In this document: positions 1-64,000 of the stretch, in pieces | How positions within the stretch are numbered: position 1 is the first letter of the stretch | Layout: each line of letters opens with the position of its first letter | From: a virus | Strand: one strand, 5' to 3' | Virus record (IMG/VR): IMGVR_UViG_3300029784_000281 | Length of the DNA stretch: 64,000 nucleotides | Notes under the pieces: model-generated | What the model was told of the DNA's origin: nothing | Seen by the model: only the letters and a program-made list of their open reading frames with translations | Databases searched by the model: none | Made by a program: the position numbers and the translations under genes

Positions 1-11
1 TATCCCAGCCC

Positions 12-1223
12 GTGGCGCAACCACAGCCTCAAGTACAATCTCCGGCACCTGTTCCCGGTACGGTGGGAACGGCTATACCGGATGTGGGGACCGCCCCGTT
101 GCAGGCCCCATCTTTAACGCAAGCGCCGGTGAAACCAGAGGCAACCCCGTTGTCCATGTATGACAAGTTCGCGGATATGACAGCCGAGCAAGCCATTAAC
201 ACGGGTGAGATAACCCCGCAAGGATATTGGAACATACAAAGCGAGGCGATCAAGGCGGGTAAGCGTGATCCTTACTCCACGGAGGAGATTATCGAGATGA
301 TGCGTACGAGCGATCCCGAGTACGAGACGGGCGAGCAAAGGGCGAGACGTGAGAGGAACGACCGGGCGAGCCGTGCCATAACGGGGATAAGCGACCTGAT
401 AAGCAACATAGCCGGAATGGTGGGGACGGCCAAGGGATCGAGTCCCGTGGTCGTGAACAATCTCGCTCCCCTTGACGCTAGGCAACGTGAGATAACGGAA
501 AGGAGAAACGCCTTGAAGAGGAAATACGATACGTTGCTCACGAACGCCAAGATGGGTGAGATAGCCTATCAACGTGATCTGGAGGCGGCTAGGCAAAAGG
601 CGCAGAGGGATTATCGTTTGAAGCTGGCCTTGAAGGATATTGACGCTAGGATAAGGAAGGGCGAGATCGATCAAAAGCAAGCTAACGTAATGACATTGGA
701 GGCGTACAGGCAAGCGAACAGAATGGCTACGGAGCAATTCAAGGCAGAGAACCGATCCAAGGAAGAGGCGGCGAACCGAGCGAACCAGATAAAGGTCGCT
801 AACATAAGATCTGGTGGTTCTGGAGGAGCGAAGGATATTGTACTGTTTGGTCGAGATAATGAAGAGTTTCGTATACCTAGAGATAAGGTGGACGGATTTG
901 TTACAGCGGCCTATCAAGCCATGAAGGATTTGATTGATAAAAAAAATAAAGAAATTGAGCAGGACTCTTCCTTGACCAAGGAAGAAAAAGAGAATCTAAA
1001 ATTATCAGATATAGATGATATTAAACTTGTGATGGGTGAGGGCGGTGATCAGATAGGCAAAGCGAGAGCGATAGTTGGTAGACGGCTAGCTGATTTCCCG
1101 GAACTGTATCCAATGCTGAAAGGCATGCTTGAGGATCGTTCTGATAGTTATAAGAATATCAATCTGAATGATGATGCAAAAGAAAGTGTAAACGAAAAAT
1201 ACAAGTGGATTCATGGACTCTAA
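12..1223 (+). CDS. hypothetical coiled-coil protein, probably 5'-truncated by the window edge. It overlaps the start of the giant gene by 11 nt.
   Basis: The ORF is open from the window edge, with no in-frame stop upstream of nt 12. The protein is charged and coiled-coil-like with good coding appearance. The stop TAA sits inside ATGGACTCTAA, the start of the next gene. Confidence 0.5.
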   Translation: MAQPQPQVQSPAPVPGTVGTAIPDVGTAPLQAPSLTQAPVKPEATPLSMYDKFADMTAEQAINTGEITPQGYWNIQSEAIKAGKRDPYSTEEIIEMMRTSDPEYETGEQRARRERNDRASRAITGISDLISNIAGMVGTAKGSSPVVVNNLAPLDARQREITERRNALKRKYDTLLTNAKMGEIAYQRDLEAARQKAQRDYRLKLALKDIDARIRKGEIDQKQANVMTLEAYRQANRMATEQFKAENRSKEEAANRANQIKVANIRSGGSGGAKDIVLFGRDNEEFRIPRDKVDGFVTAAYQAMKDLIDKKNKEIEQDSSLTKEEKENLKLSDIDDIKLVMGEGGDQIGKARAIVGRRLADFPELYPMLKGMLEDRSDSYKNINLNDDAKESVNEKYKWIHGL

Positions 1224-4200
1224 CATAAAACATTTATATGATACGATGATAAGCCGGGGCTATACTGGTCTTGGTGATTTCTCAAACTTTGAGGGGAAAA
1301 TGAAAGATTCTGGGAAAAGAAAATTGGTTTATGATCATCTGATGCAGGATGATTATTTCTCTGAGATAGGCGATTTCTCCAAATTTGAGAGTGCCCTAGG
1401 GTATTCGCCCGTTGAAAGGAAAGATTACGTTTCTCAATCAAGCGTTAATCCTGCACCTATCGCTTTAAGACAGGAGGTTGACGTGCCTATGAAAGATCAA
1501 TCCGAGTATGTTAATCCATGGGATAATTCTGCCGATTATAATTTTGAGTCCTTGCGTAAAAAAGGAAAGATTGAGACCGCTACTCCTCCACCTCCTACGG
1601 AGTATGAGAAGGATTCTTCTTTCATGAATACTTGGGTAGGAGACGCTATACAGAAGCTGAACGCAGGAGGAGCCGATCTTGGTGCCGGTATCTTTGGGGT
1701 CTTGGATAAGGAGTCCAAAGGACTGGAATCCTCAACTGGAGGATTGATCTCACGTGGCGGGGCATTCAAGGATATCTCAGATAGATTTAAGGCTGATGCG
1801 GAGTTTTCCCGGGCAAGGTCAAACAGATACAATGGCAAGGATTTTATCGATCTGTGGAAAGAAGGGAATTATATGGGTGCCATAGGCGATATAGCCTTGC
1901 AAGGCATAGAGTCGCTTCCGATGTCAATCGGGGCCATGGCCGCTACAATGGCCGGAGCTCCAGCGGCCGGACTCGCTGGTATAGGGTCAATAGTGGCTAG
2001 CCAGAAATATGATGATCTCGATCAGAATAACCCAAACATGGGAGAGTTCGCAAAGGTATCTAACGCTATTATTACTGGTACAGCGGAATCCTTGTCTGAG
2101 ATGCTGGGCGCTGGCGTATCCAAGGCTTGGATGTCAACCTTATTCAAGACGCTAGGAAAGGAAAAGGCGCAAGAGGCTATCAAACGTGGCATAATGGGTA
2201 AGATGCAAGAGCTCTATAAAAAATTCGGTATGTTTTTCGAACCTGTAAATGAAGGTGTCGAAGAGGTGTCTTCCACGCTAGCGGAGAATATAACGGATAA
2301 GATAACTGGTGCGGATCCGGAAAGGGATTTGACCGATGGTGTATTGCAGAGTTTTGTCTATGGTATGGGAGGCGGCGCTTATTTTACTGGAACCGGAGCG
2401 TTGGCTAAAGGTGCGCAATACGTAGCGGATAAAATAGGAGGCAAACAGGCTCAGCAGCCTATCACCGATTCCAATGTAACAGATCAAGGCGTTAACACTC
2501 CTCCTCAATCCACTAAGTCTATAATTGACGATGCCTTTGAGCAAGGACGTAATATGAGTGATAAGGGAGATCTTAGGGATTTATCCTTACAAATGGAAGC
2601 TTCGAGGACTGCTCTAACAGAAAAAAATCCAAATTTGGCTATAAGAATGGAGCAGTATATAGATAATGGAGCGAGTGAGAACCAAATAAATGAGATGCTT
2701 AAAGGTGTAGATAATGAGACAAGAGAATTAGCTTATGATTTCTATATTAACACCCAGAAAATTAAAGGGGTAGAAGATAAATCGATAGAAAATATTAATA
2801 ACGAAGTGGATTCTTATATGTCTGATAATATTATTCCCTATGTATCGATAAGTCCTAATGGGAGACAAGTCATATCTACCGCTACGTTCAAGGAAGGACT
2901 TGAGAACAAGAAAGTTTATATAAGGAGCATAAATGGGGATAACGTCATTATCTCGGATAACGGAAATAATCGTATGGTTCCTATGAGTAGTTTGAGCGAT
3001 ATAGAGGAAAATGACGTGGAACAAATAAGGAACTCTTATCGTCAACAATTATTGGTTACCCGCCAGTCCGAGCTTGACATGACCATGCATCATAATCCCA
3101 AGACGCAATTACCAAAGCCGGGATTGGTCATATGGAACGGGGATAATGCGTTTATTCTTCAAGGACAAGATGAGAACGGTGATTGGATCGCTCAACCTGC
3201 GGCTTATGATAGAGAAACCGGGCAGGTGACAGCCAAGAATGGCTCTTCTCCAGCAATGCCTATAACAGAGAATGAGATTCTTGATCTTCAAGATGCCATA
3301 TATGACGCTCAACAAGTTAATGTGGTGTCGCCAGAGGATGATAATGTTGAAAGTGCTGATGCTGAGATAACCTCTGCACCTCCCGTGGAAGATGCGATCA
3401 ACCAGCCAACGAGTGAGATTGAGACGGAAGGTGCCATTGATCAGATAGCACAACCTAGCAATGTGGAGAATCCCTCCATGGTCATGCGAGAAGATGGTAC
3501 GCCAGATTTCGTGTCGTCTGGGGTGGATGCTACATTGGATTTCCTCCATGATAAATACGGAGAGAAGATGCCCAAGAAGATCGAGGTGACAAGGAAGGCG
3601 TTCGACGAGGATCTCAAGAAGGCTTCAGAGAAACTGGATAAGGCCCAAGAAGCATATGACAATGCCCCTATCGGAAAAGAGGATAAGGTCGAGGCCGCAC
3701 TGATCAAAGCCAGACAAGAGTATGATGCGATCAAGGTCGAGGCTGATTTCTGGGCTAATCTTGATAATCGGTTGAAAGAGGAAAGCGAAAAGGCTACTGC
3801 CACTTCAGGTCAAGTTATCGATATCTCGGAAAAAGAGGATACGGAACCTGTCGACATCAAAAACGAAGATGTGGTTACACAAGAAGGCGCATCCGGAGAG
3901 GTAAAAGAATCCGGTAGCAATCTGTTCAATTATTTTACTGGAAGCCTTTCTGATTTGATTGAGCAGGCAAAGAAGTCTGCCGGGAAGTTGATCAAGAAAA
4001 TCGTCGCACCCGTATCTGACCGTCTTAGGAATGACTTGGAGATAAAAGGCGTATCTATCACAAGTGATTATAATCACGTTATAGATAACAACGCTATACG
4101 GCATACTCTTAAGCAACATGGTGGTAACAGCGAGATTAAACGTGGGCAAGTCCCTGTTAACGATTCCGATTTTGATAAAATATCAGACATCGTAGAAAAC

Positions 4201-7200
4201 TATGATGATATAAAGGTCGAGGATGGAAAGAGAGGAGATGTGAACATCATTTACTCAAAAAACTTCAATGATGGTACTACAATATTCGTTGAGGAGAAGC
4301 GTGATAAGCGTAAGGAATTAGCCGCTGTCACCATGTGGAAAATGAAAAATCCTATTCTCACCGGCGCTAATAGCGATAACGCTACGCCAATTCCGGATTT
4401 GAACAGGATTAAAAGACAAGCTGAACGTAAGGGCGGCGAACTCCTCATACTGACCCCAAAAAGGGCGGCGGCAAGCCTTTCCACTTTTCCGGACAACTCG
4501 TCTTCTACCGACAAAGGTAGTATATCCTCTTCTGAAAACCAAGCGAATGAGGCTAAATCTTTTGTCGCCCCTTCCCCAAAGGAGAGTGAGAACCCATTGG
4601 ACTATGCCGAGCGCATAGTTGAGGCTAAGAGATTGCACGATGAGGAGCTAAAGGTTGACACTACCCCTTCCGAGGCACAGAAAGAGGCCGGGAATTACAA
4701 GAAAGGCCATATAAAGATAAACGGTTTCGATGTTACCATAGAGCAGCCTGCCGGTTCCGTCCGTTCCGGAAAGGACGTTAATGGAAAAGAGTGGTCTGTT
4801 ACCATGAGTAACACTTACGGTTATATCCGTGGCACCGAGGGTGTGGATGGTGATCATATAGACGTATTCTTAGGTCCGGATATGAATAGTGACATGGTGT
4901 ATGTTGTGGATCAGGTGAATACTGATGGCTCATTCGACGAGCATAAGGTTATGATGGGATTCCCTTCCTTGGAAGACGCTAGGTCCGCTTACTTGTCAAA
5001 CTATGAGGAAGGCTGGAAAGGGTTAGGCAACATTACCGGGGTCACGTTGGATGGGTTCAAAAAATGGATCGATTCCTCGACCCGGAAGACCAAGCCGTTC
5101 TCTGAATATAAAAGTGTTAAAGCTATAGAAGAGAAGACAAATAACGAAAAGCCCCAAATGCCCCTTACTGAGGATGAATACGCGGAACAAAGGAGTAAAG
5201 AGATTATGGGCGATAATCCGGGTATGGATGATATTGGCGCTTATAATCAAGCGTTGGATGAGTATCCTTCATATATAAGAAAGATGGTCGATAATGGTTC
5301 GATGAGAGACTCGTACTTAAAAGGATCTGTAGGAGAAAGGATTAAACTTGGAAAGATCATGAACGCTGCCGGATTTGAACTGTCTGAGATATCAAAAGGC
5401 TCACGAGAAGAGTCTATTATGGAGTCTGATTTTAAAGTTGGCGATAAAGTAACTATCCGTTTTTATGATGGATTATATCATACGGGAGAGATATCAAAGA
5501 TGTCAAAAGACGGGAAAGTGACCGTTTATGCAGACGGAAAGAATTACACCGTATCTCAAGACAGGATTTTATCGGATAGTGATGTTCGTTTTCGTTCTAT
5601 AGGAGAGAAAGACACTGATAACTTAAATAATGCTGAAACTATTGAATCCTCAATCAACGATTGGTCAAACAAGCTTAATACCCCTGTCAGGGTAATCCAT
5701 GACGTGGACGATATAACCGATACAGATGAGAATATGTTGGCCCGTAAGAGAGATTCCAAAGGCTGGTATGATACTTCTACCGGGGAGATAGTCATAGTAT
5801 CACCTAATTCCACGTCCGTAGGTGACGCTCAAAGAACTTTCCTCCATGAGGTGGTAGGGCATCACGGGCTACGTGAGTTATTCGGGGATGATTTCGATAC
5901 TTTCCTTGATAACGTGTATCGGAACGCCAACGAGGATATCCGGAAAAATATCATTGACCGGACTAAAGGCAATCCTCTTAACTTGCGTGAGGCTACAGAG
6001 GAATACCTCGCTGAATTAGCGGAACGTGGTTTCGATAACAAGGCCGAGCGTTCGTTATGGGAAAAGATCAAGGACGCTTTTCTTGATATGTTGAGAAAGG
6101 CAGGTATTAGCCTTGATTTCAAGTTATCGGATAATGACCTCCGTTATATTCTCTGGAGAAGCTATAAGAACTTGGAGCAAGGAAATTTGATGGATGTGGC
6201 TGAGGATACGGTAATGAGGAATGATTTGGGTATCGGGGATTTTTCTGTTCGGTTTAGGGAAGCGAAAACAGAAGTGGAGAATGAAGAACCTTTGAATAAG
6301 GAAATGGTTGACGCTTGGGATAAAGTGGCATCTTCAGACAGTTTTAAGTTCAAAGAGGCTATGGTTGACTCTTTAACAGCTATAGATGAGTTCTTGAAAT
6401 TATTGGCCAAGAAAACCAAATCGAAGATACTGGATTACGAGAACCCATATTACGCTCTTATAGCCTTGTCTTCAAAGAATAAGGCGGATATGGATAGTTT
6501 CGACTCTAAATTCCTTAATCCTTTGAATGAGGCTATAAGGGCATTGATAGGTGATGTCTCAGAGGTGTCCAAGAAAGGTTTAAGAAGAACTTGGGATTGG
6601 TCTAAAGGGCCATTAAGGGATCTGGTTAAATATGTACAATCTAAACACGGTATCGAGAGAAACCGTGATATGTCCGTAAGGGATGGCATAGAAACTCTTA
6701 AGGCGTTTGACGTGGACGCTTTGTCTAAAATGGGGGTTATCTCCGACTCTGATCTTAAAAACGCTAAAAAAACAGCGGAAAAGGTTGCGGAGGAAAAGGG
6801 GAGTGAGGCTTACAAAAAGACGTATGACAAGGTTCTTGGCAAGGAACTAAAGAAAGGTGTTGATAAAGATAAGGCTGAGCGTTCTGCTGAGATAGCCGCC
6901 GATTATCGGAAATCATTTGTCAAATCCGAGATCTATAACAAGGAGATGGATAAATATAAAGAAAAGGTGACCGGAACGTTGATTGATAGGTGGGAAGATT
7001 CAAAGAAAGATGTCCTTAATAAGGATCTAGCGTGGGACGAGGAACAAAAGGAGTTGGATCGAGAGGCATTGTCATTCCAATGGAAGTTAGGCGATAATTC
7101 TTATGGTGTGATTCTAGGAAAGGACTATAGTGGTTTGTCTTCAGTGTTTAAGCCTTCGGAGGATGGAGCGAATAAAGATAAATGGCTTTCTGACGCTTAT

Positions 7201-9714
7201 GATTTCGTGAGAGATTATGAGTCTACCCATAATATGGTTTTAGTCGATAATCTATGGGATAAGGTTCATAACGTGTCAGAGTATACGTTAAGGAGGCAGT
7301 ATGAGTCCGGGCTGATAAGCAAGTCCTATATGGATAAGAACCTTTCCCGGTTTAAGTACTTTATCCCGTTGAGAGGTTTCTCCGATAATATTGCCTCCGA
7401 TGTTTATGATTACATAGACGCTACGGAGATAAAGATGGGAAACCCAGTGAAGACCGCTAAAGGACGTATCTCTGAGGCTGATAATCCTTTCGCTGGTTTG
7501 ATACACGTTGGATACGGATCTATTACCGCAGGAAATAGGAACTTGGCGAAACAACGTTTTCTCAATTTAGCTAGCAATCATGACACTGGCGGTCTTATTA
7601 CCATAGATAATATCTGGGTTCGAAATGTCGGTACCGAGGAAAATCCGGAATGGGTGGAGTCCATTCCGCAAATACCGGATAACGCTTCTGGCGAGGAAGT
7701 GGCCAAGGCGGTGAAAGATCATGAGGAAATGATGAGAGAGCTTAGAGAGGAAGGTAAGGCTGAGCTGATTAAAGGAGGTCGATCGGATATACCATATAAA
7801 ACATTGTATGACCAGAGAAGCCAGCATCAGGTACAGGTTTTCGTGGGAGGTAACAGGTATGTCATGACCGTTAATGGCAATCCCCGATTGGCGCAAGCGG
7901 TAAATGGATTGACTAATCCGGATGTGAAGGATGATCTCGCTTACGTCGTAGCTAGGAACTTGAAAACATTTATGGCCGGAGCTTTTACGTCCAAGAACGT
8001 GGCGTTCTCGTTTGCCAACTTGATAAGAGATACGCCTTATGCCAATAACTCCGTGTTTGTGACGGAGAACTTTAGGTATTTCAAGGATTTTTCAGGGAAT
8101 CAGAGGCGAGCGTTATTTGGACTTCGGAGTTTAGGTCGTAATCTGTATAAATACAGAAGGGGAGAGATTGATATTTCTGATAAGGAACAGGCGATATTTA
8201 AGGAGTTCATGGATAATGGAGGGGCTACTGGATATACGTTCGTGGAGACGCAAAAGGAATACGCCAAGGATTTAGCGAACAAGTTAGAGAAACTTTCGGA
8301 TGGTAATATTGGGAAGTTATCCCCCAAAGAACTAGTCTCTACTGTATTTGAGTGCTTTGAGTTCATGGGTAACGTAGCGGAACTTGTGAACCGATATGCG
8401 GCGTATAAGACGAGCCGGGAACATGGAAGATCCATTGACCGGTCAATCAATGATGCCAAGGAGGTATCGGTTAACTTTAACAAGAAAGGTGCCGGAAAGA
8501 AAACGAAGAGCGATAAATGGTATATTAACACAGTAGCGTGGATATCTGAGTATGGAAGAGATTGGGTGTTGTTCTTTAACGCCGCCGTTCAAAGCATGTA
8601 TAAGGAATATTCCATGCTGAGAAATCATCCAATTAAAGGAATAGGTTCCCGTATAGCCCCACTAATATTCATGGGATCGTCTGTCTCGTTGCTCAATAAT
8701 CTGTTTATGCCTATGCTCTTCGCTTATTTGGGATGGGATAGCGATGATGATGATAGGGATTATTTTGATTCATTGAGCGATCATGAGAGACAGAATAATA
8801 TATGTATTCGTTTGACTCATGGTCGTTGGCTCAAGATTCCGTTATCTCCGGAGCTTGCCAATTATTTCAAGATCGGAGATATAATTGCCGGGCAATTATC
8901 TGGTAAAAGGGAAGTGGAGGCGATGGATGTCGTTAAGACAGGGATTGATATGGTATCTCCGTTAAACATAAACTGGGAGTATGATAGTTGGAAGTTCGCT
9001 CTAAATCTCCTGCCTACGGTGGTTCAGCCTATCGCCCAAAACGCCTCTAACGTGAATTTTATGGGTAATCCTATCTATAAGACCTCGATGAATAAGGCTA
9101 ATGATTATGATCCGGAGTACACCAAGGTCTACAGGAGTACCAGTACCACCATGGTTGAGTTGTCGAGGGCACTTAACTCGTTGACGGGTGGCGACGATGT
9201 CAAGAGAGGTCTGAGCTTTAATCCGGCTACTTGGCAGAACATTTTTTCTGGATATACGGGAGGTTTTGGTACCGTAGCCTTGGGGGTGTCTGATTTAGTC
9301 CTTGATATACTGTCCGGAGAGGATGGAGATATGCCAGTGAGTCGTTATCCACTGTTAAGCCGTTTCTTGACCGGAGGGGACAAGGATTTGAAGCTGAGCC
9401 GGATGAATTCCATATATAACAAGAAGGTCGTAGACTTTGTCTCGGAAATGGATCATGATTACAAAGGGTATCTAGAGAAGTCCATGGACCCATCTATCAA
9501 TATTCTTGACAGGGCAGAATATATCGTAAAACTTGAGAAGTTTATGAAAAGTGATGATTTCAAGAAATCTCAAGAATTATCTCAATACGTGAGAGCCATA
9601 TCCGATATGGAAAGGTTCCTTCGTGAGGTAGGTAGCGATAATGATTCTCTGGAGAACCAAGTGTACGAGCTGAAGCTACGAGCGTTGGAGATATTTGAGG
9701 ATTCAGATGAGTGA
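1213..9714 (+). CDS. giant (2833 aa) multidomain virion-associated polyvalent-type protein. It carries a zincin-like HExxH metallopeptidase motif and an inorganic-pyrophosphatase-like segment.
   Basis: Uninterrupted 8.5-kb ORF. HEVVGHH at nt 5845-5865 (about aa 1545). NTYGYIRGTEGVDGDHIDVFLG at about nt 4810-4875 resembles the family I PPase signature (NYGFIP...DGDPLDVLV). All antisense ORFs in this span look spurious. Confidence 0.8.
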   Translation: MDSNIKHLYDTMISRGYTGLGDFSNFEGKMKDSGKRKLVYDHLMQDDYFSEIGDFSKFESALGYSPVERKDYVSQSSVNPAPIALRQEVDVPMKDQSEYVNPWDNSADYNFESLRKKGKIETATPPPPTEYEKDSSFMNTWVGDAIQKLNAGGADLGAGIFGVLDKESKGLESSTGGLISRGGAFKDISDRFKADAEFSRARSNRYNGKDFIDLWKEGNYMGAIGDIALQGIESLPMSIGAMAATMAGAPAAGLAGIGSIVASQKYDDLDQNNPNMGEFAKVSNAIITGTAESLSEMLGAGVSKAWMSTLFKTLGKEKAQEAIKRGIMGKMQELYKKFGMFFEPVNEGVEEVSSTLAENITDKITGADPERDLTDGVLQSFVYGMGGGAYFTGTGALAKGAQYVADKIGGKQAQQPITDSNVTDQGVNTPPQSTKSIIDDAFEQGRNMSDKGDLRDLSLQMEASRTALTEKNPNLAIRMEQYIDNGASENQINEMLKGVDNETRELAYDFYINTQKIKGVEDKSIENINNEVDSYMSDNIIPYVSISPNGRQVISTATFKEGLENKKVYIRSINGDNVIISDNGNNRMVPMSSLSDIEENDVEQIRNSYRQQLLVTRQSELDMTMHHNPKTQLPKPGLVIWNGDNAFILQGQDENGDWIAQPAAYDRETGQVTAKNGSSPAMPITENEILDLQDAIYDAQQVNVVSPEDDNVESADAEITSAPPVEDAINQPTSEIETEGAIDQIAQPSNVENPSMVMREDGTPDFVSSGVDATLDFLHDKYGEKMPKKIEVTRKAFDEDLKKASEKLDKAQEAYDNAPIGKEDKVEAALIKARQEYDAIKVEADFWANLDNRLKEESEKATATSGQVIDISEKEDTEPVDIKNEDVVTQEGASGEVKESGSNLFNYFTGSLSDLIEQAKKSAGKLIKKIVAPVSDRLRNDLEIKGVSITSDYNHVIDNNAIRHTLKQHGGNSEIKRGQVPVNDSDFDKISDIVENYDDIKVEDGKRGDVNIIYSKNFNDGTTIFVEEKRDKRKELAAVTMWKMKNPILTGANSDNATPIPDLNRIKRQAERKGGELLILTPKRAAASLSTFPDNSSSTDKGSISSSENQANEAKSFVAPSPKESENPLDYAERIVEAKRLHDEELKVDTTPSEAQKEAGNYKKGHIKINGFDVTIEQPAGSVRSGKDVNGKEWSVTMSNTYGYIRGTEGVDGDHIDVFLGPDMNSDMVYVVDQVNTDGSFDEHKVMMGFPSLEDARSAYLSNYEEGWKGLGNITGVTLDGFKKWIDSSTRKTKPFSEYKSVKAIEEKTNNEKPQMPLTEDEYAEQRSKEIMGDNPGMDDIGAYNQALDEYPSYIRKMVDNGSMRDSYLKGSVGERIKLGKIMNAAGFELSEISKGSREESIMESDFKVGDKVTIRFYDGLYHTGEISKMSKDGKVTVYADGKNYTVSQDRILSDSDVRFRSIGEKDTDNLNNAETIESSINDWSNKLNTPVRVIHDVDDITDTDENMLARKRDSKGWYDTSTGEIVIVSPNSTSVGDAQRTFLHEVVGHHGLRELFGDDFDTFLDNVYRNANEDIRKNIIDRTKGNPLNLREATEEYLAELAERGFDNKAERSLWEKIKDAFLDMLRKAGISLDFKLSDNDLRYILWRSYKNLEQGNLMDVAEDTVMRNDLGIGDFSVRFREAKTEVENEEPLNKEMVDAWDKVASSDSFKFKEAMVDSLTAIDEFLKLLAKKTKSKILDYENPYYALIALSSKNKADMDSFDSKFLNPLNEAIRALIGDVSEVSKKGLRRTWDWSKGPLRDLVKYVQSKHGIERNRDMSVRDGIETLKAFDVDALSKMGVISDSDLKNAKKTAEKVAEEKGSEAYKKTYDKVLGKELKKGVDKDKAERSAEIAADYRKSFVKSEIYNKEMDKYKEKVTGTLIDRWEDSKKDVLNKDLAWDEEQKELDREALSFQWKLGDNSYGVILGKDYSGLSSVFKPSEDGANKDKWLSDAYDFVRDYESTHNMVLVDNLWDKVHNVSEYTLRRQYESGLISKSYMDKNLSRFKYFIPLRGFSDNIASDVYDYIDATEIKMGNPVKTAKGRISEADNPFAGLIHVGYGSITAGNRNLAKQRFLNLASNHDTGGLITIDNIWVRNVGTEENPEWVESIPQIPDNASGEEVAKAVKDHEEMMRELREEGKAELIKGGRSDIPYKTLYDQRSQHQVQVFVGGNRYVMTVNGNPRLAQAVNGLTNPDVKDDLAYVVARNLKTFMAGAFTSKNVAFSFANLIRDTPYANNSVFVTENFRYFKDFSGNQRRALFGLRSLGRNLYKYRRGEIDISDKEQAIFKEFMDNGGATGYTFVETQKEYAKDLANKLEKLSDGNIGKLSPKELVSTVFECFEFMGNVAELVNRYAAYKTSREHGRSIDRSINDAKEVSVNFNKKGAGKKTKSDKWYINTVAWISEYGRDWVLFFNAAVQSMYKEYSMLRNHPIKGIGSRIAPLIFMGSSVSLLNNLFMPMLFAYLGWDSDDDDRDYFDSLSDHERQNNICIRLTHGRWLKIPLSPELANYFKIGDIIAGQLSGKREVEAMDVVKTGIDMVSPLNINWEYDSWKFALNLLPTVVQPIAQNASNVNFMGNPIYKTSMNKANDYDPEYTKVYRSTSTTMVELSRALNSLTGGDDVKRGLSFNPATWQNIFSGYTGGFGTVALGVSDLVLDILSGEDGDMPVSRYPLLSRFLTGGDKDLKLSRMNSIYNKKVVDFVSEMDHDYKGYLEKSMDPSINILDRAEYIVKLEKFMKSDDFKKSQELSQYVRAISDMERFLREVGSDNDSLENQVYELKLRALEIFEDSDE

Positions 9715-9723
9715 AAAGATAGC

Positions 9724-9755
9724 GGGTGGCGTTTGGTGTCACCCGATTTCTTTTT
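9724..9755 (+). terminator. putative intrinsic terminator after the giant gene
   Basis: GGGTG...CACCC hairpin followed by gatttcttttt, 10 nt after the stop codon. Confidence 0.45.
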
Positions 9756-10230
9756 AAATATATTCACTGATCAAACCAATAAATGCTACTATTGCAATAA
9801 TAGAGAATATGAACATTGTTACCGCACTTAATCTAAGAAGATATATGGATATAATTTCAAGTACATTCCATGATTCAGTACCTAGTATCATAAACTGGGT
9901 TGTATATTCCTTGTACCCTGTTTTTATAGTTTTTTTCTCTATGACACGATAACATCCAATAGGTATTAAGAATATGCCAAGAAACATTAGAAAACGGTAT
10001 CTTACTTCTGATATACCATATGGCGTTGTTACTTCTCTGAATCTAATTCCTTCAAGAATTATACCTAAAATCCTTGCGTCATACAAATAGATGTCTCTTC
10101 CATTTCCATTAGGTGTTCTTGGCTTGAATTTGGTTTCCCATAATATCTTTTCTAAAATAATGTCTTTATTGAAAATATAGACTAATATCGCAGATGAAAG
10201 GATAGCCATGCTGTTTAAAAATTCTTCCAT
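9754..10230 (+). CDS. hypothetical membrane protein in an AT-rich islet
   Basis: 158-aa ORF in a roughly 28% GC region where long ORFs are unlikely by chance. Hydrophobic N- and C-terminal segments. Convergent with the J-domain gene. Confidence 0.35.
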
Positions 10231-10232
10231 AT

Positions 10233-11243
10233 TTATTTTTCAAAAAAATCCGATTGGTTAATTTTTTTTGTTCTCATATTTCCATTAGACACTTTATGAA
10301 GAGTAACTTCATAGTATGGAATAGAAATTCCATTTTCGGTTCTCTCTGAAAACATGTTAAAATAGTCCTTATAGTTGGCTTGTGAAGAGTAATACACATT
10401 TGATTGAAACATTCCTAACTTCATCCCATCAAATAATAAGTTAGGATTCCACTCATTACCATAAACACATTTCATCTCATAAATACCTTCTGGAATATTT
10501 TTTATATCATAAGATGTATGCTTGTTGATATATACATTCCTGATAATCTTTTTACTAGTTATATTTTTTAATATAACAATAGCATCCTGATCACTTCCAT
10601 TCTTTACTGTTATATAGTTCTCTTGGCTATCATCATACAAATTAAGTCCAAAGTATTCAGTAAAAGGGGAATCTCCATTCATAAGATGATTATTCTTGTA
10701 CAGATCCGAATATAAATCACTATTGATATTATTAGAATCTTTGTGTATGTTTGACTTTGTAGTATCAACCGTTAAAGTCTCATTGTTGGGATTATTTGTA
10801 TGGTAAATTATACAAGCGGTTATAAATGATAAGCATATAAATACCTGTAAAATTCTTTTGCTCTTCTTATTTAACTTAGTATTGTATTTTTTCCTTTCTC
10901 TTCCACGTTTATTATCTTGCTTGTTTAATGATTCCTGTTCTTTAATATCAACTTTATTTGATCCTTTTGAGTTTATTGAATTAAATACATTTTGTCTATA
11001 GGAATTTAAGTCATTATCATATTTTGATCTTCGTTCTGGGTCAGATAATACTTCATATGCCTTTTGTATTTTTATAAATATATCATGTGCATTGTCGCTT
11101 TTGTTTTTATCAGGATGATATAATAATGCCTTTTGCCTGTATGCTTTTTGTATTTCTTCAAAAGTAGCACATTCAGTAATTCCAAGAATAGTATAGTATG
11201 TATTTATAGACATGTTTTGTGTTTTTTTTGCAAAATTACCCAA
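10233..11243 (-). CDS. J-domain (DnaJ-like) protein with a central transmembrane helix
   Basis: N-terminal YYTILGI...EIQKAYRQKALLYHPDKN...IQKAYEVLSDPERRSKYD is a canonical J domain with an HPD motif. A hydrophobic ILQVFICLSFITACIIY segment follows. Confidence 0.75.
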   Translation of the reverse strand: MGNFAKKTQNMSINTYYTILGITECATFEEIQKAYRQKALLYHPDKNKSDNAHDIFIKIQKAYEVLSDPERRSKYDNDLNSYRQNVFNSINSKGSNKVDIKEQESLNKQDNKRGRERKKYNTKLNKKSKRILQVFICLSFITACIIYHTNNPNNETLTVDTTKSNIHKDSNNINSDLYSDLYKNNHLMNGDSPFTEYFGLNLYDDSQENYITVKNGSDQDAIVILKNITSKKIIRNVYINKHTSYDIKNIPEGIYEMKCVYGNEWNPNLLFDGMKLGMFQSNVYYSSQANYKDYFNMFSERTENGISIPYYEVTLHKVSNGNMRTKKINQSDFFEK

Positions 11244-11375
11244 TCTTCACATCCGTTATCCCGCAGGAGGCATGTTTTACGGCATGTCCGTGAATTTTCC
11301 AGTAGTACTTACCCTTCCAACGAAGTATATCTTCTATGCGGCTTGCTGTATATATTAGATGACAAAGTAGTATTG

Positions 11376-11657
11376 TTATTCCACTTTAATCTTTAACGGA
11401 TATCCGCAGTTAGGGCATTTATATCCACCATCGGTCTCTTTTTGTACTTCGGAAGGGGAGGCGAAAAGTTGCCACATGGGAACTTCTAGTGCGGAGGCTA
11501 TCTTTTCGAGGGTCTCTTGAGAAGGATTGCCTGCTAAAGTTTTGACAATAGAACTTCGTGATACATTTAGCTTATCTGCAAGTTCAATTTGAGTAATACT
11601 CTTTTCTTTAAGTATATCTTTTATTCTATTCATACTATTATATTTAAATTTATGCAA
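11376..11657 (-). CDS. XRE-family HTH transcriptional regulator with a C-terminal CxxC zinc ribbon (repressor-like)
   Basis: SITQIELADKLNVSRSSIVKTLAG is an HTH_3-like helix-turn-helix. C-terminal CPNCGYPL. The real start may be the internal Met of MNRIKDIL. Confidence 0.7.
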   Translation of the reverse strand: MHKFKYNSMNRIKDILKEKSITQIELADKLNVSRSSIVKTLAGNPSQETLEKIASALEVPMWQLFASPSEVQKETDGGYKCPNCGYPLKIKVE

Positions 11658-12117
11658 AGATAGAACATATATGCGGTAGTGTACAATTATAACTGTACTA
11701 ATTTAAGTTAAAGGAATAATTATATATACTCTTTTACTTGAAAATGTGCAGCTATGATTGTACATTTGCGGTAGATCAGTCAAAGTAAATCCCCGAAAGC
11801 GGAAGTGACTGAGCCGCTAACGGGGACATTGTACAAATATAAACGTGTTCAAACGTTATGGAAAATTTGAATACTAAATAAATTAATAATAAAAAATATG
11901 ATTTTGGATTTGCATATGTTGGAAATAGTTAGCACCTTTGTAGTGCTACAACTTACTATTAATAATAGCCAGTGGGATTTTTTATACCCATAAGGGAGCT
12001 TGTATAAAAATATATAAGCAGGCAATATCCGTGTATCATCGCCCAATGGCAATGGTAGGTTGTAGCAGACTTGGATATTTGCCTGCTTTTTCATTTAATA
12101 TCAAATAATTTCATTTC
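11658..12117. promoter_or_regulatory. divergent intergenic control region between the HTH regulator and the antirepressor. It holds repeated TGTACA palindromic cores and a GC-rich hairpin.
   Basis: Three copies of TTGTACA (gtgtacaatt, ttgtacattt, ttgtacaaat) and two copies of gcggtag. Hairpin ccccgaaagcgg...ccgctaacgggg. 460 bp non-coding between divergent genes. Confidence 0.4.
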
Positions 12118-12999
12118 ATGCTGCAACCAAATGAAATCTATTTGAACGGGGATAATAGTACCGTAAAAATAGCGTACGCTCACGAAACGAGCGAAGTTCA
12201 AGTATTCAACTCTCCATTGTTTGGGGATATCCGTGTTATAACAGACGAAAATGGGAATCCGCTTTTCTGCGCATCTGATGTATGTAATCAACTCGGCTAC
12301 TCAAATGGAAGAAAAGCGGTACAAGATCATGTCGATATAGAGGATGTAACGAAACGTGACACCCTTACAAAAGGAGGATTGCAATCAATGACTTACGTTA
12401 ATGAAAGCGGCCTTTATGCCTTAATTCTATCAAGCAAAAGACCAGACGCTAAGTCTTATAAAAATTGGGTTACAAAAGATGTTCTACCAACCATTCGCAA
12501 AACAGGAAGTTACCACATTCAACACCAATACCCGGTGCCTCAATCCTACGGGGAGGCCCTGATGTTAGCCGCACAGCAACAGATGCGAATAGAGGAGCAA
12601 CAGAAGAGGCTGGAGCAAAAGAATGAGGAGATAACGGAGTTGAGAGCGGAGAACGTGGAGCTACAACAGCAAAGCGAGTATGCCCGTTTTATCCTCCAGA
12701 GCAAGAAGACCGTTCTTGTCACCCAGATAGCGCAGGATTATGGAATGACAGCCATAAGATTCAACGCCTTGTTGCGTGATCTCCGCATACAGCGAAAGGT
12801 CAATGGGCAATGGATATTGTACGGGGAGTATTTGAATAAGGGCTATGTCCATAGTGCCACTCACAACTACACTCATTCCAACGGCAGCCCGGACGTGAGT
12901 CTTAATACCGAATGGACTCAGAAAGGACGCTTGTTCTTATATGAGGAGCTAAAAAGAAACGGTATTCTTCCATTGATCGAGAGATCAGACAGAAACTAA
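12118..12999 (+). CDS. phage antirepressor with an N-terminal Bro-N domain and a C-terminal KilA-C/ANT domain
   Basis: [32 protein letters not shown]...[10 protein letters not shown] matches the Bro-N pattern. The C-terminal [21 protein letters not shown] region matches KilAC-type antirepressors. Confidence 0.75.
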
Positions 13000-13097
13000 T
13001 TGATACACATATATTATTGAGGTACGATATAAAGGCGTACGGCCAAGGCTTTAACCTTTTGTGACTTGAAAATAATTGTGAAATATTAAAAGATTGA

Positions 13098-13289
13098 TTG
13101 AATATGAAAGATATAGATTATTTGTCGAAGAGACAGCTTATTATTATAATGAATAATGTATCCGACCTCATGAAGGAGGTGTCTGATATTCGCAAGCGTC
13201 TATCCACTCTGGAGAAAGGAAACGTTAATAGGCCCAATGATACCGGCAAATGTAATATCGTGGATATGTACACGAGGGAACGCCGTTAA
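13098..13289 (+). CDS. small hypothetical protein (63 aa)
   Basis: Short ORF with protein-like composition downstream of the antirepressor. Weak support. Confidence 0.3.
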   Translation: MNMKDIDYLSKRQLIIIMNNVSDLMKEVSDIRKRLSTLEKGNVNRPNDTGKCNIVDMYTRERR

Positions 13290-13788
13290 AGGTTGACTCT
13301 GGATAATAAGGGTCGGGGGATTACCTTCGGCCCTTATTCATTACCTGCTTGTCTCCTATGGGAGGACGCTATTGATCGTTTTGAGACACCTGAAATAAAA
13401 AACTCCCCAAATCCTCACGGGCAAGGGAGTTTTTATTATTTAACTATAATCTATATGAATGGTTTTCAGACAACCTTAAACGGTCCGATTCTCACGAACT
13501 AGAGCGTTTGTAATATCTAAATCCATATCTAAACAAAGACATACTTAAAGGAGTGTGCCCCCACCCTCCAAAGCTATACCCTTGACATAAATATACCTCT
13601 GGTTCTCACGAAAGAGCGGTATGACTTTGATAAAGTTATTTTATGAATACAACCTAGTGTAATATCTTTAAGTTATGGCTCCGGTCCATCACGGATGAGA
13701 GCCATATGGGGTTATAAATATATAACATACCATATACGCAAAAAAAACGTGGCGCCGTCGCAACTACCAAGACCCGGCGTCCCCACGC

Positions 13789-13886
13789 CAACATAACAGG
13801 TAGTAAGCAACGGCCCACGTCTTATATATAGATTATATATACAAATAACGTGGGCGTATTGTTGCTATCGGCTCCCTGTTATGTTT
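13789..13886. repeat. long imperfect inverted repeat (about 45-bp arms) centred near 13837, inside a 700-bp non-coding region
   Basis: Left arm aacataacaggtagtaagcaacggcccacgtcttatata. Right arm tatatacaaataacgtgggcgtattgttgctatcggctccctgttatgtt is its near reverse complement. The outer 11-mers AACATAACAGG/CCTGTTATGTT are perfect. Confidence 0.6.
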
Positions 13887-14026
13887 ATAAATTTGGGGAA
13901 TTTAGGTCTTTATAGGAGACGATATCTTTAAACGCCACAATGTGTGTCACGTCTTATATTCTATGTCGGTGACAGCGCGAATATACGATTTTTGTTTATT
14001 TAAACGAGAGATTGCTTATTTTTTGT

Positions 14027-14359
14027 TTATGTGGCAGGTGTATTTTCAAGCGTGGAGACCCTTTCCTCTAAGTCTTTCAGCGAGATCCCTAGCGATGAGA
14101 TAGACGATCCCATTTCGACCACGCTTTGGTCTATCCTGTTGATCTCCATAGTAACCCCTTTTTGCCCCATCACCAGATCTTCCGATTCCCCCAGCTCTTG
14201 GGTTATGGATGTTTTCCTCACGTATTCCGTATCTATCTTTGCCAATAGCTGGTCGAGATTGTTTCCTTCCTTGTCATATACGGAGGATGAGGTGGTTACG
14301 TATGATATCTGGTTGCCCCACCTGTCCAGCGGTTTTCGTATTATGATCTTCTTCGCCAT
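14027..14359 (-). CDS. hypothetical protein (110 aa)
   Basis: Charged, protein-like translation. Preferred over the overlapping Ser-rich plus-strand ORF 14031-14402. Confidence 0.4.
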   Translation of the reverse strand: MAKKIIIRKPLDRWGNQISYVTTSSSVYDKEGNNLDQLLAKIDTEYVRKTSITQELGESEDLVMGQKGVTMEINRIDQSVVEMGSSISSLGISLKDLEERVSTLENTPAT

Positions 14360-14653
14360 GCTCGTTACTTTTCCGCTAAAGTATGAATTAAAGCGTAAAT
14401 AACGTGCGGTGTCGTTAACGTCGGGTAAGATTTATCGTTCCCGGTCGTTCCTGTATCCCGATATTTGCCTTGTCCGACAGCGACCGGACATAGGATATTG
14501 AAGTCAAATGCCCTGCATGGTGAGTCGCTGCGCCGTGTGGGGCGACTTTTTTCATGGAGGACGCACGAGGTAATCAAAATAACAAAGTCGTTTTGATCTT
14601 ATGGCTAAAATTGCGGGAGAAAATGATATTAACAATTTAAATATTATAGGATT

Positions 14654-15352
14654 ATGAAGACGAATCAAGAGATGATCCGAATAATTGATAGCTTTTCTGT
14701 AATACAGAGAACGAGTGATGGATATTTTGACGGCAGTGAATTATTGCGTCAATGGAATAGCGTTTCGAATAATCCAAGAAGGCAAATGAGTAAATTCTTG
14801 GAAATGGATACGACTAAAGAATTTATATCAGCGTTATCAAAAGATGAAAGCCAAAGAGCAAATATGCTCATTGCTGAAAACCAGTTGATTATAAGAGTTA
14901 AAGGACGAACTACCAAGAATGGTAAAACTCCCGATAAAGTATGGATGAATCCTATTTTATTCATAAAATTTGCCATGTGGATCAATCCGACGTTTGAGGT
15001 CAAGGTTTTACGTTTTGTCTATGACGAAATGATCCGTTACCGTAATGAGGCTGGCGACGCTTATAAGGATTTGTCTTCTGCTGTCAAGAAAATCGTACCA
15101 AAAGACTTCATGCCAAAAGCCATGTCTAAGATAGCCGAGGCACTTAATTGGATCGTATGGAATAATCACGAGAGGATGCTTCGTAACAAGCACGGTGACG
15201 AAAGCAAGCAACGTGAACTGTGGCAACTGGAGAAGAAGATAGCCGATCTGATAAACGAGGGATTCATTACCTCATACGATCCGCTTATCAACTATCTACG
15301 GAAGCTTTATAATAAAAAGAATAATCCAGCGGTATTTAACCAAGCGGTATAG
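14654..15352 (+). CDS. KilA-N-like DNA-binding domain protein
   Basis: The N-terminal IRIIDSFSVIQRTSDGYFDGSELLRQWN resembles KilA-N/APSES fold proteins common in phages. Good coding appearance. Confidence 0.45.
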   Translation: MKTNQEMIRIIDSFSVIQRTSDGYFDGSELLRQWNSVSNNPRRQMSKFLEMDTTKEFISALSKDESQRANMLIAENQLIIRVKGRTTKNGKTPDKVWMNPILFIKFAMWINPTFEVKVLRFVYDEMIRYRNEAGDAYKDLSSAVKKIVPKDFMPKAMSKIAEALNWIVWNNHERMLRNKHGDESKQRELWQLEKKIADLINEGFITSYDPLINYLRKLYNKKNNPAVFNQAV

Positions 15353-15372
15353 AAGATTTTTAATAGCTAATT

Positions 15373-15723
15373 ATGATATATAATATATTCAAGCAAATCC
15401 GTATATGGTTCGTCCTCTTGAGGGCGGACATCCAACTCCGATACGCCATAAAGGAGGCCAAGGAGAAGTACTCGAGGCGTAACGTGCGCTATTACGTGAT
15501 CCCTAATTACGATCATAGGTTGATAACTTGCAACCGATCGGAGGTACGTAAATACAGGACGGACGGTTACTTCGCCCATTCTGTACGGATCGACGATTTC
15601 AACCGGGAATGTTTTTATTATACGCCATACGCCAACGGTAAAAATCCCATATCGGCCAAGGAGAGGGCGTTAAAGAGGAGGTCATGGTTGAATTACGTGT
15701 TACAGGCGAAAGGTCTTATATGA
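15373..15723 (+). CDS. hypothetical protein (116 aa)
   Basis: ORF immediately downstream of the KilA-N-like gene on the same strand. Confidence 0.4.
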   Translation: MIYNIFKQIRIWFVLLRADIQLRYAIKEAKEKYSRRNVRYYVIPNYDHRLITCNRSEVRKYRTDGYFAHSVRIDDFNRECFYYTPYANGKNPISAKERALKRRSWLNYVLQAKGLI

Positions 15724-15734
15724 TTAAGTAAAAT

Positions 15735-15775
15735 AGAAAGGGGGTGACATTTATTTGCCAACCCCTTTCTTGTAT
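15735..15775 (-). terminator. intrinsic terminator closing the leftward terminase-portal operon
   Basis: On the minus strand: AAAGGGGTTGGCAAATAAATGTCACCCCCTTT hairpin followed by CTATTTTAC. Confidence 0.5.
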
Positions 15776-15781
15776 CAGGCT

Positions 15782-15958
15782 TACTCGGAAGCTATGATAC
15801 CCGCGGCTCTCAAGGTCGCTAGGATGCTGTTAACCTTGTTTACCACGTCCGTTAAGGCGGCGGAACTTTCCAGATTATCGATCTTGGGCTGCATGCCGTT
15901 CTTGAATAAATCCTTGAAGATTTCCAGCTCGCTTCTAACCTTGCTTACTTTTGACATT
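15782..15958 (-). CDS. small protein (58 aa, MSKVSKVRSELEIFKDLF...) downstream of the portal gene. It is not in the supplied ORF track.
   Basis: Strong Shine-Dalgarno AAAGGAGGT 7 nt upstream of the ATG on the minus strand. It sits between the portal stop and the terminator and is preferred over the plus-strand ORF 15755-15976. Confidence 0.4.
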
Positions 15959-15985
15959 TTAACCTCCTTTTTTTAATGTTGGTAT

Positions 15986-17920
15986 TTATAATTGTTGATT
16001 GATAGCGTCGATGCCTTGGCCGGCTATCATTTGTTGTTGCTGAGCGGCTAATTGTTCCTTCTGCGACTGGATCAATTGCAATAACTGATCGGCGAACGGG
16101 AAATTTCCCACCTCGAGCATTTGCTCGATAGATATCTGCTTGGCGTTCAGCAACTGCAATAGCAACTCGTTGGATAACGCCCTGTATACCGGAGTGTCGT
16201 AGTTCTCTGATATGGATATGTCGAATTCCACGCCTCCCATGGTCTCCGGGTCCCATTGGACATAGCCGTTCCTTCCAACGATCCTTATTATTTTTTTATC
16301 GTCGTAGAATTGCTGGATGTTCTTGCACTTCTTGTACATGCCCGATATGATGAAGCTGGCGAACGATTCCAGCAAGTCCACGATGCTGTTGCTGGCGTTG
16401 GACGCTTGTTGCTGGTATAAGGCTCCGCTTGTCCCGCTCGTGGGCTGTTTCCCCTGCATGGCCCCTTGTACCCCGGATACGTCCTCCATCATGGACATCT
16501 GTAATTTTATCATGTCTCCCAACCCTGCCGGCACGCTCCGGTTCATCATCTGCTGGGGGACCTGTGCCCCCGATTTGAGTTTCAGCTTGATCACGCCGTT
16601 GAACTTCGTCCACTCGTCCGCTATATCCTCTATGCTCATGTCATCGGGAACGGAGGCCTCGTCTACCACCAGCACTCCCTTGGCGCTCGCTTTCGTCACG
16701 AAATCGTTCAGGATGATATAATGGTTGATATACCTTTGCTGGTCGATGATGTCGCTGACGAACGAGTGTATCTCCCCGTCAACGAAAGGATATGCCTTCA
16801 TCGTGTAAGGGTGGCTCCCGTGGCTATAAGGGCTTTCTCCCTCGTCAAGTATATCCCCGAACGGTGAAAGATAACGGTAGTACCAGTAGCTTTGTATCAT
16901 GTACTCGTACTCTATGAGCGGGACCTCGCTCTCTGGCATGTATAGCGTGGGTTGTCCCAGCTCGTCCAGCACGTAATTCCCCAGCTCGTCCTTGATCCTG
17001 TTATCCTCCAGCCGGCCCTCGTTCTCAGCGTCTATGTTCCCCTTGTTCGAGTAACTGTCCACGTAAGCGTCGCCCTTCAGCCAGTCGTGGCACCAGAACG
17101 CCTTTCTTCTCTCGAGCGTCCATAGTTCTATCACACGGCATAAGCGGGGGTCTTGCGGGGCCATAAACCCGTTAAGGTCATAATTGTTGCCCTTGAACGT
17201 GTCGTTGAACTTGGCGATATAGTCCTTGTCACGGGCGTTCTTGTATATATCTTGCAGCCTTTCATAATCCCTGTCATCCTTGGCGAATACGCTGGCGAGT
17301 TGCCCGAAGGTCACGTCATGGATCTCTCCGATCATCTCGATGTCGGTATGTCTGGGATCGTTCATGGGGCCGTCCACGAAGAACAGGTTCGGGTTGACGT
17401 TGTCAGTCCAGCATTCCCTTCGGTTTTCCCTTTGGGCGTAGGTCTCTTTCTGTATGGATAGGCCGCTTATGAGGAACTCCTCGAACATCCTTGCGTTCAG
17501 CTCCTTGATGTCGTTGATCTTGTTGTTGTACTCGAGCATGGTGCTCATGGTCTCTCCCAGCGTTTGCTCGTCACGATCCCTCGCCACGCACACGGGTGTC
17601 TTGTTCTGGTTCCGATAAACGCCGATGACGGTCCTAGCCAATCTTCGGATAAGGTTGTTGGTCATGGGGATATTCCCCTGCATCCTTATATATTCCTCCT
17701 CCGGGATCATCCGGCCACAATACTCGATCAGGTCCCCCCATTGGTCGCCGTACATATATCTCTTGTTCCTGTCCCTCTCTTTCCTGAACTTGTCGAGCTT
17801 GTCCCATGCCCTAGCGCATTGGTATACCAATGGCATGTTCCGCCCGTCCGTCATGTTTCGTCTCTCGTATTTGACGGTGTCTATAGGTGATATCCTCGAT
17901 TTAGGGATCAATCTAGTCAT
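15986..17920 (-). CDS. portal protein (candidate)
   Basis: 644-aa protein encoded immediately downstream of the large terminase on the same strand, with the acidic, Gln-rich C-terminus typical of portals. The call rests on position and size only. Confidence 0.55.
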   Translation of the reverse strand: MTRLIPKSRISPIDTVKYERRNMTDGRNMPLVYQCARAWDKLDKFRKERDRNKRYMYGDQWGDLIEYCGRMIPEEEYIRMQGNIPMTNNLIRRLARTVIGVYRNQNKTPVCVARDRDEQTLGETMSTMLEYNNKINDIKELNARMFEEFLISGLSIQKETYAQRENRRECWTDNVNPNLFFVDGPMNDPRHTDIEMIGEIHDVTFGQLASVFAKDDRDYERLQDIYKNARDKDYIAKFNDTFKGNNYDLNGFMAPQDPRLCRVIELWTLERRKAFWCHDWLKGDAYVDSYSNKGNIDAENEGRLEDNRIKDELGNYVLDELGQPTLYMPESEVPLIEYEYMIQSYWYYRYLSPFGDILDEGESPYSHGSHPYTMKAYPFVDGEIHSFVSDIIDQQRYINHYIILNDFVTKASAKGVLVVDEASVPDDMSIEDIADEWTKFNGVIKLKLKSGAQVPQQMMNRSVPAGLGDMIKLQMSMMEDVSGVQGAMQGKQPTSGTSGALYQQQASNASNSIVDLLESFASFIISGMYKKCKNIQQFYDDKKIIRIVGRNGYVQWDPETMGGVEFDISISENYDTPVYRALSNELLLQLLNAKQISIEQMLEVGNFPFADQLLQLIQSQKEQLAAQQQQMIAGQGIDAINQQL

Positions 17921-17985
17921 GGATTCTTTTTTCTGACGAATATGGGGACTTGGCGTTCAATCGTAACGATAAAACTTGTCGGTTG

Positions 17986-20061
17986 TCATATGGTAGCCTC
18001 GCTGATAGGACCATGGGGCCTTACGCCGGGGGACTTATCCTTGGGGATGGACGGCAGATCCATGTCGCAATAACATATATAAAGTCCTATAGCCCTAGTC
18101 ATGACCTTGTCGTCGTGCTTGCCTTCCACGGCCCCGAACGATCCGTTGGCTTTCTTCTCGTACGTGGACATCTCATCCAGCGTGTCTATATCCCGCTCGA
18201 TATATGACTGTTCTCGGAGGCATGCCACGAGATAGGATATGATCATTGGCTTGGTGTTCCGGTTCGTGTGGAATCCCCATTCCGTCAGTTTTCCGGCCCG
18301 TATCTTGGCCTCGCTCGCCTTACGTGCGTACAGGTTGTCGTAAGCGTCCCCGATCTGGTTGAATATCAACTCGGACTGGTTTCCGTCCGTATCGTTGTCC
18401 TTGGTCTCTATGGTATTGCTCTCTATGACTAACAGGGCGTTCCCGAAAAACTTGGCGATCTGGGCGGATTTCCATGCTAACAGGTCATGGTCTATGTGTC
18501 CGTGCCATTCGGCCACTACCTCCGGCTTCCCGCCAAACATCATCCAATAGCGGTCTATCACCAAGATGTCCGAGAAATCGGATTTCTTTCCACGGCCCCC
18601 TATATCCACGATCACGAGGTAACGATTCTTGACGTTCGCTTGATCGTCTGGCAACGACCATACCTTGAGCGACCCGTTATGATCCTCCTTGAATGACAGC
18701 TCTGTCAAGGCGCTCTTCCCTTTAACGGACTTGCCCGATATTTCCCCGACATACTTGGGGGGCTTGCATCCCTCCTTCAGCTTGTCTATATGATATACGC
18801 TGAATACCATGTTGCCGGAGTTCTTGAACGCCTCCACGTCATCGCTGGGAAACTCCGCCGCCATGTCCGCGTGCTCCATGAAATCCTTCCGCTTGACTAA
18901 ATACCAGTTTATAGCCTCAAAGGAAGCCCCCAGCTTCCATAGTCTCCAGTAATATTTCCCGGGGTCTAGGCATCCATCCGGAGGATTGTCGTTCTCCTTG
19001 TTGTCAAGAAGCCATTTGGCGAATGCCCTCTTGTCCTTCACGGGTAGCTCGTATCTCTCGATCTTGAACCATGGGACGAATACGAACCTCCTGTTGCTTT
19101 TGCCTTTCTTGGCCGTGACACATGACCGGTAGAAGAAATTTCCCATACCGTTAGCGGTGGATTCTATGACCTCCACGGTAAGCGGGGCCAATAGCAAGGA
19201 TGAGGATATGCTCCTTATTATATCTTCCGGGGTTTTCCCGTCCGTGTCATCCCATAATCCCACCTCGGAATAATGTACGCAGCTCATGTCACCGCCCCGT
19301 CCCGAGTTTGGGCTGTTATAGGTGCCTATGGTTATGACCGTGTCCCTTGCCTTCTCCACGTTGCTCCCTTTCCCATACGTTATGATACTGTCCAATTGCG
19401 ATCCCTCGTAAGGCGTGAATCCCAGCGTGACGTTATCCGGCAGGTCCAATAGCCATGTGGGGTATTTCTCCAGCATCTTGCTATACATGGCCTTGATTTT
19501 CCTTGACGTGGATGCGTCTTGCGCTACGATGGTGGAGTACCACGCCTCTTTATGGCATAGTTGTATCCACGCTATATATAGCTGTACCAACGTGGAACCT
19601 CCCCATTGCCGGGCCTTTAGCAGGATGATCCTTATGGGTAGTCCCGCCAATCTCATATTCTCCATCACGGATAGCAGCAGGCGTTGTGGATAGTTGAGCT
19701 TGAAATGGATGTTCTTGCCTCCCTCCTTGTTCTTTATCTCGCAGAAAGAGTAAGCCCAGAAAGGGAAGTCATGCTTGTTCCTTACTTTTATGAACTGTCG
19801 TACGACCTTCTCATGAAGTTCCTCGTCATACCTCTTGAAGGTGACCTTGCAAAAGGCCCTTATGGATTTATACCTTATTATTCTTTTAACTAGCTTGTTT
19901 GATAGCATGCTGACTGGCAGGAGCATCTTGTATGGGTACATGTCGGATATCTCGACCATCTCTCTTGTCCCGGGCGAGTTCTCTCCCTTGATAGGGTCGA
20001 AATGGGCGTGCATCTCGTCGTTCCTCCTGTTATTCTCCTCTACTAACCAATCTATAGTCAT
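17986..20061 (-). CDS. terL: terminase large subunit
   Basis: The Walker A-like LKARQWGGSTL matches the terminase ATPase motif. 691 aa, adjacent to the portal candidate. Confidence 0.75.
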   Translation of the reverse strand: MTIDWLVEENNRRNDEMHAHFDPIKGENSPGTREMVEISDMYPYKMLLPVSMLSNKLVKRIIRYKSIRAFCKVTFKRYDEELHEKVVRQFIKVRNKHDFPFWAYSFCEIKNKEGGKNIHFKLNYPQRLLLSVMENMRLAGLPIRIILLKARQWGGSTLVQLYIAWIQLCHKEAWYSTIVAQDASTSRKIKAMYSKMLEKYPTWLLDLPDNVTLGFTPYEGSQLDSIITYGKGSNVEKARDTVITIGTYNSPNSGRGGDMSCVHYSEVGLWDDTDGKTPEDIIRSISSSLLLAPLTVEVIESTANGMGNFFYRSCVTAKKGKSNRRFVFVPWFKIERYELPVKDKRAFAKWLLDNKENDNPPDGCLDPGKYYWRLWKLGASFEAINWYLVKRKDFMEHADMAAEFPSDDVEAFKNSGNMVFSVYHIDKLKEGCKPPKYVGEISGKSVKGKSALTELSFKEDHNGSLKVWSLPDDQANVKNRYLVIVDIGGRGKKSDFSDILVIDRYWMMFGGKPEVVAEWHGHIDHDLLAWKSAQIAKFFGNALLVIESNTIETKDNDTDGNQSELIFNQIGDAYDNLYARKASEAKIRAGKLTEWGFHTNRNTKPMIISYLVACLREQSYIERDIDTLDEMSTYEKKANGSFGAVEGKHDDKVMTRAIGLYICYCDMDLPSIPKDKSPGVRPHGPISEATI

Positions 20062-20497
20062 GATATAAATTATATAGCTTTATCCAGCAAAACCCAATCA
20101 GCGATGACGCTAGATGTATCTCCCAGCTTATGCCGGGAATGACGTATGATATGACAAGACTGCTCGCCCATATCGCCCGGTCTCTCCATTTGGCCGAGGC
20201 TAGTCGCTCGCCCCACGTGGCGAATATCATGGCGCTCGCCCCGATGACGGGGGACGTGGAGAAGAACGAGGCGAGGACGGCCATGATATAGGACCGTGCG
20301 ATCTCCCTCTTGCCAATTCGCATTACCTTCAGGGCGTATGAGTTCCCGATCAGATGCCATATGTTCACGTGGAAGAACATGTATGACAGCCTCGTCCAGA
20401 AGGGGTATGACGGCCCGGAGGCGAAACCTAGTGGGTCTAGCGGTAACACGTATATCAGAAACAGTGCCGCAATCGTCGCATGGTTTGCTCGTAACAT
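20030..20497 (-). CDS. hypothetical polytopic membrane protein
   Basis: Several hydrophobic segments. Overlaps the terL start by about 30 nt. Uncertain. Confidence 0.3.
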   Translation of the reverse strand: MLRANHATIAALFLIYVLPLDPLGFASGPSYPFWTRLSYMFFHVNIWHLIGNSYALKVMRIGKREIARSYIMAVLASFFSTSPVIGASAMIFATWGERLASAKWRDRAIWASSLVISYVIPGISWEIHLASSLIGFCWIKLYNLYHDYRLVSRGE

Positions 20498-20901
20498 TCC
20501 TTTCTCATTTTAGATATGATGGCCTTGGCGCTCTCGGGCGTAAGTACGAAACATGGGGCGGGACTCTCTATTATGATGGATACGATATGCTTTATGGGCA
20601 TTTTGGGGTGATCCGATCGGTACGAGACGAATTTCTCGAATAAGGACTTGTAGAATACCTTGGCGTTGTCCTTCATCCCTTTTGGCATGGCCCCCTTGTT
20701 CATCTGGTATATGACGGACGAGGCCCTTTCCACGGATACCCAGTATCTGGAGGCTTGCGACGCTACGGTCTCGGTAAGTAGGTCCATATAGACAAGGTCC
20801 TTGTCTGATCTCATGTTCCTGTTCAAGGCTTCCCTGTACGCCCTAAGGAGGTCAAGGTTTCTTTCCCGCATCATGGAGAATACGCTTCCGTTCTTCCTCA
20901 T
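20455..20901 (-). CDS. hypothetical protein, possible terminase small subunit
   Basis: 148 aa, basic, upstream of terL on the same strand. The call rests on position only. Confidence 0.3.
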   Translation of the reverse strand: MRKNGSVFSMMRERNLDLLRAYREALNRNMRSDKDLVYMDLLTETVASQASRYWVSVERASSVIYQMNKGAMPKGMKDNAKVFYKSLFEKFVSYRSDHPKMPIKHIVSIIIESPAPCFVLTPESAKAIISKMRKECYEQTMRRLRHCF

Positions 20902-21016
20902 ATCATACCTGTTTTTACCAAAGTTACGAATTTCTGCTTTGCCGGGTAAGATTTATCGTTATGGGGGCTTGTATCGTTATCATATTTGCGTATAGAATAA
21001 TTTAAAAAAACAATGT

Positions 21017-21811
21017 ATGCCAGAAAATGATATTGACAATAAGCCTGTTACGTCTAAAAGAGATATGTTCTTGGAGAGTATTAGGGGACGTTATCCAGAT
21101 TTGGACGTGGAGAACGAGGATGAGTTTTATGGAAGATTGAACGACGAATTTGATAGGTTTGATAGAGGTGATAAAGCGCAGAGGGAACTAGGGGACTTGT
21201 TGGCCTCTGACCCTAGGAGCGCCGGCTTCTTGATGGTGATGCGCAAGGGCGGTAATCCCGTGGAATATCTTATCGAGAATTACGGGGATGATTTTAAGGC
21301 CGCCTTGGAAAGCGAGGAGGGAAAGAACAAATTCTCAGAGGCTTTTTCCAAGTATATGGAGAGGCAGACGAGAGACAAGGAACTGCAAAAGCAGGCGGAG
21401 GATAACCTGAGATTGATGATCCAAGGTCTGGAGGAAGCCCAGTCGGAAGGTAAATTCAGTGACGAGGACGCTAGGGCGGCTTATGAGTTCCTTTACGCCG
21501 ATGGAGGATTGTTGGATCGGATCGTGGTGAACGGTGTCACCAAGGATGATTGGATGATGCTGATGAAAGCGGCAAACTATGACAAGTCCATGATGGATGC
21601 AGCCAAACGTGAGGAGGAGGCCCGTAATGAGGGGGAGATAGCCGGACGTAACGCCAATATAGACATAAACAAGAGAAAGAGTACCAAGGTGGATCGGTTG
21701 CCGCCCGATCTGGGTTCCAGCGGGGGGATGACATCTCCCACGAAAAAGGAGAGAAACCCGACGATTGACAGACTAGACAAGATCACGGGACGTAAGAGTG
21801 TTTGGCAATAA
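21017..21811 (+). CDS. acidic coiled-coil protein, candidate scaffolding or head-morphogenesis protein
   Basis: Very acidic, coiled-coil-rich 264-aa protein immediately upstream of the capsid candidate. Confidence 0.4.
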   Translation: MPENDIDNKPVTSKRDMFLESIRGRYPDLDVENEDEFYGRLNDEFDRFDRGDKAQRELGDLLASDPRSAGFLMVMRKGGNPVEYLIENYGDDFKAALESEEGKNKFSEAFSKYMERQTRDKELQKQAEDNLRLMIQGLEEAQSEGKFSDEDARAAYEFLYADGGLLDRIVVNGVTKDDWMMLMKAANYDKSMMDAAKREEEARNEGEIAGRNANIDINKRKSTKVDRLPPDLGSSGGMTSPTKKERNPTIDRLDKITGRKSVWQ

Positions 21812-21842
21812 TCATAATTAATAACCATAAACAATTAGTAAA

Positions 21843-23279
21843 ATGAGATCAAAGAGTTTTTTTAATTATTTGGGCGGCTTGGTATTGACCGTTTTGGCCG
21901 TGATGCTAGGAGCCACTACCGGATGCGGGATGTGTATGGCCGTACCGACAACCACGGATGGAGGGGGAGAGGTGACTGATATTAACCCGGGGATTGCGGT
22001 CACGGATGCCAATGGCGGGGCGACTGCTACGGATGGCATTCAAATCTCGAAAGAAACGGATAATCCAGAGTATTATGCGAAGGCTATAGACAAGCGTATC
22101 ACGAAAATGAGACCGATGCGTACTCCTATAGACCAGATCACGAGGAGCGCAGAGAGTATTAGCAGGGTCAACAGCATGGTCGTGAAATATTACAGTGTAT
22201 CGACAAGACCCATCAAGGATTCCGTCAAGACCGATACGACCGAGATGGCATCAGGATCATCTTATGTAACCTTGCCTGTGAATGATGCTTCTCTCTTTAG
22301 CGTGACTGATACGATCCGGGTATCTGGGATCAAGGGCTATAAAGAGGATGGATCGACTCAGGATACGGTAAAGGACTTGATGCTTTATGTCGTGGGCAAG
22401 AGCGAGAACGAGGGATATCCGCAAGTGATTGCCGTGAACGGCAAACGAAATACGACAGGAGAGAATTCTATCGTTCCAGCCCTTAAAAAGAATGACGTGC
22501 TTATTCGTATGGGCCGTGCCGCAGGGGAATTGGACGTGGAGACCGGGCAGTTCTATTCATTGCCTACGCCACAAGAACAATTTTGCCAGAGATTCATGAT
22601 GCAGGTAGAGGAGTCCACGTATAATAAGATGTGGAGTAAGGAGGTTGACTGGAACTTTGACGATATGGAGGAGGACGCTATCTATGATATGCGTTTGGGT
22701 ATGGAGAACTCATTCCTGTTCGGTATCAAGGGAAAGAGTAAGGATCCCAAGAAAACGGGTATGGATGTTTATTTCACCGGTGGTATTTGGTGGATGGCAG
22801 GTCAGGACAAGTCTTTGGGAACCGTTGATGACTCGACCAATGAGATTGTGATCAAGGACGATGAGATGGTTGATTTCTTGAAGGAGATCTTCACGGGTAA
22901 TGATGCGGGGAACAAGACGAAGATCGCTTTCTGCGGATCTGATTTCTTGGCAGCCTTGGCCAAGATGAAGAGTGAGCGTTTCAAGGTCGTTAAGGAGTTC
23001 GAGAAGTGGGGGCTTAAATTTACCTCTTTCGATAGCAATTTCGGTAAGTTGCTGGCTATGCACCATGAGTTGCTTGATATGAACATGAAATCAGACGAGG
23101 CCTTTGTTATGGACCCCGAATACCTCCGTAAAAGGACTTTCGAGATGTTTAGCAGAAAGACTTATGACATGGAGAAATTAGCGAAACGTAAGACTAGTGC
23201 CGTGGTCTTGAATGAGGCCAGTTGCTGTTATCTGGTATATCCGAACGCCCACATCCGTGTTAAGTTAGGTTCTTTATAA
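21843..23279 (+). CDS. major capsid protein (candidate)
   Basis: 478 aa, between the scaffold-like gene and the tail genes, followed by a hairpin with a poly-G stem. No motif-level confirmation. Confidence 0.4.
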   Translation: MRSKSFFNYLGGLVLTVLAVMLGATTGCGMCMAVPTTTDGGGEVTDINPGIAVTDANGGATATDGIQISKETDNPEYYAKAIDKRITKMRPMRTPIDQITRSAESISRVNSMVVKYYSVSTRPIKDSVKTDTTEMASGSSYVTLPVNDASLFSVTDTIRVSGIKGYKEDGSTQDTVKDLMLYVVGKSENEGYPQVIAVNGKRNTTGENSIVPALKKNDVLIRMGRAAGELDVETGQFYSLPTPQEQFCQRFMMQVEESTYNKMWSKEVDWNFDDMEEDAIYDMRLGMENSFLFGIKGKSKDPKKTGMDVYFTGGIWWMAGQDKSLGTVDDSTNEIVIKDDEMVDFLKEIFTGNDAGNKTKIAFCGSDFLAALAKMKSERFKVVKEFEKWGLKFTSFDSNFGKLLAMHHELLDMNMKSDEAFVMDPEYLRKRTFEMFSRKTYDMEKLAKRKTSAVVLNEASCCYLVYPNAHIRVKLGSL

Positions 23280-23281
23280 AA

Positions 23282-23310
23282 TAGGGGGGGATTCGCCTCC
23301 CCGCTTTAAA
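23282..23310 (+). terminator. possible attenuator or terminator hairpin after the capsid gene
   Basis: GGGGGGGattcgCCTCCCC hairpin followed by gcttt. The T-run is weak. Confidence 0.3.
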
Positions 23311-23320
23311 TCGTTGTGTC

Positions 23321-23686
23321 ATGAAATATTTCTCAGATAGTGTTTTGTCATTTAATCTTAAGGTGCGTGATAGATATCGAAGGATTCGTTTTATCCCTAT
23401 GACAAGGAACGGGAGTTATTATATCCCTAGGGATAAGGATGAGGCCAAGGCGTTGGAGTCAATGGATTGTTATGGGAGTCGTTTTATAAAGATAGAATCC
23501 GATCCCGCTCCAGATAAAAAGTCTAGGACAAAGGATTTGACCCCGGTCGAGGAGATAAGGTCCTTTCAAGAGGCTATTGATTATTTAGAGAAAACTTTCG
23601 GTTCGGATATAAGCGGGCTTATATCCCCGGAAAGCATTCAGGGGGAAGCCCGGAAAAACGGGGTGGTATTTCCTAATATGGGATGA
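23321..23686 (+). CDS. hypothetical virion protein
   Basis: 121-aa ORF in the structural module. Confidence 0.4.
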   Translation: MKYFSDSVLSFNLKVRDRYRRIRFIPMTRNGSYYIPRDKDEAKALESMDCYGSRFIKIESDPAPDKKSRTKDLTPVEEIRSFQEAIDYLEKTFGSDISGLISPESIQGEARKNGVVFPNMG

Positions 23687-23687
23687 T

Positions 23688-24356
23688 ATGAGGTATAATG
23701 TCGAGGATTTGGTGACATCCGTGCGGATAACCTTGGATGAGAACAGGATTGAGCAAGAGTATATAGTCTCGGAGGATAACAATATGGAGCTTAATGAGAT
23801 TATAAGGGAGAAGCTGCTTGACGCTGTACGATCAGTGGAGAGGATAGCTCCGGTACAGATGTTAGATAGCGTTCCGTTGGTAATCCCTGAGGCGGCCCAA
23901 TATTGCGATACCGATGGTTCCGGATACGTGGTGCTTCCACCAGATTTCCTTAGGCTGACCTTGTTTAAGATGCGATCATGGCGTAATCCGGTATTTGACG
24001 CTATAGGGGATGATACGGAGGAGGCTAGGATGCAATATAACGTATATACCCGTGGCACGCCGATTCGTCCTGTTTGCGTGCTCTCAAGGGATTTGTCCGG
24101 TAGTAAGATCCTTCGGTATTATACCGTGGGGTTTGAGAATGACGGGAAATATAACCGTAGGGATCACCGGATAGATAGGGCGCTTTATCTTCCCGTTCCT
24201 TCATATACGGGGGATAACAACGAAGAGCTAGAGTTCAATTCCCTCCTTCGGGAGGCCATTATAAATTATACGGCCGGATTGGTTATGGTTTCCAGAAGGG
24301 AACCCCAAATGGCCGAGACTTTTTTTAATATTGGAAAATCATTCGTGGAGTCATGA
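23688..24356 (+). CDS. hypothetical virion protein
   Basis: 222-aa ORF. It overlaps the tailspike start by 4 nt (ATGA coupling). Confidence 0.45.
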   Translation: MRYNVEDLVTSVRITLDENRIEQEYIVSEDNNMELNEIIREKLLDAVRSVERIAPVQMLDSVPLVIPEAAQYCDTDGSGYVVLPPDFLRLTLFKMRSWRNPVFDAIGDDTEEARMQYNVYTRGTPIRPVCVLSRDLSGSKILRYYTVGFENDGKYNRRDHRIDRALYLPVPSYTGDNNEELEFNSLLREAIINYTAGLVMVSRREPQMAETFFNIGKSFVES

Positions 24357-27300
24357 GCGAGAAAGATAACAACGTGATGCCTTTGGCTACAGATCCTCAT
24401 AATCTGGGCGAGTTCGATAACGTGTATGACGCTATGCGTAGGTATCCTAACGGAGGCGTGGACGGGGATTATATTTATATCTTGGGTGTCCAGCATTTTT
24501 GGAACGTGAATCGTCAAAGCTGGGGGATACTAAAGGATAAGGAGGATAATTTAGTCCAGATGGTAGAGGATTTTATCGGCCTTTTCGAGAGAAGGGGGTA
24601 TGTCTTCGCTGGTTATGCGTTACCAGACACCACTCCTGTTTCTGGGCTTGACAATATCTTTTATATAGCGGCCAAGAATGGGGTTTATACTCATTTTGGA
24701 AGCGATCTGAAATTATTGAATGAGGTTGCTATCTTACGTAAACCCAGAAGATCATCTATATGGATTAAGGATTCAATGGATATCCCGAACTCGGAGAGGA
24801 TAGACGTTATAGATGATGCCATATCACGGATAAATGTCGATATAGAGACAATAAAATCGGCGATTATCGGCATGGAGAATGATCTTGATGGGGTACATGA
24901 TTCTATCGATGATATAAATAAGGATATAGATGCTTTCAAGAAGGAGACCTCCGAAAATTTCGAGGAGGTAAACTCTGATTTAGATAAGGTGGAGAAGCGT
25001 CTTGATTACATACCTAAGGAGTCGTTTTTATCAGCTCGTCCCGCCGGTTTCAAGCCGGACATCGACCTTACCCCGGAGATCACGGTAGACCGTGCTTGGA
25101 GAGACCATGAGGGTAACGTTATCCGTGATACGTATATCACCCGGAGGGGATTGAGGAACGAGATAATCGACATCACCAACCAGCAGGTAACGGACTTGAA
25201 GCCCGGTTCCGTCGATCCGGACGATCTTTCCGAGGCTACGAAGCAATTGATCGGTAACAAGAGCATCACCAATCTTCCGGACGAGGAGGATATAACCGTG
25301 ACGGATAATCGGACCTTGAAGTTGAAAGATAAGGAATACGCCCCGAAGGATTACTCCGGCATGGGACGTGTGTACCTTCGGAAGCATTACGTGAACGGCG
25401 TGAACACGCTCACGCAGCACATGATGAGAAAGCCTAATACCATCTACATCATCCAGTACGACTACTGCTTAGCCGGGCAGACGATCGAAGTGCCGGAGAA
25501 TTGCGTGCTGGATTTCCAAGGGGGGAGTTTGAGGGATGGAATATTACAAGGTAATAATACTATTATTAAAGCATGTTATAATATTTTCGATGGTATAACT
25601 TTTATTGGATCTTTTGAATGTTCATTTAAAGCTTTGTGGTTTAATGTTAGTTCAAAAAACATAGATAATTCTCCTTTTATTATGGATATGTTATATCGAT
25701 TAAAGGGAGTTGATAAATCAATAACTCTTGATTATGGAGGTGTAGTTGTTGATTTTGAAAGCAATAGCGTATATAGGTTGTCATCTTCTATTGATTTAAC
25801 TGGATTCTCTCTTTGTCTTGATTTTAAAGGATGTATATTTCAACCCAATAAAGATTTTTCCGGAGATTATGTAATTGGTGTATTCTCCTCTTCCGCTTGG
25901 AATGATGGATTTTGGGGAGGTGTTATAAAGAATCTTAATATACAAAATGATAATAGATTAAATGTGGGAGGAATATACTTAATACATAGTTTTAAGACTT
26001 CTTTAGAAGGTATTTATACATGCAATATGCATAAATCATCCTGTTACATAGGAGAAAATTGCGCTGAACTAGTATTAAGAGACTTTAATTTTAAATTTGA
26101 TTACTCTTACTCAAATAATGCTCCTATAGATGTGGATAATATGCCCATGTACTCTGGTTTATGTGTAAGATCCACAGATGTGTTTATTAGTGATGGATTT
26201 ATTACACATTATCATATCGGAATGTTTGTTGATGCTGGGTCAAACATGTTTAGTCGTATTCATATATGGGGATATAATGATAAAGTTACCGACTTACCTC
26301 CTCATACATGTAATATCGGGGTATATCTTACAAAATATGCTGGTGTGTCTAGTTATTTTGGAGTAATTACAGATGATACTTACCCTATTGATAATATGAA
26401 AAGTCCTAAAGATATAGTAAACGGAAGATTAAATGGAGGTGTGGGATTCTTTCTAAATGATGCTTATTCTAATCTATTCTCGGGTTGTAGGGGTGTTGGT
26501 AATTCATATCAAGGAACTTCCAATATAATTAAATTTTTCTATATAGCATCAGATAAACCAGAAGATTGCAATTGGGATAACGCTTTTGTAGCTTGTTCTA
26601 AAAGTGGAAATGCATATACTCGTGATGTTCTTAATTATAGCCCAGATATCCCGGAAATTTCTCAAAATAGATCATCTTCATTGGCATTAAGAGGAAAAAA
26701 TGGATGGATTTTTAATAACTATTTTACACAAAATAATTATCAAAACTGGTATACATTTAATACAGATGCTAAAGGGGTAAATAATGATGATATGGATTTT
26801 GTGTTAAGATTTGTAAAATCAGGTAATTTAATCGGCAGATTATTCTTTTCACAAAGACCAGACAATAATGGTAATTTAAATTCCAGTTTTAGGATACTTA
26901 CGAACAATAATAATGGATTAAGCATACAGGATAAATATGAATGTATTGTCCCAGAAGGTGGCAATGGCAAGTTGAAATTTGGTAATTTTTCAAATTCTCA
27001 CGATTATAACTTCAAATATGTCGCAGGCAATACTATTGGTAGTGTAGGATACTCTGATAGCGAAGGAGGACTGCCTGATGATTTATTAGGAGGGGAATAT
27101 GGGCTTCTGTGTTTTGATAAGTCTAGGATTGAATATAGCTTATGGAATGGCTATAACTGGGTAAATATAAATGGAACAAAGGTTAACGAAAAATCATTAA
27201 AAGGGAAAAAGATATCTATACTTGGAGATAGTATATCAACATATGATGGTTATTTACCTAATGGATATCCTGCATTCTATAATGATGCAAATTTAGAAAA

Positions 27301-27973
27301 TGTAAATAATACTTACTGGATGCGCTTTATTAAAGCGACAGACGCTACGTTGGGGGTAAACTCTTCTTATAGTGGGTCGCATGTTTGTGGAAATAGTAAT
27401 GATACCACTGGAAGTGTTTGCTGTTCAACTGCGAGAATAGATAAATTAGGAGAAAACGGAGACCCTGACATAATCATCATCAATGTTGGCATAAATGATT
27501 TTGGAGGTTCTACAGGAAATAAATCTATTGGTACATGGAATAGCAAGTCTACTATTCCTTCTGAAGGAGTTCAATCAACTTTTTCTGAAGGGTATGCTCT
27601 AATGTTAGCAAAAATAATGAAGAAATATCCAATGGCTAAAATATTTACATGTTTATTAATTCCTGTGTCTAATACAGGTTATGATCAATCTTCTGCTAAT
27701 GAGTATCCAATTGTAAATGCTAACGGAGACAGTCTGTATGAATTTAATGAATGTATAAAAAGTGTGTCTAATGTCTTAGGTGCTTGTATCGTCGATATGT
27801 ATTCTTGTGGAATGAATATATATAATTCTAAAATATTTTTAATAGATGGATTACACCCAAAGATTAATGGGCACAAGTTAATGTGTGATAGTTTGTATAA
27901 AACGGTACATAATTCTTTTATGGAAAGAAAGAAAATATTCCAAAAAGATAAAGGAGAGTATGAAATTATATAA
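24353..27973 (+). CDS. tailspike or tail fibre with a beta-helix-like middle region and a C-terminal SGNH/GDSL hydrolase (esterase) domain
   Basis: The C-terminus has KKISILGDSISTYDGY (block I GDS), IIINVGINDFGG (block III GxND) and DGLHP (block V DxxH). The central AT-rich region is Asn/Gly/Ser-rich, as in beta-helix tailspikes. Confidence 0.7.
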   Translation: MSEKDNNVMPLATDPHNLGEFDNVYDAMRRYPNGGVDGDYIYILGVQHFWNVNRQSWGILKDKEDNLVQMVEDFIGLFERRGYVFAGYALPDTTPVSGLDNIFYIAAKNGVYTHFGSDLKLLNEVAILRKPRRSSIWIKDSMDIPNSERIDVIDDAISRINVDIETIKSAIIGMENDLDGVHDSIDDINKDIDAFKKETSENFEEVNSDLDKVEKRLDYIPKESFLSARPAGFKPDIDLTPEITVDRAWRDHEGNVIRDTYITRRGLRNEIIDITNQQVTDLKPGSVDPDDLSEATKQLIGNKSITNLPDEEDITVTDNRTLKLKDKEYAPKDYSGMGRVYLRKHYVNGVNTLTQHMMRKPNTIYIIQYDYCLAGQTIEVPENCVLDFQGGSLRDGILQGNNTIIKACYNIFDGITFIGSFECSFKALWFNVSSKNIDNSPFIMDMLYRLKGVDKSITLDYGGVVVDFESNSVYRLSSSIDLTGFSLCLDFKGCIFQPNKDFSGDYVIGVFSSSAWNDGFWGGVIKNLNIQNDNRLNVGGIYLIHSFKTSLEGIYTCNMHKSSCYIGENCAELVLRDFNFKFDYSYSNNAPIDVDNMPMYSGLCVRSTDVFISDGFITHYHIGMFVDAGSNMFSRIHIWGYNDKVTDLPPHTCNIGVYLTKYAGVSSYFGVITDDTYPIDNMKSPKDIVNGRLNGGVGFFLNDAYSNLFSGCRGVGNSYQGTSNIIKFFYIASDKPEDCNWDNAFVACSKSGNAYTRDVLNYSPDIPEISQNRSSSLALRGKNGWIFNNYFTQNNYQNWYTFNTDAKGVNNDDMDFVLRFVKSGNLIGRLFFSQRPDNNGNLNSSFRILTNNNNGLSIQDKYECIVPEGGNGKLKFGNFSNSHDYNFKYVAGNTIGSVGYSDSEGGLPDDLLGGEYGLLCFDKSRIEYSLWNGYNWVNINGTKVNEKSLKGKKISILGDSISTYDGYLPNGYPAFYNDANLENVNNTYWMRFIKATDATLGVNSSYSGSHVCGNSNDTTGSVCCSTARIDKLGENGDPDIIIINVGINDFGGSTGNKSIGTWNSKSTIPSEGVQSTFSEGYALMLAKIMKKYPMAKIFTCLLIPVSNTGYDQSSANEYPIVNANGDSLYEFNECIKSVSNVLGACIVDMYSCGMNIYNSKIFLIDGLHPKINGHKLMCDSLYKTVHNSFMERKKIFQKDKGEYEII

Positions 27974-28007
27974 CAATACGGCGAACTTATACTTTTAAAT
28001 TAACAAG

Positions 28008-28322
28008 TTGAAAATCATGGAACAATTCATATACACGATCATCAGAAAGATATTCAAGCTTGTATTCTCTGTTTACAAGCCGAAGGTAAGGATATTGTAC
28101 AAAGGCCGTAAGAACATCGATCTTACGGAGAACGGCGATCAGCGCATAAGGGTAGGTAAGCCTTTCTATCTGGCCGGGAACATCTACAAATTAGATCAGT
28201 TGGATAATAAGAGCGTATTCAAGCTAGCCCTTTACAAGAAGGAAGGCGAGGATTGGTCAAAGGCTAACGACCTTGATTTGATCTTGAGACTTAACGCCGG
28301 CTACAACATATTTTACGTATAA
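28008..28322 (+). CDS. hypothetical small protein
   Basis: 104-aa ORF between tail genes. Confidence 0.35.
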   Translation: MKIMEQFIYTIIRKIFKLVFSVYKPKVRILYKGRKNIDLTENGDQRIRVGKPFYLAGNIYKLDQLDNKSVFKLALYKKEGEDWSKANDLDLILRLNAGYNIFYV

Positions 28323-28343
28323 CGAACTAAAGCACGATACATC

Positions 28344-29300
28344 ATGGAAGAGCGAAAAGATATTTGCGAGGGTTACGAGAGGGATAGCGTACAGCAGCTA
28401 GACAAGCTGGCCAAGGATAAGAACGAGCGTTTTCCGATCTATCCGTTGACATACATTCAGGCCGTATATGACGCTAGGACGAAAGAGAGGCTTGATTCCA
28501 TATTGTGGAAATGCAACAACGTGTATTTGCCTTGGATGGGATCGGCGGGGGATACCCGTATACAATTGCCTTTCTGGATGAGAAGGAAGGGTATCATAAT
28601 CACTTACAAGAACCTTGACGAGGAGACGATAACCGAGAAGCTCACCTATGATCTTTGTATCGCTGATGATTTCTTCCGTCTAGACTCCTCTTGGACTAGG
28701 ATAACGGACGCCCTTCCGGTCGGGGGTAACATAACCATAGGCTCTAACGGAAATTGGTTTCAAGATGGCGTTGATACCGGCTTCAAGGCACAGGGACCTA
28801 AAGGGGACAACGGACAAGTTCCACACCTTCGCTTGGCTGGTGGATACGTAAAATATAGCTACGATGAAGAGATATGGTATGATCTTTTTCCGCTCATTGA
28901 CATAACCCCAAGCGTAAAGGTGGGTGAGGTAAAGACGTTACCCGCAGGTAGCAAGGCTTCGGTAACGAACGTTAGTGGGGATAAGGACGCTATTTTCGAC
29001 TTTGGAATCCCTATGGGAAATACTGGGGCCAAGGGAGAGAAGGGGGATGGGTATGATTTGTTGGGATTCATGGATACGGCGGATGCTTTGCCTTCCACCG
29101 CTAATATCGGTGACGCTTACGCTGTAGGAACTTCCTCCCCATATCATCTTTACGTATGGAAGGACAATGTTAGTAAGTTCGTTGATATAGGCTCACTTAA
29201 CGAGATAAAGGCCTCTATCTTTGACGGGGGTAGGGCTGATAGTAATTATGGTGGGACAAGAACCATCGATTGCGGTGGGGCTGACGCTTATTTGGTGTAA
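28344..29300 (+). CDS. tail fibre protein with short collagen-like G-X-Y tracts
   Basis: GPKGDNGQ and GAKGEKGDG collagen-like triplets. Located within the fibre cluster. Confidence 0.5.
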   Translation: MEERKDICEGYERDSVQQLDKLAKDKNERFPIYPLTYIQAVYDARTKERLDSILWKCNNVYLPWMGSAGDTRIQLPFWMRRKGIIITYKNLDEETITEKLTYDLCIADDFFRLDSSWTRITDALPVGGNITIGSNGNWFQDGVDTGFKAQGPKGDNGQVPHLRLAGGYVKYSYDEEIWYDLFPLIDITPSVKVGEVKTLPAGSKASVTNVSGDKDAIFDFGIPMGNTGAKGEKGDGYDLLGFMDTADALPSTANIGDAYAVGTSSPYHLYVWKDNVSKFVDIGSLNEIKASIFDGGRADSNYGGTRTIDCGGADAYLV

Positions 29301-29318
29301 CTCATAAATTATTTACCT

Positions 29319-31295
29319 ATGGAAAGAATTCAGTTAAGAAGAGATACGTCGACAAGATGGAGAGAGGTGAACCCTATTCTCATGGAAGGTGAGGTCGGAT
29401 TTGAGACGGATACCAGATTGAGAAAGATCGGTGATGGCGTGAACCGTTGGAATGACCTTGAGTATTTGAAGGCAGAAGGTATCGTACAAGAAATTGGGGA
29501 TAGCGAGGATGTATCCATTAGCCAGAAAACGCTTTCTAATGAAACATTTTTGAATCGTGTGAACTTAAAAAGCTCAAATGATTTAGACTTGTGTACTCAA
29601 ATTGGAATTTATACATGGGTGAATGATGAGATTCCTCTAAATTCCCCGGTACAAGGCTTAGGTTTAATGAACGTATTTCCCTATTTCCTAGATAAAGATG
29701 TCTTAAAACAACGAATTGTCCAGCAAGTCTTCGATTACTATGGGAGAATGTATGTCAGATATAAAAGTAGTGGAGAATGGGGCGATTGGAACAGGCCTGC
29801 GGAAAAATCCATGTTGGATAACACCGTAGACAATACTTTCACTTACAGAAGAATTTTAAGTTCGGATAATAATTTAGATGAGATCTCTCATATCGGGATA
29901 TACTCGTGGATATCGGGCTCGGTTCCTCAAAACGCACCAGTTAGTTACGGAGGCGTACTTCTATTATTCCCTTATTTCCGGACGGAGTATACCGAGTTAA
30001 GCCGTACCGTGCAAATAGTCATAGCCTCAAGCGGGAAGATGTTCTCCCGATATCGTACCACATCGGGTTGGGGTTCTTGGGTCTCTGGAGGATCGGGAGG
30101 ATCTGGAAAGACTTATGAGGATCGATTGATGAGGGCGTTTTTAGATAAAACTTTCACGACGTGGCAACCCGAAGGTAATATACCTCGTAATTCACAAGAA
30201 TTGTCATATTACAGTGGGGCTATAAGTGGCCTTCCTTATAGCTCCGTGTTTAATTTTGGTAACGACATTTACTATAACCGTGGTCTCTCCTCCTTTTTTT
30301 CAGCGGTAAAGAATAAGGGAAGTGTTTTATATAGTAAAGGTTACGGACAGGACACTAGAAGAGGCTCTTATTATGGTACCGTTTGCTCTACTTTTGGATC
30401 TTATATATCTGGTCAAAAGATATATTATACCACGACGGAGATTCCGGAGGTTGCCGAGGAGATCACCTATGTTGATATCGAGCAAATAAACATAGGTGAT
30501 ATTTTGTGGACTTCCGGGCATTGTAAGGTTGTTTCCTCTGTCAATGTGGATGAGGATGGCATCTATAATATCGTCGTTACGGAGCAAGGAGGATATAATA
30601 TGATGGAAACGGTTTACGATAAAGATGGGTTTGAGAAAATCCTTAAAGGGATAGATCCTCATGATAAGAGGGTCTTTAAATTATATCGCTTCCAAAATCA
30701 AAGGATACCGGTTTTGCCTAAAATAGAATATAGCGAGAATGTCATTTCTGAATATGGGGATAGGACCTATTTTGAGCAAGGGCAAGATGTCTTTATAGCG
30801 GTCAAAGACGGGGATCATATTAATATTTCTGATGGAAGCAATACGAATAGATACCTTTTATCGGGAATGTCCTCTAAAATCGTGAACGGGATCGAGCTAT
30901 ATAACGTGCGACCATATCTATCAGAGGCGGGAGAGTATGATTTGTATACCGATAATGATGATCGTCACGCTAAACTATCTGTGATAGACATGGGTGATGT
31001 TATCTTGGATGATATTACAGTGAGGTTGACAGGATACAGCTACAATGTAAAACCTAGCTGGTATAACGTAATATACCTAATAGAAGCGGAGGAAGGAGAG
31101 TATCCGTATTTTCCGGCCCCAGAAGGATACATGGGGCATGGTGCCGTTATGTGCAAGGATCTCATAAAAGACAATACTTTTAACGTAATCATGAGGGATG
31201 TGAAGGATTATGCTTCTGGATATTACGTCAGATGTTATTATGACACGAAATTCGGATTGGCTTATAAGGACAGTAATATCATTATGATAAAATAA
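29319..31295 (+). CDS. tail fibre protein with a conserved HylP-like N-terminal domain
   Basis: The N-terminus MERIQLRRDTSTRWREVNPILMEGEVGFETDTRLRKIGDGVNRWNDLEYL matches the N-terminal domain shared by phage hyaluronidase HylP and tail fibres. Confidence 0.7.
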   Translation: MERIQLRRDTSTRWREVNPILMEGEVGFETDTRLRKIGDGVNRWNDLEYLKAEGIVQEIGDSEDVSISQKTLSNETFLNRVNLKSSNDLDLCTQIGIYTWVNDEIPLNSPVQGLGLMNVFPYFLDKDVLKQRIVQQVFDYYGRMYVRYKSSGEWGDWNRPAEKSMLDNTVDNTFTYRRILSSDNNLDEISHIGIYSWISGSVPQNAPVSYGGVLLLFPYFRTEYTELSRTVQIVIASSGKMFSRYRTTSGWGSWVSGGSGGSGKTYEDRLMRAFLDKTFTTWQPEGNIPRNSQELSYYSGAISGLPYSSVFNFGNDIYYNRGLSSFFSAVKNKGSVLYSKGYGQDTRRGSYYGTVCSTFGSYISGQKIYYTTTEIPEVAEEITYVDIEQINIGDILWTSGHCKVVSSVNVDEDGIYNIVVTEQGGYNMMETVYDKDGFEKILKGIDPHDKRVFKLYRFQNQRIPVLPKIEYSENVISEYGDRTYFEQGQDVFIAVKDGDHINISDGSNTNRYLLSGMSSKIVNGIELYNVRPYLSEAGEYDLYTDNDDRHAKLSVIDMGDVILDDITVRLTGYSYNVKPSWYNVIYLIEAEEGEYPYFPAPEGYMGHGAVMCKDLIKDNTFNVIMRDVKDYASGYYVRCYYDTKFGLAYKDSNIIMIK

Positions 31296-31305
31296 TTTAA
31301 GGAAT

Positions 31306-33738
31306 ATGGACAGAGTATTACAAAGAAGAGATACGGCATCGAACTGGGCTAAGTTTAACCCTGTTCTTTCGGAAGGGGAGATAGGAATCGTCATCGACGG
31401 AGGTAAAGGTTATAAGATAGGTGATGGTGTCACACATTGGAATGATCTGGAATACCCCTCTAATCCAACCAGTGTTGTTGGCACGATCGGAGATAGCGAG
31501 GTTGCCGTGATTAACCAGAAAGGCGTATCCTCTTTGGTCGGCCTAGACACGTACCCTGTCTTCTCCGATACCAAGCCCTACGTAAAAGGCGAGATCGTTA
31601 ATTACGGCGGTCTCTTGTACGAGTTCACGGCTGATCATGAGGCGGGGGCGTGGATTGGCACGGACGTGAAAGAGACTAGTCTGAAAAATTATTTATTAAA
31701 TAACGATATAAAATTCATGTCATTCTCCGGTAAAGCATATGTTGATTTAGGGAGTATGGCTAATTATTTGAGTGATGGCAGTTTTGACAAATATATTAAT
31801 GATCCGTTATATGATTGTGTATGGGTATATATATACCCTAATTGTACAAATCTAAATATATCTGGTGCTACTCATAGTTTAATTGGGTATTTTAAAGATA
31901 TTATACCATCAACTAATAATTATTTAGGTCGTGATTTTAAAGAGAATGCGGTATTGTGTTTGATCAATCTTAAAAGATCAGAAAATCCTAATGGGTATAA
32001 TGATTTAATTATAACTCAAGATGGAGCAGGAGCAACTCGTAAATATGTTATTGATAGTATAAATAGTCATTTAAATGATTACATTTCAAAAAACAATGAA
32101 TTAGTCAATTCTACATTTTCATCTCTAAACTACAGACCTTATCAAAATATACTAAATGTAAATAGTGTTTTGAATGGATGGTCTTTAAGTGATGGGGTAT
32201 GGCTCCCTGAAAAAAACACGGTATCCTCTGATAAAATATATCTTAGAGATGGATGTATATATACTGTTCAAGGAATAAATCCTTTTAATAATAATAATAT
32301 TTATATAGCGATGTTTGATCAGATGGATAATTATATCGGCAGGTCTTTGCATCCTATTGATAATCAAGAAGAAAATAATGCATGCACTTTTAAGTTTAAA
32401 GCTTTAAAAGGTACGTCATACGTGAGATTTATTCTAAAAGGGAATGCTAACGTAGAATATAATCCCGATATTATTCAATTAGAGGTTGGAGGTATCAAAA
32501 CAAGTATAAAACAATTTTCAGGAAAGGACTTATTTGCATTAGATGATAATGATAGTTTTTTCTTGCAGCAACTACGATTAATTTCTAAAGAGAAACCTAA
32601 AGGGAAAAACTTATTAAATCCTAATGATTTAATGTATGGATATACCTTGTCATCTGGAATGGTTGTTGAACATCCACATGGCGTATTTTCCAATAGATTA
32701 TTTCTTGAAGATGGAGTAAATTACTCTTTCTCTCATATGGCTATTTATAGTAAAGATATTAAAAATTTATATTTAGCTTATTTTGACAGGAATGGTAATT
32801 TTATAAAAAGAACTAGTCACAGTCTATCATTAGAGGATGGCGATTTGTATGGTTCTGTTACGATAAAATATGTTAGTTATGGTGCTTATTTTGTTCGCGC
32901 CTTAATCCAAAGTGATGAAATAGAATCTGCAGCAGATTTAACAAAGGCTCAAATCGAACAAGGTAGTTCACCAACAGATTATGAAGAATATAAGGGTACT
33001 TCTTATGACTTGCATGCTGATTCTAATAATAATTTTGTTATTAGTAAAAATATATTACTTACTGGAGCATCCTTTGCATTTCCCGGAAATGAATGGTTCT
33101 CGCATGTAGTTAATGATTTAAATATAACAGGTTATAATAAAGCTGTGAGTGGTGAAACCATAGTACACACTGCAAATAAGATGGCTGAGGGTACTCTTTA
33201 TTCTAAGGACGAATTAGAGACATTTGATATTTTTATGATATTTCATTCTCACAATCAAGTGGTGGATGATTATGAGAACATAAAGGAAGACTATAGGGAT
33301 TATGAACTTCCTTTTGGCAACTCTGATAAGTCAATTTGCTGGGATTATGTGTTGAAAAAATATTATGCGGATTGCTATGCTCTAAAAGATGATCCATCAT
33401 CTAAATGGTATGGAACTAAAAGTGGGAAGCCTTGTATAATCGTTGTATGTACTCATTGGCATGATGCTAGAACAATTTTCAATGAGAGTATAAGGAATCT
33501 CCAGAAAAAATGGGGTTTTATACTCTGTGAGTTTGATAAAAATATAGGTTTCTCAAAAAATCAAGTCCATCCCATAACTAATGAGCAAATATCCATATTA
33601 CATGCCGATACAAAAGATGGAGGAGATACAGAGGTGATAAATGGAGTAACATATGGTTGGCATCCAACAGAATATGTTGATGCTTGGATTCAAAAAAGAA
33701 TGGCTTCAATTGTTGAAGCTGCTATTAGAAACCTATAG
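31306..33738 (+). CDS. tail fibre paralogue with the same N-terminal domain and an unrelated AT-rich C-terminal region
   Basis: The N-terminus MDRVLQRRDTASNWAKFNPVLSEGEIGIVIDGGKGYKIGDGVTHWNDLEY is paralogous to the previous gene. The C-terminal 600 aa are Asn/Tyr-rich and much lower in GC. Confidence 0.7.
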   Translation: MDRVLQRRDTASNWAKFNPVLSEGEIGIVIDGGKGYKIGDGVTHWNDLEYPSNPTSVVGTIGDSEVAVINQKGVSSLVGLDTYPVFSDTKPYVKGEIVNYGGLLYEFTADHEAGAWIGTDVKETSLKNYLLNNDIKFMSFSGKAYVDLGSMANYLSDGSFDKYINDPLYDCVWVYIYPNCTNLNISGATHSLIGYFKDIIPSTNNYLGRDFKENAVLCLINLKRSENPNGYNDLIITQDGAGATRKYVIDSINSHLNDYISKNNELVNSTFSSLNYRPYQNILNVNSVLNGWSLSDGVWLPEKNTVSSDKIYLRDGCIYTVQGINPFNNNNIYIAMFDQMDNYIGRSLHPIDNQEENNACTFKFKALKGTSYVRFILKGNANVEYNPDIIQLEVGGIKTSIKQFSGKDLFALDDNDSFFLQQLRLISKEKPKGKNLLNPNDLMYGYTLSSGMVVEHPHGVFSNRLFLEDGVNYSFSHMAIYSKDIKNLYLAYFDRNGNFIKRTSHSLSLEDGDLYGSVTIKYVSYGAYFVRALIQSDEIESAADLTKAQIEQGSSPTDYEEYKGTSYDLHADSNNNFVISKNILLTGASFAFPGNEWFSHVVNDLNITGYNKAVSGETIVHTANKMAEGTLYSKDELETFDIFMIFHSHNQVVDDYENIKEDYRDYELPFGNSDKSICWDYVLKKYYADCYALKDDPSSKWYGTKSGKPCIIVVCTHWHDARTIFNESIRNLQKKWGFILCEFDKNIGFSKNQVHPITNEQISILHADTKDGGDTEVINGVTYGWHPTEYVDAWIQKRMASIVEAAIRNL

Positions 33739-33774
33739 GTTGTAAAATAATCTAAATCATAAAAACATAGCATC

Positions 33775-34266
33775 ATGTATCGCTACCTCTCCTACATATC
33801 CGACCTCGCTAACTGGGCCAAGTCCATCGCCATAGCCGCCGTAGTCACGGCGATGGACTTCGTGTCACCGATCGAGAACTTCTTGGTGGTGATCCTGTCG
33901 CTGGCCTTCATCGATACGTTCTGGGGGTTGGCTGCGGATCACGGGGATTTCCGGAAGAGCAAGTTCATCCGTAGCTGGGTGTACATGCTAGTCTATTTCC
34001 TGATCATAATCATCTCGTTCTGGATAGGCGTGATGATGGATATATCGGAGGATAACGCCAAGGCTTTCGTGTCTTGGATCACGTGGGCGATGATATGGTT
34101 TTACGGTACTAATGTCTTGAAGAACATGGGCAAGGTATTCCCGGATAACAAGGTGATAGCCTTCTTGTATTGGGTTGCCGCCGTAAAATTCATTAGTAAG
34201 GTCAATTTCTTGGATGAGTATAACAAGACAAAGAATAAAAAAGGCTCCCCAGATCCAAAAGGATAG
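33775..34266 (+). CDS. holin-like membrane protein
   Basis: 163 aa with three or four predicted TM helices, immediately upstream of the endolysin. Confidence 0.5.
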   Translation: MYRYLSYISDLANWAKSIAIAAVVTAMDFVSPIENFLVVILSLAFIDTFWGLAADHGDFRKSKFIRSWVYMLVYFLIIIISFWIGVMMDISEDNAKAFVSWITWAMIWFYGTNVLKNMGKVFPDNKVIAFLYWVAAVKFISKVNFLDEYNKTKNKKGSPDPKG

Positions 34267-34354
34267 GGGAGCCGGATAAATTTTAGCTTCCTGTCTTTCG
34301 CAAGGGAGGATAGCAAGGTTAACAAAGCGCATAAAAGTATAAAAAATAATTGAT

Positions 34355-34816
34355 ATGAGAACGATTAACAGGAAAATCAACTTGATCGTGATCCATTGTT
34401 CGGCCACTAGGGTAGATAAGGATTATACCCCTGAGCAATTAGAGAGAGACCACAAGGCGAGAGGATTCAACTCCGCGGGTTATAACTATTATATCCGGAA
34501 GAGCGGGGAGATAGTATCTATGCGTCCATTGGAATTGATTCCGGCTCATGTGACCGGATATAACAAGAATAGTATAGGAATATGCTATGAGGGTGGTCTT
34601 GATCCGGACGGGAATCCGGATGATACACGTACGGAGGCACAGAGACAGTCGATTATAAGGCTGTTGTTGGATTTGGTCGTACAGTTCCCGGATAGTAGGA
34701 TCTGCGGTCATCGTGACCTATCCCCGGATCTTAACGGTAACGGTAAGATTGAACCGGACGAGTGGATGAAGATGTGTCCATGTTTTAATGCCGAGGAGGA
34801 GTATCGCAATATATGA
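34355..34816 (+). CDS. endolysin, N-acetylmuramoyl-L-alanine amidase (Amidase_2/PGRP fold)
   Basis: IVIHCSAT, GYNYYI and NSIGICYEGG motifs are typical of the Amidase_2 zinc amidase family. Confidence 0.8.
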   Translation: MRTINRKINLIVIHCSATRVDKDYTPEQLERDHKARGFNSAGYNYYIRKSGEIVSMRPLELIPAHVTGYNKNSIGICYEGGLDPDGNPDDTRTEAQRQSIIRLLLDLVVQFPDSRICGHRDLSPDLNGNGKIEPDEWMKMCPCFNAEEEYRNI

Positions 34817-35280
34817 AACCTTGGAAAGTAATATTAATACTAGTGTGCTTGGTAGCCAGTTTCACGGCTGGCTACCATATCAGGGGGGATGTGGCTAGTG
34901 ATTCGATATCCAAGACCGACACGTTCATCAAGGTGGATACGATACATGACAGCATCCCGTACCCGGTTTATGAGACACTGGTAAAAATAATACCGGAGCC
35001 ATTCCCTGTTTATATCACGTTGGACGGTGACACGGTCATAGAACCTATATATGTTCCTATGCCGATCACCCAAAAGGAGTACAAGACGGATGATTACCGG
35101 CTGTCAATATCCGGCTATAAGCCTAATCTTGATTACATCGATGTATATCGCAAGACTGAGTATATAACCAAGACGATCACCCCCCGTAGATGGGGAATAG
35201 GTGTTATTGCCGGTTATGGGATCGGGAAACATGGACTATCACCTTACGTTGGATTGGGTGGATTCTGCAGGATTTGGTGA
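34813..35280 (+). CDS. spanin-like lysis accessory protein
   Basis: ATGA overlap with the endolysin stop. N-terminal TM helix ILILVCLVASFTAGY. Confidence 0.4.
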   Translation: MKPWKVILILVCLVASFTAGYHIRGDVASDSISKTDTFIKVDTIHDSIPYPVYETLVKIIPEPFPVYITLDGDTVIEPIYVPMPITQKEYKTDDYRLSISGYKPNLDYIDVYRKTEYITKTITPRRWGIGVIAGYGIGKHGLSPYVGLGGFCRIW

Positions 35281-35579
35281 GGCCTCCATGACTCACGTCC
35301 GGGAAGCCCCTATTAACTAGTAATAATAATTCGTCATATGAATAACAAGGGTTGACGTTTTTTTGTTCATGGTTAATTTAATATTAGTTTGATGGTGACT
35401 TCGTGAGAACGAACCGGAAAGGGAAGATAAAGAAAAAAAAGAATCTTCCCTAAATAATCGGATCGGAAGTTTGATTATTTTTTCATGCCACGCACGACGG
35501 GAAGATTCTTATATGTCTTTCTGCCGTGCATTTTTTTGCCCGGCTTTGATAGTAAAACAAACCACGAAATAAAAAGTTT

Positions 35580-35876
35580 ATGAATAAGGTGGAAATTTTT
35601 TACAAAAAAGTGATAGAGGCTGTCTGCAAGGAGTGCGGAACCGATCCGGTAATGATGTTTAGCAACAATAAGGAGAGGAGCGTTGACGCTAGGGGAGTGG
35701 CTATAACCATACTGGCCGATCGCAAGTTGAGCGACAATATCATATCCGATCTGACGGGGATGACGAGGCAAGCCGTGAACCGGATGCGTAATTTGTATCC
35801 GGACAGGATAAGGAGGAGTTACTATCTGAGAAGAACGGTGGAGAGCGTCAAAGAGGAGCTATCCGGTACGGTCTGA
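35580..35876 (+). CDS. small HTH DNA-binding protein (DnaA-C/TrpR-like)
   Basis: SVDARGVAITILADRKLSDNIISDLTGMTRQAVNRM looks like an HTH. Preferred over the antisense ORF 35475-35771. Confidence 0.4.
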   Translation: MNKVEIFYKKVIEAVCKECGTDPVMMFSNNKERSVDARGVAITILADRKLSDNIISDLTGMTRQAVNRMRNLYPDRIRRSYYLRRTVESVKEELSGTV

Positions 35877-35993
35877 GGGTGCGTTATGTTGTAAGACATG
35901 TGATTTGTCTATGAAAAAATTTTCATATAACAAAATTTTTTGCGACATTTGCGGCGTAAAAGGTGATTTTGTAGCCTCGTCAAGTAACCAGCC

Positions 35994-36929
35994 TTGGCAG
36001 AGGCTTTGTTGTATACGAAAAGTTTCATTATGGAAATATATATGCCACATGCGGTAAATGATATTAGGATAGGAGAAGCCTTCAATCATCTATTCAGGAT
36101 AATCCTGAAAATGGAGAATTCCGATGATGATGATTTCATATGGAACTTCCAATATACGGCATTTGTGACTCCATTTTTCTTATTGCCTCTTATGCTTTAT
36201 AGAGATAAGTGCGGTAAGAATGTGGTTTGCAAGAATATATCGGACAGTGTTAAAAGCTATCTGGACTCTATTCATTTTGAAGGAGGTGTAGTAGCTGACA
36301 GTGTTAGTGATTTTCATAATTATATGGAATATTTTTCTATGAAAAAATATATTCCTATAATAAAGTTCCCGGGATGTAAAAGCAAGGATAGCATAAAAAA
36401 CGATATACTATCTGTAGCAGAGAATATAATGATAAGGCAATTAAATATTGAAGGAGAGTTGAGAAAGGCTTTATCTTATATGCTGACTGAGACGATTGAC
36501 AATATATCTGAACATTCAGAGAGTGAATTTGGTTATATATTTGCTCAGTATTATCCGTCAAAGAGTTATATAGACATTTGCATAGCGGATAATGGTATAA
36601 GTATACTGGGTAGTTATGTTAAGTCTGGCAAGGGAGGTATAACTAACGATGTGGAGGCTTTAAAAAGCGCGGGAAAGGGTATATCGACTAAAAATTTACC
36701 AGATACCGAGAATCGTGGTTATGGTATAAGTACTTGCAAGAGAATGTTGTCTAAGGGACTTGGAGGAACATATTTTTTGCTGTCTGGGCAAGCGTTTCAT
36801 CTTATGTCAGAGGAAGAGACATCATATATAGGACTTCCTGATTATATAAAATGGGATGGAACTATAGTGGCATTAAGGATACCATATAAAGAGGAAAGGA
36901 TGTTTAATTTTTATGAATATTTAGAATGA
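35994..36929 (+). CDS. GHKL/HATPase_c-type ATPase, an anti-sigma-factor-like kinase domain protein
   Basis: Bergerat-fold motifs: N-box LTETIDNISEH, G1 ICIADNGISILG and G2 ENRGYGISTCKRM. The true start may be an internal Met (MEIYM or MPHAV). Confidence 0.6.
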   Translation: MAEALLYTKSFIMEIYMPHAVNDIRIGEAFNHLFRIILKMENSDDDDFIWNFQYTAFVTPFFLLPLMLYRDKCGKNVVCKNISDSVKSYLDSIHFEGGVVADSVSDFHNYMEYFSMKKYIPIIKFPGCKSKDSIKNDILSVAENIMIRQLNIEGELRKALSYMLTETIDNISEHSESEFGYIFAQYYPSKSYIDICIADNGISILGSYVKSGKGGITNDVEALKSAGKGISTKNLPDTENRGYGISTCKRMLSKGLGGTYFLLSGQAFHLMSEEETSYIGLPDYIKWDGTIVALRIPYKEERMFNFYEYLE

Positions 36930-37285
36930 AGATCATGGAAAAGACAATTGTGATATCAGAATTGATAAGGGGAGAGCTTCGTTCTAGGACAGAAGCTAAA
37001 AAAATCTATATAAGGGCTAAGGATTTGAATAGCCCATGTGTACGTATAGATTTTAAGGATGTATATTTTATGTCTCGATCATTTGCGGATGAGTTATGCA
37101 ATACAATAGAGGCTTTGGCCTTGGATAAAGTGAGGGTCTCTATGGAGAATGAGAGCGACTCTATAGATCTGATGATGAAAATAGTAAAAGGTAATAGAAA
37201 TAAACCGAGGAATATGCATGAGGACAGTGAGGTTAAAGAATTTTCGGACATGGATTCATTGTCAGAGTTCCTGTCTACCATATAA
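36926..37285 (+). CDS. small STAS-like (anti-sigma-antagonist-like, DUF4325-type) protein, translationally coupled to the upstream ATPase
   Basis: ATGA stop/start overlap with the GHKL gene. The 119-aa profile (IVISELIRGELRSRTEAKKIYIRAKDLNSPCVRIDFKDVYFMSRSFADEL) resembles STAS-fold antagonists. The assignment is by pattern only. Confidence 0.45.
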   Translation: MKIMEKTIVISELIRGELRSRTEAKKIYIRAKDLNSPCVRIDFKDVYFMSRSFADELCNTIEALALDKVRVSMENESDSIDLMMKIVKGNRNKPRNMHEDSEVKEFSDMDSLSEFLSTI

Positions 37286-37517
37286 AATTATTTCATGCTA
37301 TATAAAAGAGAATGATATGAAAAATTTAGATGAAAAAATAGCTAAGGAGTATAATGAATTCCTAGAAAGGAATAGTTTTGATAAATACTCAGATAGAAAA
37401 AACATATATCTAGTCCAAACACGCTACAATGCATGTATTGGAAACAGCCTTGCATAAATTAGGAGAAGAATTATTGGCTATAAATTTATAATTAACCGCT
37501 ATCCTTATGCTTCCTAT

Positions 37518-37546
37518 GGCCCCCAAAAATCTGGGGGCTTTTTTTG
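37518..37546 (+). terminator. strong intrinsic terminator
   Basis: GGCCCCCaaaaatcTGGGGGC followed by TTTTTTT. Confidence 0.65.
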
Positions 37547-37679
37547 TCTCATTCCCTTCCGCAAAGAACTAGCAACAACCTCGCAACAAGCTAGCAAGGA
37601 GATATTTATTTAGCAAGGCACTTCTCTGGATTTTTGTGGTGTCCGGGATAACCCGGAATAACCATAAAATTCATGATAT

Positions 37680-38402
37680 ATGGAAGCAGAGAAAATTATT
37701 AAGGAGAAAGAGATCGTCCATGAGGATGAGCACAAGGATTACGCAAGCAAGGGCGTGGGTAACGCCGGCTTGACATTGGGTATCATTGGTACGGCTCTTG
37801 GAGCTTGGGCGGTGTCACGTAACCGTGGCGGCTTGTTCGGCGGTGGCTGGGGAGCCGGTATGCCAGAGAACGTTAACATCAACACGACCACAGGAGGCGG
37901 TGGTGGTTCCGGGGTAGGCGCTCCGACTGCGTTCATGGCTTGGGAAAAGGGCTGTGAGGAGGCGTTATCGCTTACAAACGCAATGTGGGGATTGAAAGTC
38001 TCAGGTATGCAAGCCGATTACGATCACCGCCAGACGGATATCGCCGAGAAATTCGCCTTGTGGAAGTCACAGGTAGACGCTGATTTCGGATTGTACAAGT
38101 CACAGGTAGACGCTGATTTTGGTCTATACAAGAACCAAAGAGACCAGTTCGATGTCTTGAAGGCTCAGATCGATGAATTGAGGTGTCAGGTGGCTGTAGG
38201 TTCGGCGATTCGTCCTTACCAAGACAAGTTGCTTCAATGCGAGATCGAGAAGGCGTTCACGGCTAGTGTCAATTACACCGATCGTAGAACCTGCCGTATG
38301 ATCACGGGAGAATTGGTATTGCCAAATACCCCTACGGTAACAGGCTATCCTAGCTACAATCCGTGCTCATGCCCGGCATCCGCTCCGGCACCTACGGCTT
38401 AA
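37680..38402 (+). CDS. glycine-rich protein with one TM segment and an internal repeat
   Basis: GGGGGSG tracts. Internal duplication WKSQVDADFGLYKSQVDADFGLYKNQ. C-terminal Cys-Pro-rich tail. Confidence 0.5.
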   Translation: MEAEKIIKEKEIVHEDEHKDYASKGVGNAGLTLGIIGTALGAWAVSRNRGGLFGGGWGAGMPENVNINTTTGGGGGSGVGAPTAFMAWEKGCEEALSLTNAMWGLKVSGMQADYDHRQTDIAEKFALWKSQVDADFGLYKSQVDADFGLYKNQRDQFDVLKAQIDELRCQVAVGSAIRPYQDKLLQCEIEKAFTASVNYTDRRTCRMITGELVLPNTPTVTGYPSYNPCSCPASAPAPTA

Positions 38403-38475
38403 GGTAAAGTTAGTGGCTTGTGCTCCCTAGGGGGCGCTTGCCGCTTTCCTTTTTTTAACCACTAACAGTATTATC

Positions 38476-38991
38476 ATGCAGACAAATGTTTTTTTAGGGG
38501 GGAGTGACCCTGTATTAGGTAGCAATCCTTATAATCCGAATATAAGCGAGATAGAAGCAAACATTCAGCGTCTCCAGCAAGCGCAGCAACAGATGGAGAT
38601 CCAGAAGCAACGTATGCTTAACCCTTCTGCGCAACAGGCCCAAAGCCGTAATCCGGTGTGGGACGAGATAGACAAGCTCGTTAGCGAGATGTCGGATAGC
38701 GAGTTCGAAATGGTCAATAACAATCCGGAGTATCAACAGTCCTACCAGAAGGTAATGGCTATCCTTAACCGTGAATACATGCGCATCATGCGTCCGTTGG
38801 TGGAGGAGAGCAAGGACGGAAAGGCCGCCTTGGAGGAATTGTTGGGAATGGCCAAGAAGATAAAGAAATCGGCCTCAGAGGAGGTTAACAAGAACATGGC
38901 GTTGTTCGCTGAGTACACGGCCAAATACGCCGATATGCCATACGCCGACTTCCTTAAATTGAAGAATAGCGGAAAAGGAGGTAAGAAATGA
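38476..38991 (+). CDS. hypothetical Gln-rich protein
   Basis: 171-aa ORF with good coding appearance. Confidence 0.5.
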   Translation: MQTNVFLGGSDPVLGSNPYNPNISEIEANIQRLQQAQQQMEIQKQRMLNPSAQQAQSRNPVWDEIDKLVSEMSDSEFEMVNNNPEYQQSYQKVMAILNREYMRIMRPLVEESKDGKAALEELLGMAKKIKKSASEEVNKNMALFAEYTAKYADMPYADFLKLKNSGKGGKK

Positions 38992-39096
38992 CACGTGAGG
39001 AAGGTATGCTTATCGAATTGATCGATAAGGTCAAGAGACAAGGGTATGCTATCAATACCTTAAGAGAGGAAGTGGAACAATTAAAGAAAGAGTCAT

Positions 39097-39540
39097 ATGG
39101 AACTAAAGCAACAAGCTCTAGAGCTAAAAAGCAGGCTAATTAACTCGGTGGAGATATGGGCGGAGGAAAGGGTCGACTCTTTCGTCTCCGGGAACACGGC
39201 TTTCAAGCCCCTTGGCAAGTATCTGAAAAGAGGTGTCCACAACATCCTCGTGCAAAAGGACAAGGAGATCACTGAGAAGGTGGAGGGTTTCATGATGTTC
39301 GTGGCTGACGAGAACGGCAATTATGATAAGGAAGAGTTATTCGATGACGCTATGAACGTATTCAAGAGCATGAAACCTTACAAGTTTGAGCAAGGATTCT
39401 TGAAGGGTACGATAGGGGAGGGATCTATATTGGTGGAACTTCCGGATAATGCTCTTATGAATTTTATCCTAGGCGAAACGAACGCTATCCGTATAACGGA
39501 AGCGGATTTTTTGGAGTTGAAATCAATATTTACCGAATAA
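39097..39540 (+). CDS. hypothetical protein
   Basis: 147-aa ORF. Confidence 0.5.
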   Translation: MELKQQALELKSRLINSVEIWAEERVDSFVSGNTAFKPLGKYLKRGVHNILVQKDKEITEKVEGFMMFVADENGNYDKEELFDDAMNVFKSMKPYKFEQGFLKGTIGEGSILVELPDNALMNFILGETNAIRITEADFLELKSIFTE

Positions 39541-39551
39541 TAATATGAGAT

Positions 39552-40043
39552 ATGAGATACAAGGAACAGATAAGGGAGTACCAAGCCAAGGGACTAGGCT
39601 CCGAGAAGAAGATGTGGGCCTCCATAGACGTGATGGAGGAGGCTATGGAAAAGTTAAGGGAGAAAGACCCGGAAGCGTATGACGAGACTATGCGTGATTT
39701 ACATGAGGTTTTTTGTGGGCCTCATTATAATGAGTGCTTTGCTAGGATGGACGTGGCGGCAATGCACCATAAAGGCAAGTCGGGGGAGGATAAGGGTGAG
39801 CACTGGAACATCCAGCAAGTAACCGCCGTCGCTAAAGGCATGAGCGTACCGGGCAACGCTAATATTTGGGATGTTTACGTTGCGCTAAATTCAGCGTGGC
39901 ACGACAAGGAAGTAAAGTTCACGGAATGGTTCGGTCCGGATGCCGAGAAAAAGATCATCGAGGACGCTGTCAATTTCTACTTCATGGATGATGACGCTCC
40001 TGAAGGCAAGGTCTGGATTTACATGTGCGCCATGGATGACTAA
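39552..40043 (+). CDS. hypothetical protein
   Basis: 163-aa ORF. Confidence 0.5.
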   Translation: MRYKEQIREYQAKGLGSEKKMWASIDVMEEAMEKLREKDPEAYDETMRDLHEVFCGPHYNECFARMDVAAMHHKGKSGEDKGEHWNIQQVTAVAKGMSVPGNANIWDVYVALNSAWHDKEVKFTEWFGPDAEKKIIEDAVNFYFMDDDAPEGKVWIYMCAMDD

Positions 40044-40228
40044 GAAAACCAAAAATAAAGGACACGCAAAGAAGGAATCCGCAAGACGGGAGATAGACCG
40101 CCTCACGGATTCCTTGGATTTCGAGCCTGTCAACTTCTATGAGGTGATGGCTCGGATTAGACACTTGATGTGCCATGAATATTCTATGAATAAGAAATAT
40201 CGTTAGTATATTCTGGATTTCACTTCCT

Positions 40229-40786
40229 TTGAGAAAAAAAATAATGGACATAACTATTCGAAAAGCAGATATTTATAAGGAAGTGGAGAAGATTACCTCT
40301 ATAACTGGTTCCTCTATAAACATGGAGGATGGATCGACCTTGTATGATAAGGTGTGGGCCAATGAATACGATCAAGATATTTTAGATACATTCTGGAGGA
40401 ATGCTGTAAACACAGTCATATCTCTGTTCATTCGTTATCTGGACAAGGATACGGTAAAACATAATATTATTGAGACTGACAGAGGAGAGATATTTTCCTT
40501 GAAAGTAAAGATGCCTGAGCGTTTTGACCGAAGGCTTGAGGGAGGAATTTTCGACTTGGTCTCGGATTTATTGGCTACAATTGTCTTGTCTGGATGGTTT
40601 GAGCTAAAATTGCCGGAAAAAGTCAAGACCTATAATGATAAGGCGATAGCGTTATCGTCAGAAATAAGAGGAGAACTATTATATCGTGTCTCCCCGGTGC
40701 GAGAGAATAGAAAAGACTATGGATTAGATAATTATATATTCGATCAAGTTTATGGCAAATGTACGGATTGTCCTTCACAAGGATGA
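40229..40786 (+). CDS. hypothetical protein
   Basis: 185-aa ORF. Confidence 0.5.
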   Translation: MRKKIMDITIRKADIYKEVEKITSITGSSINMEDGSTLYDKVWANEYDQDILDTFWRNAVNTVISLFIRYLDKDTVKHNIIETDRGEIFSLKVKMPERFDRRLEGGIFDLVSDLLATIVLSGWFELKLPEKVKTYNDKAIALSSEIRGELLYRVSPVRENRKDYGLDNYIFDQVYGKCTDCPSQG

Positions 40787-40790
40787 GATA

Positions 40791-41249
40791 ATGGCAGATA
40801 TAAAGGCTATAGCCCATGTTACAGGAAGAAGGTTATTGACCCCGGATAATATGGATAAAGCCTCGGATATACAAACACCGGAGGAAGGCCCGGACCTAGA
40901 TATTGTTGCCCGGGCATTATCTTCCGCCTTTGATAACATAAAGCATGTATGCTCAAGATACCTAAATGTTGGTAGGCTGGAGGATTTTAACAGCCTAGAG
41001 GATATATCAGGAGACTATATGATAAATCTCAATATGCCTTTACGTTGGAACTATTCCGCGACATCCCGCATTAAGAGCTTAATGCACGAGCATATTGTTT
41101 GCTACGGATTGTACTCTATCTTTGAGAAGACCAATCCTGAGGACGCTACTATTTACTTGGAAAAAGCCAGCGTGCAACTGTCTTTGATAAAACCGGCCTT
41201 AGAATTGAGGACCGGTCCGATAAGGAGGAGGATTAATCCGTTTATCTAG
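40791..41249 (+). CDS. hypothetical protein (likely start MADIKAIAHV; the track start 40752 is probably too early)
   Basis: The ATG at 40791 is preceded by aaggatgag and avoids overlap with the previous gene. Confidence 0.45.
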   Translation: MADIKAIAHVTGRRLLTPDNMDKASDIQTPEEGPDLDIVARALSSAFDNIKHVCSRYLNVGRLEDFNSLEDISGDYMINLNMPLRWNYSATSRIKSLMHEHIVCYGLYSIFEKTNPEDATIYLEKASVQLSLIKPALELRTGPIRRRINPFI

Positions 41250-43941
41250 GCTTGTTTCTCCATTTTGGAGTATAATATACGGATATGACGGATATCGACT
41301 TTTTCCTTGTCAGATTAGCGGTGACCAGAATCCTGAAATATTTGAATGGTGTTCCGCATATTCTAGAAAGATACGGGCCAATAACGCTTCCGACGGGAAA
41401 ATAAAAGATCCCGTCGGTACTAGCGTACAAGACAAATGATATATCGGTCTTGTTGAAAACTCCCCTACAAACAATATTATTGACAGTCTTTAGCATGTCA
41501 TCCCCCAATTTAATCGGCCTTGTAAGGATAATTCCCTTTTTATTGTCGTTGCTGTCGTTATCTACTTTTGAGGATAGATCTATTATTTTGCTATTGGTTG
41601 ATTGTAAAAAGGTCGATGGATAATCTGGAACAGCGTATTTATACGCCGATGATATCGTGCCCCATGTCCCTTGGTTAATGGAATAGACATATGCGTATAC
41701 CTTATCAGGATTTATTACCATTATTCTCCCGTTCGGATAATCATAGGCCATAAATGCGTCCTTTATGTAATCTTTAAAAGGTGTCATCTGATTTATCTCT
41801 CCTGATAGAAGCTCTTTTGTGGCTATCTCTGACAGGGATTTGATAGAAGCGATATCTAGGCTTGGGCCATCGAGGATCGAGGATATAAGCGTGGTATCTC
41901 CTCCTGATACTATCATAATGCCTTTCTCGGACGTGAAAGCGACCGCCCCGTCAAGCTGTGTAATAGATCCGGGGTTTGAGCATACGTCTCTGCTCATAGG
42001 TTGTTTGGTTGAGTATGTACCATCGGAGGATACTTCCATAGCCCAAATACCATCGGTAGAGAATACCAATAACGGGAATTGTCCGAATTGTCCGGTGGAT
42101 ATAGGTCTTGTCGTGGAAGTTATCCCAAGGATTTTACCTACCCCAACGGTATTTATCCCTTTCAATGGAAAATAAAAGGGATTATTGACCTCGGAGGTAT
42201 ATAGTTTGTTGGGTTGGATGATTGACTTGTCCTCGGTCTCGATTGAATTATTATAAAATCCAAAAGAAAGGTCGTTAAACGGCCTTGCGTAATATGCGCC
42301 ATTGAGCAAGGAATGCGGAGATAAGAAAACCTCCTCGGTATCGATTGCGCTACCTCTTTCAATAACCATACGATATGCGTCAGTATCGGGATAATATAGG
42401 TAATATATATGCCCATCTAATGGTATATTGGTCTGCGATTTTACGACTATTTCTTTCCCCTCTTTCTTGATATGCGTATATACGGAGAAAGAATTGGCCG
42501 CCGTGTTGGAATAGCATACCATACTGTCTAGAGGATATCCGTCAAATAGTGTCGCTTTTACTCCGGCTATATTGAGCCTTGAATTGTACGGGTAGATAAA
42601 AGATGGCAATAAGGAATGGTTGCCGATATAAGTGTCATCCAGTCTTTCTCTTGTCTCTAGATTCTCCCAATCCCCTACAATGATAGCCTCTCTCTCCCCA
42701 TAGGTTATATTGTCTATATTTATTGAATCTATTTTATAGAAAAGAGAGATAGAGGAAATATCGTCTATTGCGTTATCCTTGCGTGGCAGTTCCAATATAA
42801 GATCATTCTCAAATATATCCGGTGTGTCTGAATATGCGTTTTGATACGCTTCCTTGAAATTAAGTTTCCCGTATTTATTGTCTGTCGGTCTTTTTACTAT
42901 GCCCCAAAAAGAATAAGGAAGCTGTGTGTTATTTAATGATTTTATGTTGTCGATACTACCAGATTGGTCGAATGTGTATATCGGCGCAGATATAAATATA
43001 TCAATAGACTTGATGATATCGTTCCATGACGCTAGACTAGAGGATGGTTCGGATATAAACCTGTCTAATCCTCCGGTAATCGACAATACACGTCCTTTAA
43101 TAGTGTGTATTGCTAACGTCTCCATCTCCTCTTCTCTATCTGTCCCGGGATGTACGATGACGGTGTCTGTTGAGGCTTCGTATGTAATGGCGGCCATTGG
43201 AGCCATGTCCGATGATGGTATCATTAAAATAGGAGCTGAATGCATGGTATAATTCCCATCATACAACCTATATGCGTATCGTACAAAGAAGGGGAATATA
43301 AACGAGCTATTGCTCCTTGATTTGTTGTTGATAAATTCTATGGCTCTAGCCATTACCGTATCAGTTATAGCTCTTTTATTGTTATCGGTTAAATTGTTTA
43401 AGACATCGATGACAGCTATTTTATCCGGTAACTCAATAGAGAATAAATCAGATCTAGCGACATTCCCTCTTAATCCAAATGATATTGACAGGAAGGGAGG
43501 CTTCTCGCCAAGGTATTGATATCCATCGTCTTTTAACAAGATATATGACATTCTCTTGTCCGTAAGGATGATCAATGTATTCCCTATGCTGGTGATCTTT
43601 TCCCATCTTTCTTCGCCTTGAAGCGTGTAATCAATGGGGACTTCTTCCCTTTCAGAGGCGTCAGACAGCTCAAACCCTATCAGATGATCGCTTTTTGAGC
43701 AGATAAATATTTTTCTGGAAGATGTATTATGGACAAATAGCAAGTTCTCATCTGTATTTAGAGTTAGGAATGGTTCTGGGAATGTCACCGCTCTCATGCT
43801 TCCGTTCTCGGATATCAAGTTTAAGGATATATCCAAGTCTCCATCGTTACAATCAAGGTTCGATGTATTGGCGGATAAGCCTGTTAATCTGATATTGCTC
43901 TCTTCCATGTTTTTTGAGGTAAAATTATCGCCGGATATCAT
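41242..43941 (-). CDS. large hypothetical protein (899 aa), possibly a structural or tail-associated component
   Basis: Long uninterrupted ORF convergent with the plus-strand block. Rich in Ser/Thr/Asn/Tyr. No recognisable motif. Confidence 0.65.
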   Translation of the reverse strand: MISGDNFTSKNMEESNIRLTGLSANTSNLDCNDGDLDISLNLISENGSMRAVTFPEPFLTLNTDENLLFVHNTSSRKIFICSKSDHLIGFELSDASEREEVPIDYTLQGEERWEKITSIGNTLIILTDKRMSYILLKDDGYQYLGEKPPFLSISFGLRGNVARSDLFSIELPDKIAVIDVLNNLTDNNKRAITDTVMARAIEFINNKSRSNSSFIFPFFVRYAYRLYDGNYTMHSAPILMIPSSDMAPMAAITYEASTDTVIVHPGTDREEEMETLAIHTIKGRVLSITGGLDRFISEPSSSLASWNDIIKSIDIFISAPIYTFDQSGSIDNIKSLNNTQLPYSFWGIVKRPTDNKYGKLNFKEAYQNAYSDTPDIFENDLILELPRKDNAIDDISSISLFYKIDSINIDNITYGEREAIIVGDWENLETRERLDDTYIGNHSLLPSFIYPYNSRLNIAGVKATLFDGYPLDSMVCYSNTAANSFSVYTHIKKEGKEIVVKSQTNIPLDGHIYYLYYPDTDAYRMVIERGSAIDTEEVFLSPHSLLNGAYYARPFNDLSFGFYNNSIETEDKSIIQPNKLYTSEVNNPFYFPLKGINTVGVGKILGITSTTRPISTGQFGQFPLLVFSTDGIWAMEVSSDGTYSTKQPMSRDVCSNPGSITQLDGAVAFTSEKGIMIVSGGDTTLISSILDGPSLDIASIKSLSEIATKELLSGEINQMTPFKDYIKDAFMAYDYPNGRIMVINPDKVYAYVYSINQGTWGTISSAYKYAVPDYPSTFLQSTNSKIIDLSSKVDNDSNDNKKGIILTRPIKLGDDMLKTVNNIVCRGVFNKTDISFVLYASTDGIFYFPVGSVIGPYLSRICGTPFKYFRILVTANLTRKKSISVISVYYTPKWRNKPR

Positions 43942-43974
43942 AAATCCAGCGATAAAACTTGTTTGATAACAAGG

Positions 43975-44331
43975 TTATTGATCTGGCTCGATGATCCGTC
44001 TTGTTATAATTGGAGTCCTCTCATTCTCCGTTGCTCCAAGCCTGAAAGACAAAGAAGGCTTGAACAAGTCTTTCCCTTTTATATCGGGAAGCCTATAGAC
44101 ATTATTGGTCACGTTTGAGCAATGGAAACGATAGTGGTTCCCTTTGACAGAGAATGGACGTATACCATCAGGATCTTTTTGGATATAGAGGTTCCCGTTA
44201 TCATCTATGACGAATGATATGGAATCGTAGTTGCGCAAACCTATTATTTTTGCGGCAGGGCTTAATATCTCAATTAGCCCGCTCTTATGAAACCTTATGT
44301 GAGGCTTTACCAATCTTGTTATTATTCGCAT
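43975..44331 (-). CDS. hypothetical protein
   Basis: 118-aa ORF in the leftward small-gene block. Confidence 0.45.
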   Translation of the reverse strand: MRIITRLVKPHIRFHKSGLIEILSPAAKIIGLRNYDSISFVIDDNGNLYIQKDPDGIRPFSVKGNHYRFHCSNVTNNVYRLPDIKGKDLFKPSLSFRLGATENERTPIITRRIIEPDQ

Positions 44332-44669
44332 ATCTCGAAATATTTAATTCCATTTGTTTCTTTCTCTCTTACTTTTAATATCCTAGAACCATGAATATTT
44401 ATACCGGTAATAGCGATGAAGTACTCAAGTGAAGGAACCGTGAAAAAAAATATTCCGGGGGTGTCTCTTTCCCCTGTGCGTTCGACCATGTTACATTGTG
44501 TCTTGAATGTCTCAGATGGGGTCCTTTTTATTATGGCGAACTTGTCGCTTCCCTTTAGCTTAACAATTTGGATAAAAGCGGGATGCCCCTTCTTGAAATT
44601 CATCTTTTTGAATAATTTTCTGCCTATTTTGGCGAACTGATTCTTTTTATTGTAAATCTCGATATACAT
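44322..44669 (-). CDS. hypothetical protein
   Basis: 115-aa ORF with a 10-nt overlap with its neighbour. Confidence 0.45.
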   Translation of the reverse strand: MYIEIYNKKNQFAKIGRKLFKKMNFKKGHPAFIQIVKLKGSDKFAIIKRTPSETFKTQCNMVERTGERDTPGIFFFTVPSLEYFIAITGINIHGSRILKVREKETNGIKYFEICE

Positions 44670-44694
44670 GGTTTTATATTTAATCGTTTAACAT

Positions 44695-45126
44695 TTATAC
44701 TTGCTTGGCACTTGATGTGCCTGTTATGATATCTCTGAAATTAGGCAACTGCAAATAGAACGAGAATCTGCTTAACGGTCTCCATCGTTCAAGCAATGAT
44801 CGGTTACACTCATTCCATCCATCTTTTCCGAAGCGGATATCCAAGGCATTAGTTATCTTACGCACGATAGACTGGATGTATGGTACATTTGCCCTGTTCC
44901 CAATGGAAGGGGTATAAATACATATTTTGTATATCCCTCCATTAATACAATCCCAGCTTCCCCTATAAAAAGTGATATGGGCTTTGTCTAGTATTGCCTC
45001 GTCTGACAAGCTTATAAATCCGTTGTAACATCCGACATACCTAGCTTCGAATACTTTTAACCCAGTGGACGAGCGAAGAAGCTTTTTCAATTCTCTCTCG
45101 TCCCGGACAATTTGGCTTATTCCCAT
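44695..45126 (-). CDS. hypothetical protein
   Basis: 143-aa ORF. Confidence 0.45.
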   Translation of the reverse strand: MGISQIVRDERELKKLLRSSTGLKVFEARYVGCYNGFISLSDEAILDKAHITFYRGSWDCINGGIYKICIYTPSIGNRANVPYIQSIVRKITNALDIRFGKDGWNECNRSLLERWRPLSRFSFYLQLPNFRDIITGTSSAKQV

Positions 45127-45137
45127 AAATAGCTATT

Positions 45138-45593
45138 TTAATTGTCGACTTTCCGTATTACTAAAGAGTTGAACGTGTTCAACTGATATTTAAGACCATT
45201 AGATAGATCCTCGCACATGTAGCATTGCTGATCGTTGGAATAATATACCTTGAAATCATGGGCCATGGCATTGATACGTATGATATCGTTCTCCATGACA
45301 TCGTCCCCATCCTCGTATTTCCTTCCGGTAGGGTGTGATCGTCTTGCCATTATCAATGTAAGAGATACTGGGGCGTCTTCCCACGTTAAGTATCTACCTG
45401 TTAACATATATATACTGCCTTTTGGAAGTACGATCGCCGAATTGTGATCCTCAACAGAGAAATAGTTCTCATCATGCGCCGATCTCTCGTCCGTCCATAC
45501 CCCTCCTAGCCGCACGGGGAAGTTATCAAGGATAACCTCGTCACCATTCTCGTTTACGGCCAAGAACACTATTGTCTGCTTGCCTAACTTCAT
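45138..45593 (-). CDS. hypothetical protein
   Basis: 151-aa ORF. Confidence 0.45.
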   Translation of the reverse strand: MKLGKQTIVFLAVNENGDEVILDNFPVRLGGVWTDERSAHDENYFSVEDHNSAIVLPKGSIYMLTGRYLTWEDAPVSLTLIMARRSHPTGRKYEDGDDVMENDIIRINAMAHDFKVYYSNDQQCYMCEDLSNGLKYQLNTFNSLVIRKVDN

Positions 45594-45599
45594 GACATA

Positions 45600-45785
45600 T
45601 TAGTCATTAAGGAGTGAATGCTCTAATTTCGTAACCAATGACACATTGCAGATAGCTCTTTGTCTCTGCCACTCAAGAAACTTATTTTGTAATTCCTCGT
45701 TTCCCGAGTCAGATATTAATCTGAGCAGTTCAGATTCTATTTTGCTAAGTTTTTCAACTTCGATTTGATGATTACTTTTACTCAT
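45600..45785 (-). CDS. hypothetical small protein
   Basis: 61 aa, tightly packed. Confidence 0.35.
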   Translation of the reverse strand: MSKSNHQIEVEKLSKIESELLRLISDSGNEELQNKFLEWQRQRAICNVSLVTKLEHSLLND

Positions 45786-45791
45786 GATTTC

Positions 45792-46070
45792 TTACGGTTT
45801 AGCTACTAATTTCAATCTATATCCTAAGTATTTCGTTTTCTCATCCTTATCTATCAGATGAGAGTACAATTCATCCATTATGATATAAAATATCACTTTG
45901 GGCAAAGGCTTTTGAAGGTAATTTGCGAAGTCTTCAAACAATAAATGTTTTGGGGTTACTTCTTCTATTTCTTCAAAACATTCATGCAATGGCTTAAATG
46001 ATAAGCCATGTTTTTGGGGATTTGTCAACAGTTCCTTGTAGGCATTGACTGTTTCTGGAGATAATACCAT
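45792..46070 (-). CDS. hypothetical small protein
   Basis: 92 aa. Confidence 0.4.
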   Translation of the reverse strand: MVLSPETVNAYKELLTNPQKHGLSFKPLHECFEEIEEVTPKHLLFEDFANYLQKPLPKVIFYIIMDELYSHLIDKDEKTKYLGYRLKLVAKP

Positions 46071-46084
46071 AAATTCATTATTCT

Positions 46085-46300
46085 TTAATTATGAGCCTTT
46101 TCGTTATTATTTTCAGTCAATTCAATAAAATCATCGCTTGTCAAAAATAAACGATGATTTATACCAATCGCTCTGTAAAAGTCTCCACTTCCGATGTGTT
46201 TCCCCATAAATTCAACTTCAACGATCATCCCATTCACTAAGCCATCGTCATGATGATACTTATTATCTGTTTTAATTTGCACTTTGATTGTTCTATTCAT
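46085..46300 (-). CDS. hypothetical small protein
   Basis: 71 aa. Confidence 0.35.
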   Translation of the reverse strand: MNRTIKVQIKTDNKYHHDDGLVNGMIVEVEFMGKHIGSGDFYRAIGINHRLFLTSDDFIELTENNNEKAHN

Positions 46301-46518
46301 GATTTCTTAGATTTGAATGACTCATTAAGTATCTTGATCGCCAATAGCGGATCTTTATCCGTTAAAGTGTTCCATACTTTTATTTCGGGTTTCACCCTAG
46401 AATAATGATGTAGCACTATATTGTTGGCTTTGTCGACTCTTCCGGTTCCATATATCCATAACATCCCGGGATATAACTGGAAGTTTTTCATTATCTTCTT
46501 GGCTTGTCTTAATCTCAT
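46297..46518 (-). CDS. hypothetical small protein
   Basis: 73 aa, 4-nt overlap. Confidence 0.35.
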   Translation of the reverse strand: MRLRQAKKIMKNFQLYPGMLWIYGTGRVDKANNIVLHHYSRVKPEIKVWNTLTDKDPLLAIKILNESFKSKKS

Positions 46519-46534
46519 GATTTCAATTTATTTA

Positions 46535-46756
46535 TTATTTAATGATTATATAGTCCCCGCAATCTTCAATATACTTTATTCCGGCACTATCAAGAGTATT
46601 CTCTATGTCCACTTGGCACAGGCAAGATTCCGGTATGATATTGTCATACCCTTCCGCTGGGATCATTTTCGTGATTTGCGGGAAATGATCCTCTAATTGT
46701 TTAGGGGATTGTATTTCTACATCCCCGTCGTAAATAAGTACGCACATAACTGTCAT
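46535..46756 (-). CDS. hypothetical small acidic protein
   Basis: 73 aa. Confidence 0.35.
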   Translation of the reverse strand: MTVMCVLIYDGDVEIQSPKQLEDHFPQITKMIPAEGYDNIIPESCLCQVDIENTLDSAGIKYIEDCGDYIIIK

Positions 46757-47001
46757 CCAAATATGTAATATTTCCCGGCCTCATAAACCATTTTTGTAGA
46801 AGGATCATCCAGATCGCTATCCTCCAAATCACTTTTTGGAATACACTCATCCCATAAGATGTTATAGAACATATCTTCTGAATTTTTTTCTAATGCGCAT
46901 TGCTTGCGTAAACAAAAATCCTCTCCCCAAATGGCGACATCTTGCTGTTGCTCTTCCTGTGTCATACTGGAGATCTTATCACTTAATTCTTTCCAAGTCA
47001 T
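46753..47001 (-). CDS. hypothetical small acidic protein
   Basis: 82 aa, 4-nt overlap. Confidence 0.35.
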   Translation of the reverse strand: MTWKELSDKISSMTQEEQQQDVAIWGEDFCLRKQCALEKNSEDMFYNILWDECIPKSDLEDSDLDDPSTKMVYEAGKYYIFG

Positions 47002-47006
47002 ATCTT

Positions 47007-47369
47007 TTAAATTATGGGCCTTCCCATGAAGGCTCGGTTAATACTATTCCTCAGATCGAGTATAGGCATCCAATGGGTAACACAAATTTTATCACCATTA
47101 GTATCATACCATTCATTACATTCTCTGCAATACCAACCCTGTTGTAAGTATTTAAAATAATCAGTACACCAGCAGCCAGTTATTACCAGATCTTCATCAT
47201 CAGGTAACTTATCTTTTGTGCTTATCCACGGTAATTGCTTTGCCTGCCATTCGGCACCTGCTATAAATCCCTGATAATACGCCGGGAATGCACTACCGCT
47301 ACTCCTGCTTTCAGCGAAGAGATGAGCCGCTTCTTCTACTGTATGTCTCATATCAATATCTCTTTCCAT
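47007..47369 (-). CDS. hypothetical Cys/Trp-rich protein
   Basis: 120-aa ORF, the last gene of this leftward sub-block. Confidence 0.45.
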   Translation of the reverse strand: MERDIDMRHTVEEAAHLFAESRSSGSAFPAYYQGFIAGAEWQAKQLPWISTKDKLPDDEDLVITGCWCTDYFKYLQQGWYCRECNEWYDTNGDKICVTHWMPILDLRNSINRAFMGRPII

Positions 47370-47525
47370 GATTTTAAATAATATTTAAATATTGCTAACC
47401 ACACATTGTTAGTACACGGTAAACCTGTATATTTGCGTTGCGTTTGGTTGGAACATTAACACCTCCAATCTGGTGAACTGTCATTCACCTCCTTGTCCTA
47501 TCTCCCTTGTCCGAGAAAAGACACA

Positions 47526-47557
47526 AGCCCATTGTCCTGTAACTTTGGGCTTTTTTA
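47526..47557 (+). terminator. intrinsic terminator on the plus strand inside a minus-strand region
   Basis: AGCCCAttgtcctgtaacttTGGGCT followed by TTTTTT. Confidence 0.5.
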
Positions 47558-47632
47558 GTTTCGCTTGACAGGGCGTAGCTAAATATAGCTTGACGATGCA
47601 GGTCGTCAGGCAAATCGGAAAGGAGGTGTTTA

Positions 47633-47689
47633 ATGTGGAAGACCAAACGCGCGAAGACAGCAAGACTCGTATTTTCTGTCGCTACATAG
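47633..47689 (+). CDS. 18-codon mini-ORF with a perfect Shine-Dalgarno sequence (possible leader peptide or part of a small RNA)
   Basis: ggaaAGGAGGTgtttaATG then 18 codons (MWKTKRAKTARLVFSVAT). Preceded by TTGACA-like hexamers and followed by a terminator. Confidence 0.25.
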   Translation: MWKTKRAKTARLVFSVAT

Positions 47690-47775
47690 TAAAGAATGGT
47701 AAGAGAATCTATCCTAAGACCTCTCGTTACTTCTCTTTCTTGGTGAGCGATAAAAAGTAAGCCTAGCTGTTTTTT

Positions 47776-47806
47776 AGGAGATGTGCAGGCATCTCCTTCC
47801 TTTATT
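47776..47806 (+). terminator. intrinsic terminator on the plus strand
   Basis: AGGAGATGtgcaggCATCTCCT perfect 8-bp stem followed by tcctttatt. Confidence 0.5.
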
Positions 47807-47823
47807 AGTCTATAAGCGTTACC

Positions 47824-48018
47824 TTAATCATTTGATCCTCCTTTCCTCAATTCCTCTATCAGTGCATCGGCAAAAGCTACGGCATATTCTGCTTGTGTTT
47901 TAAAAGTGCCTTCATAGACTTCTCTGCTTGAATTACTAAGAAACGCTGCCATCATTTCTTTTGCAATCTCATATCTACGATATTCCCAATCGATGGTATT
48001 ATATGTTGCTTTCATCAT
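47824..48018 (-). CDS. small protein (64 aa) homologous to the C-terminal half of the 49929-50273 product
   Basis: RYEIAKEMMAAFLSNSSREVYEGTFKTQAEYAVAFADALIEELRKGG is nearly identical to the paralogue. The underlying DNA is about 95% identical over 120 nt. Confidence 0.45.
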   Translation of the reverse strand: MMKATYNTIDWEYRRYEIAKEMMAAFLSNSSREVYEGTFKTQAEYAVAFADALIEELRKGGSND

Positions 48019-48481
48019 TACCTCCTTTCAGCAATTCGGGATTGTCATACACTGAGCCTATAATACTTCCTTGGCACACCTCCGAATCCAGCAATTCGCA
48101 TGGATTAACCCCATCTAGGGATATGCACCATCCTGTATGTTCGTAGATGTCAATCACTTTGAAAAATTCTCTTTTCTCTTCATATTTCCATGTTGAGAAT
48201 ATAACGGCATAAATACGTCCGCTTGGAGCTTTTATTAAATCCCCCTCGTAAATCTCCTTTCCGTTCTTGTCTTTTAGGCCTGTGAACTGGCCTACGGTGT
48301 CTTTATGAATGTAATCCCATTCCATAAAAAACGGAGAGGCAGAGCCTTCATTGAATACTCCTTCATTTTTTATGATTATCATATTTTGCATTTCTGTCTC
48401 TAAATTCTTTAGTGTCGTAAGCATACCATGTACCCATTTCCCGCTTGTCGTACTTTTTCCTCTGAATTTAATCTCACGCAT
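47999..48481 (-). CDS. YopX family phage protein
   Basis: MREIKFRGKS...GKWVHG...TGLKDKNGKEIYEGDLI...IIGSVYDNPELL is the hallmark YopX pattern. Confidence 0.8.
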   Translation of the reverse strand: MREIKFRGKSTTSGKWVHGMLTTLKNLETEMQNMIIIKNEGVFNEGSASPFFMEWDYIHKDTVGQFTGLKDKNGKEIYEGDLIKAPSGRIYAVIFSTWKYEEKREFFKVIDIYEHTGWCISLDGVNPCELLDSEVCQGSIIGSVYDNPELLKGGNDESNI

Positions 48482-49106
48482 TTTGTACTCCTTTCTTTAA
48501 AATATCCTCACAAGCTCTACTATCGCATCTTACCAGTTTTTGATGGAAGGCGCACCAAGCTTCCCCGTTTGCGTCTTCATCCTCGATAAGTAGGCAATCG
48601 CCGCATTTAACCGATAGGTATTTCTTGTCAAGGCATCCTTCCTTGATAAGCCATTCGATAGTCTCTATCAATGCTTCAATCGGATCATCATATCTATGTG
48701 ATGTATAGTTTACCCCGTATTCAATGCTGTATTGATGATCCTTCACCTTATTATCGGCATTATATGTTTTAGCGTTTAATCCTGCGCATAAATAAAGCGT
48801 ACCTAATCTATCAATAGCTGGAGGCATCATGTCTATCAGCTTGGATAGAGACCAAGCGGGGCAATCGTCTTGGTATGAACGATCGTAATACTGGCTATCT
48901 CTAAGAAGTATAGTTTCTGTCAAAGTGTATGTCTCTCCGTATACATTATAGAAAAACTTTCCTTTTTCGTCTTTACGGATATCCTCCCATGGTGCTATAT
49001 TACTTTCATCGTCAACATATAGTAAAACCATGTCTGCCGTCTCCGGTCTCACCCCGGCCTCTAATAGCCGGGATGATTGTTCTTTATTCGTGCAAATTTG
49101 ATTCAT
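48474..49106 (-). CDS. hypothetical protein
   Basis: 210-aa ORF. Confidence 0.5.
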   Translation of the reverse strand: MNQICTNKEQSSRLLEAGVRPETADMVLLYVDDESNIAPWEDIRKDEKGKFFYNVYGETYTLTETILLRDSQYYDRSYQDDCPAWSLSKLIDMMPPAIDRLGTLYLCAGLNAKTYNADNKVKDHQYSIEYGVNYTSHRYDDPIEALIETIEWLIKEGCLDKKYLSVKCGDCLLIEDEDANGEAWCAFHQKLVRCDSRACEDILKKGVQNA

Positions 49107-49282
49107 GATTTCTATTTATTAGCAAAATTTTAAATTCCATCTTTCCCCATTAAGATTAGGGATATACCTTAATATCTCATCTTCAAGTTCCTCCTCTGAT
49201 AACAGGGGAATTCTATGGTTGTACATTATATTCCCCATATATTTGCCTTCGCTATACACATGGATGGTTTTCATTATTTTCT

Positions 49283-49807
49283 TCATGCTTTATCCTCCTT
49301 CTTGTTGATCGCCTCATGAAGCGAATTATACACCCGGGCGAATATTTTTCTTTGCTCTTTGTCTTTTAATGAGTCGGCGAACTTGTGCATGACCATCTTC
49401 TTCTTGTTATCCCAGATTATCCGTGCCTTATCCACGCCGTCAACAAACAATATATGCGGATATTTACCCCATTGTATCAATATGCCATTATCGATAAGAT
49501 CTGTAATCTCCTTTGGCATTAGCTCTTTACTACGGGCCATGCCTATGAGCTTACCTTCCTCTCGCTCTATGGCCGACTTGGTTTTGTCTATCTCCTTTTG
49601 GAGATTAGATATAGCGTTGTTCTGCCTGTCCCATCTTCGCATAGTGGCCGGGCCGTTCCTCTTATCGTTAAGAGGTTGCCCGTTAGCGGAGGCTACGTCA
49701 TCGAAGTGGTCGTTGATTTTTTTGTTGAATTTATCCTCTTTCTTTTTAAGAGAGGATTTTAGTATCTTTAGTCTACTCATATCTATCCCTCCTGAATAAT
49801 TACGCAT
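49283..49807 (-). CDS. hypothetical basic coiled-coil protein
   Basis: 174-aa ORF. Confidence 0.5.
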   Translation of the reverse strand: MRNYSGGIDMSRLKILKSSLKKKEDKFNKKINDHFDDVASANGQPLNDKRNGPATMRRWDRQNNAISNLQKEIDKTKSAIEREEGKLIGMARSKELMPKEITDLIDNGILIQWGKYPHILFVDGVDKARIIWDNKKKMVMHKFADSLKDKEQRKIFARVYNSLHEAINKKEDKA

Positions 49808-49928
49808 TCTATCTCTTCGTCATACGTCACATCCACCGGATCGTACTCATACTCTCCATCGGACGTGCGTATCATTACCTCCGCTTCCGGATCTTGCTCT
49901 TGGAGAAGAGCTATTAGTTCTTTATTTC

Positions 49929-50273
49929 TCATGATTCACCTCCTTCCTTCAATTTAGCTATGAGCGCATCGGCAAAAGCTACGGCATATTCTGCTTGTGT
50001 TTTAAAAGCGCCTTCATAGACTTCTCTGCTTGAATTACTAAGAAACGCTGCCATCATTTCTTTTGCAATCTCATATCTGCGTTGTTCCCAATCAACGGCT
50101 TTATTCTCCGTCTTATCTATAACTTCTAGATCCTCTAGAGCGTTGAGTTCCTGTATGAGATCAAGCCCCTCGGAATCCACATAGCGCACCCAATCCTTTT
50201 CAGGACAGGCTTCGGAAGATTTGAAGGCGATAACATCAACGATCTCCCCAGTCTTTCTTATTCTCGCTTTCAT
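49929..50273 (-). CDS. hypothetical protein whose C-terminal domain is duplicated at 47824-48018
   Basis: 114 aa. The C-terminal 50 aa are nearly identical to the 64-aa paralogue. Confidence 0.5.
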   Translation of the reverse strand: MKARIRKTGEIVDVIAFKSSEACPEKDWVRYVDSEGLDLIQELNALEDLEVIDKTENKAVDWEQRRYEIAKEMMAAFLSNSSREVYEGAFKTQAEYAVAFADALIAKLKEGGES

Positions 50274-50274
50274 G

Positions 50275-51102
50275 TCAAAACAATGTTTTCTCTAAATCAT
50301 AATTAATCCAAATCACCTCCTGTACCTCACTGCTCCGGATGTTATTCTTCTTGACCGGGAACTTTATCATGTTCCAATCCCCGTACAACTCCCGCATTAA
50401 CGGACAGTCATAACTACTTATCATTGCCTTGCCTTTGATCGAATGCAAACGATCGGAAAGCTCACGATGCTTATCGTCAGAGAACTCGTACTTGTAATCA
50501 TTCGAAGAGGCCCGGCACTCAAGCGGATAGGGTGGGTCGGCGTAGAAGAAAGCGTTTGGGAAATCAAGCCGATCAATGCAATCCTTATAGTTCAGATTGG
50601 TGATCTGGAAATTGCCCCTGATCACCTCTGCGACCTCATGCAGTTTCTCTATCGCATTGTTCCATCGGGATACGGTCTCACCACCTCTAGCGTTAACATG
50701 GCTCTTGGCGCAATGCCATCCCTTGTTTTTTCGTTGCGCTCCCAGCCCGAAGAATGATTGCCGGATACGGACGTAAAACCTCCTTGCACGCTCTATCTTA
50801 TCCCCGGAAGGTTCCCATGAGTTATTATACTCCAGTTCAGAGCATGGGGTTAACAGCAATAACCTTGTCAACTCCGGCTCATGATCCCTTAATACCTCGA
50901 AGAAGTTGGTTATATCCCCGTTTATCTCGTTTGCTGTCTTAATGATCCTTCCCGGATAATTGAGAGAAACGGCCATGCTTCCGGCGAACAGATCGACCAG
51001 ATGGGTGAAATCTCTTGGAAAGTTGGCGTACAAATACTCTAACCAAGTGAATTTACCTCCAAAGTAATTGAAGGCTATAAGTTTATTTCTGTTTCCGCTC
51101 AT
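50275..51102 (-). CDS. N6-adenine DNA methyltransferase, Dam-like (D12 class)
   Basis: FNYFGGK (a KWAGGK-like SAM motif) and FFYADPPYPLE (DPPY catalytic motif). Confidence 0.8.
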   Translation of the reverse strand: MSGNRNKLIAFNYFGGKFTWLEYLYANFPRDFTHLVDLFAGSMAVSLNYPGRIIKTANEINGDITNFFEVLRDHEPELTRLLLLTPCSELEYNNSWEPSGDKIERARRFYVRIRQSFFGLGAQRKNKGWHCAKSHVNARGGETVSRWNNAIEKLHEVAEVIRGNFQITNLNYKDCIDRLDFPNAFFYADPPYPLECRASSNDYKYEFSDDKHRELSDRLHSIKGKAMISSYDCPLMRELYGDWNMIKFPVKKNNIRSSEVQEVIWINYDLEKTLF

Positions 51103-51141
51103 GATTATTTGATCTTGATTACTCTCATCATAGATGAATGA

Positions 51142-51375
51142 TTAAACCTTATTTGTTTTAGCAAAAACTACGCTCTCATGATCCGGCCTCAGATGGGCCA
51201 TGCAAGCCTTGCTGTACTCGCAATCCCTAGCTCCATCGCCCCGGAACAGGCATCCCCTGCATACGACCGCTTTCCCTTGGTATATTGCCTCGAAGCGCTT
51301 GACTTGCACCCTGTTTGTCCCGACTTGGATAACAAAGCCGGTAGGGGTGTTTCTCAATCTCTCTGTTATTTCCAT
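51142..51375 (-). CDS. small Cys-rich protein (possible zinc finger)
   Basis: 77 aa with CRGC...C...C. Confidence 0.4.
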   Translation of the reverse strand: MEITERLRNTPTGFVIQVGTNRVQVKRFEAIYQGKAVVCRGCLFRGDGARDCEYSKACMAHLRPDHESVVFAKTNKV

Positions 51376-51376
51376 G

Positions 51377-52165
51377 TTATCTTCTCCTGCTTTCTCCGTT
51401 TAGGATTATCACGTTAAAACTCTTGAACCTGTCCACCAGCCTAGCTCCGAAGCGATTCTTGAAATCCGTGACGGATAGGTTGGAAGTGATATGATACTTC
51501 TTCTGATGGGACTGGTATATCTCGTACCTAGCGTATAGGAACTCGTCTATTACGCTGTCAAGGCTGGTGCCGTAGCTTTTCTGGTTCTCCGTCTCAAGAC
51601 CGATATCGTTAAGGCAGATATCGAACGGGTTCCCTTCCATGCTCCCTTTCCCGGCTTCCTCGTTGTACGTGAACCTGTCTATGTGACCATGGATCTTGTA
51701 ATAGTTCATCATCTGGGTCACGGATAGGTTCACGAAGCGTTTGGGGTTATCCGTCAATTTCAGGTAATCGGCGAATATCTGCATCATGAGCGTTTTGCCC
51801 GTTCCCGGATCTCCCACGATAAGGAGGTTCTTGTGCAGCTTATAGTTCTCCTCCGGGAATACGGACTCGGCCAACGGGCAATCGTTGAAATAATACAACA
51901 GGAATCTCAAAACCTTGTCATTCCCCCTGTCTGTCTCGAATTGCCGCCTCTCGATCCCTAGGTAATTACAACCTAGCGCCTTTATCATCCGGGCGTGGCT
52001 GATGTACTCCGTATCGTCCGAGAGATCGTACCTAGAAACGTTCTGTATAGTCCTTGCGTGCTTCTTCACTAGGTTGAACACCTGTTTTTGCTGGAGCCTC
52101 TCTTTTTCCATAGGCCTCCGCATGGCTTGTATAGCCTCCGAAAGTTTCTTTTCTTGTTCCTCCAT
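51377..52165 (-). CDS. P-loop ATPase, DnaC/IstB-like helicase-loader candidate
   Basis: Walker A LLIVGDPGTGKTLMMQ. Walker B-like ICLNDIGLE. Located in the replication/recombination block. The start is probably an internal Met, to limit overlap with the upstream gene. Confidence 0.5.
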   Translation of the reverse strand: MEEQEKKLSEAIQAMRRPMEKERLQQKQVFNLVKKHARTIQNVSRYDLSDDTEYISHARMIKALGCNYLGIERRQFETDRGNDKVLRFLLYYFNDCPLAESVFPEENYKLHKNLLIVGDPGTGKTLMMQIFADYLKLTDNPKRFVNLSVTQMMNYYKIHGHIDRFTYNEEAGKGSMEGNPFDICLNDIGLETENQKSYGTSLDSVIDEFLYARYEIYQSHQKKYHITSNLSVTDFKNRFGARLVDRFKSFNVIILNGESRRR

Positions 52166-52910
52166 TTCTTTGATTATAAGCCCTTAGTCCTGTTCCCTGC
52201 CACCAATAGGTGAATCGTCTCTTCACGTCATCTATCGTTTTTAGCGTATCGCCTTCCCCGGTGGATACCATCCAAGCTAGGAAGTTATCCAGCTCGCCGG
52301 GAATGAGGTCATTGAAAGCGACGCTCAATCCCGATATCTGGCAAGCGTATCTGCGCCATTCCTCGTCCCCCAATAACTCATTCTTGAAATTCTCGAAAAG
52401 CGTCTCACGCGTATTAAGACTCTCTCTTAAAGTATTATCTTTATTATTATTTGGGTTATCGATGGGTTGGCACTGGGTTGTTCTATGGGATATCAATTGA
52501 GTTATCAAACTCTCTAAGTCGTTTATTGAAAGGTTGTTTACTGGGTTGTTTTGTGGGTTGCTTGTTGGGATATTACCATTGTATTCGTTGTATTTAACAA
52601 GAGTTATGACATTCATCCCTTGGCTTTTATCCGTAGTTATCATTCCTTTCCGTTTTAACTTGGCAAGAAATGTCTTGACTTTTTGTTCTCCCCATTTCCA
52701 TTTACCAGCGAGGAAACGGTTTGAAGCCGGATATTGTCCTCTCCCATATGTTATTTCTCTACCTCCGATACATTCAATCGTGTCGGTTGCCTCAAATCGT
52801 GCCGATTGTATTAGATCAAGCCACGCTTCGCACTCCGAGAATGTCCGGGCTGCTTCCCACATTTCATTAGAAAAAAACTTACGAGAGAGCATAATGAAAC
52901 CCTTATCCAT
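52032..52910 (-). CDS. replication-initiator or replisome-organiser-like protein (candidate)
   Basis: The N-terminal FIMLSRKFFSNEMWEAARTFSECEAWLDLIQSARF resembles the winged-helix N-domains of phage replication proteins. Immediately upstream of the DnaC-like ATPase. Confidence 0.4.
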   Translation of the reverse strand: MDKGFIMLSRKFFSNEMWEAARTFSECEAWLDLIQSARFEATDTIECIGGREITYGRGQYPASNRFLAGKWKWGEQKVKTFLAKLKRKGMITTDKSQGMNVITLVKYNEYNGNIPTSNPQNNPVNNLSINDLESLITQLISHRTTQCQPIDNPNNNKDNTLRESLNTRETLFENFKNELLGDEEWRRYACQISGLSVAFNDLIPGELDNFLAWMVSTGEGDTLKTIDDVKRRFTYWWQGTGLRAYNQRNGGTRKETFGGYTSHAEAYGKREAPAKTGVQPSEEARKDYTERF

Positions 52911-52913
52911 ATA

Positions 52914-53234
52914 TTAAAAATCAAAATCCGGAGACTCTCCGCTCTGCAAGGACTTTAGTTTCTGGTCTACAAGGTGGTTTACATCCCATATGTTTACAGG
53001 TTGTATTTGCAGGTTCTCCGCCATTTGCCTTGCTACTTCCTCGGAGACAGGATTTATAGCGTATATGGCCCCCGATGAGAGGAAGCGGGTGAAGCCGGGT
53101 TGGTTACTTGTATCCGGAACGTCTACCCGAAGCATATTGGTACCGGCCACATTCTGTTCCGTACATCTTCCCGCTATCCTTGAATGGCCGAATAACTCGA
53201 CCACGCACCATAAATCAAATTTCTCTTGTTCCAT
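52914..53234 (-). CDS. hypothetical protein
   Basis: 106-aa ORF. Confidence 0.45.
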   Translation of the reverse strand: MEQEKFDLWCVVELFGHSRIAGRCTEQNVAGTNMLRVDVPDTSNQPGFTRFLSSGAIYAINPVSEEVARQMAENLQIQPVNIWDVNHLVDQKLKSLQSGESPDFDF

Positions 53235-53238
53235 ATTA

Positions 53239-53391
53239 TTTTCTATTTTTAAAAGTGTTACAAAATCTCGTGGAGTTAGCTACCCGTCCAGCATCATGTA
53301 TGATGCACCAAACGCATAGCCCCTTGTGAGGATGTCCGTTGGCGCAATCGCCACATTTCACCTTTTCTTGCTCGTCTTTCTTCTTAGCCAT
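53239..53391 (-). CDS. small 4-Cys zinc-ribbon protein (50 aa, MAKKKDEQEKVKCGDCANGHPHKGLCVWCIIH...), not in the ORF track
   Basis: CGDC...CVWC. Its stop TAA abuts the next ATG (TAATATGG). It sits between annotated genes with no spare space. Confidence 0.3.
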
Positions 53392-53392
53392 T

Positions 53393-53809
53393 TCAATCCT
53401 TTATGCCTTTCTGATCCCTCAAATCCTTTATTCGTTTCTTGTAATCTTCGATCATCAATTGGTAATCGAATGCCGAGAGTTTAGAGATAGAGTGCTTTTT
53501 CACCTCAAGCTCGTTAATTACTTTTATGCCATACTTATTTATCAAGCCCTTGGCATAACCGATGTTGTTGCCCTCGTCGAAACGGTTGCAAGACCTGCAT
53601 TGAGCGTTGCAGTTTCTCTCGCTGTATCTGGTACCCATATGTGACCGGTTGACGAAATGTCCGCAATCTGCCTCTTTCCAATGCACGATCTTCCCACAGC
53701 TTATGCAATGGCAATAACCGTTGTTGTCAGCATCCCTTATTCTTATAAATACGGAGAATATACGGTCTAGTCTGTTCTTTAAAGAGGTTATGTTCTTTAC
53801 TTTTCCCAT
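53393..53809 (-). CDS. NinG/Rap-like zinc-finger recombination protein (candidate)
   Basis: CHCISCG...CGHF...C..C..C cysteine pattern and size match lambda NinG-family proteins. Confidence 0.5.
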   Translation of the reverse strand: MGKVKNITSLKNRLDRIFSVFIRIRDADNNGYCHCISCGKIVHWKEADCGHFVNRSHMGTRYSERNCNAQCRSCNRFDEGNNIGYAKGLINKYGIKVINELEVKKHSISKLSAFDYQLMIEDYKKRIKDLRDQKGIKD

Positions 53810-53950
53810 GGATGTTTTCTTTTTTCGTTTATTAATAAGAATCCTGCCAAGATCACTGCTATAAGTCCGAGTATTGCGGTGATAAGGTATATGGCCATTG
53901 TCAAGTGATCTAAATCTTGTATTGTTCCCATGATTATATGTTTGTTATTC

Positions 53951-54000
53951 GTGGACGGTGCCGGGATCGAACCGGCCTCTTTACGTCATGCGCACTCCGT
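53951..54000 (-). other. tRNA 3'-half-like fragment (T-arm plus acceptor 3' strand) without a convincing cloverleaf. Possible degenerate tRNA or recombination scar.
   Basis: The minus strand reads GCCGG-TTCGATC-CCGGC-ACCGTCC-A, a perfect T-stem/loop and acceptor arm. An upstream GGGCGGT could pair as the 5' acceptor but the D and anticodon arms do not fold. Confidence 0.25.
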
Positions 54001-54120
54001 AACGTTTCATCCCGGAATACTTACCGCCCGAAATCCCCGCATATCCTCACGGACGGCGGGGATAATCATTAACTAACCCAAATCTAATACCATGAAAAAC
54101 ACACTCTAATATTAATATCC

Positions 54121-54933
54121 TTAGTTCTGAATCTTTATTAAATCGGGTATCGCTCCATAAATGGGGGTACGACCATCCCATTTGTCGATAAACTGCTTAT
54201 AAAGAATTTCTTTAGTCAATCCTCTCGAGGTGATTAACGCTTGTTCCGTTTTCAATTGCTCCAACTCGTTGCGTTTCCGTTGCTCCGCTATCTGCTGGTC
54301 TAAAACCGAAATATTGGTGTTAACTTCATTTCTACTATCAATTTTCTCGCGAACCGCCTTGGAAAACTCTAATTGCGCCGAGAATGTGAGTAATTGAAGA
54401 CCTCTTTTCTCGAATTCCTTATCTACAATCTGCTCAAGGCGTTTCTCAAAAAGAAGCGAACCTCCGTCTGCCATTAAGCTATCGGTCTTATGTTTACGGC
54501 TTTCCTCCTTGATCAGGTCATAGATGCGAGGTTCTAGTATGTTATCCTCCAATGATTGCATGAAACCGTCTTTGCCTGATTCCGTATCGGCCTTGTCTAT
54601 GTGCTTGTTATCGAAAACAACGTCTATTGCCCTGTTTTTGATAACCTTGTAGGAGTAAGTGGGGCGTGCGTTAAACTCCGTATTGTCTGCGGCTTTTAAC
54701 GTGACAGGGCTTCCGAACTCGCCTCGTTGGTCGAATAGCGGGACTTGAAATAATTCCGTGCCCCATTCCCAAGTTGAAACCCTGCCTGATACGACCTTGA
54801 AATCCTCCTTCCCTTGTTTCCCGTAATTTTCCATCAATACCCCAGCGTAATTAGGTGCTACACGTTCACAAGAGGATAAAAATACCATAGCGATTATCGC
54901 TATAGTAAAAAACTTAAAACTTGTCCTTTTCAT
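54121..54933 (-). CDS. lipoprotein with an SPFH/band-7-like architecture (candidate)
   Basis: Signal peptide plus lipobox FLSSC. C-terminal coiled coil QQIAEQRKRNELEQLKTEQA typical of SPFH proteins. The fold assignment is tentative. Confidence 0.45.
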   Translation of the reverse strand: MKRTSFKFFTIAIIAMVFLSSCERVAPNYAGVLMENYGKQGKEDFKVVSGRVSTWEWGTELFQVPLFDQRGEFGSPVTLKAADNTEFNARPTYSYKVIKNRAIDVVFDNKHIDKADTESGKDGFMQSLEDNILEPRIYDLIKEESRKHKTDSLMADGGSLLFEKRLEQIVDKEFEKRGLQLLTFSAQLEFSKAVREKIDSRNEVNTNISVLDQQIAEQRKRNELEQLKTEQALITSRGLTKEILYKQFIDKWDGRTPIYGAIPDLIKIQN

Positions 54934-55089
54934 TCTTGATAAAATTAAATAGTTTGTAAATTATAAATAATGAACTAGTTAACATAATGACTATTCCTAG
55001 CCATGCGTCAACATGGTTAAAAACTCTGTTCCCTGCCGGAATAAAGGCTATGGCCAATATCAATACCCAATGTTTGTTGATAAAATTTC

Positions 55090-55743
55090 TCATATTTGTT
55101 GGTTTAGTGCCTCATTGTATAAAGGCATGATTAATCCGATACTGCTTACGTCTTCTACCATGCTGTCAAAAATGATGGCATCGTTAACGCCCTTGAAAGT
55201 AGCCGTGCATCGTTCGCATTCATATAAAGCTTTCCTCATTATGTCGAATAAGCCCATGTTAAAGGATATTTGAGGAAGCGGAACGCTGGGTTTTGCCTGA
55301 TAATTTTGTATCACTTTCTCTGCGTCTGGATATTTTAAGTTCTCATCCGCGAAATAGAAGAACGCCTTGTCATTCTTCTTATGGCACTCTATTCCGTCAT
55401 CAGAGATAAGGATGTCATCATATTTCAACATGTCCTTAAAAAATAGACTATGCAGTAATTTGCCGTCTAACGCCTGTATCATGGCTTCGTCAAGGTTTGA
55501 GCATTCGGATATCCTGTTTTTAACGATAATATGTCCGTCACTGGCGTAGGCCCAATCTCCCTTGAAATATACGCATTCCATAGCGGGACGGTTATCGTCC
55601 TTTGCGCAAGCCAAAAACATTTGTACGTTCTTGTCAAAGTTGTAAGAACCTTCTTTTCTCTTTCCCATATCATTAATATTTAATATTATATTTTCTTCTT
55701 TCGTATTGTGGGACATACCCTTTGCAAGGAGTATTCCCGTCAA
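55090..55743 (-). CDS. hypothetical protein (probable true start at MGKRKEG, about nt 55667)
   Basis: Good coding appearance. The upstream portion is an AT-rich promoter-like sequence. Confidence 0.5.
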   Translation of the reverse strand: MTGILLAKGMSHNTKEENIILNINDMGKRKEGSYNFDKNVQMFLACAKDDNRPAMECVYFKGDWAYASDGHIIVKNRISECSNLDEAMIQALDGKLLHSLFFKDMLKYDDILISDDGIECHKKNDKAFFYFADENLKYPDAEKVIQNYQAKPSVPLPQISFNMGLFDIMRKALYECERCTATFKGVNDAIIFDSMVEDVSSIGLIMPLYNEALNQQI

Positions 55744-55844
55744 GTAAGGCCGATTCCGGCCTCACAGTTTCCCCATCTTTTTTAGACGGGGCTGTCCAAT
55801 GCCTCTGCCGTTGATGACAGAGGCAATGTCTTTTAGAGCATGCC

Positions 55845-56033
55845 TCATTGAGGCATAATATCAGTTCTTCCATCTTGGATTATTTTCTCGAGTTTCTTTA
55901 GATCCTTTTTGGCCAATCTTACGGTATCGGCTATCCTTGGTCTTCCCTTGGAATCCACGTGTTCTAGGATAACCGATAGATGGCGGGACAGTGTTTTAAT
56001 GAAAGACTCGGATAGCTGGTACCTTTTAGCCAT
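55845..56033 (-). CDS. small basic protein
   Basis: 62 aa, packed against the large upstream gene. Confidence 0.35.
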   Translation of the reverse strand: MAKRYQLSESFIKTLSRHLSVILEHVDSKGRPRIADTVRLAKKDLKKLEKIIQDGRTDIMPQ

Positions 56034-56038
56034 GGCCG

Positions 56039-58132
56039 TTATTTTTTATAAAAGCCTTGAAACCTCACGATACCTAGATACTCGGGAGATTTCATTAGTC
56101 CGTCCCCCATGCCGCCCAACGTCTCGGCTCCCGGCTCGTCAAGGACAACCTTGGAGTCAATCTCCTTAGGTACACGGAAGCATATCTGTACGGGGAAATT
56201 CACCTTAGCGTCTCCCGTGATCACGTTAACCGACGCTCTTTGCGTAGCCGCCATGATCCGGAACCCAAGCGATCGTCCCTTTTGTAGCAACATCTTCAGA
56301 TTCTCCTCCAATGACTTTTCACGACCGACCGTGCGTAGTTCCATTTTAGGCTCGAGGAACCCGAAGGCGTTCTTTCGCTGGCCAACCTCGACCATTTCCT
56401 TTATGTCAAGTTCCGTTCCCGATCGGGAGGACGCTACCGCGTCGGCGAACTCATCGAACACCACCAGCGTTTTCCATGATGCCCTCGATTTAGCCCTTTC
56501 CTGCATATCCTGTACGAGTTCTTTCATCTTGGCCTCTATTTCTTCTATATCATTATAGACCTTTATGTATTTCTCGGAGGAATAATTACAGAACTCGTAT
56601 TTCGGATCGAAAATTACGATGTCCCGGATACCGGCTAAGCGGGCGTATTCTATCGTGGATATGATACACACGGATTTACCGCTACCGGTAGCTCCGCAAA
56701 TCAAGGCGTGAGGCGTGGAGTTGTTATCGAGATCCCACACCACGAGCCTTCCGAAGTTATCCGTTCCTATGGGAATCCTCATGCCGTCGATATACTTCTT
56801 GTCCCAGTACAAGGACTTGGTTCTTTTCTTCGGTGATTCTATGGAGAGGTAGGATTTTCCCTCATACACCATAAGCTCGTTACCCATCCTTATGGATGGC
56901 ACGTCCAGCGCGTTCGCTATGTCTAGCTTGTATTTCATCACTGTCGTGATCTTTGTCCCAGCGGATACCTCTAGCAGATACGTGTCTGACGAGTACCCGT
57001 TAATCTCCTTGGCCACGTTCACGATCACCCCGAATGTCCGTAGGATATGCTCTATTTTCTCGCTGTTTGTCATATTACTATTGGATAAATCATATTGAAT
57101 GAATGAGGAAGCGTTCCTCTTGAACTCGGATATTACCTTGGGGTTTACCGATCCAAGGGAAGCGTCCCGTATTTTTTTCTGTCTCTTCGATATCAATTCC
57201 TTCTTTGACTCGGGCACGTTGAAATCATCGACCTCCGCTATCAGCGTCTTGGCCCAGAAATTATAAAGCTCGGCCCTGTCCACGAAGTTGTCGCTATCGT
57301 TGATCATGTACACGTAATCCGGATCGGACACGGCCTCTATCATTCTTTTTAGCGGCTCGTACAATATGGCCTCGTAAAGCTTCCTCGTGTCGTTATCGAG
57401 ATTGATCACGAATTTCTTCAACTGGGAGGAGCCGTCCTTGTTTTTCGAGATCTTGTTCTCCACGAACCATACCTCGTCAACATTCTCCCCGAAGCGGGAC
57501 TCATAGCACTTGACGTAGGTCATTGCCTGTTTCCCGCAGATAAACGTTAGCTCCTCGTCATCGGTGAACTTGGCCCTTGACTTATGGTCTATGATGACCG
57601 TCCGACCGCTTTCCGTCCTTATCGCCAAGTCTAGCCTAGCGTGGCAGGGCAGGGGGATGTCCACCCCGTTTATCGTTACCCATTCCTCGCACCTTGATTC
57701 CACGGCGATTATCTCCTTGATACCGGAAAGATAGATATCCTTCTCCCCGTAGAAGTTATTGATAAGCCTCGTGGCGTTCTTGGTGGCCTCGATCTTGCAT
57801 TCCTCTACGGTAGGTGTCGTTTTCTGTATCTTCCAATCATTCGGGTGTACCTCCTCTATGTATGAGAACGCTACCCTCTCCATTTCCGTGATCGGTATTA
57901 TCTGCCCCTTGCGCTGTAGCTCCATGAAGAAATACTCCAAGGCCGAATGATAGGCGTTACCCGCTACCGTGCTGGAGGATGATCTGGATCTTTCCCGGTA
58001 AATCTCCCGTTTCTCGAACTCCTTCTCGTTCCGGGAGAAAGAGGCTACCTTGCTGTAACTCCAAGAGTCAATAAGGTAGTTTGATAAATGCTCCTCCAGC
58101 TCGGCGTTGGTATAGGATGAGTACTTGTTCAT
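56039..58132 (-). CDS. fusion protein with an N-terminal RecB/Cas4-like PD-(D/E)XK nuclease domain and a C-terminal FtsK/SpoIIIE-type P-loop ATPase
   Basis: N-terminal LIDSWSYSKVASF, then motif II ARLDLAI and motif III VIIDHKS (compare RecB-family hhDYKT). C-terminal Walker A LICGATGSGKSVCI and Walker B LVVFDEFADAV. Confidence 0.6.
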   Translation of the reverse strand: MNKYSSYTNAELEEHLSNYLIDSWSYSKVASFSRNEKEFEKREIYRERSRSSSSTVAGNAYHSALEYFFMELQRKGQIIPITEMERVAFSYIEEVHPNDWKIQKTTPTVEECKIEATKNATRLINNFYGEKDIYLSGIKEIIAVESRCEEWVTINGVDIPLPCHARLDLAIRTESGRTVIIDHKSRAKFTDDEELTFICGKQAMTYVKCYESRFGENVDEVWFVENKISKNKDGSSQLKKFVINLDNDTRKLYEAILYEPLKRMIEAVSDPDYVYMINDSDNFVDRAELYNFWAKTLIAEVDDFNVPESKKELISKRQKKIRDASLGSVNPKVISEFKRNASSFIQYDLSNSNMTNSEKIEHILRTFGVIVNVAKEINGYSSDTYLLEVSAGTKITTVMKYKLDIANALDVPSIRMGNELMVYEGKSYLSIESPKKRTKSLYWDKKYIDGMRIPIGTDNFGRLVVWDLDNNSTPHALICGATGSGKSVCIISTIEYARLAGIRDIVIFDPKYEFCNYSSEKYIKVYNDIEEIEAKMKELVQDMQERAKSRASWKTLVVFDEFADAVASSRSGTELDIKEMVEVGQRKNAFGFLEPKMELRTVGREKSLEENLKMLLQKGRSLGFRIMAATQRASVNVITGDAKVNFPVQICFRVPKEIDSKVVLDEPGAETLGGMGDGLMKSPEYLGIVRFQGFYKK

Positions 58133-58929
58133 GGCATGCTATCTCTTTTTGATTTTGAGGATTTCATCTTTTCTTTTTTAGATTTTACGTCTTGAGGCTT
58201 ACCGTGTGAGAAGACCTTGTTGTCCCCGATATCATCCACTTCCTCCTTGGTGAGGAATCCCATACTGATCTCGGGGCAAAACGTCCGTTGCCAGAACGCT
58301 GCCGCCCGATAAGTGAGCATGAGGTTTGGCATCGTTTGCCATTTACTTCCGGATTTGGTAAACCATCCTTCCCTTATGGCGGTCTCGATCGTTATCGGGT
58401 CAGATTCGAAGACATCCCCGGAAGATAGTTCTGTAGCATAGGCCACGCATTCTATGTTATCAATGTCCGTCCCGTCAAATTCTCTTGATACCAAAGTGTT
58501 CTTTCTTGCCACGTTGTCCCATACGGTCTCATTGAACATAATCTTGCCGATCTTGCCTAGGCTCTTTTTCTTATATCTGAGAGCGGAGAACCTGCCGCTC
58601 ATGTTGATTAATGCGATTAGAAACTTACTGGACCATGACGGAACTCCCTTTACGATGTATAGATTCTGCATTACCATTAGTGGGTTGGCGTTCATCCGCA
58701 TGGAAATATCTAGCGCTATAACGCAATTTCCTACGTTGTTTTTATAAATCTCTGGAACTATGGTACTTTCGCTATACATGATTCCCATTCTTTGCATGGT
58801 CTCAAATTGTTTGACGGTCTGCCCCAATGGGGTTGCACTGAACTCTGCTGCTTGCTTAGCTTGAAGTAATTGTAATTTCGTTAATTCTTTGTTCTCTTCC
58901 ATATTATTGTTGATTAAATTATTTACCAA
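58129..58929 (-). CDS. recT: RecT-family single-strand annealing recombinase
   Basis: The domain order and conserved blocks (GNCVIALDISMRMNANPLM...QNLYIV...KFLIALINMSGRFSAL...WQTMPNLMLTYRAAAFWQRTFCPEI) parallel E. coli RecT. 4-nt overlap with the nuclease-ATPase gene. Confidence 0.7.
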   Translation of the reverse strand: MVNNLINNNMEENKELTKLQLLQAKQAAEFSATPLGQTVKQFETMQRMGIMYSESTIVPEIYKNNVGNCVIALDISMRMNANPLMVMQNLYIVKGVPSWSSKFLIALINMSGRFSALRYKKKSLGKIGKIMFNETVWDNVARKNTLVSREFDGTDIDNIECVAYATELSSGDVFESDPITIETAIREGWFTKSGSKWQTMPNLMLTYRAAAFWQRTFCPEISMGFLTKEEVDDIGDNKVFSHGKPQDVKSKKEKMKSSKSKRDSMP

Positions 58930-59069
58930 TACAATGTTGACATTTCCCAGTCCCTCTGGATTTTGTCTTCCTCATATTCCTCGTTGTCTTCCTCCCCATC
59001 GTACTCCGGTTCGCCGTCGGGGTCTTTGATGTAGATGTCTCTCATGAGCTCCATCGATAAGCAAGGAAT

Positions 59070-59705
59070 TTATTCGATCTCGATAATCTTGAATTTTCCT
59101 TTCTTTATATATATCTTATGATTGTGGTAGTCTTTGACTATTCCATGATCGGAAACTGTGTTTATGTTCCCTGTGCAATCCTCAACATATGAGTTATCGT
59201 AAGCCTCGACCTTGGCAGAGCCGTAAGCCTCGACCTTGGCAGAGTCGTAAGCCTCGACCGTGGCAGAGTCGTAAGCCTCGACCGTGGCAGAGTCGTAAGC
59301 CTCGACCGTGGCAGAGTCGTAAGCCTCGACCGTGGCAGAGCCGTAAGCCTCGACCGTGGCAGAGTCGTAAGCCTTGACCGTGGCAGAGCCGTAAGCCTCG
59401 ACCGTGGCAGAGCCGTAAGCCTCGACCGTGGCAGAGCCGCAAGCAAATGATTTAGCATTAGAGGTGTGTTCTTTTCTTGTGTAAATACCGGCTTCGGCTA
59501 ATTCCTCTTCAGAAAAGTTATTTTCTAGGTAATTTGCGTCAATCATCTTGGATGCACTCAAGACCCAATACCAATTATTGGTTATTGCTTTCAGCAAATC
59601 TTGTTTGCTTTTTGCGTTTAACCCCATCCTGTATCCATCTTGACAAGCGTTATGTTTTTTAGCCCGTTCAAGCAGATCCTTCTTTAATTCCTCGAATGTC
59701 TTCAT
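59070..59705 (-). CDS. protein containing about 11 tandem 8-aa repeats (G/D-S-A-T/K-V-E/K-A-Y)
   Basis: The ORF spans a 24-bp tandem nucleotide array. N- and C-terminal unique regions look protein-like. Confidence 0.6.
   Translation of the reverse strand: MKTFEELKKDLLERAKKHNACQDGYRMGLNAKSKQDLLKAITNNWYWVLSASKMIDANYLENNFSEEELAEAGIYTRKEHTSNAKSFACGSATVEAYGSATVEAYGSATVKAYDSATVEAYGSATVEAYDSATVEAYDSATVEAYDSATVEAYDSAKVEAYGSAKVEAYDNSYVEDCTGNINTVSDHGIVKDYHNHKIYIKKGKFKIIEIE
59177..59445. repeat. 24-bp tandem repeat array, about 11 copies (unit roughly cgtaagcctcgaccgtggcagagt), with point-variant units
   Basis: Visible directly. Units differ at two positions (gtc/gcc and cgtggc/cttggc), giving D/G and V/K alternation in the encoded peptide. 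Confidence 0.9.
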
Positions 59706-59849
59706 TATTTCTCGTTTATAAGTTTTATAATATCTTTCCTGATTTGTATAAGCTCCTCCTTGCTAAGAGAATTTAGCTCGTCTAGGATATCGTCCTTCCT
59801 CGATCGATTCGGTCTTGATGGGGCTTGTACCACGTACAACACCCCGAAA

Positions 59850-60080
59850 TCATTTTTCTGACTCATAAGTCATTATAACTATTTGGTGTACCACAATAAA
59901 GATTGATATGATTGCTAGGATCAAGAGGTGAATATTGAGAGGTTTTTCGTACCACTCAAATATTGACACTATTGATATCAGCCCTAGTACGGTAGCGGCG
60001 ATCATCCTTAGCGAGAAAATGATAATGCTCTTTATGGCCCGGAATATCTTCCAGAACCATGCTTGGTTTCTCTTTATCAT
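59850..60080 (-). CDS. small membrane protein
   Basis: 76 aa with two hydrophobic helices. Confidence 0.35.
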   Translation of the reverse strand: MIKRNQAWFWKIFRAIKSIIIFSLRMIAATVLGLISIVSIFEWYEKPLNIHLLILAIISIFIVVHQIVIMTYESEK

Positions 60081-60194
60081 ATGTTGTTGATTTAAATTTC
60101 TTGATGTGAAAAGGCCTCATATCCTCACGGACGGAGACCTGCGTTGCACTTTCGTGAAATAATTGATTGAATAAGCACCCCTAGGGGTGAAACG

Positions 60195-60269
60195 TGCTCC
60201 CTGCCGGGCTTGAACCAGCGACCTCCCGGTTATGAGCCGGATGCTCTCGACCAACTGAGCTAAGGGAGC
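60195..60269 (-). tRNA. tRNA-Met (anticodon CAT; could alternatively be a lysidine-modified Ile type)
   Basis: Minus-strand GCTCCCT-TA-GCTC-AGTTGGTCGA-GAGC-A-TCCGG-CTCATAA-CCGGG-AGGTC-GCTGG-TTCAAGC-CCGGC-AGGGAGC-A. All stems pair and the 1:72 pair is intact (elongator-like). Confidence 0.85.
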
Positions 60270-60492
60270 TTTTACCGGGGAATCCCACCCCGGCGAGTTT
60301 TTAATCAGCTAAGAATTCTTTCTGCCTGCCTCTCGGCGGTAAAGGTCTTGGTAGTATTAAAAACAGCAAATAGTGATTTCGTTCCCGCCTCCGGTCTCGC
60401 TCCGGAACCTGCGAGTCTTTGGCTCTCTTGGCGGGAATAGTTGCGGTCTTGGCTAAATTGCCTATCTTTAGGCCGCTAAACAAAAAAACTAT

Positions 60493-60870
60493 ATGGAATT
60501 AAAAGATTTTATTAAGGAAACGTTACTACAGATCGCTAGTGGCGCAAGACTTGAGGATGATGAATATCGAAAACTTGGAAATGGTGGAGTAAATCCTGAA
60601 GGAAAATTTCATTTAGAGGGTATTCCACACATCCTATGCCCGGGAGTAAATGATAAACATGATATCTCTAAGCCTGTCGTATCCGTTCAATTCAAGTTGA
60701 ATGTCCAGATTGAGGAAAAGACCCAAATAGAAGGGAAGATCGGTGGCATATTGAACGTTATTTCCGCTTCTTTCGGAGGCTCAAAGGAAGATACAAACAA
60801 ATCCGTTCAAGAGATTTCTTTCTCCATTCCCGTAGCCTTGCCGTCACGCTCTTCGGCTTCGGGCAGATAA
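60493..60870 (+). CDS. hypothetical protein
   Basis: 125-aa ORF between the two tRNAs. Confidence 0.45.
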   Translation: MELKDFIKETLLQIASGARLEDDEYRKLGNGGVNPEGKFHLEGIPHILCPGVNDKHDISKPVVSVQFKLNVQIEEKTQIEGKIGGILNVISASFGGSKEDTNKSVQEISFSIPVALPSRSSASGR

Positions 60871-61020
60871 AATCGTAAATCCTTTGGGCCGAGTTGATAA
60901 TGTCTTCCGATTTTGCCATGTTAAAAGGATCTCGGATGTATTCTAAACAGTACATTCGAATCTCCTTATCTGTTTTTGGATAGTAGTCCATATTTTTTTA
61001 TATAATTGTCATTGAATAGA

Positions 61021-61443
61021 TTATAGACACCATGGATTATTTATCGAGCAAAGGAACTCCCTGACCTTCTCGGAGGCTATGGTAGCTTCTTCCTTTGAGG
61101 GGAAGAGGTTACCCGCTTCCTTGAGCAGCTTGATACCTGTCTTGCCCGGCCCACGATTGTTGAAAATGCTCGATACCGGCTCCGGAAGTAAATCTCCTTC
61201 CCTTAGATACCATAGGTCGGTGTTTTGGATGGAGGAGTTACCGGTCTTCCCTTTATCACCTGTCATTATCCAATCGTAAACGGCCTTATGATTTGGATAG
61301 GAACGGTTTACGCAATCGCAACGTATCATGTAATCCTCATGATTTCGATTCTCCTTTAGCCAATCGAAAAGTTCCTCCATTTTCCCTACCGGTTCTTGCC
61401 CGATGAGGGCAAGAATGTCTCTCTTGATCTTAATATCTTCCAT
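61021..61443 (-). CDS. hypothetical protein
   Basis: 140-aa ORF. Confidence 0.5.
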   Translation of the reverse strand: MEDIKIKRDILALIGQEPVGKMEELFDWLKENRNHEDYMIRCDCVNRSYPNHKAVYDWIMTGDKGKTGNSSIQNTDLWYLREGDLLPEPVSSIFNNRGPGKTGIKLLKEAGNLFPSKEEATIASEKVREFLCSINNPWCL

Positions 61444-61750
61444 GTCTTTCTTTTTTTAGTTCGTTCCCGGAAGCCGATTCGATCAGCGGCTCTCGCCTCC
61501 AGTCCGGGATATATTTTCAGAGGATAGGGTTTACCAATGCTGGATCATAACACCCCAAGGAATATCCTCTATATAGTACATTAATATAAATATGTAGACT
61601 CCAACATCGGAACCGATCAAACTACATCGGGAGCGGGGATCATCATCCCTTCCGGTATCTTCGACTATCATAACCTTACCCGCCATACCTATATCTCTTA
61701 CGTATATCCTCTTATGGGGATAAGGATTTATTCACTAAGTCAAAGAACTC

Positions 61751-61823
61751 TTTTTTTAGTAGCCCCACCGGTAATCGAAACCGGAACCTTCTTCTTAGGA
61801 GGAAGACGCTCTATCCGTTGAGC
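61751..61823 (-). tRNA. tRNA-Arg (anticodon CCT, which reads AGG)
   Basis: Minus-strand AGCCCCA-TA-GCTC-AACGGATA-GAGC-G-TCTTC-CTCCTAA-GAAGA-AGGTT-CCGGT-TTCGATT-ACCGG-TGGGGCT-A. Perfect cloverleaf. Confidence 0.85.
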
Positions 61824-61839
61824 TATGGGGCTTTTGAAT

Positions 61840-62079
61840 TTACATGTAATCTTGTTGGTTCTCTGCGGCTTTTAAAAGCTCTGTCATGAGATACTCTATA
61901 CTTTGGGGGCGTTGGAACGCTCTCACCCTTCCTTGCTCTCTCCATCTTTCTACATTAGCCCTACCGAATCTTTGGAAAGCCTTGTTCTGAGATATGTAGA
62001 CCATTGGTTCCTCTTTTATCTTGTGCGCCTCCAAGAATCTTAGATAATGGAGTTGGGAGGCTGATATATCTACCATCAT
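61840..62079 (-). CDS. hypothetical small protein
   Basis: 79 aa. Confidence 0.35.
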   Translation of the reverse strand: MMVDISASQLHYLRFLEAHKIKEEPMVYISQNKAFQRFGRANVERWREQGRVRAFQRPQSIEYLMTELLKAAENQQDYM

Positions 62080-62084
62080 ATGCG

Positions 62085-62303
62085 TTATTTTAATCTGGTT
62101 ACTATTATGTAATCAAAGCATCCATTTTCAGTGCAGGTGAAAGAATATCCTTTTTGGTTAAGCCATTTTATGGAGGACCTGACCCCAGATGGCTTGACAT
62201 ATTTGTTCGGGATCGCTCTAGACTCTCCCTCTTTCAACGCTAATAGACTACCTTGCAAGTCTATTTTCATCTTAAAATCAATCTGTTGTATTTCCATTGT
62301 CAT
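62085..62303 (-). CDS. hypothetical small protein
   Basis: 72 aa. Confidence 0.35.
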   Translation of the reverse strand: MTMEIQQIDFKMKIDLQGSLLALKEGESRAIPNKYVKPSGVRSSIKWLNQKGYSFTCTENGCFDYIIVTRLK

Positions 62304-62359
62304 AAATGTTTGTATCTTTGCGACTTGATACCTAAATGAGCGGTATGCAAGACTGATTA

Positions 62360-62450
62360 ATTATTATAACGCGAATATACACTAGAATAGTGTATTATCA
62401 AAATATTTATACACTATTTTAGTGTGTAAATATATGCTTAAAAGCATGTT
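62360..62450. promoter_or_regulatory. operator-like palindromes in the promoter region upstream of the 62486 gene
   Basis: ATACACTAgaaTAGTGTAT (62367-62385) and ACACTAtttTAGTGT (62411-62425) lie about 42 bp apart. A separate ATGCTTaaAAGCAT sits at 62434-62447. Confidence 0.5.
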
Positions 62451-62485
62451 TTTTGTATGTTTTTGAATATTAGATTGTTATATGT

Positions 62486-62932
62486 ATGGATGCAAGAGAA
62501 ATTTTGGAGTTTATACTTAAAAAGGAAGGGGTTACTTATTATAAGTTGTCAAAGATGATGGGTTTGCCACGTGTACAGCCTTTATATAATATAAGGGATG
62601 GGGCTGTTAAGAGTATAACAAAGAATTATGCTCAGAAAATAATTGAAGCATTTCCAGACTCAGGTTATACTTTGGCTTTTTTAATGACAGGGGATGAGAA
62701 TCTTATCAATACTACTAAAATATTAGTGCCTGAAGATGACAATGTCTCGGATTCAAATTTCGGTATTGAACTTATCAAGCAATCCTTGAGGTTCAGTCAA
62801 GACACTGTGGAAAAACAAAGGATAGCTATAGCTGAGCTGGAAGATGAGATATTGAGGTTGAAAGCAGAGAACGCCGCATTGAAAAAAGGCATGACTGTCT
62901 CTACAGATGAATCCAAAGATTTTGCTGGATAG
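62486..62932 (+). CDS. putative DNA-binding regulator with a C-terminal coiled coil
   Basis: The N-terminal VTYYKLSKMMGLPRVQPLYNI looks HTH-like. C-terminal heptad region. Lies downstream of the palindromic sites. Confidence 0.4.
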   Translation: MDAREILEFILKKEGVTYYKLSKMMGLPRVQPLYNIRDGAVKSITKNYAQKIIEAFPDSGYTLAFLMTGDENLINTTKILVPEDDNVSDSNFGIELIKQSLRFSQDTVEKQRIAIAELEDEILRLKAENAALKKGMTVSTDESKDFAG

Positions 62933-62947
62933 TATATATAGTGTATT

Positions 62948-63376
62948 ATGAAATATAGATCGAAAGAGACCAGACTAAAAGAGCAAGCCTCCCAATATTG
63001 GGGGTTAATGTACAATGCTTCCCCTTGTCTTTCCGAGAGATACCCGGATGCCATAAAGGTGGATGTGTACATAGAGATGGAGTTCATCTCGGCAGTCGCC
63101 CATTCGAAAGAGGAGAGGCATATTGAGATAAGGCCAAGCGATAAGTTATACTTACACTTGAATTGCGCCAATAATGATTGCACGGGATCCGGGTTTGACT
63201 TGACGAGCTTAGTGCGGAAGAGCCTTGTCGAAAGGTCGGAGATATCCGGTCGGCTCCAATGCGATGGAAAAGAGGACTGGAAATATTACGGCCATAACGG
63301 TTGTTCCTGTCAGACTACTTTGGATTACAGGATTCTTCCGCTATTCTTTTCAGCAGCAGTGTCTGACGAACCATGA
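62948..63376 (+). CDS. hypothetical Cys-containing protein
   Basis: 142-aa ORF. Confidence 0.4.
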   Translation: MKYRSKETRLKEQASQYWGLMYNASPCLSERYPDAIKVDVYIEMEFISAVAHSKEERHIEIRPSDKLYLHLNCANNDCTGSGFDLTSLVRKSLVERSEISGRLQCDGKEDWKYYGHNGCSCQTTLDYRILPLFFSAAVSDEP

Positions 63377-63602
63377 CATCCTGTATGATCTGCCCGGATG
63401 CGTCCAGGCGTTCAAAGATAGGTTCGAGCGTTTTTTTGTCCTTGTCGGGCCAGCAGAAAGCCGAATATATGTCTAATGACGTTTGCTTAATATCGCAATA
63501 TAGCTTAGTATATTTCATCATCGCTTGTATGTACGACTCGGCGATTCTCTTGTCTACTGCGCCATAATGGGGGATGAATATCTTATCGGAATCTTTTTTC
63601 AT
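63315..63602 (-). CDS. hypothetical protein (convergent, about 60-nt overlap with the previous ORF)
   Basis: 95 aa with protein-like composition. The overlap makes one of the pair doubtful. Confidence 0.3.
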   Translation of the reverse strand: MKKDSDKIFIPHYGAVDKRIAESYIQAMMKYTKLYCDIKQTSLDIYSAFCWPDKDKKTLEPIFERLDASGQIIQDVMVRQTLLLKRIAEESCNPK

Positions 63603-63775
63603 ATCAATATTTCTTCATTTTTGTACTATTTTCTGTAAATATAGAAGTACGCAGTGTGTGCATGACGATAAATATTACTTTTAATATATTGAATAGTGTT
63701 GTACAACATGTAGAATATGAAATCCATATCCTTTGTCTATTTTGTTATAAATAGACATAAAAAGTCAATAGAGGT

Positions 63776-64000
63776 ATGAATGAGGATTTATTTGAGAGAC
63801 AGTTAGCTGTTATAATGGCTAGGTTCTCTGAGTTTGAGAAAAGGAGCGAGAAACAGTTGTCAAATCACGAGAAACGACTGAATGATTTAGAAAAAACAAA
63901 TAAAGATGTGAAGATTGTATCTCTCCCCTTTGTTAACAATAAGTTAAATAAAGTTAACGGGGGGGGGGGTAAACTCCTTATTCAAAGAATTACATATTAG
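63776..64000 (+). CDS. hypothetical protein, 3'-truncated by the window end. It contains an 11-nt poly-G tract.
   Basis: The ORF runs off the window. G11 at 63959-63969 encodes NGGGG. Confidence 0.4.
   Translation: MNEDLFERQLAVIMARFSEFEKRSEKQLSNHEKRLNDLEKTNKDVKIVSLPFVNNKLNKVNGGGGKLLIQRITY

Follow-up and report, generated by a model that had tools for sequence, protein, structure and literature searches.

A giant polyvalent protein of a temperate Bacteroides phage with an embedded InPase domain and two variable slots

Phage-type polyvalent proteins, as described by Iyer et al. (2017; J Bacteriol 199:e00245-17; PMC5512222), are giant polypeptides, located in phages or prophages, that join unrelated enzymatic domains and are predicted to be delivered by the virion and to process themselves. 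Their repertoire includes InPase, PBECR, LPD38 and zincin-like metallopeptidase (MPTase) domains, of which InPase and LPD38 were given as phage-type-only; the same account described an InPase without the beta-hairpin that all characterised inorganic pyrophosphatases (PPases) have, and an HExxxH variant of the MPTase (Iyer et al., 2017). Bacteroides phage BF1-TP2, for which our literature search found no paper, carries an ortholog of the gene studied here (gp68; PQ571263, XPO94596.1) that encodes 3633 aa and is annotated 'hypothetical protein'. The giants JC1 gp69 and Bcep22 gp75 are named 'DarB-like'; the former, 4515 aa long, is encoded where the virion module of a temperate podovirus of ~61 kb ends, and its presence in the virion is proven by 51 unique peptides from mass spectrometry of CsCl-purified virions (PMC9144972).

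The giant gene and its phage

The window that we analysed is a 64,000-nt stretch of viral DNA (IMG/VR record IMGVR_UViG_3300029784_000281). The first-pass annotation had a single 8.5-kb ORF dominating its left end, and this ORF is real, intact and the largest in the window. The features of the locus, with nucleotide positions, strand and residues of the giant protein, are:

12..1223, +: upstream ORF, at least 403 aa in the window (441 aa in BF1-TP2, gp69)
1213..9714, +: giant polyvalent-protein gene, ATG start, 2833 aa plus stop (ORF list and translation)
1213..3771, + (aa 1-853): N-terminal scaffold, from comparison with BF1-TP2 and 120 alleles
3772..4671, + (aa 854-1153): variable slot 1, whose allele here carries PBECR3, a predicted RNase
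4672..5070, + (aa 1154-1286): InPase domain (Pfam PF18823, E=1.6e-59), a hairpin-less, family-I-like inorganic pyrophosphatase
5074..5670, + (aa 1288-1486): variable slot 2, whose allele here is a 199-aa unnamed module
5587..5595, + (aa 1459-1461): junction motif RFR-1, context SDSDVRFRSIGEKD, 28 aa upstream of the protease domain
5671..6282, + (aa 1487-1690): zincin-like metallopeptidase (MPTase) of the HExxxH type
6250..6258, + (aa 1680-1682): junction motif RFR-2, context GDFSVRFREAKTE, at the C-terminal edge of the protease domain
6970..9711, + (aa ~1920-2833): conserved C-terminal module (Pfam PF18857, phrog_14770)

The window encodes a portal, a terminase, an SU10-type capsid protein and tail fibres, shares 97% identity with BF1-TP2 over the aligned DNA, and has integrated prophage copies adjoining host hyp genes; it is a temperate Bacteroides phage. 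An identical protein of 2833 aa, P0202, is recorded in 41 contigs and bears the name 'Large polyvalent protein associated domain 38 [Bacteriophage sp.]' in nr. The upstream ORF overlaps the start of the giant gene by 11 nt; it gave no match in Pfam, PHROG or NCBIfam searches and has no similarity to JC1 gp67 or gp68.

The first-pass annotation had likened the protein to the polyvalent proteins of phages, and the domain content supports this. Searched as a whole against Pfam, the protein returned InPase (200 bits, cut-off 26.8), PBECR3 and LPD38 (102.8 bits, cut-off 27). InPase, the PBECR3 RNase and the zincin-like protease are joined in one chain, in a phage that also occurs as a prophage; the protein's PHROG matches are to polyvalent and 'DarB-like' families, and NCBIfam returned nothing. 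Scaffold elements follow one another in the order N-terminal blocks, InPase, HExxxH zincin-like protease and a ~900-aa C-terminal module with LPD38. The gene product thus belongs to the phage-type polyvalent proteins as Iyer et al. (2017) described them, as an ordinary member with no essential difference from that class: the class, the embedded InPase and the HExxxH variant have been known since 2017, and the identical protein is deposited. The 2017 account contains neither the arrangement of cassettes in two slots nor the RFR junction motif, both of which go beyond the earlier finding.

Scans in 400-aa sliding windows at E<=5, of the kind proposed in the first-pass annotation, found no match to zincin, helicase, methylase or RNA polymerase (RNAP) models; crAss_CARG1 (E=0.12) and Q_salvage (E=0.005-0.04) fell below threshold and were taken as noise. 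The earlier exclusion of a crAss-type virion RNAP, made on the lack of a DxDGD motif, holds and extends to the N4 type: strings of the form D.D.D occur only twice, as DSDFD (aa 984) and as DSDDD (aa 2509), and no RNAP profile matched, whether to the whole protein or to the 400-aa windows.

We consider it likely that the giant protein is a polyvalent protein of a temperate, short-tailed-type Bacteroides phage, with a scaffold, two effector slots and the delivery and processing mechanism proposed below. The analysis itself shows the domain identities, the catalytic-residue conservation, two predicted folds, the phage context and the cassette mosaicism. Several findings count against this reading. 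The classical Pyrophosphatase and MPTase-PolyVal models of Pfam give no match, and the PPase signature has His in place of Pro or Glu. About 60% of the protein (aa 1-853 and 1691-2516) has no assignable function in these searches, and the gene adjoins the lysogeny end of the prophage, with divergently transcribed genes between it and the capsid/tail operon.

Cassette slots, protease and junction motif

Among 120 close homologues, InPase has a variable slot on either side; slot 1 has 7 alleles and slot 2 has 16, in at least 32 combinations. The 7 alternatives in slot 1 carry PBECR3, PBECR1, LPD13 or LPD3 where Pfam annotates them; here PBECR3 (PF18812, E=8e-18) occupies aa 942-1046 (nt 4036-4350). 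Slot 2 has 16 alternatives of 55-1000 aa drawn from ART-PolyVal, PBECR5, LPD23 and unnamed blocks, and the allele here contains a weak Tudor/SH3-like stretch at aa ~1405-1445, with Tudor similarity at just E~0.5. BF1-TP2 gp68 has the N-terminal blocks, InPase, protease and C-terminal module in common with the protein here, at 91-98.5% DNA identity, and differs in having a slot 1 without the PBECR3 cassette and a slot 2 filled by ART-PolyVal and PBECR5. As judged from these sequence comparisons, the slots hold interchangeable effector cassettes; the PBECR3 RNase would attack host RNA.

Downstream of slot 2, the first-pass annotation had seen a classic zincin HExxH motif. The string HEVVGHH is present (aa 1545-1551, nt 5845-5865) in a domain with a predicted zincin-like fold, but the motif is HExxxH (HEVVGH, aa 1545-1550, nt 5845-5862), a regular-expression search of the whole protein returned no HExxH, and none of the zincin models in Pfam matched. 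The histidines of HEVVGH are separated by four residues, which makes it an HExxxH and not the classic motif. Its conservation goes well beyond chance: the pattern LHE[AV]V[AG]H.GLR hardly varies among 58-81 homologues that are 30-50% identical. An AF2 model of the domain (pLDDT 89.4) predicts an N-terminal helix, a three-stranded sheet, a catalytic helix and a Glu-bearing helix, and its top fold matches are zincin-like, including ArdC, the MPTase of a conjugative polyvalent protein. ArdC and IrrE-type enzymes have this core in common with the modelled domain; they differ in having HExxH, where the domain here has HExxxH followed by the invariant GLR, and the model places two extra helices before the putative third ligand. 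Two downstream glutamates, the invariant E1597 and the nearly invariant E1604, lie on model helix H109-126, and E1597 is a candidate third metal ligand. Scanned alone, aa 1351-1750 gave no match to MPTase-PolyVal (PF18818) at E<=5, and a sequence profile of the protease region returned only noise from the PDB (BoNT/E at E=0.5). The HExxxH clade of Iyer et al. (2017) has no Pfam model.

A motif, [IV]RFR, brackets the slot-2 cassettes and the protease; at RFR-2 the confidence of the model drops. In its proposed full form, [DG]-[IV]-[RH]-F-R-[ESF], loosening in distant relatives to hydrophobic-[FY]-R-[DES]-G, the motif would mark the boundaries of an InPase-bearing N-terminal product, each slot-2 cassette, the HExxxH protease and the C-terminal virion module. 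We speculate that the junctions may mark self-cleavage sites: the protein's own metallopeptidase would cut it into separate products, possibly at [IV]RFR. Stated in full, with the giant protein as a self-cleaving 'effector polyprotein' and the motif as its protease's cleavage site at each boundary, the idea is a tentative one. If the motif is the cleavage site, any toxin cassette acquired by the slot through recombination would be released automatically, and such release would explain at least 32 combinations on an almost invariant scaffold in one phage lineage. The idea, if true, would also provide a rule, open to testing, for the way polyvalent proteins are divided into functional pieces, and a natural plug-and-play scaffold for protein delivery into Bacteroides.

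The same junctions might, as a possible but doubtful alternative to cleavage, be recombination joints or short docking motifs in linkers, for example for packaging. Their positions match recombination breakpoints, yet the RFR codons vary from junction to junction (CGT TTT CGT, CGG TTT AGG, CGT TTC AGG and CGC TTC CGG), so the constraint is on the peptide and not on the DNA. Distant relatives bear on the question in both directions: many homologues lack the strict [IV]RFR motif, and in distant giants it accompanies the HExxxH protease only weakly (0.25 versus 0.20 per 1000 aa, p=0.045), whereas the related pattern [LIVMR][FY]R[DES]G is enriched ~6-fold in distant proteins and peaks directly after the protease domain, which speaks for cleavage. 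A loose pattern for the motif is barely enriched (137 observed versus 100 expected).

The C-terminal module and virion association

LPD38 (PF18857, E=3e-29) occupies aa 2517-2713 (nt 8761-9351) of the C-terminal module and is matched in 119 of the 120 close alleles. The module has homologues in 4354 representative proteins at E<=1e-3, with the match placed at the very C-terminus in almost all of the best 150 of these, and 320 phage records carry it; the retrievable homologues usable for alignment are all >89% identical. It is homologous to JC1 gp69 (blastp E=1.3e-21), with ~22% identity and similarity confined to aa 2017-2718. By analogy with that virion protein, we propose that the C-terminal module is a virion-association module and that the giant protein is probably virion-borne. 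It would be packaged into the capsid via this module and expelled into the cell together with the DNA.

An improbable alternative to the polyvalent reading is that the protein serves mainly in ejection, in the manner of an ejectosome, its conserved N- and C-terminal parts forming the trans-envelope conduit required by a short-tailed phage and its enzymes being secondary passengers. The wide conservation of the C-terminal ~900 aa, the most widely conserved part, would suit this role, as would the ~55-68-kb phages in which the family occurs, among them several described podoviruses, such as Burkholderia JC1 and its Ralstonia relatives, and Stx-converting phages. Hydrophobic segments, which would also fit this role, lie by hydropathy analysis at aa 2476-2502 (nt 8638-8718), aa 2682-2700 and aa 239-261 (nt 1927-1995), but their peaks are weak (Kyte-Doolittle 1.3-1.5). 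The last of them is Gly/Ala-rich and falls in a stretch that is diverged in the comparisons with BF1-TP2 and with the 120 alleles (aa 144-423), between the conserved N-terminal blocks (aa 1-143 and 424-853). Neither end resembles any solved ejection protein: phmmer searches of the PDB with the first 860 aa, a region that also has no family match, and with the C-terminal 1133 aa found nothing. The enzyme active sites are moreover invariant, which points to selected functions. A role in ejection is in any case compatible with the reading of the protein as a polyvalent one.

The InPase domain

The first-pass annotation had described a family-I-PPase-like module, and the conservation of its acidic residues, profile alignment and modelling all bear this out. 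Its signature string, NTYGYIRGTEGVDGDHIDVFLG, lies at aa 1200-1221 (nt 4810-4875), slightly off the ~1190-1215 first given, and reads YGY...DGDHID. The match to PF18823 spans model positions 1-134 of 135 and lies well beyond what chance would give; the classical Pyrophosphatase model (PF00719) gave none at E<=1. Classical PPases bind metal and phosphate through E20, K29, Y55, D65, D67, D70, D97, D102 and K104 (E. coli numbering). In 121 InPase sequences of 50-70% identity, E1177, R1184, Y1202, D1212, D1214, D1217, D1242 and K1245 are invariant and D1233 is conserved in 95%; the correspondence to the classical ligands comes from profile alignment for the first six and from spacing only for D1233, D1242 and K1245. 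The family profile matches classical PPases across the IE.P.G and YG...DGD..D motifs, with marginal E-values for PDB entries (0.016-0.9), and the confident model of the domain, an OB-like barrel, has family I PPases as its best PDB matches.

The domain thus has the predicted barrel fold, the IE.P.G and YG.(9)DGD..D motifs and the acidic and basic active-site residues in common with the family I enzymes of E. coli, M. tuberculosis and yeast. It departs from them in being embedded in a 2833-aa protein and in lacking the strand 1-2 beta-hairpin, a segment in which the M. tuberculosis enzyme has ~9 extra residues in the alignment. The PROSITE signature PS00387 is D-[SGDN]-D-[PE]-[LIVMF]-D-[LIVMGAC]. 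The sequence here, DGDHIDV, does not match it, with His at position 4 in place of the Pro or Glu of classical enzymes.

These departures raise the unlikely alternative that InPase is a catalytically dead OB-fold that binds, for example, DNA, the portal or the capsid interior. The missing hairpin and the signature His would fit such a role, as would the fusion of homologous domains to portal C-termini, a structural location, in Pa193 gp19 and BcepF1. The near-complete invariance of the metal- and phosphate-ligand residues described above is hard to explain without catalysis. The sole PDB relative, the C-terminus of the Pa193 portal gp19, has no density in the map and so provides no experimental structure.

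A PPase module in such a giant had been called uncommon in the first-pass annotation; PF18823 was in fact defined from exactly these proteins, and the domain occurs in 11 PHROG families. Every one of the 120 close alleles has InPase, as do 79 of the 149 distant giants with the same C-terminal module, and it lies upstream of HExxxH in nearly all distant giants that carry both. On these sequence distributions it is a fixed backbone element, not optional cargo, and this narrows the hypotheses on its role. The earlier description of the module as functionally unexplained stands experimentally, our literature search having found no paper that tests InPase. As an enzyme, InPase would hydrolyse a P-O-P bond, either in PPi, pulling early nucleotidyl-transfer reactions forward, or in a host-made pyrophosphate-containing nucleotide signal, both options having been proposed by Iyer et al. 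(2017).

The scaffold and InPase are also the source of a misleading name. Methyltransferase and helicase domains define P1 DarB; both are absent from the whole giant protein by Pfam and NCBIfam, so that an anti-restriction role like that of P1 DarB, shielding the entering DNA against type I restriction, is very improbable here despite the match to phrog_10089 ('DarB-like antirestriction', E=1.3e-71) and the same annotation of homologues in Ralstonia and Burkholderia phages and BKO1-TP3. The phrog_10089 match covers aa 352-1305, that is, scaffold and InPase, and the DarB name was therefore carried over from shared modules. The present analysis corrects the annotation of the family: neither 'hypothetical', as for BF1-TP2 gp68, nor 'DarB-like antirestriction' or 'Type I restriction enzyme', as for its relatives, fits the domain content.

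Domain content and active sites of the giant protein

Positions 1213..9714 (+) form a single unbroken ORF with an ATG start, and its 2833-aa product contains only two cysteines (window 1213-9711). Pfam assigns three confident domains to this giant protein:

aa 942-1046 (+), PBECR3 (PF18812), a predicted barnase/EndoU/colicin-E5/RelE-like RNase, E=8e-18
aa 1154-1286 (+), InPase (PF18823), full model length, E=1.6e-59
aa 2517-2713 (+), LPD38 (PF18857), E=3e-29

These families all derive from the 'polyvalent proteins' survey of Iyer et al. 2017 (PMC5512222), in which InPase and LPD38 are listed as phage-type-only domains. PHROG matches are to giant-protein families of unknown function or labelled 'DarB-like', with nine additional PHROG families hit by the InPase region. 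Sliding-window scans and NCBIfam yielded no zincin, helicase, methylase or RNAP model across the giant protein, and nothing beyond the Pfam domains; the DxDGD motif is absent, as the first-pass annotation stated. That annotation's reading of a multi-domain polyvalent protein was largely right, its 'uncommon' PPase and 'classic HExxH' being wrong. The class of the protein is already established, and the exact protein, recorded in 41 contigs, is already deposited in nr as 'Large polyvalent protein associated domain 38 [Bacteriophage sp.]'.

The PPase-like string NTYGYIRGTEGVDGDHIDVFLG occupies aa 1200-1221 (nt 4810-4875). A search with aa 1140-1300 found 226 homologues, mostly free-standing proteins of 150-280 aa with 50-70% identity. 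Across 121 aligned sequences, E1177, R1184, Y1202, G1203, D1212, D1214, D1217, D1242, E1243 and K1245 are invariant, and Y1204 (97%) and D1233 (95%) nearly so; the acidic residues first taken as PPase-like are thus conserved among homologues. The best PDB-sequence match of the family profile is the C-terminus of the Pseudomonas phage Pa193 portal gp19 (E=5e-47), a domain without density in the cryo-EM map, so that the InPase type is without an experimental structure. Classical family I PPases make up 28 of the 30 other PDB matches, at marginal E-values (0.016-0.9), in alignments that span the IE.P.G and YG..T..DGD..D motifs and in which the PPase side carries about nine extra residues at the hairpin position. 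We conclude that InPase is a divergent representative of the family I PPase fold that lacks the hairpin but keeps its active site intact; it falls within PF18823, outside the classical PPase family. Iyer et al. 2017 (PMC5512222) recorded type-I-like InPase domains without the usual beta-hairpin in phage polyvalent proteins, along with portal-protein fusions of the domain, and suggested that it either clears PPi or hydrolyses a nucleotide-like signal.

The second catalytic module had been described as a zincin with a classic HExxH motif. HEVVGHH (aa 1545-1551) has one extra residue and so reads HExxxH; HExxH occurs nowhere in the protein. A set of polyvalent-protein metallopeptidases in which the motif is HEXXXH and the helix bends is described by Iyer et al. 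2017 (PMC5512222), and the zincin reading therefore holds at the level of fold, with a known variant of the motif. Among 81 homologues found with aa 1450-1900, LHE[AV]V[AG]H.GLR..FG, the downstream EEYLA.LAE (containing the invariant E1597) and DNELRYILWRS are nearly invariant; no Pfam model or PDB sequence matched this region.

Cassette mosaicism and the RFR junctions

Bacteroides phage BF1-TP2 (PQ571263, host B. fragilis) is 97% identical to the window over aligned DNA, and its orthologue of the giant gene, gp68 (3633 aa, annotated 'hypothetical protein'), shares aa 1-143, 424-853, the InPase region and 1458-2833 at 91-98.5% DNA identity. Unlike the giant protein, gp68 lacks PBECR3 and carries ART-PolyVal and PBECR5 between InPase and protease. 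We compared the best 120 full-length homologues (P0202-P0321; 2588-3988 aa), whose scaffolds are near-identical, delimiting slot alleles by anchoring on constant blocks. InPase is present in 120/120 and an LPD38 match in all but one, while PBECR1, PBECR3, PBECR5, ART-PolyVal, LPD3, LPD13 and LPD23 vary. Variation falls in two slots on either side of InPase: slot 1 (aa 854-1153; window 3772-4671) has seven alleles of 245-525 aa, and slot 2 (aa 1288-1486; window 5074-5670), a chain of discrete modules, has sixteen of 55-1000 aa. They occur in 32 combinations, the window's being the commonest (36/120). Within one gut phage lineage, LPD domains are shuffled along with toxin-type cassettes, namely PBECR1/3/5 RNases and an ADP-ribosyltransferase; together with the junction motif described below, this system is the most useful lead from the giant protein.

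The tripeptide RFR occurs exactly twice, at aa 1459-1461 (SDSDVRFRSIGEKD; nt 5587-5595) and aa 1680-1682 (GDFSVRFREAKTE; nt 6250-6258), flanking the protease domain; confidence in the AF2 model of the protease region falls at the second site. In longer alleles every additional slot-2 cassette comes with its own [DG][IV]RFR[ESF], and in gp68 the sites at aa 1548, 1754, 2259 and 2480 flank ART (1614-1746), the PBECR5 block and the protease. Slot-2 recombination breakpoints lie <=15 aa from RFR in 14 of 30 cases against 3.0 expected, a count reached in 0/2000 simulations, and a further four are placed 17 aa ahead of a variant, AHFRS. Because RFR codons differ between junctions, the constraint acts on the peptide.

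Divergent homologues carry an acidic linker and then [LIVMR][FY]R[DES]G after the protease domain; in distant giants this motif occurs 57 times against 9.9±2.7 expected, an enrichment of about six-fold, and 69 of 154 instances of [LIVMR][FY]R fall in a peak 130-159 residues past HExxxH. Against a general rule count the weak co-occurrence of motif and protease (p=0.045) and the absence of the strict motif from many distant proteins. Iyer et al. 2017 (PMC5512222) make no mention of a linker or cleavage motif. We regard the RFR junctions, tentatively, as candidate self-processing sites, possibly cut by the HExxxH protease.

The wider family and a proposed mechanism

A search with the C-terminal 1133 aa finds 4354 representative proteins at E<=1e-3, of which 1050 reach E<=1e-30; among the 150 matches listed, almost every one places query aa ~220-1130 at the very C-terminal end of a protein of 2000-6500 aa. 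InPase is present in 79 of 149 distant giants with this module, upstream of HExxxH in nearly all having both; it thus belongs to the common backbone of the family and is no oddity. Phage records with the module number 320, among them Stx-converting, Ralstonia, Vibrio and Burkholderia phages. The module is homologous to a proven virion protein: aa 3750-4417 of Burkholderia phage JC1 gp69 align to giant protein aa 2017-2718 (E=1.3e-21), and gp69 (4515 aa) was identified in CsCl-purified virions through 51 unique peptides (PMC9144972). For packaging of the giant protein this homology is the sole evidence, and an indirect one.

What the analysis establishes is the identity of the domains, their intact active sites, both folds, the temperate-phage setting, the cassette mosaicism and the kinship of the C-terminal module with a virion protein. 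In the mechanism proposed from this, the giant protein would be packaged in the virion through its C-terminal module and ejected together with the DNA. Its own metallopeptidase would cut it, and the effectors, here the predicted RNase PBECR3, would act on host targets, while InPase would remove either PPi or a nucleotide signal that contains a pyrophosphate. InPase is fixed and has no RFR site upstream, so it would remain joined to the N-terminal scaffold and slot-1 effector.

The surrounding phage genome

The window is from a tailed phage, and its context is temperate: BF1-TP2 has an integrase and repressor just upstream of gp68, and some copies of the identical giant protein lie in prophages integrated next to host hyp genes. 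Methyltransferase and Ant/KilA regulator genes accompany the following features:

10233-11243 (-), DnaJ (J-domain) protein, immediately downstream of the giant gene and opposite to it in orientation
15986-17920 (-), P22/SU10-type portal
17986-20061 (-), terminase (PHROG link to terminase large subunit)
21843-23279 (+), SU10-type major capsid protein
24353-27973 (+), 1206-aa protein with tail-fibre PHROG matches; C-terminal ~250 aa a GDSL/SGNH esterase domain (Pfam E=1e-10)
29319-31295 and 31306-33738 (+), two neighbouring tail fibre or spike genes
56039-58132 (-), 697-aa fusion of an exonuclease-like N-terminus and an FtsK/terminase-like ATPase
58129-58929 (-), RecT annealing protein, adjoining the fusion gene
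60194-60269 and 61759-61832 (both -), tRNA genes Met-CAT and Arg-CCT

The fusion and RecT form an unusual recombination module. The BF1-TP2 counterpart of the terminase gene, gp60 (24195-25047), is recorded as 'tail spike protein', probably a mis-annotation, although the note attached to gp60 mentions a structure match to Terminase_6C. The 24353-27973 product may be a tail-borne surface-polysaccharide esterase. Both neighbouring fibre or spike products match the same tail-fibre PHROG families through an N-terminal anchor region (~50 aa), the remainder matching little. GC dips to 0.32-0.34 at 26-28 kb and 32-34 kb, which may reflect swapped receptor-binding parts; the lowest GC in the window (0.307) is at 10001-12000, containing the DnaJ gene, whose product is longer than its BF1-TP2 equivalent.

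In L005, a sibling contig with an identical giant protein, the tRNA end of the window connects to the window start through ~5 kb, and the window is therefore a nearly complete, circularly permuted phage genome. At 22172-27513 of L005, following the Ant gene, an MFS transporter, Mob_Pre relaxase, Toprim primase and DUF5906 protein replace the KilA-N gene and portal; this stretch resembles a small mobilisable element that has inserted into the phage.

Follow-up and report, generated by a model that had tools for sequence, protein, structure and literature searches.

The DNA-damage-sensing immune switches built of a kinase and a STAS protein were not described until 2026, and in each described case an output, either a wHTH repressor or a PIN toxin, is attached. 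The VapKSC system is composed of the kinase VapK, the STAS antitoxin VapS and the PIN toxin VapC; phosphorylation of VapS frees the toxin, and VapKSC confers protection from phage (Chambers et al., EMBO J 2026, PMC13373217). The CapK and CapS proteins act as a controller of adjacent immune pathways, CapK having an HTH-STAS-GHKL architecture and CapS a STAS domain followed by a C-terminal wHTH (PMC13373217). The substrates of both CapK and VapK are STAS proteins and not sigma factors, and both kinases are activated by ssDNA via a conserved aromatic residue of the STAS domain, W68 in CapK and F54 in VapK, the latter being functionally required (PMC13373217).

A kinase-like gene and a STAS-like gene, here called A and B, lie together in a window of 64,000 nucleotides of viral DNA (IMG/VR record IMGVR_UViG_3300029784_000281). 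With moderate confidence, the pair is regarded as a self-contained, horizontally mobile kinase-substrate switch of the CapK/CapS-VapK/VapS type that lacks the output modules known from those systems and probably serves as a TA-like or defence conflict module. The two genes are co-directional, their ORFs and coding strand were verified in the window, and the ATGA overlap between them that had been noticed earlier is present (Table 1). Protein A begins in its homologues, and in the GenBank record of phage BF1-TP2, either as MEIYMPHAV (ATG 36030, 299 aa) or as MPHAV (ATG 36042, 295 aa). The TTG at 35994, taken as the start of A in the earlier note, was judged unlikely, given that homologues and the 96%-identical BF1-TP2 begin at one of these two ATG codons. 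No Bacteroides -7 promoter motif (TAnnTTTG) was found upstream of A between 35877 and 36042, and a scan of the upstream region for sigma-70-type promoters stayed at background level.

Table 1. Features of the A-B locus in the window. Residues of A are numbered from the 295-aa form (start ATG 36042).
Feature	Position	Strand	Basis or remark
Exchangeable cargo cassette (leader, A and B)	35980-37300	+	Homology breaks against relatives; low GC
Gene A (K), STAS-like and GHKL Ser/Thr-kinase-like, 299 aa	36030-36929	+	Homologue starts; PHROG 3364 E=3.5e-36; pN/pS ~0.2
N-terminal STAS-like domain of A, residues 1-112, with F41 and invariant P44	36042-36377	+	
GHKL (Bergerat) kinase domain of A, residues 113-295	36378-36926	+	
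N box of A, E150-H158	36489-36515	+	
G1 box of A, D183-G185	36588-36596	+	
G2 box of A, R225-G228	36714-36725	+	
Gene B (S), 119 aa: STAS-like (DUF4325), basic linker and C-terminal helix (residues 109-118)	36926-37285	+	phrog_20761 E=4e-6
Signature of B, F48-M-S50-R51-S52-F53-A-D55-E56	37067-37093	+	Conservation in 80 homologues
S50 of B, predicted phospho-acceptor	37073-37075	+	Profile alignment to VapS Ser48
ATGA overlap: B ATG at 36926, A TGA at 36927-36929	36926-36929	+	
Intrinsic-terminator-like hairpin (37518-37539) and T-run, closing the slot	37518-37546	+	At or in the conserved right flank
Phage backbone gene preceding the slot (98 aa; weak HTH and DnaA-C-like Pfam matches), outside the cassette	35580-35876	+	
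Small ORF, 46 aa, right flank of the slot, outside the cassette	37317-37457	+	Also beside Panacea-type cargos in L174, L225 and L240

Protein A consists of an N-terminal STAS-like domain fused to a GHKL kinase domain of the SpoIIAB/RsbW type. The hallmarks of the GHKL superfamily are all found in it, namely an N box of the form E-x3-N-x3-H, a D-x-G G1 box, a G-x-G G2 box and the Bergerat fold. The three Bergerat boxes read from the sequence in the earlier note are real, with E150, N154 and H158 (ETIDNISEH), D183 and G185 (ADNGIS), and R225, G226 and G228 (NRGYGIS) being invariant in 80 non-redundant homologues. By structure, the kinase domain is nearest to SpoIIAB, RsbW and UsfX, and no meaningful match was obtained when the A family profile was compared with PDB sequences. 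The earlier description of A as an RsbW/SpoIIAB-type kinase holds as far as the anti-sigma-type GHKL domain goes, but A is not a plain RsbW or SpoIIAB, because it has a STAS-like domain of its own at the N-terminus, which makes it a CapK/VapK-type protein. This N-terminal domain and B are homologues (hhalign 92%, E=6e-7), and the domain has at position 41 a phenylalanine, conserved in 67 of the 80 homologues, that aligns with VapK F54 and CapK W68 and is predicted to be the ssDNA-stacking residue.

The structural model of B (pLDDT 90.9) has STAS domains as its top matches, including RsbS, RsbV and SpoIIAA, and the STAS-like character proposed earlier for this 119-aa protein is borne out by these matches and by its family profile. 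Membership of A and B in the HATPase_c and DUF4325 families is firmly supported at the level of the family but not of the single sequences: in Pfam and NCBIfam scans, the two proteins alone gave sub-threshold matches or none (A to HATPase_c_2 with E=0.21; B to DUF4325 with E=0.004 and 17.2 bits, below the gathering score of 23 bits), while 17 of 45 A homologues matched HATPase_c and 36 of 45 B homologues matched PF14213 (DUF4325), with a best E of 5.8e-7. Fold and family-level match together thus place B among STAS/DUF4325 proteins. Among 80 homologues of B, position 50 is always a hydroxyl residue (S in 39, T in 41), and R51, S52, F53, D55 and E56 are invariant, giving the family motif F-x-[S/T]-R-S-F-x-D-E. 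In a profile alignment, Ser48 of VapS (FAS48PFF) falls on position 50 of B. Both A and B are under purifying selection, expressed here as pN/pS since saturation of synonymous sites precluded a proper dN/dS.

The profile of A can be aligned over its full length with the Escherichia VapK (hhalign 89%, E=2e-6, 253 colinear columns) and also with the kinase of a Deinococcus HTH/K/STAS/PIN operon (hhalign 96.6%, E=7e-10), which makes VapKSC and CapKS the closest known systems. [quoted passage not shown] On the other hand, neither the window nor any of 83 non-redundant homologous loci contains a VapC or PIN gene, and PIN domains are absent among the families listed for 131 downstream neighbours; where VapKSC has its third gene, B is followed here by the 46-aa ORF and the terminator, and not by a toxin. 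Moreover, the similarity between B and VapS is marginal, VapS (9z7o_A) being the best but weak PDB sequence match of the B profile (E=0.096) and the VapS-like protein of Deinococcus being aligned with only 3% probability by hhalign, and the B family has an invariant R-S-F-x-D-E where VapS has S-P-F-F. The present pair also differs from VapKSC in riding on a temperate phage. In the case of CapK/CapS, the likeness lies in a GHKL kinase in which a STAS domain is embedded, and in a STAS partner encoded directly downstream. A, however, lacks the N-terminal HTH of CapK and begins directly with its STAS-like domain, B lacks the C-terminal wHTH of CapS and has only a linker and one helix after the STAS domain, and the pair is followed by a terminator instead of an immune operon.

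The pair occurs widely, as a stand-alone cassette, in the chromosomes of Bacteroidales and in archaea, so that the earlier view of it as phage-borne is correct for this phage, but the pair is not phage-specific. The family of homologues falls into 384 clusters at E≤1e-30, or about 5,000 when the cut-off is relaxed to E≤1e-3. B lies immediately downstream of A in all 162 loci that have DNA beyond A, the gap between the genes being, with few exceptions, -4 to +34 nt, and the pairwise distances of A and B are correlated (r=0.92). B-like proteins also occur with no kinase gene nearby, so that the function of B is not strictly tied to A, and alleles in which A is null and B intact occur in nature, an asymmetry that is not statistically significant (two independent events, with A 2.5x longer than B). 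Around the 83 non-redundant loci, neither a third conserved gene nor an enrichment of defence genes was found; the neighbours are heterogeneous, those downstream being mostly housekeeping genes, which again sets the pair apart from CapK/CapS.

Some homologues have been seen before in other (pro)phages. The ORFB and ORFC of the "inserted fragment IFa" of psiM100, an archaeal prophage of Methanothermobacter, are the same pair (hhalign 99.5% and 98.6%), and gp43 of BF1-TP2 is 99.7% identical to A (tblastn) and adjoins gp42, a DUF4325 gene. These direct homologues are both accessory inserts, and their annotations go no further than "hypothetical", "ATP-binding" or "DUF4325".

The Bacteroides phage that carries the pair is temperate (BF1-TP2, a relative, has an integrase and a repressor), and in this phage group the cassette fills a hypervariable accessory slot, a hot-spot for cargo. 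Among 80 related phage contigs, of which 74 are informative, the pair is present in 31 and absent from the same site in 43; the pair-less contigs carry there a HicA/HicB-like system, SocA/Panacea with a partner, RosmerTA (RmrA, E=5.5e-60), an uncharacterised pair, or nothing. Homology to phages bearing other cargos extends as far as 35979 (36007 in one), restarts at 37299/37300 or later, and encloses a cassette of 32-37% GC within flanks of 42-54%. The moron position suggested in the earlier note is thereby confirmed and sharpened to a hot-spot at which modules are swapped between related phages. The small HTH gene and the strong terminator that the earlier note had placed around the pair both exist, the latter as a hairpin with a T-run, but they belong to the phage and not to the module: the 98-aa gene is backbone and stands beside every cargo type, in variants of 95-99% and 47% identity, and the terminator is part of the conserved flank of the slot. 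The chromosomal copies lie mostly amid housekeeping genes, outside any recognisable defence island. Neither A nor B is covered by a PADLOC model, and PADLOC gave no system-level match for either, only a weak partial match to the DrmA profile and a weak MTase_II match.

By analogy with the described switches, a mechanism can be proposed for the pair. At rest, unphosphorylated B would grip a partner through its STAS face and its C-terminal helix, and this partner could be A itself or a protein of the cell or phage encoded outside the cassette. A stress or infection cue would switch A on; judging from CapK and VapK, the cue may be ssDNA bound near F41, where the STAS and GHKL domains form a groove. 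A would then phosphorylate S/T50 of B, the residue with which STAS helix α2 begins, so that the partner is freed and the output flips. In this scheme, the phosphotransfer, its triggering by ssDNA, the nature of the output and the resulting phenotype are inferred. The most likely role of the pair is that of a prophage-borne TA-like conflict module, providing superinfection defence, lysogen addiction or both. The earlier note had already named abortive infection and superinfection exclusion among possible roles, and these fit the context of the slot. What the present data show is the domain architecture and homology of the pair, its obligate pairing, the intactness of its catalytic and predicted acceptor residues, and the mobility of the cassette together with its slot context.

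The pair reveals a large conserved clade without a recognisable output, which travels as a precise two-gene cassette and has been captured repeatedly by temperate Bacteroides phages and by an archaeal prophage, the phage copies occupying a slot that in other phages is taken by genuine TA or defence systems. It raises the question of what a phosphorylated STAS protein controls when no effector gene is adjacent. Sister phages that differ only in the slot make this a tractable natural experiment, which could expose prophage-encoded defence or addiction in Bacteroides, a major human-gut genus in which few such systems have been characterised.

A possible, if rather unlikely, variant is that the PIN-less pair is in itself a complete two-component TA or abortive-infection system of a new type, triggered by ssDNA. 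Its effector would be either the GHKL kinase, arresting growth as a promiscuous Ser/Thr kinase or as a protein that sequesters its target, or the STAS protein, gated by phosphorylation. The pair shares with the HicAB, PanA-type and RosmerTA cargos the same slot in sister phages and the nature of a small, autonomous, horizontally mobile two-gene unit, and, as in two-gene TA cassettes, the second component can stand alone and the first never does; unlike them, it has no recognisable toxin domain. The spread of such a system would be over gut Bacteroidales, their temperate phages and archaea.

It is unlikely that the pair is a classical partner-switching anti-sigma module for host takeover, in which A would silence a sigma factor of the host or of a rival phage and B would be the antagonist that is then phosphorylated. 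The structural neighbours of the kinase domain would suit this reading, as would the STAS antagonist fold of B, in which helix α2 starts with a hydroxyl residue. The asymmetry between a kinase never found without B and a B that occurs alone or beside a null A would fit A as the harmful partner. Nevertheless, a sigma factor or PP2C phosphatase, as would be cognate in SpoIIAB/SpoIIAA or RsbW/RsbV modules, is linked to the pair in none of the 83 loci, and neither family is listed for the downstream neighbours; the targeting of host sigma factors put forward in the earlier note thus finds no evidence here. Additionally, the extra N-terminal STAS domain of A, missing from SpoIIAB and RsbW, is typical of CapK and VapK, which act on STAS substrates (PMC13373217). 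Unlike those modules, the pair is a mobile stand-alone cassette, and the same cassette occurs in many Bacteroidales chromosomes and in archaea. The latter, to our knowledge, have no sigma factors.

Transcriptional control in the manner of CapKS is doubtful as well: B would repress neighbouring phage genes and A, activated by DNA damage, would relieve them, the pair serving as a RecA-independent sensor for induction. Repression could be direct or via a partner, with lysis-lysogeny or late genes as examples of targets. CapK and CapS regulate adjacent operons in exactly this way, the phage is temperate, and the cassette lies upstream of a co-oriented block of genes. Yet that block is separated from the pair by the strong terminator, B offers no wHTH or other DNA-binding domain in its 119 aa of STAS domain and helix, and the neighbours of the chromosomal copies are unrelated. 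In more than half of the close relatives of this phage the pair is missing or TA modules stand in its place, so that it does not belong to the core regulatory circuit.

Phages often carry antitoxin mimics, and the homology of the pair to immune-switch components and its place in an accessory slot would suit a decoy, in which the phage VapS/CapS-like protein, together with the kinase, titrates or mis-regulates kinase-STAS immune switches of the host. This anti-defence reading, also entertained in the earlier note, is unlikely because the chromosomal copies have the same two-gene architecture, as well as the same conserved motifs, and both phage genes are under purifying selection. The Bacteroidales loci examined contained no relatives linked to a PIN or wHTH domain, and the other cargos of the slot are complete TA or defence systems and not lone antitoxins. 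Finally, the position between lysis genes and further late-region genes might suggest that the two are conserved proteins of the virion or its morphogenesis, or else ORFs paired by chance, but this can be practically dismissed, since the pair is missing from 43 of the 74 informative phages, occurs widely in the chromosomes of bacteria, adopts enzyme and STAS folds whose catalytic residues are invariant, and is under purifying selection. A virion role for A or B is ruled out by the presence/absence and fold data, and the pair is accessory, as the earlier note supposed.

On plasmids, tblastn with A detected distant relatives with a different organisation, which were uninformative. In the Francisella prophage KIRK, a pair formed by a 293-aa protein and a DUF4325 protein adjoins the CI repressor.

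The window represents a temperate Bacteroides phage, which in the region of the gene pair described here is 96% identical to phage BF1-TP2 of B. fragilis, itself coding for a tyrosine recombinase, a repressor and an anti-repressor. The two genes encode A, a STAS-like and GHKL kinase-like protein, and B, a DUF4325/STAS-like protein, which already bear the GenBank names 'ATP-binding protein' and 'DUF4325 domain-containing protein', respectively. They run in the same direction and overlap by ATGA, as the earlier note had read (B ATG at 36926, A TGA at 36927-36929). The TTG start proposed there for A, at 35994, is unlikely, given that the homologues and the BF1-TP2 annotation open at MEIYMPHAV (ATG 36030, 299 aa) or MPHAV (ATG 36042, 295 aa, the form used for residue numbers). 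A weak terminator-like hairpin with a 6-bp stem (35990-36005) lies at the left cassette edge, upstream of the probable A start.

Features of the A/B cassette and its flanks
Feature	Coordinates	Remark
HTH-like gene, 98 aa	35580-35876	conserved slot flank
Cassette (leader, A, B)	35980-37300 (+)	exchangeable cargo
A	36030/36042-36929 (+)	STAS-like and GHKL kinase-like
B	36926-37285 (+)	DUF4325/STAS-like, 119 aa
Small ORF, 46 aa	37317-37457	conserved slot flank
Terminator	37518-37546	conserved slot flank

Of the new results, the phage context is the most informative. Among 80 related IMG/VR contigs, retrieved through the downstream backbone gene 37680-38402, A and B are present in 31, and 43 more with sufficient upstream DNA lack the pair at that site. 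The sequence shared with sister phages carrying other cargos extends to window position 35979, before the A start, and resumes at 37299/37300 (37437-37585 with some cargos), and thus about 1.3 kb, exactly A and B with a leader of about 50 nt, are exchanged as a unit. The cassette has a GC content of 32-37%, against 42-54% in its surroundings. The HTH gene and terminator that the earlier note had placed around the pair both exist and belong to the conserved slot flanks, not to the module.

The slot, bounded by the HTH-like gene and by that at 37680, is hypervariable, with six or more alternatives to the A/B cassette among sister phages (window 35877-37600, compared with L174, L184, L191, L193, L225, L239 and L177). 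These include HicA (PF07927, E=3e-19) with a HicB-like protein, three Panacea-antitoxin pairs with differing partners (SocA/Panacea antitoxins, E=3.6e-23 and 1.3e-9), a RosmerTA module (PADLOC RmrA, E=5.5e-60), an empty 105-nt junction, and a 422-aa and 71-aa pair (L184:5315-6804) without Pfam or PADLOC match, which is a candidate new toxin-antitoxin (TA) or defence pair. In this temperate phage the A/B cassette occupies a TA/defence slot, and the slot offers a natural panel for the study of TA and defence cargo carried by Bacteroides prophages.

A strictly co-occurs with B in a mobile cassette. All 162 homologous loci with DNA past the end of A have a same-strand ORF of 111-137 aa after it, as a rule at -4 to +34 nt, and all 86 distinct products match B (phmmer, E≤1.4e-7). 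Pairwise distances of the two proteins correlate (r=0.92), B evolving somewhat faster, and both are under purifying selection (pN/pS ~0.2-0.27, dS saturated). A survey of the pair in related phages and in defence islands had been proposed earlier; the pair does recur in related phages, and around it at 83 non-redundant loci no defence-gene enrichment was found. No third family is seen at more than 7 of these loci, downstream genes being heterogeneous and mostly housekeeping, and no PIN family is among the families listed for downstream neighbours at non-redundant loci. A structural role of the pair is refuted.

Outside this phage group, ORFB and ORFC of the 'inserted fragment IFa' of archaeal prophage psiM100, a fragment not found in psiM2, are homologues of A and B (hhalign 99.5% and 98.6%), and in Francisella prophage KIRK a 293-aa and DUF4325 pair adjoins the CI repressor, both cases showing recurrent capture of the pair as prophage cargo. 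The IFa pair (L253:2183-3314), in a fragment long unexplained, is followed by a 492-aa ORFD. Clustered at 50% identity, the A family amounts to 5,167 clusters with a threshold of E≤1e-3 and to 384 with one of E≤1e-30, and the closer relatives sampled come mostly from Bacteroidales chromosomes.

A is a predicted kinase-competent GHKL domain joined to a STAS sensor-like domain. Alone it scores below threshold (HATPase_c_2, E=0.21), and the GHKL assignment holds at family level, with HATPase_c matched by 17/45 homologues and HATPase_c_2 by 8/45. The N, G1 and G2 motifs recognized earlier are invariant across 80 non-redundant homologues (E150-x3-N154-x3-H158, D183-x-G185, R225-G226-x-G228), as are S215, K217, G239, G242, S248, G249, G273 and T274, and the AlphaFold model (pLDDT 88.7) has only GHKL proteins as Foldseek matches. 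A STAS+GHKL module also occurs at the C-terminus of a 1266-aa DEAD/ResIII helicase (P0251), and A weakly matches part of the DrmA (DISARM) profile (PADLOC PDLC02567, E=2.7e-8), which hints that DNA-tracking defence proteins reuse the module as their sensor.

The STAS-like character first noticed for B is borne out by DUF4325 matches in 36/45 homologues (best E=5.8e-7; STAS in 5/45), B alone reaching 17.2 bits under a cut-off of 23. Its model (pLDDT 90.9) is β-α-β-α-β-α followed by a linker and C-terminal helix 109-118, and best matches STAS domains (SLC26 STAS, RsbS, stressosome proteins, RsbV, SpoIIAA). The family shares the signature D-F-x-x-V-x-F-x-[S/T]50-R51-S52-F53-x-D55-E56; in 80 sequences R51, S52, F53, D55 and E56 are invariant, and position 50, where helix α2 has its N-terminus, is Ser in 39 and Thr in 41, so this hydroxyl-only site looks like a phospho-acceptor.

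GHKL kinase-STAS immune switches have been known as a kind of system since 2026. CapK (HTH-STAS-GHKL), activated by ssDNA, phosphorylates a conserved Ser in helix α2 of the STAS-wHTH repressor CapS, de-repressing adjacent immune operons, while VapK (STAS-GHKL) phosphorylates VapS, a STAS protein with a short C-terminal helix and the antitoxin to the PIN toxin VapC; VapKSC shields E. coli from a phage, and mutation of VapK F54, equivalent to CapK W68, abolished protection (Chambers et al., EMBO J 2026, PMC13373217). Against 177,635 PDB sequences the B profile best matches VapS (9z7o_A), weakly (E=0.096), with VapS Ser48 (F-A-S48-P-F-F) on B position 50, which identifies that position as the putative homologue of the VapS acceptor. 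The A profile is colinear over 253 columns with VapK (hhalign 89%, E=2e-6), whose sequence was taken from the authors' AF3 model file; F54 aligns with A F41, a position that is Phe in 67/80 homologues. A vapKSC-like operon (HTH / ATP-binding kinase / STAS-like / PIN) on Deinococcus gobiensis plasmid P5 (L172:2027-4379) has a kinase that aligns with the A profile at 96.6% (E=7e-10). From these alignments A/B and VapK/VapS share an architecture and are distant homologues, but VapC, the defining third feature of VapKSC, is missing here. The D. gobiensis operon is surrounded by phage-like small genes and GIY-YIG nucleases. What is new is a two-gene clade without recognisable output, its breadth over Bacteroidales, phages and archaea, and the way it behaves, as a prophage cassette that can be swapped at a TA/defence hot-spot.

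By homology, activated A would phosphorylate B at S/T50, the cue would probably be ssDNA, and phosphorylation would alter the binding partners of B. B-like proteins with the T-R-S-F-x-D-E motif and no kinase gene nearby occur in common gut Bacteroidales such as Barnesiella intestinihominis (L255-L260), some directly adjoining a DUF6922 gene (e.g. L258:3641-4372), which suggests kinase-independent partners of the STAS protein, whereas A without B has 0 cases in the 162 loci. In the phage population A also exists as two frameshift alleles of independent origin (L070-L074, L204), A6→A5 at 36395 (four contigs drawn from three or more datasets) and ΔG at 36263 (one contig), and B is intact in 24/24 distinct alleles, an asymmetry that is not statistically significant. 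The B-alone pattern and the frameshifts are weak hints that the cost lies with A and that B acts as antidote. Together with the slot and the homology they favour a TA-like or defence switch, which we put at an even chance. An anti-sigma takeover module, acting on host sigma factors as initially proposed, is unlikely, since the pair is linked to neither a sigma factor nor a PP2C and has homologues in archaea. Slightly less probable is a transcriptional sensor like CapKS: three defining features of that system (HTH on the kinase, wHTH on the STAS protein, downstream immune operon) are absent, B lacks any DNA-binding domain, a terminator lies downstream of the pair, and the cassette itself is dispensable. 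Less probable still is an anti-defence decoy.

Other regions of the window phage vary as well. The 3' two-thirds of an 810-aa tail-fibre-like gene (31800-33738), with a GC content of only 27-34%, lack a BF1-TP2 counterpart, the megablast match starting at 33775, and look like a swapped receptor-binding module. The lysis cassette is a mosaic: an Amidase_2-type endolysin lies at 34355-34816, where BF1-TP2 and most related contigs have a different endolysin and a DUF2829 gene instead.

Follow-up and report, generated by a model that had tools for sequence, protein, structure and literature searches.

The 64,000-nucleotide stretch of DNA analysed here (the window; IMG/VR record IMGVR_UViG_3300029784_000281) belongs to a gut Bacteroidales phage and carries on its minus strand a set of two genes, a RecT-like gene and a gene for a 697-aa protein in which a nuclease is fused to an FtsK-type motor (Table 1). 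Both open reading frames lie where the first-pass annotation had placed them and share the 4-nt overlap it had reported, in which the stop codon of recT meets the start codon of the fusion gene (AGC ATG CCA TGA / ATG AAC AAG). The description of the 697-aa gene as upstream of recT is true only in plus-strand coordinates; along the direction of transcription recT comes upstream and the fusion gene downstream. All four motifs quoted earlier could be located in the protein, RLDLAI at residue 166, IIDHKS at 180, GATGSGKS at 480 and VVFDEFAD at 557.

For the RecT-like reading frame, a start at the ATG at position 58902, which gives 257 aa, is more likely than the TTG. The RecT call is based on the match to phrog_561 (E 1.2e-61); the score against Pfam RecT is 20.7 bits, under the cut-off of 24. 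The C-terminal tail of the protein reads KSKKEKMKSSKSKRDSMP. Around the module lie genes for NinG/Rap, for loaders of the DnaD-like and DnaC-like type, for a methylase and for one weak RusA-like protein, with no second exonuclease candidate among the genes annotated there.

Table 1. Positions in the window of the two genes, of the domains of the fusion protein (residue numbers refer to the 697-aa product) and of the portal and terminase genes.
Feature	Position	Strand	Remarks
RecT-like single-strand annealing protein (SSAP)	58129..58929	-	266 aa from TTG
697-aa nuclease-FtsK fusion gene, including stop codon	56039..58132	-	ORF list and Pfam
RecB/Cas4/RecE-like PD-(D/E)XK nuclease core, residues 1-270	57323..58132	-	key residues H62, E145, D168, D182-H183-K184, Q202xxxY206
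Conserved helical linker, residues 271-350 (PDYVY...FWAKT...KRQKKIRD)	57083..57322	-	joins nuclease to FtsK alpha
FtsK alpha domain, residues 351-434	56831..57082	-	Pfam FtsK_alpha, E 1.1e-7, above cut-off
FtsK beta (RecA-like ATPase) domain, residues 435-697	56042..56830	-	motifs and FtsK structure alignment
Portal	15986-17920
Large terminase (TerL)	17986-20061

The N-terminal half of the fusion protein is a RecB/RecE-type nuclease, whose catalytic site is complete in silico. Pfam PDDEXK_1 matches residues 23-226 above its cut-off (E 1.6e-6, 28.7 bits vs 22), and the key residues given in Table 1 are all invariant among close homologues; D168, D182 and K184 stay invariant when 57 relatives, fused or stand-alone and with identities as low as 20%, are compared. 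The nuclease fold on which the first-pass annotation had staked its reading is upheld by structure prediction: the model of the N-terminal region, a soluble nuclease domain, reaches a pLDDT of 94.3, and its best matches among solved structures are AdnAB, Dna2, RecE, MGME1, Cas4, AddA and lambda Exo, i.e. nuclease domains of motor-nuclease resection enzymes together with phage exonucleases, those of the PD-(D/E)XK type included. The earlier label 'RecB/Cas4-like' can be kept in its first part, supported by the RecB motifs and the PDDEXK_1 score. Its second part does not hold for the four-cysteine iron-sulfur cluster of Cas4, a pattern that is absent from the nuclease half both in the sequence and in our alignments (A1 and A2), where C163 is the one invariant cysteine and C112 comes close to it. 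Moreover, CRISPR-Cas adaptation genes are not among the neighbours, which are phage replication and recombination genes.

The linker that follows has no family match. It is predicted to form three helices (residues 286-298, 308-326 and 331-344) and belongs to the best-conserved stretches of the fusion protein, with many invariant columns in both alignments. Judged by sequence, the remaining part (residues 351-697) is an FtsK alpha and beta motor in which the Walker A, Walker B and arginine motifs are all intact. Residues 351-434 align with the alpha region of 2ius and 2iuu, and FtsK alpha-beta structures are aligned over residues 355-694 with E-values of 1e-27 to 1e-25, the E. coli FtsK structure 2ius covering residues 366-694 (E 1.7e-27). 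Pfam FtsK_SpoIIIE also scores above its cut-off (E 5.8e-9). The beta domain contains the Walker A (480-487) and Walker B (557-564) motifs as well as QKGRSLG (617-623) and ATQRAS (629-634), and the Walker A, Walker B, QK-R and ATQR signatures are invariant in both alignments. The match of DUF87/HerA is limited to the P-loop region 467-545 (26.3 bits), and the best ATPase matches are to FtsK. Hence, the proposed assignment to the FtsK/HerA superfamily is confirmed and can be narrowed to FtsK alpha plus beta without gamma: no match to FtsK_gamma, the winged-helix domain interacting with KOPS and XerD, was found at E<=1, and the end of the beta domain is also that of the protein. A hydrophobic segment that could act as membrane anchor is also absent, the maximum Kyte-Doolittle hydropathy over 19 residues being 1.35, at the Walker A strand. 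AF2 modelled the whole protein with moderate confidence only (pLDDT 71, pTM 0.44), in a model that is uninformative on how the domains would be arranged in a hexamer; it was therefore left out of considerations on inter-domain geometry.

Several other identities were considered for the ATPase and rejected. A packaging ATPase is ruled out, the phage encoding its own portal and TerL. A conjugative coupling protein does not fit the lack of a membrane segment, and the NCBIfam models of TraB, CedB and VirB4 type score far under their cut-offs. The possibility that the ATPase is of a conventional packaging or conjugation type, which the first-pass annotation had named as a threat to its reading, thus did not materialize. 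A cellular FtsK or host gene was likewise dismissed: the protein has the two motor domains, alpha and beta, and every ATPase motif in common with FtsK/SpoIIIE but carries a nuclease at its N-terminus instead of a membrane domain and has no gamma domain, it obtains 94.2 bits against the NCBIfam FtsK equivalog with a cut-off of 1566, and its close homologues are all in phage contigs. For the same reasons of domain content and score, the name 'DNA translocase FtsK', which PGAP gives to the homologues, is misleading. A defence-system protein was rejected as well, the PADLOC models SspH and mad8 matching residues 451-693 only and DndF/G-type partners being absent from the neighbourhood.

The fusion is widespread. 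More than 4300 homologues were found, the best 120 of which all cover the full length and have the domains in this arrangement, and the cluster at 99% identity comprises 1384 sequences by itself. At 50% identity clustering, 64 of the 150 best clusters keep the fusion including the linker, down to approximately 25% identity, and a second clade adds more than 120 further clusters with the fusion. Among the deposited phage genomes of INPHARED, no record holds the full fusion, and the matches are restricted to the FtsK half with at most 32% identity. One of these (H8), a contig labelled 'Acinetobacter phage', is a host chromosome with a real ftsK and minCDE. A genome scan with a narrow N-terminal alignment and a single pattern gave 13 loci, so the taxonomic range it returned (Bacteroidota and one Melioribacteraceae MAG) is a lower bound. 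Our full-text literature search returned no description of the fusion or of its link to annealing proteins; a mention in the work of Iyer et al. (2004) on the FtsK-HerA superfamily is possible.

The search for the same fusion beside recT in other phages strengthened the proposed link to single-strand annealing beyond the lone RecT pairing, at all loci examined. In IMG/VR, each of the 75 loci has a gene abutting the fusion, which is phrog_3657, the RecT-like phrog_561, RecT (PF03837) or a Sak4-like gene. Each of the 13 Bacteroidota-type genome loci also shows an abutting gene in the SSAP slot, which adds a Rad52/Erf-like partner, and in a distant environmental clade, with approximately 25-30% identity in the nuclease domain, RecT or a RecT-like gene lies at most two genes upstream (6 of 6 loci). 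Altogether, at least four recognised families (RecT, RecT-like, Sak4-like, Rad52/Erf-like) accompany the fusion, together with the unannotated phrog_3657. The latter is the commonest upstream partner; compared with RecT it gives an hhalign probability of 6.6%, and a profile search of PDB sequences yielded no match. The start and stop codons of the fusion and the annealing gene often overlap. Furthermore, stand-alone relatives of the nuclease domain are found directly after ERF, with SSB nearby, or after RecT, which indicates that this nuclease lineage occupies the classical exonuclease slot. The partner annealing proteins, otherwise unrelated, have in common a lysine-rich C-terminal tail motif, KKxx(L/M)(K/R)...(L/M)P.

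Compared with known systems, the pair resembles a Red/RecET-type module in having an exonuclease of PD-(D/E)XK fold, whose catalytic residues are intact, and an adjacent annealing gene in the same transcription unit. However, lambda Exo and RecE, the partners in lambda Red (Exo and Beta) and RecET, are ATP-independent ring exonucleases, whereas the nuclease of the fusion forms one polypeptide with an FtsK alpha-beta motor, follows the annealing gene in the gene order and has a partner that is interchangeable among several families. The archaeal HerA-NurA complex consists of a hexameric duplex pump of the FtsK/HerA superfamily with a nuclease on one face of the ring, and resects ends for recombination. 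It is the closest functional analogy, but HerA and NurA are separate proteins and NurA is not a PD-(D/E)XK enzyme. The fusion has neither a HerA-clade ATPase nor a NurA-fold nuclease; its ATPase belongs to the FtsK clade with an alpha domain, and its recombinase is an annealing protein rather than RadA. AddAB, AdnAB, RecBCD and Dna2 rely on another kind of motor, an SF1 helicase that acts as a monomer, separates the strands of the duplex and guides single-stranded DNA into the nuclease, as opposed to a duplex translocase of the ring-forming FtsK family. A restriction-endonuclease-fold nuclease together with a HerA/FtsK-type ATPase is also found in DndH/DptH and DUF4297-HerA, in one polypeptide in DndH (PMC10853773) and in one complex in DUF4297-HerA (PMC11291478). 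Those are host defence systems with extra domains or partners, whereas the fusion is phage-encoded, two-module and linked to annealing.

On balance, we think it likely that the 697-aa protein is the nuclease partner in a two-gene recombination module, a motor-coupled stand-in for the passive ring exonuclease. FtsK-type rings move along duplex DNA without unwinding it, with the DNA passing from the beta towards the alpha domain (PMC7321959). This direction puts the N-terminal nuclease at the exit face, where the motor, by analogy with HerA/NurA, probably feeds DNA to the nucleases. The protein would form a hexameric ring around duplex DNA as FtsK does, possibly by threading onto a free end, and would pump the duplex towards a crown of N-terminal nuclease domains. 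These would degrade one strand, presumably the 5'-ended one as with RecE and lambda Exo, leaving a 3' single strand that the co-translated annealing protein would coat and then anneal to a complementary target. ATP-driven translocation may provide processivity and clear DNA-bound proteins, and the common lysine-rich tail of the annealing proteins is a candidate docking peptide. With six nucleases tethered to one ring, degradation of both strands is also conceivable. It must be mentioned that translocation on duplex DNA without unwinding counts against the selection of one strand by the nuclease. More tentatively, we propose that such proteins may represent an unrecognised class, in which a hexameric FtsK-type ring pumps duplex DNA into its own RecB-like nucleases as a counterpart of HerA-NurA and serves as universal partner of RecT, Rad52/Erf-like, Sak4-like and phrog_3657 proteins docking by the tail motif.

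Adjacency to an annealing gene alone could reflect shared early expression, and on this basis the fusion might also be an anti-host nuclease that is loaded onto DNA of the host or of a competitor and breaks down both of its strands. It would then serve nucleotide scavenging, the exclusion of superinfecting phages or counter-defence. Such a role would agree with the best FtsK-like family, phrog_1358, which PHROGs files as 'moron, auxiliary metabolic gene and host takeover', with the DNA-destroying activity known for the defence effectors DUF4297-HerA (PMC11291478) and DndH (PMC10853773), and with the PADLOC matches of the ATPase half. Nevertheless, we regard host takeover as unlikely: the PADLOC coverage does not extend beyond that half and defence partner genes are lacking nearby, whereas the fusion is tied to several unrelated annealing families in two deeply diverged clades, often by overlapping codons, and its stand-alone nuclease relatives sit in the ERF/RecT exonuclease slot.

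Two further alternatives assign the motor a different task. The PD-(D/E)XK fold includes junction resolvases, which is a point for an enzyme acting after annealing, with RuvB-like pumping of duplex arms and a nuclease that cuts branched DNA. Duplex translocation without unwinding would fit branch migration better than strand separation (PMC7321959). However, the motifs of the nuclease, QxxxY among them, are those of the RecB family, and the structures nearest to it are exonucleases that process DNA ends and not resolvases of the Hjc/RecU type. In addition, the module already has its own junction endonuclease (NinG/Rap) besides the weak RusA-like protein, and it would be left with no other exonuclease candidate among the annotated genes around it; of all readings we consider junction processing the least probable. 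Only a little more credible is that the two halves are independent, the nuclease being an ordinary RecE-like exonuclease fused merely for co-expression to an FtsK half that has a task of its own, for instance in segregating the phage genome, in dealing with concatemers or in targeting to replication sites. The nuclease does occur alone beside RecT and ERF and hence should be able to work without a motor, and stand-alone FtsK-like genes exist in many phages, for example of Mycobacterium, Bacillus and Listeria. But the fusion is retained together with its linker in the 64 clusters, and in the more than 120 of the second clade, counted above, and the strong conservation of the linker speaks for a mechanical coupling of the halves, as opposed to a loose tether.

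Phage modules composed of an annealing protein and an exonuclease are the basis of recombineering, and the textbook exonuclease is a passive, ATP-independent ring. The pairing described here suggests an ATP-powered version of this classic phage recombination exonuclease, which is abundant, yet mis-named in public annotation. If this is true, it would offer a natural case of one nuclease working with several unrelated annealing proteins, which makes the specificity between exonuclease and annealase directly testable, and it would provide candidate parts for double-stranded DNA recombineering in Bacteroides and other Bacteroidota, a group in which genetic engineering is difficult. ATP-driven resection by the nuclease-FtsK fusion would also mean that bacterial viruses, too, use an FtsK/HerA-type pump in end resection, a role so far mainly associated with archaeal HerA-NurA.

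The observation of a RecT-like gene overlapping a gene for a nuclease-FtsK fusion protein is confirmed. The junction of the two ORFs reads AGC ATG CCA TGA / ATG AAC AAG, and with it the 4-nt overlap (ATGA) claimed in the first-pass annotation was borne out. However, the 697-aa gene had been placed upstream, which is true in plus-strand coordinates only; transcription reads recT before the fusion gene. The RecT-like protein belongs to PHROG phrog_561 (E 1.2e-61), its Pfam RecT score being below the cut-off. All four motifs quoted for the fusion protein were found, RLDLAI at 166, IIDHKS at 180, GATGSGKS at 480 and VVFDEFAD at 557, and matches to Pfam PDDEXK_1, FtsK_alpha and FtsK_SpoIIIE place nuclease and FtsK domains in one protein, as proposed.

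Features of the window discussed in the text
Feature	Coordinates	Strand	Description
2833-aa ORF	1213-9714	+	DarB-like antirestriction phrog_10089 (E 1e-71); also phrog_14770
Portal	15986-17920		
Large terminase	17986-20061		
Fusion ORF	56039-58132	-	697 aa
RecT-like ORF	58129-58929	-	266 aa from TTG; ATG at 58902 more likely (257 aa)
Repeat ORF	59070-59705	-	211 aa; about 13 tandem copies of the 8-residue unit SATVEAYG/D

Residues 23-226, in the nuclease half, match Pfam PDDEXK_1 above its cut-off (E 1.6e-6), and the PHROG matches included two exonuclease families, phrog_1218 and phrog_69. A structure model of residues 1-345, based on 57 aligned relatives, both fused and stand-alone, reached pLDDT 94.3 and pTM 0.89 and contains the nuclease fold expected in the N-terminal region. 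It matched the solved structures of AdnAB nuclease (16.9), Dna2 (16.7), Eubacterium rectale exonuclease (3l0a; 16.4), RecE (14.0), MGME1 (13.6), Cas4 (12.4), AddA (12.2) and lambda Exo (8.4). Furthermore, Foldseek returned 182 matches at E<=1e-3 among viral models, the named ones being phage exonucleases (250-400 aa) of the PD-(D/E)XK, Cas4 or RecB type. The RecB motifs H62, E145, D168, D182-H183-K184 and QxxxY (Q202, Y206) are invariant in 22-26 fusion proteins of 57-99% identity, and D168, D182 and K184 still are in relatives down to 20% identity. By computation, the nuclease site is complete. The earlier label 'RecB/Cas4-like' holds with regard to these motifs, but the nuclease is not Cas4 proper, because the four-cysteine cluster is absent from the nuclease half.

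A conserved helical linker (residues 271-350) connects the nuclease with the FtsK alpha domain (351-434, Pfam FtsK_alpha), C-terminal to which lie the beta domain (435-697) and the match to Pfam FtsK_SpoIIIE; the FtsK/SpoIIIE-like phrog_1358 was matched as well (E 3e-43). Residues 355-694 align to FtsK motor structures of E. coli and P. aeruginosa (E 1e-27 to 1e-25), and Walker A, Walker B, QKGR and ATQR are invariant in the same 22-26 proteins. No hydrophobic segment was found in the fusion protein and no gamma domain in the domain search; its NCBIfam FtsK score is 94 bits against a cut-off of 1566. By the same token the FtsK alpha-beta motor is complete, without the membrane or gamma parts.

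The window represents a tailed phage, which also encodes tail fibre genes and an anti-repressor. The fusion gene sits in a typical early replication/recombination block, followed downstream by an ORF with weak similarity to RusA, a junction endonuclease of the NinG/Rap type, helicase loaders resembling DnaD and DnaC, and a gene for an adenine methylase. The conventional packaging ATPase, against which the first-pass annotation had set its reading, was not borne out: since the phage has its own portal and large terminase, the FtsK-like ATPase was ruled out as packaging motor. The DarB-like ORF is a giant polyvalent protein within the virion-gene region. Many IMG/VR contigs of this phage stop close to the SATVEAYG/D repeat, at a distance of about 1.2-1.5 kb on the upstream side of the fusion gene, which suggests assembly breaks.

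A search for the same fusion beside recT in other phages revealed that the gene directly upstream, here called the annealing slot, varies, RecT and RecT-like proteins being among its families. All 75 IMG/VR loci that include the fusion gene's start have a neighbour terminating no more than a few nucleotides from it; this neighbour encodes a RecT-like protein (phrog_561), a RecT of the classical kind (Pfam E 4e-44), a Sak4-like AAA_24 ATPase or phrog_3657. The latter is the commonest (about 66 of the 75; for example L003:5168-6004 and L081:5177-6004); these proteins of 270-370 aa are annotated as 'unknown function', have no match in Pfam, NCBIfam or PDB sequences, and reached an hhalign probability of 6.6% against RecT-like proteins. 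We regard phrog_3657 as a candidate for an unrecognised annealing-protein family. Among 13 genome loci (Parabacteroides, Bacteroides, Paludibacter, Flavipsychrobacter, Pedobacter, Chryseobacterium, Melioribacteraceae), the slot is occupied six times by a phrog_3657-like gene, three times by RecT, twice by a Rad52/Erf-like gene (Pfam Rad52_Rad22 scoring over its cut-off), once by a Sak4-like gene and once by an unknown gene. In a distant environmental clade of fused proteins, RecT or RecT-like genes overlap the fusion gene, lie directly upstream or are separated from it by one or two small genes (6/6 loci); in one of them, the gene inserted between RecT and the fusion gene (L101:2617-3123) resembles HNH homing endonucleases (phrog_99, E 9e-17). 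Moreover, where relatives of the nuclease domain stand alone, the gene immediately before them is ERF (with SSB nearby) or RecT; thus, the nuclease lineage is the usual partner of annealing proteins, a position retained by the fused form. The fusion is linked to annealing-protein genes in every locus examined, with phrog_3657 counted as a candidate only. In a Pedobacter genome, the 252-aa protein upstream of the fusion (L089:5240-5998) has no PHROG or Pfam match and ends in ...NLNLP as in other slot proteins; it, too, may be an annealing protein that has escaped recognition. This fusion copy gave no match to the Walker A pattern G-x-x-G-[ST]-G-K-[ST].

Phages with a fusion gene 99-100% identical to that of the window mostly carry phrog_3657, not a RecT-like gene, in the slot. 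When window 58151-59064 was compared with L003:5004-5980, nucleotide identity was 99% from 58151 downstream and absent across the annealing gene itself, and upstream of it only about 80% returned (58919-59064). Hence, the annealing gene is a cassette that can be exchanged, and its end lies some seven codons ahead of the fusion start. Five unrelated families of upstream proteins have a lysine-rich tail in common (in the window, the C-terminus of the RecT-like protein at 58129-58200; loci L001-L093), with the motif KKxx(L/M/I)(K/R) in 18 of 28 distinct tails and a final (L/M)P in 16; the last proline codon, CCA, gives the A of the fusion's ATG. A RecT beside a stand-alone nuclease (L105) has the similar motif RKxxLR. 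This shared C-terminal tail may act as a portable peptide on which the nuclease docks.

The proposed link of the nuclease-ATPase to annealing is supported, and the comparative context strengthened it. The alpha-beta part of FtsK assembles on duplex DNA as a hexameric ring and moves the duplex from the beta to the alpha side (PMC7321959). By analogy, the fusion would sit as a ring on duplex DNA or on its end. With the nuclease joined to the N-terminal side of alpha, six nuclease domains would receive the pumped DNA at the exit face. They would degrade one strand, and the annealing protein would load on the single strand that remains. Ring, polarity and ATP coupling are proposed, and since FtsK does not unwind DNA (PMC7321959), strand selection is left without explanation in this model. 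Such a mechanism would resemble archaeal HerA-NurA and be alike in logic to the helicase-nucleases AddAB, AdnAB and RecBCD; the fusion also resembles the nuclease-on-HerA architecture of the DUF4297-HerA defence complex (PMC11291478) and the nuclease-FtsK/HerA combination of DndH (PMC10853773). Two-gene annealing-protein/exonuclease modules and pairings of nucleases with FtsK/HerA are already well known. A full-text literature search, outside which the 2004 FtsK-HerA superfamily survey lay, gave no description of an FtsK-motor-fused nuclease as phage annealing-protein partner.

The PHROG category of the match and the defence analogues would fit a fusion that destroys host DNA or acts in counter-defence, but the tight, universal linkage to annealing genes makes this unlikely. 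Independent function of the two halves, of which stand-alone versions exist, is still less likely, as fusion and linker are deeply conserved. Branch migration or junction processing would suit a duplex pump; it is the least likely of these alternatives, given the exonuclease-type active site and the NinG/Rap already present in the same module.

More than 4300 homologues of the fusion were found in the protein database. The best 120 are all full length with 64-99% identity and identical architecture, originate from genomes of Parabacteroides, Bacteroides, Phocaeicola and Coprobacter or from gut metagenomes, and are named 'DNA translocase FtsK' or 'hypothetical'. Among the phage genomes deposited in INPHARED, none encodes the fusion. 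The record L106 (CAKLQF020000028.1, 'Acinetobacter phage MD-2021a') holds cellular ftsK, minCDE, trxB and aat and appears to be a host chromosome mis-filed as phage. Mycobacterium phage Optimus (L107, JF957059.1 97263-100462) encodes gp193, the FtsK-like translocase that stands alone in cluster-J mycobacteriophages, four genes away from the Ku-like DNA-end-binding protein gp197; here, too, a phage ATPase of the FtsK type lies in a neighbourhood of DNA-end metabolism. A search of the nuclease half alone against 1.84 billion cluster representatives gave 153 clusters at E<=1e-3; the FtsK half is also present in 64 of the best 150, at nuclease identities down to about 25%, the others being fragments or nucleases of 230-335 aa that stand alone. 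Searching with a profile built from the distant fused group added more than 120 full-length clusters, all metagenomic, including one Tara Oceans sample, on contigs of typically 35-43 kb. The fusion is old and widespread among uncultured phages, with at least two deep clades.
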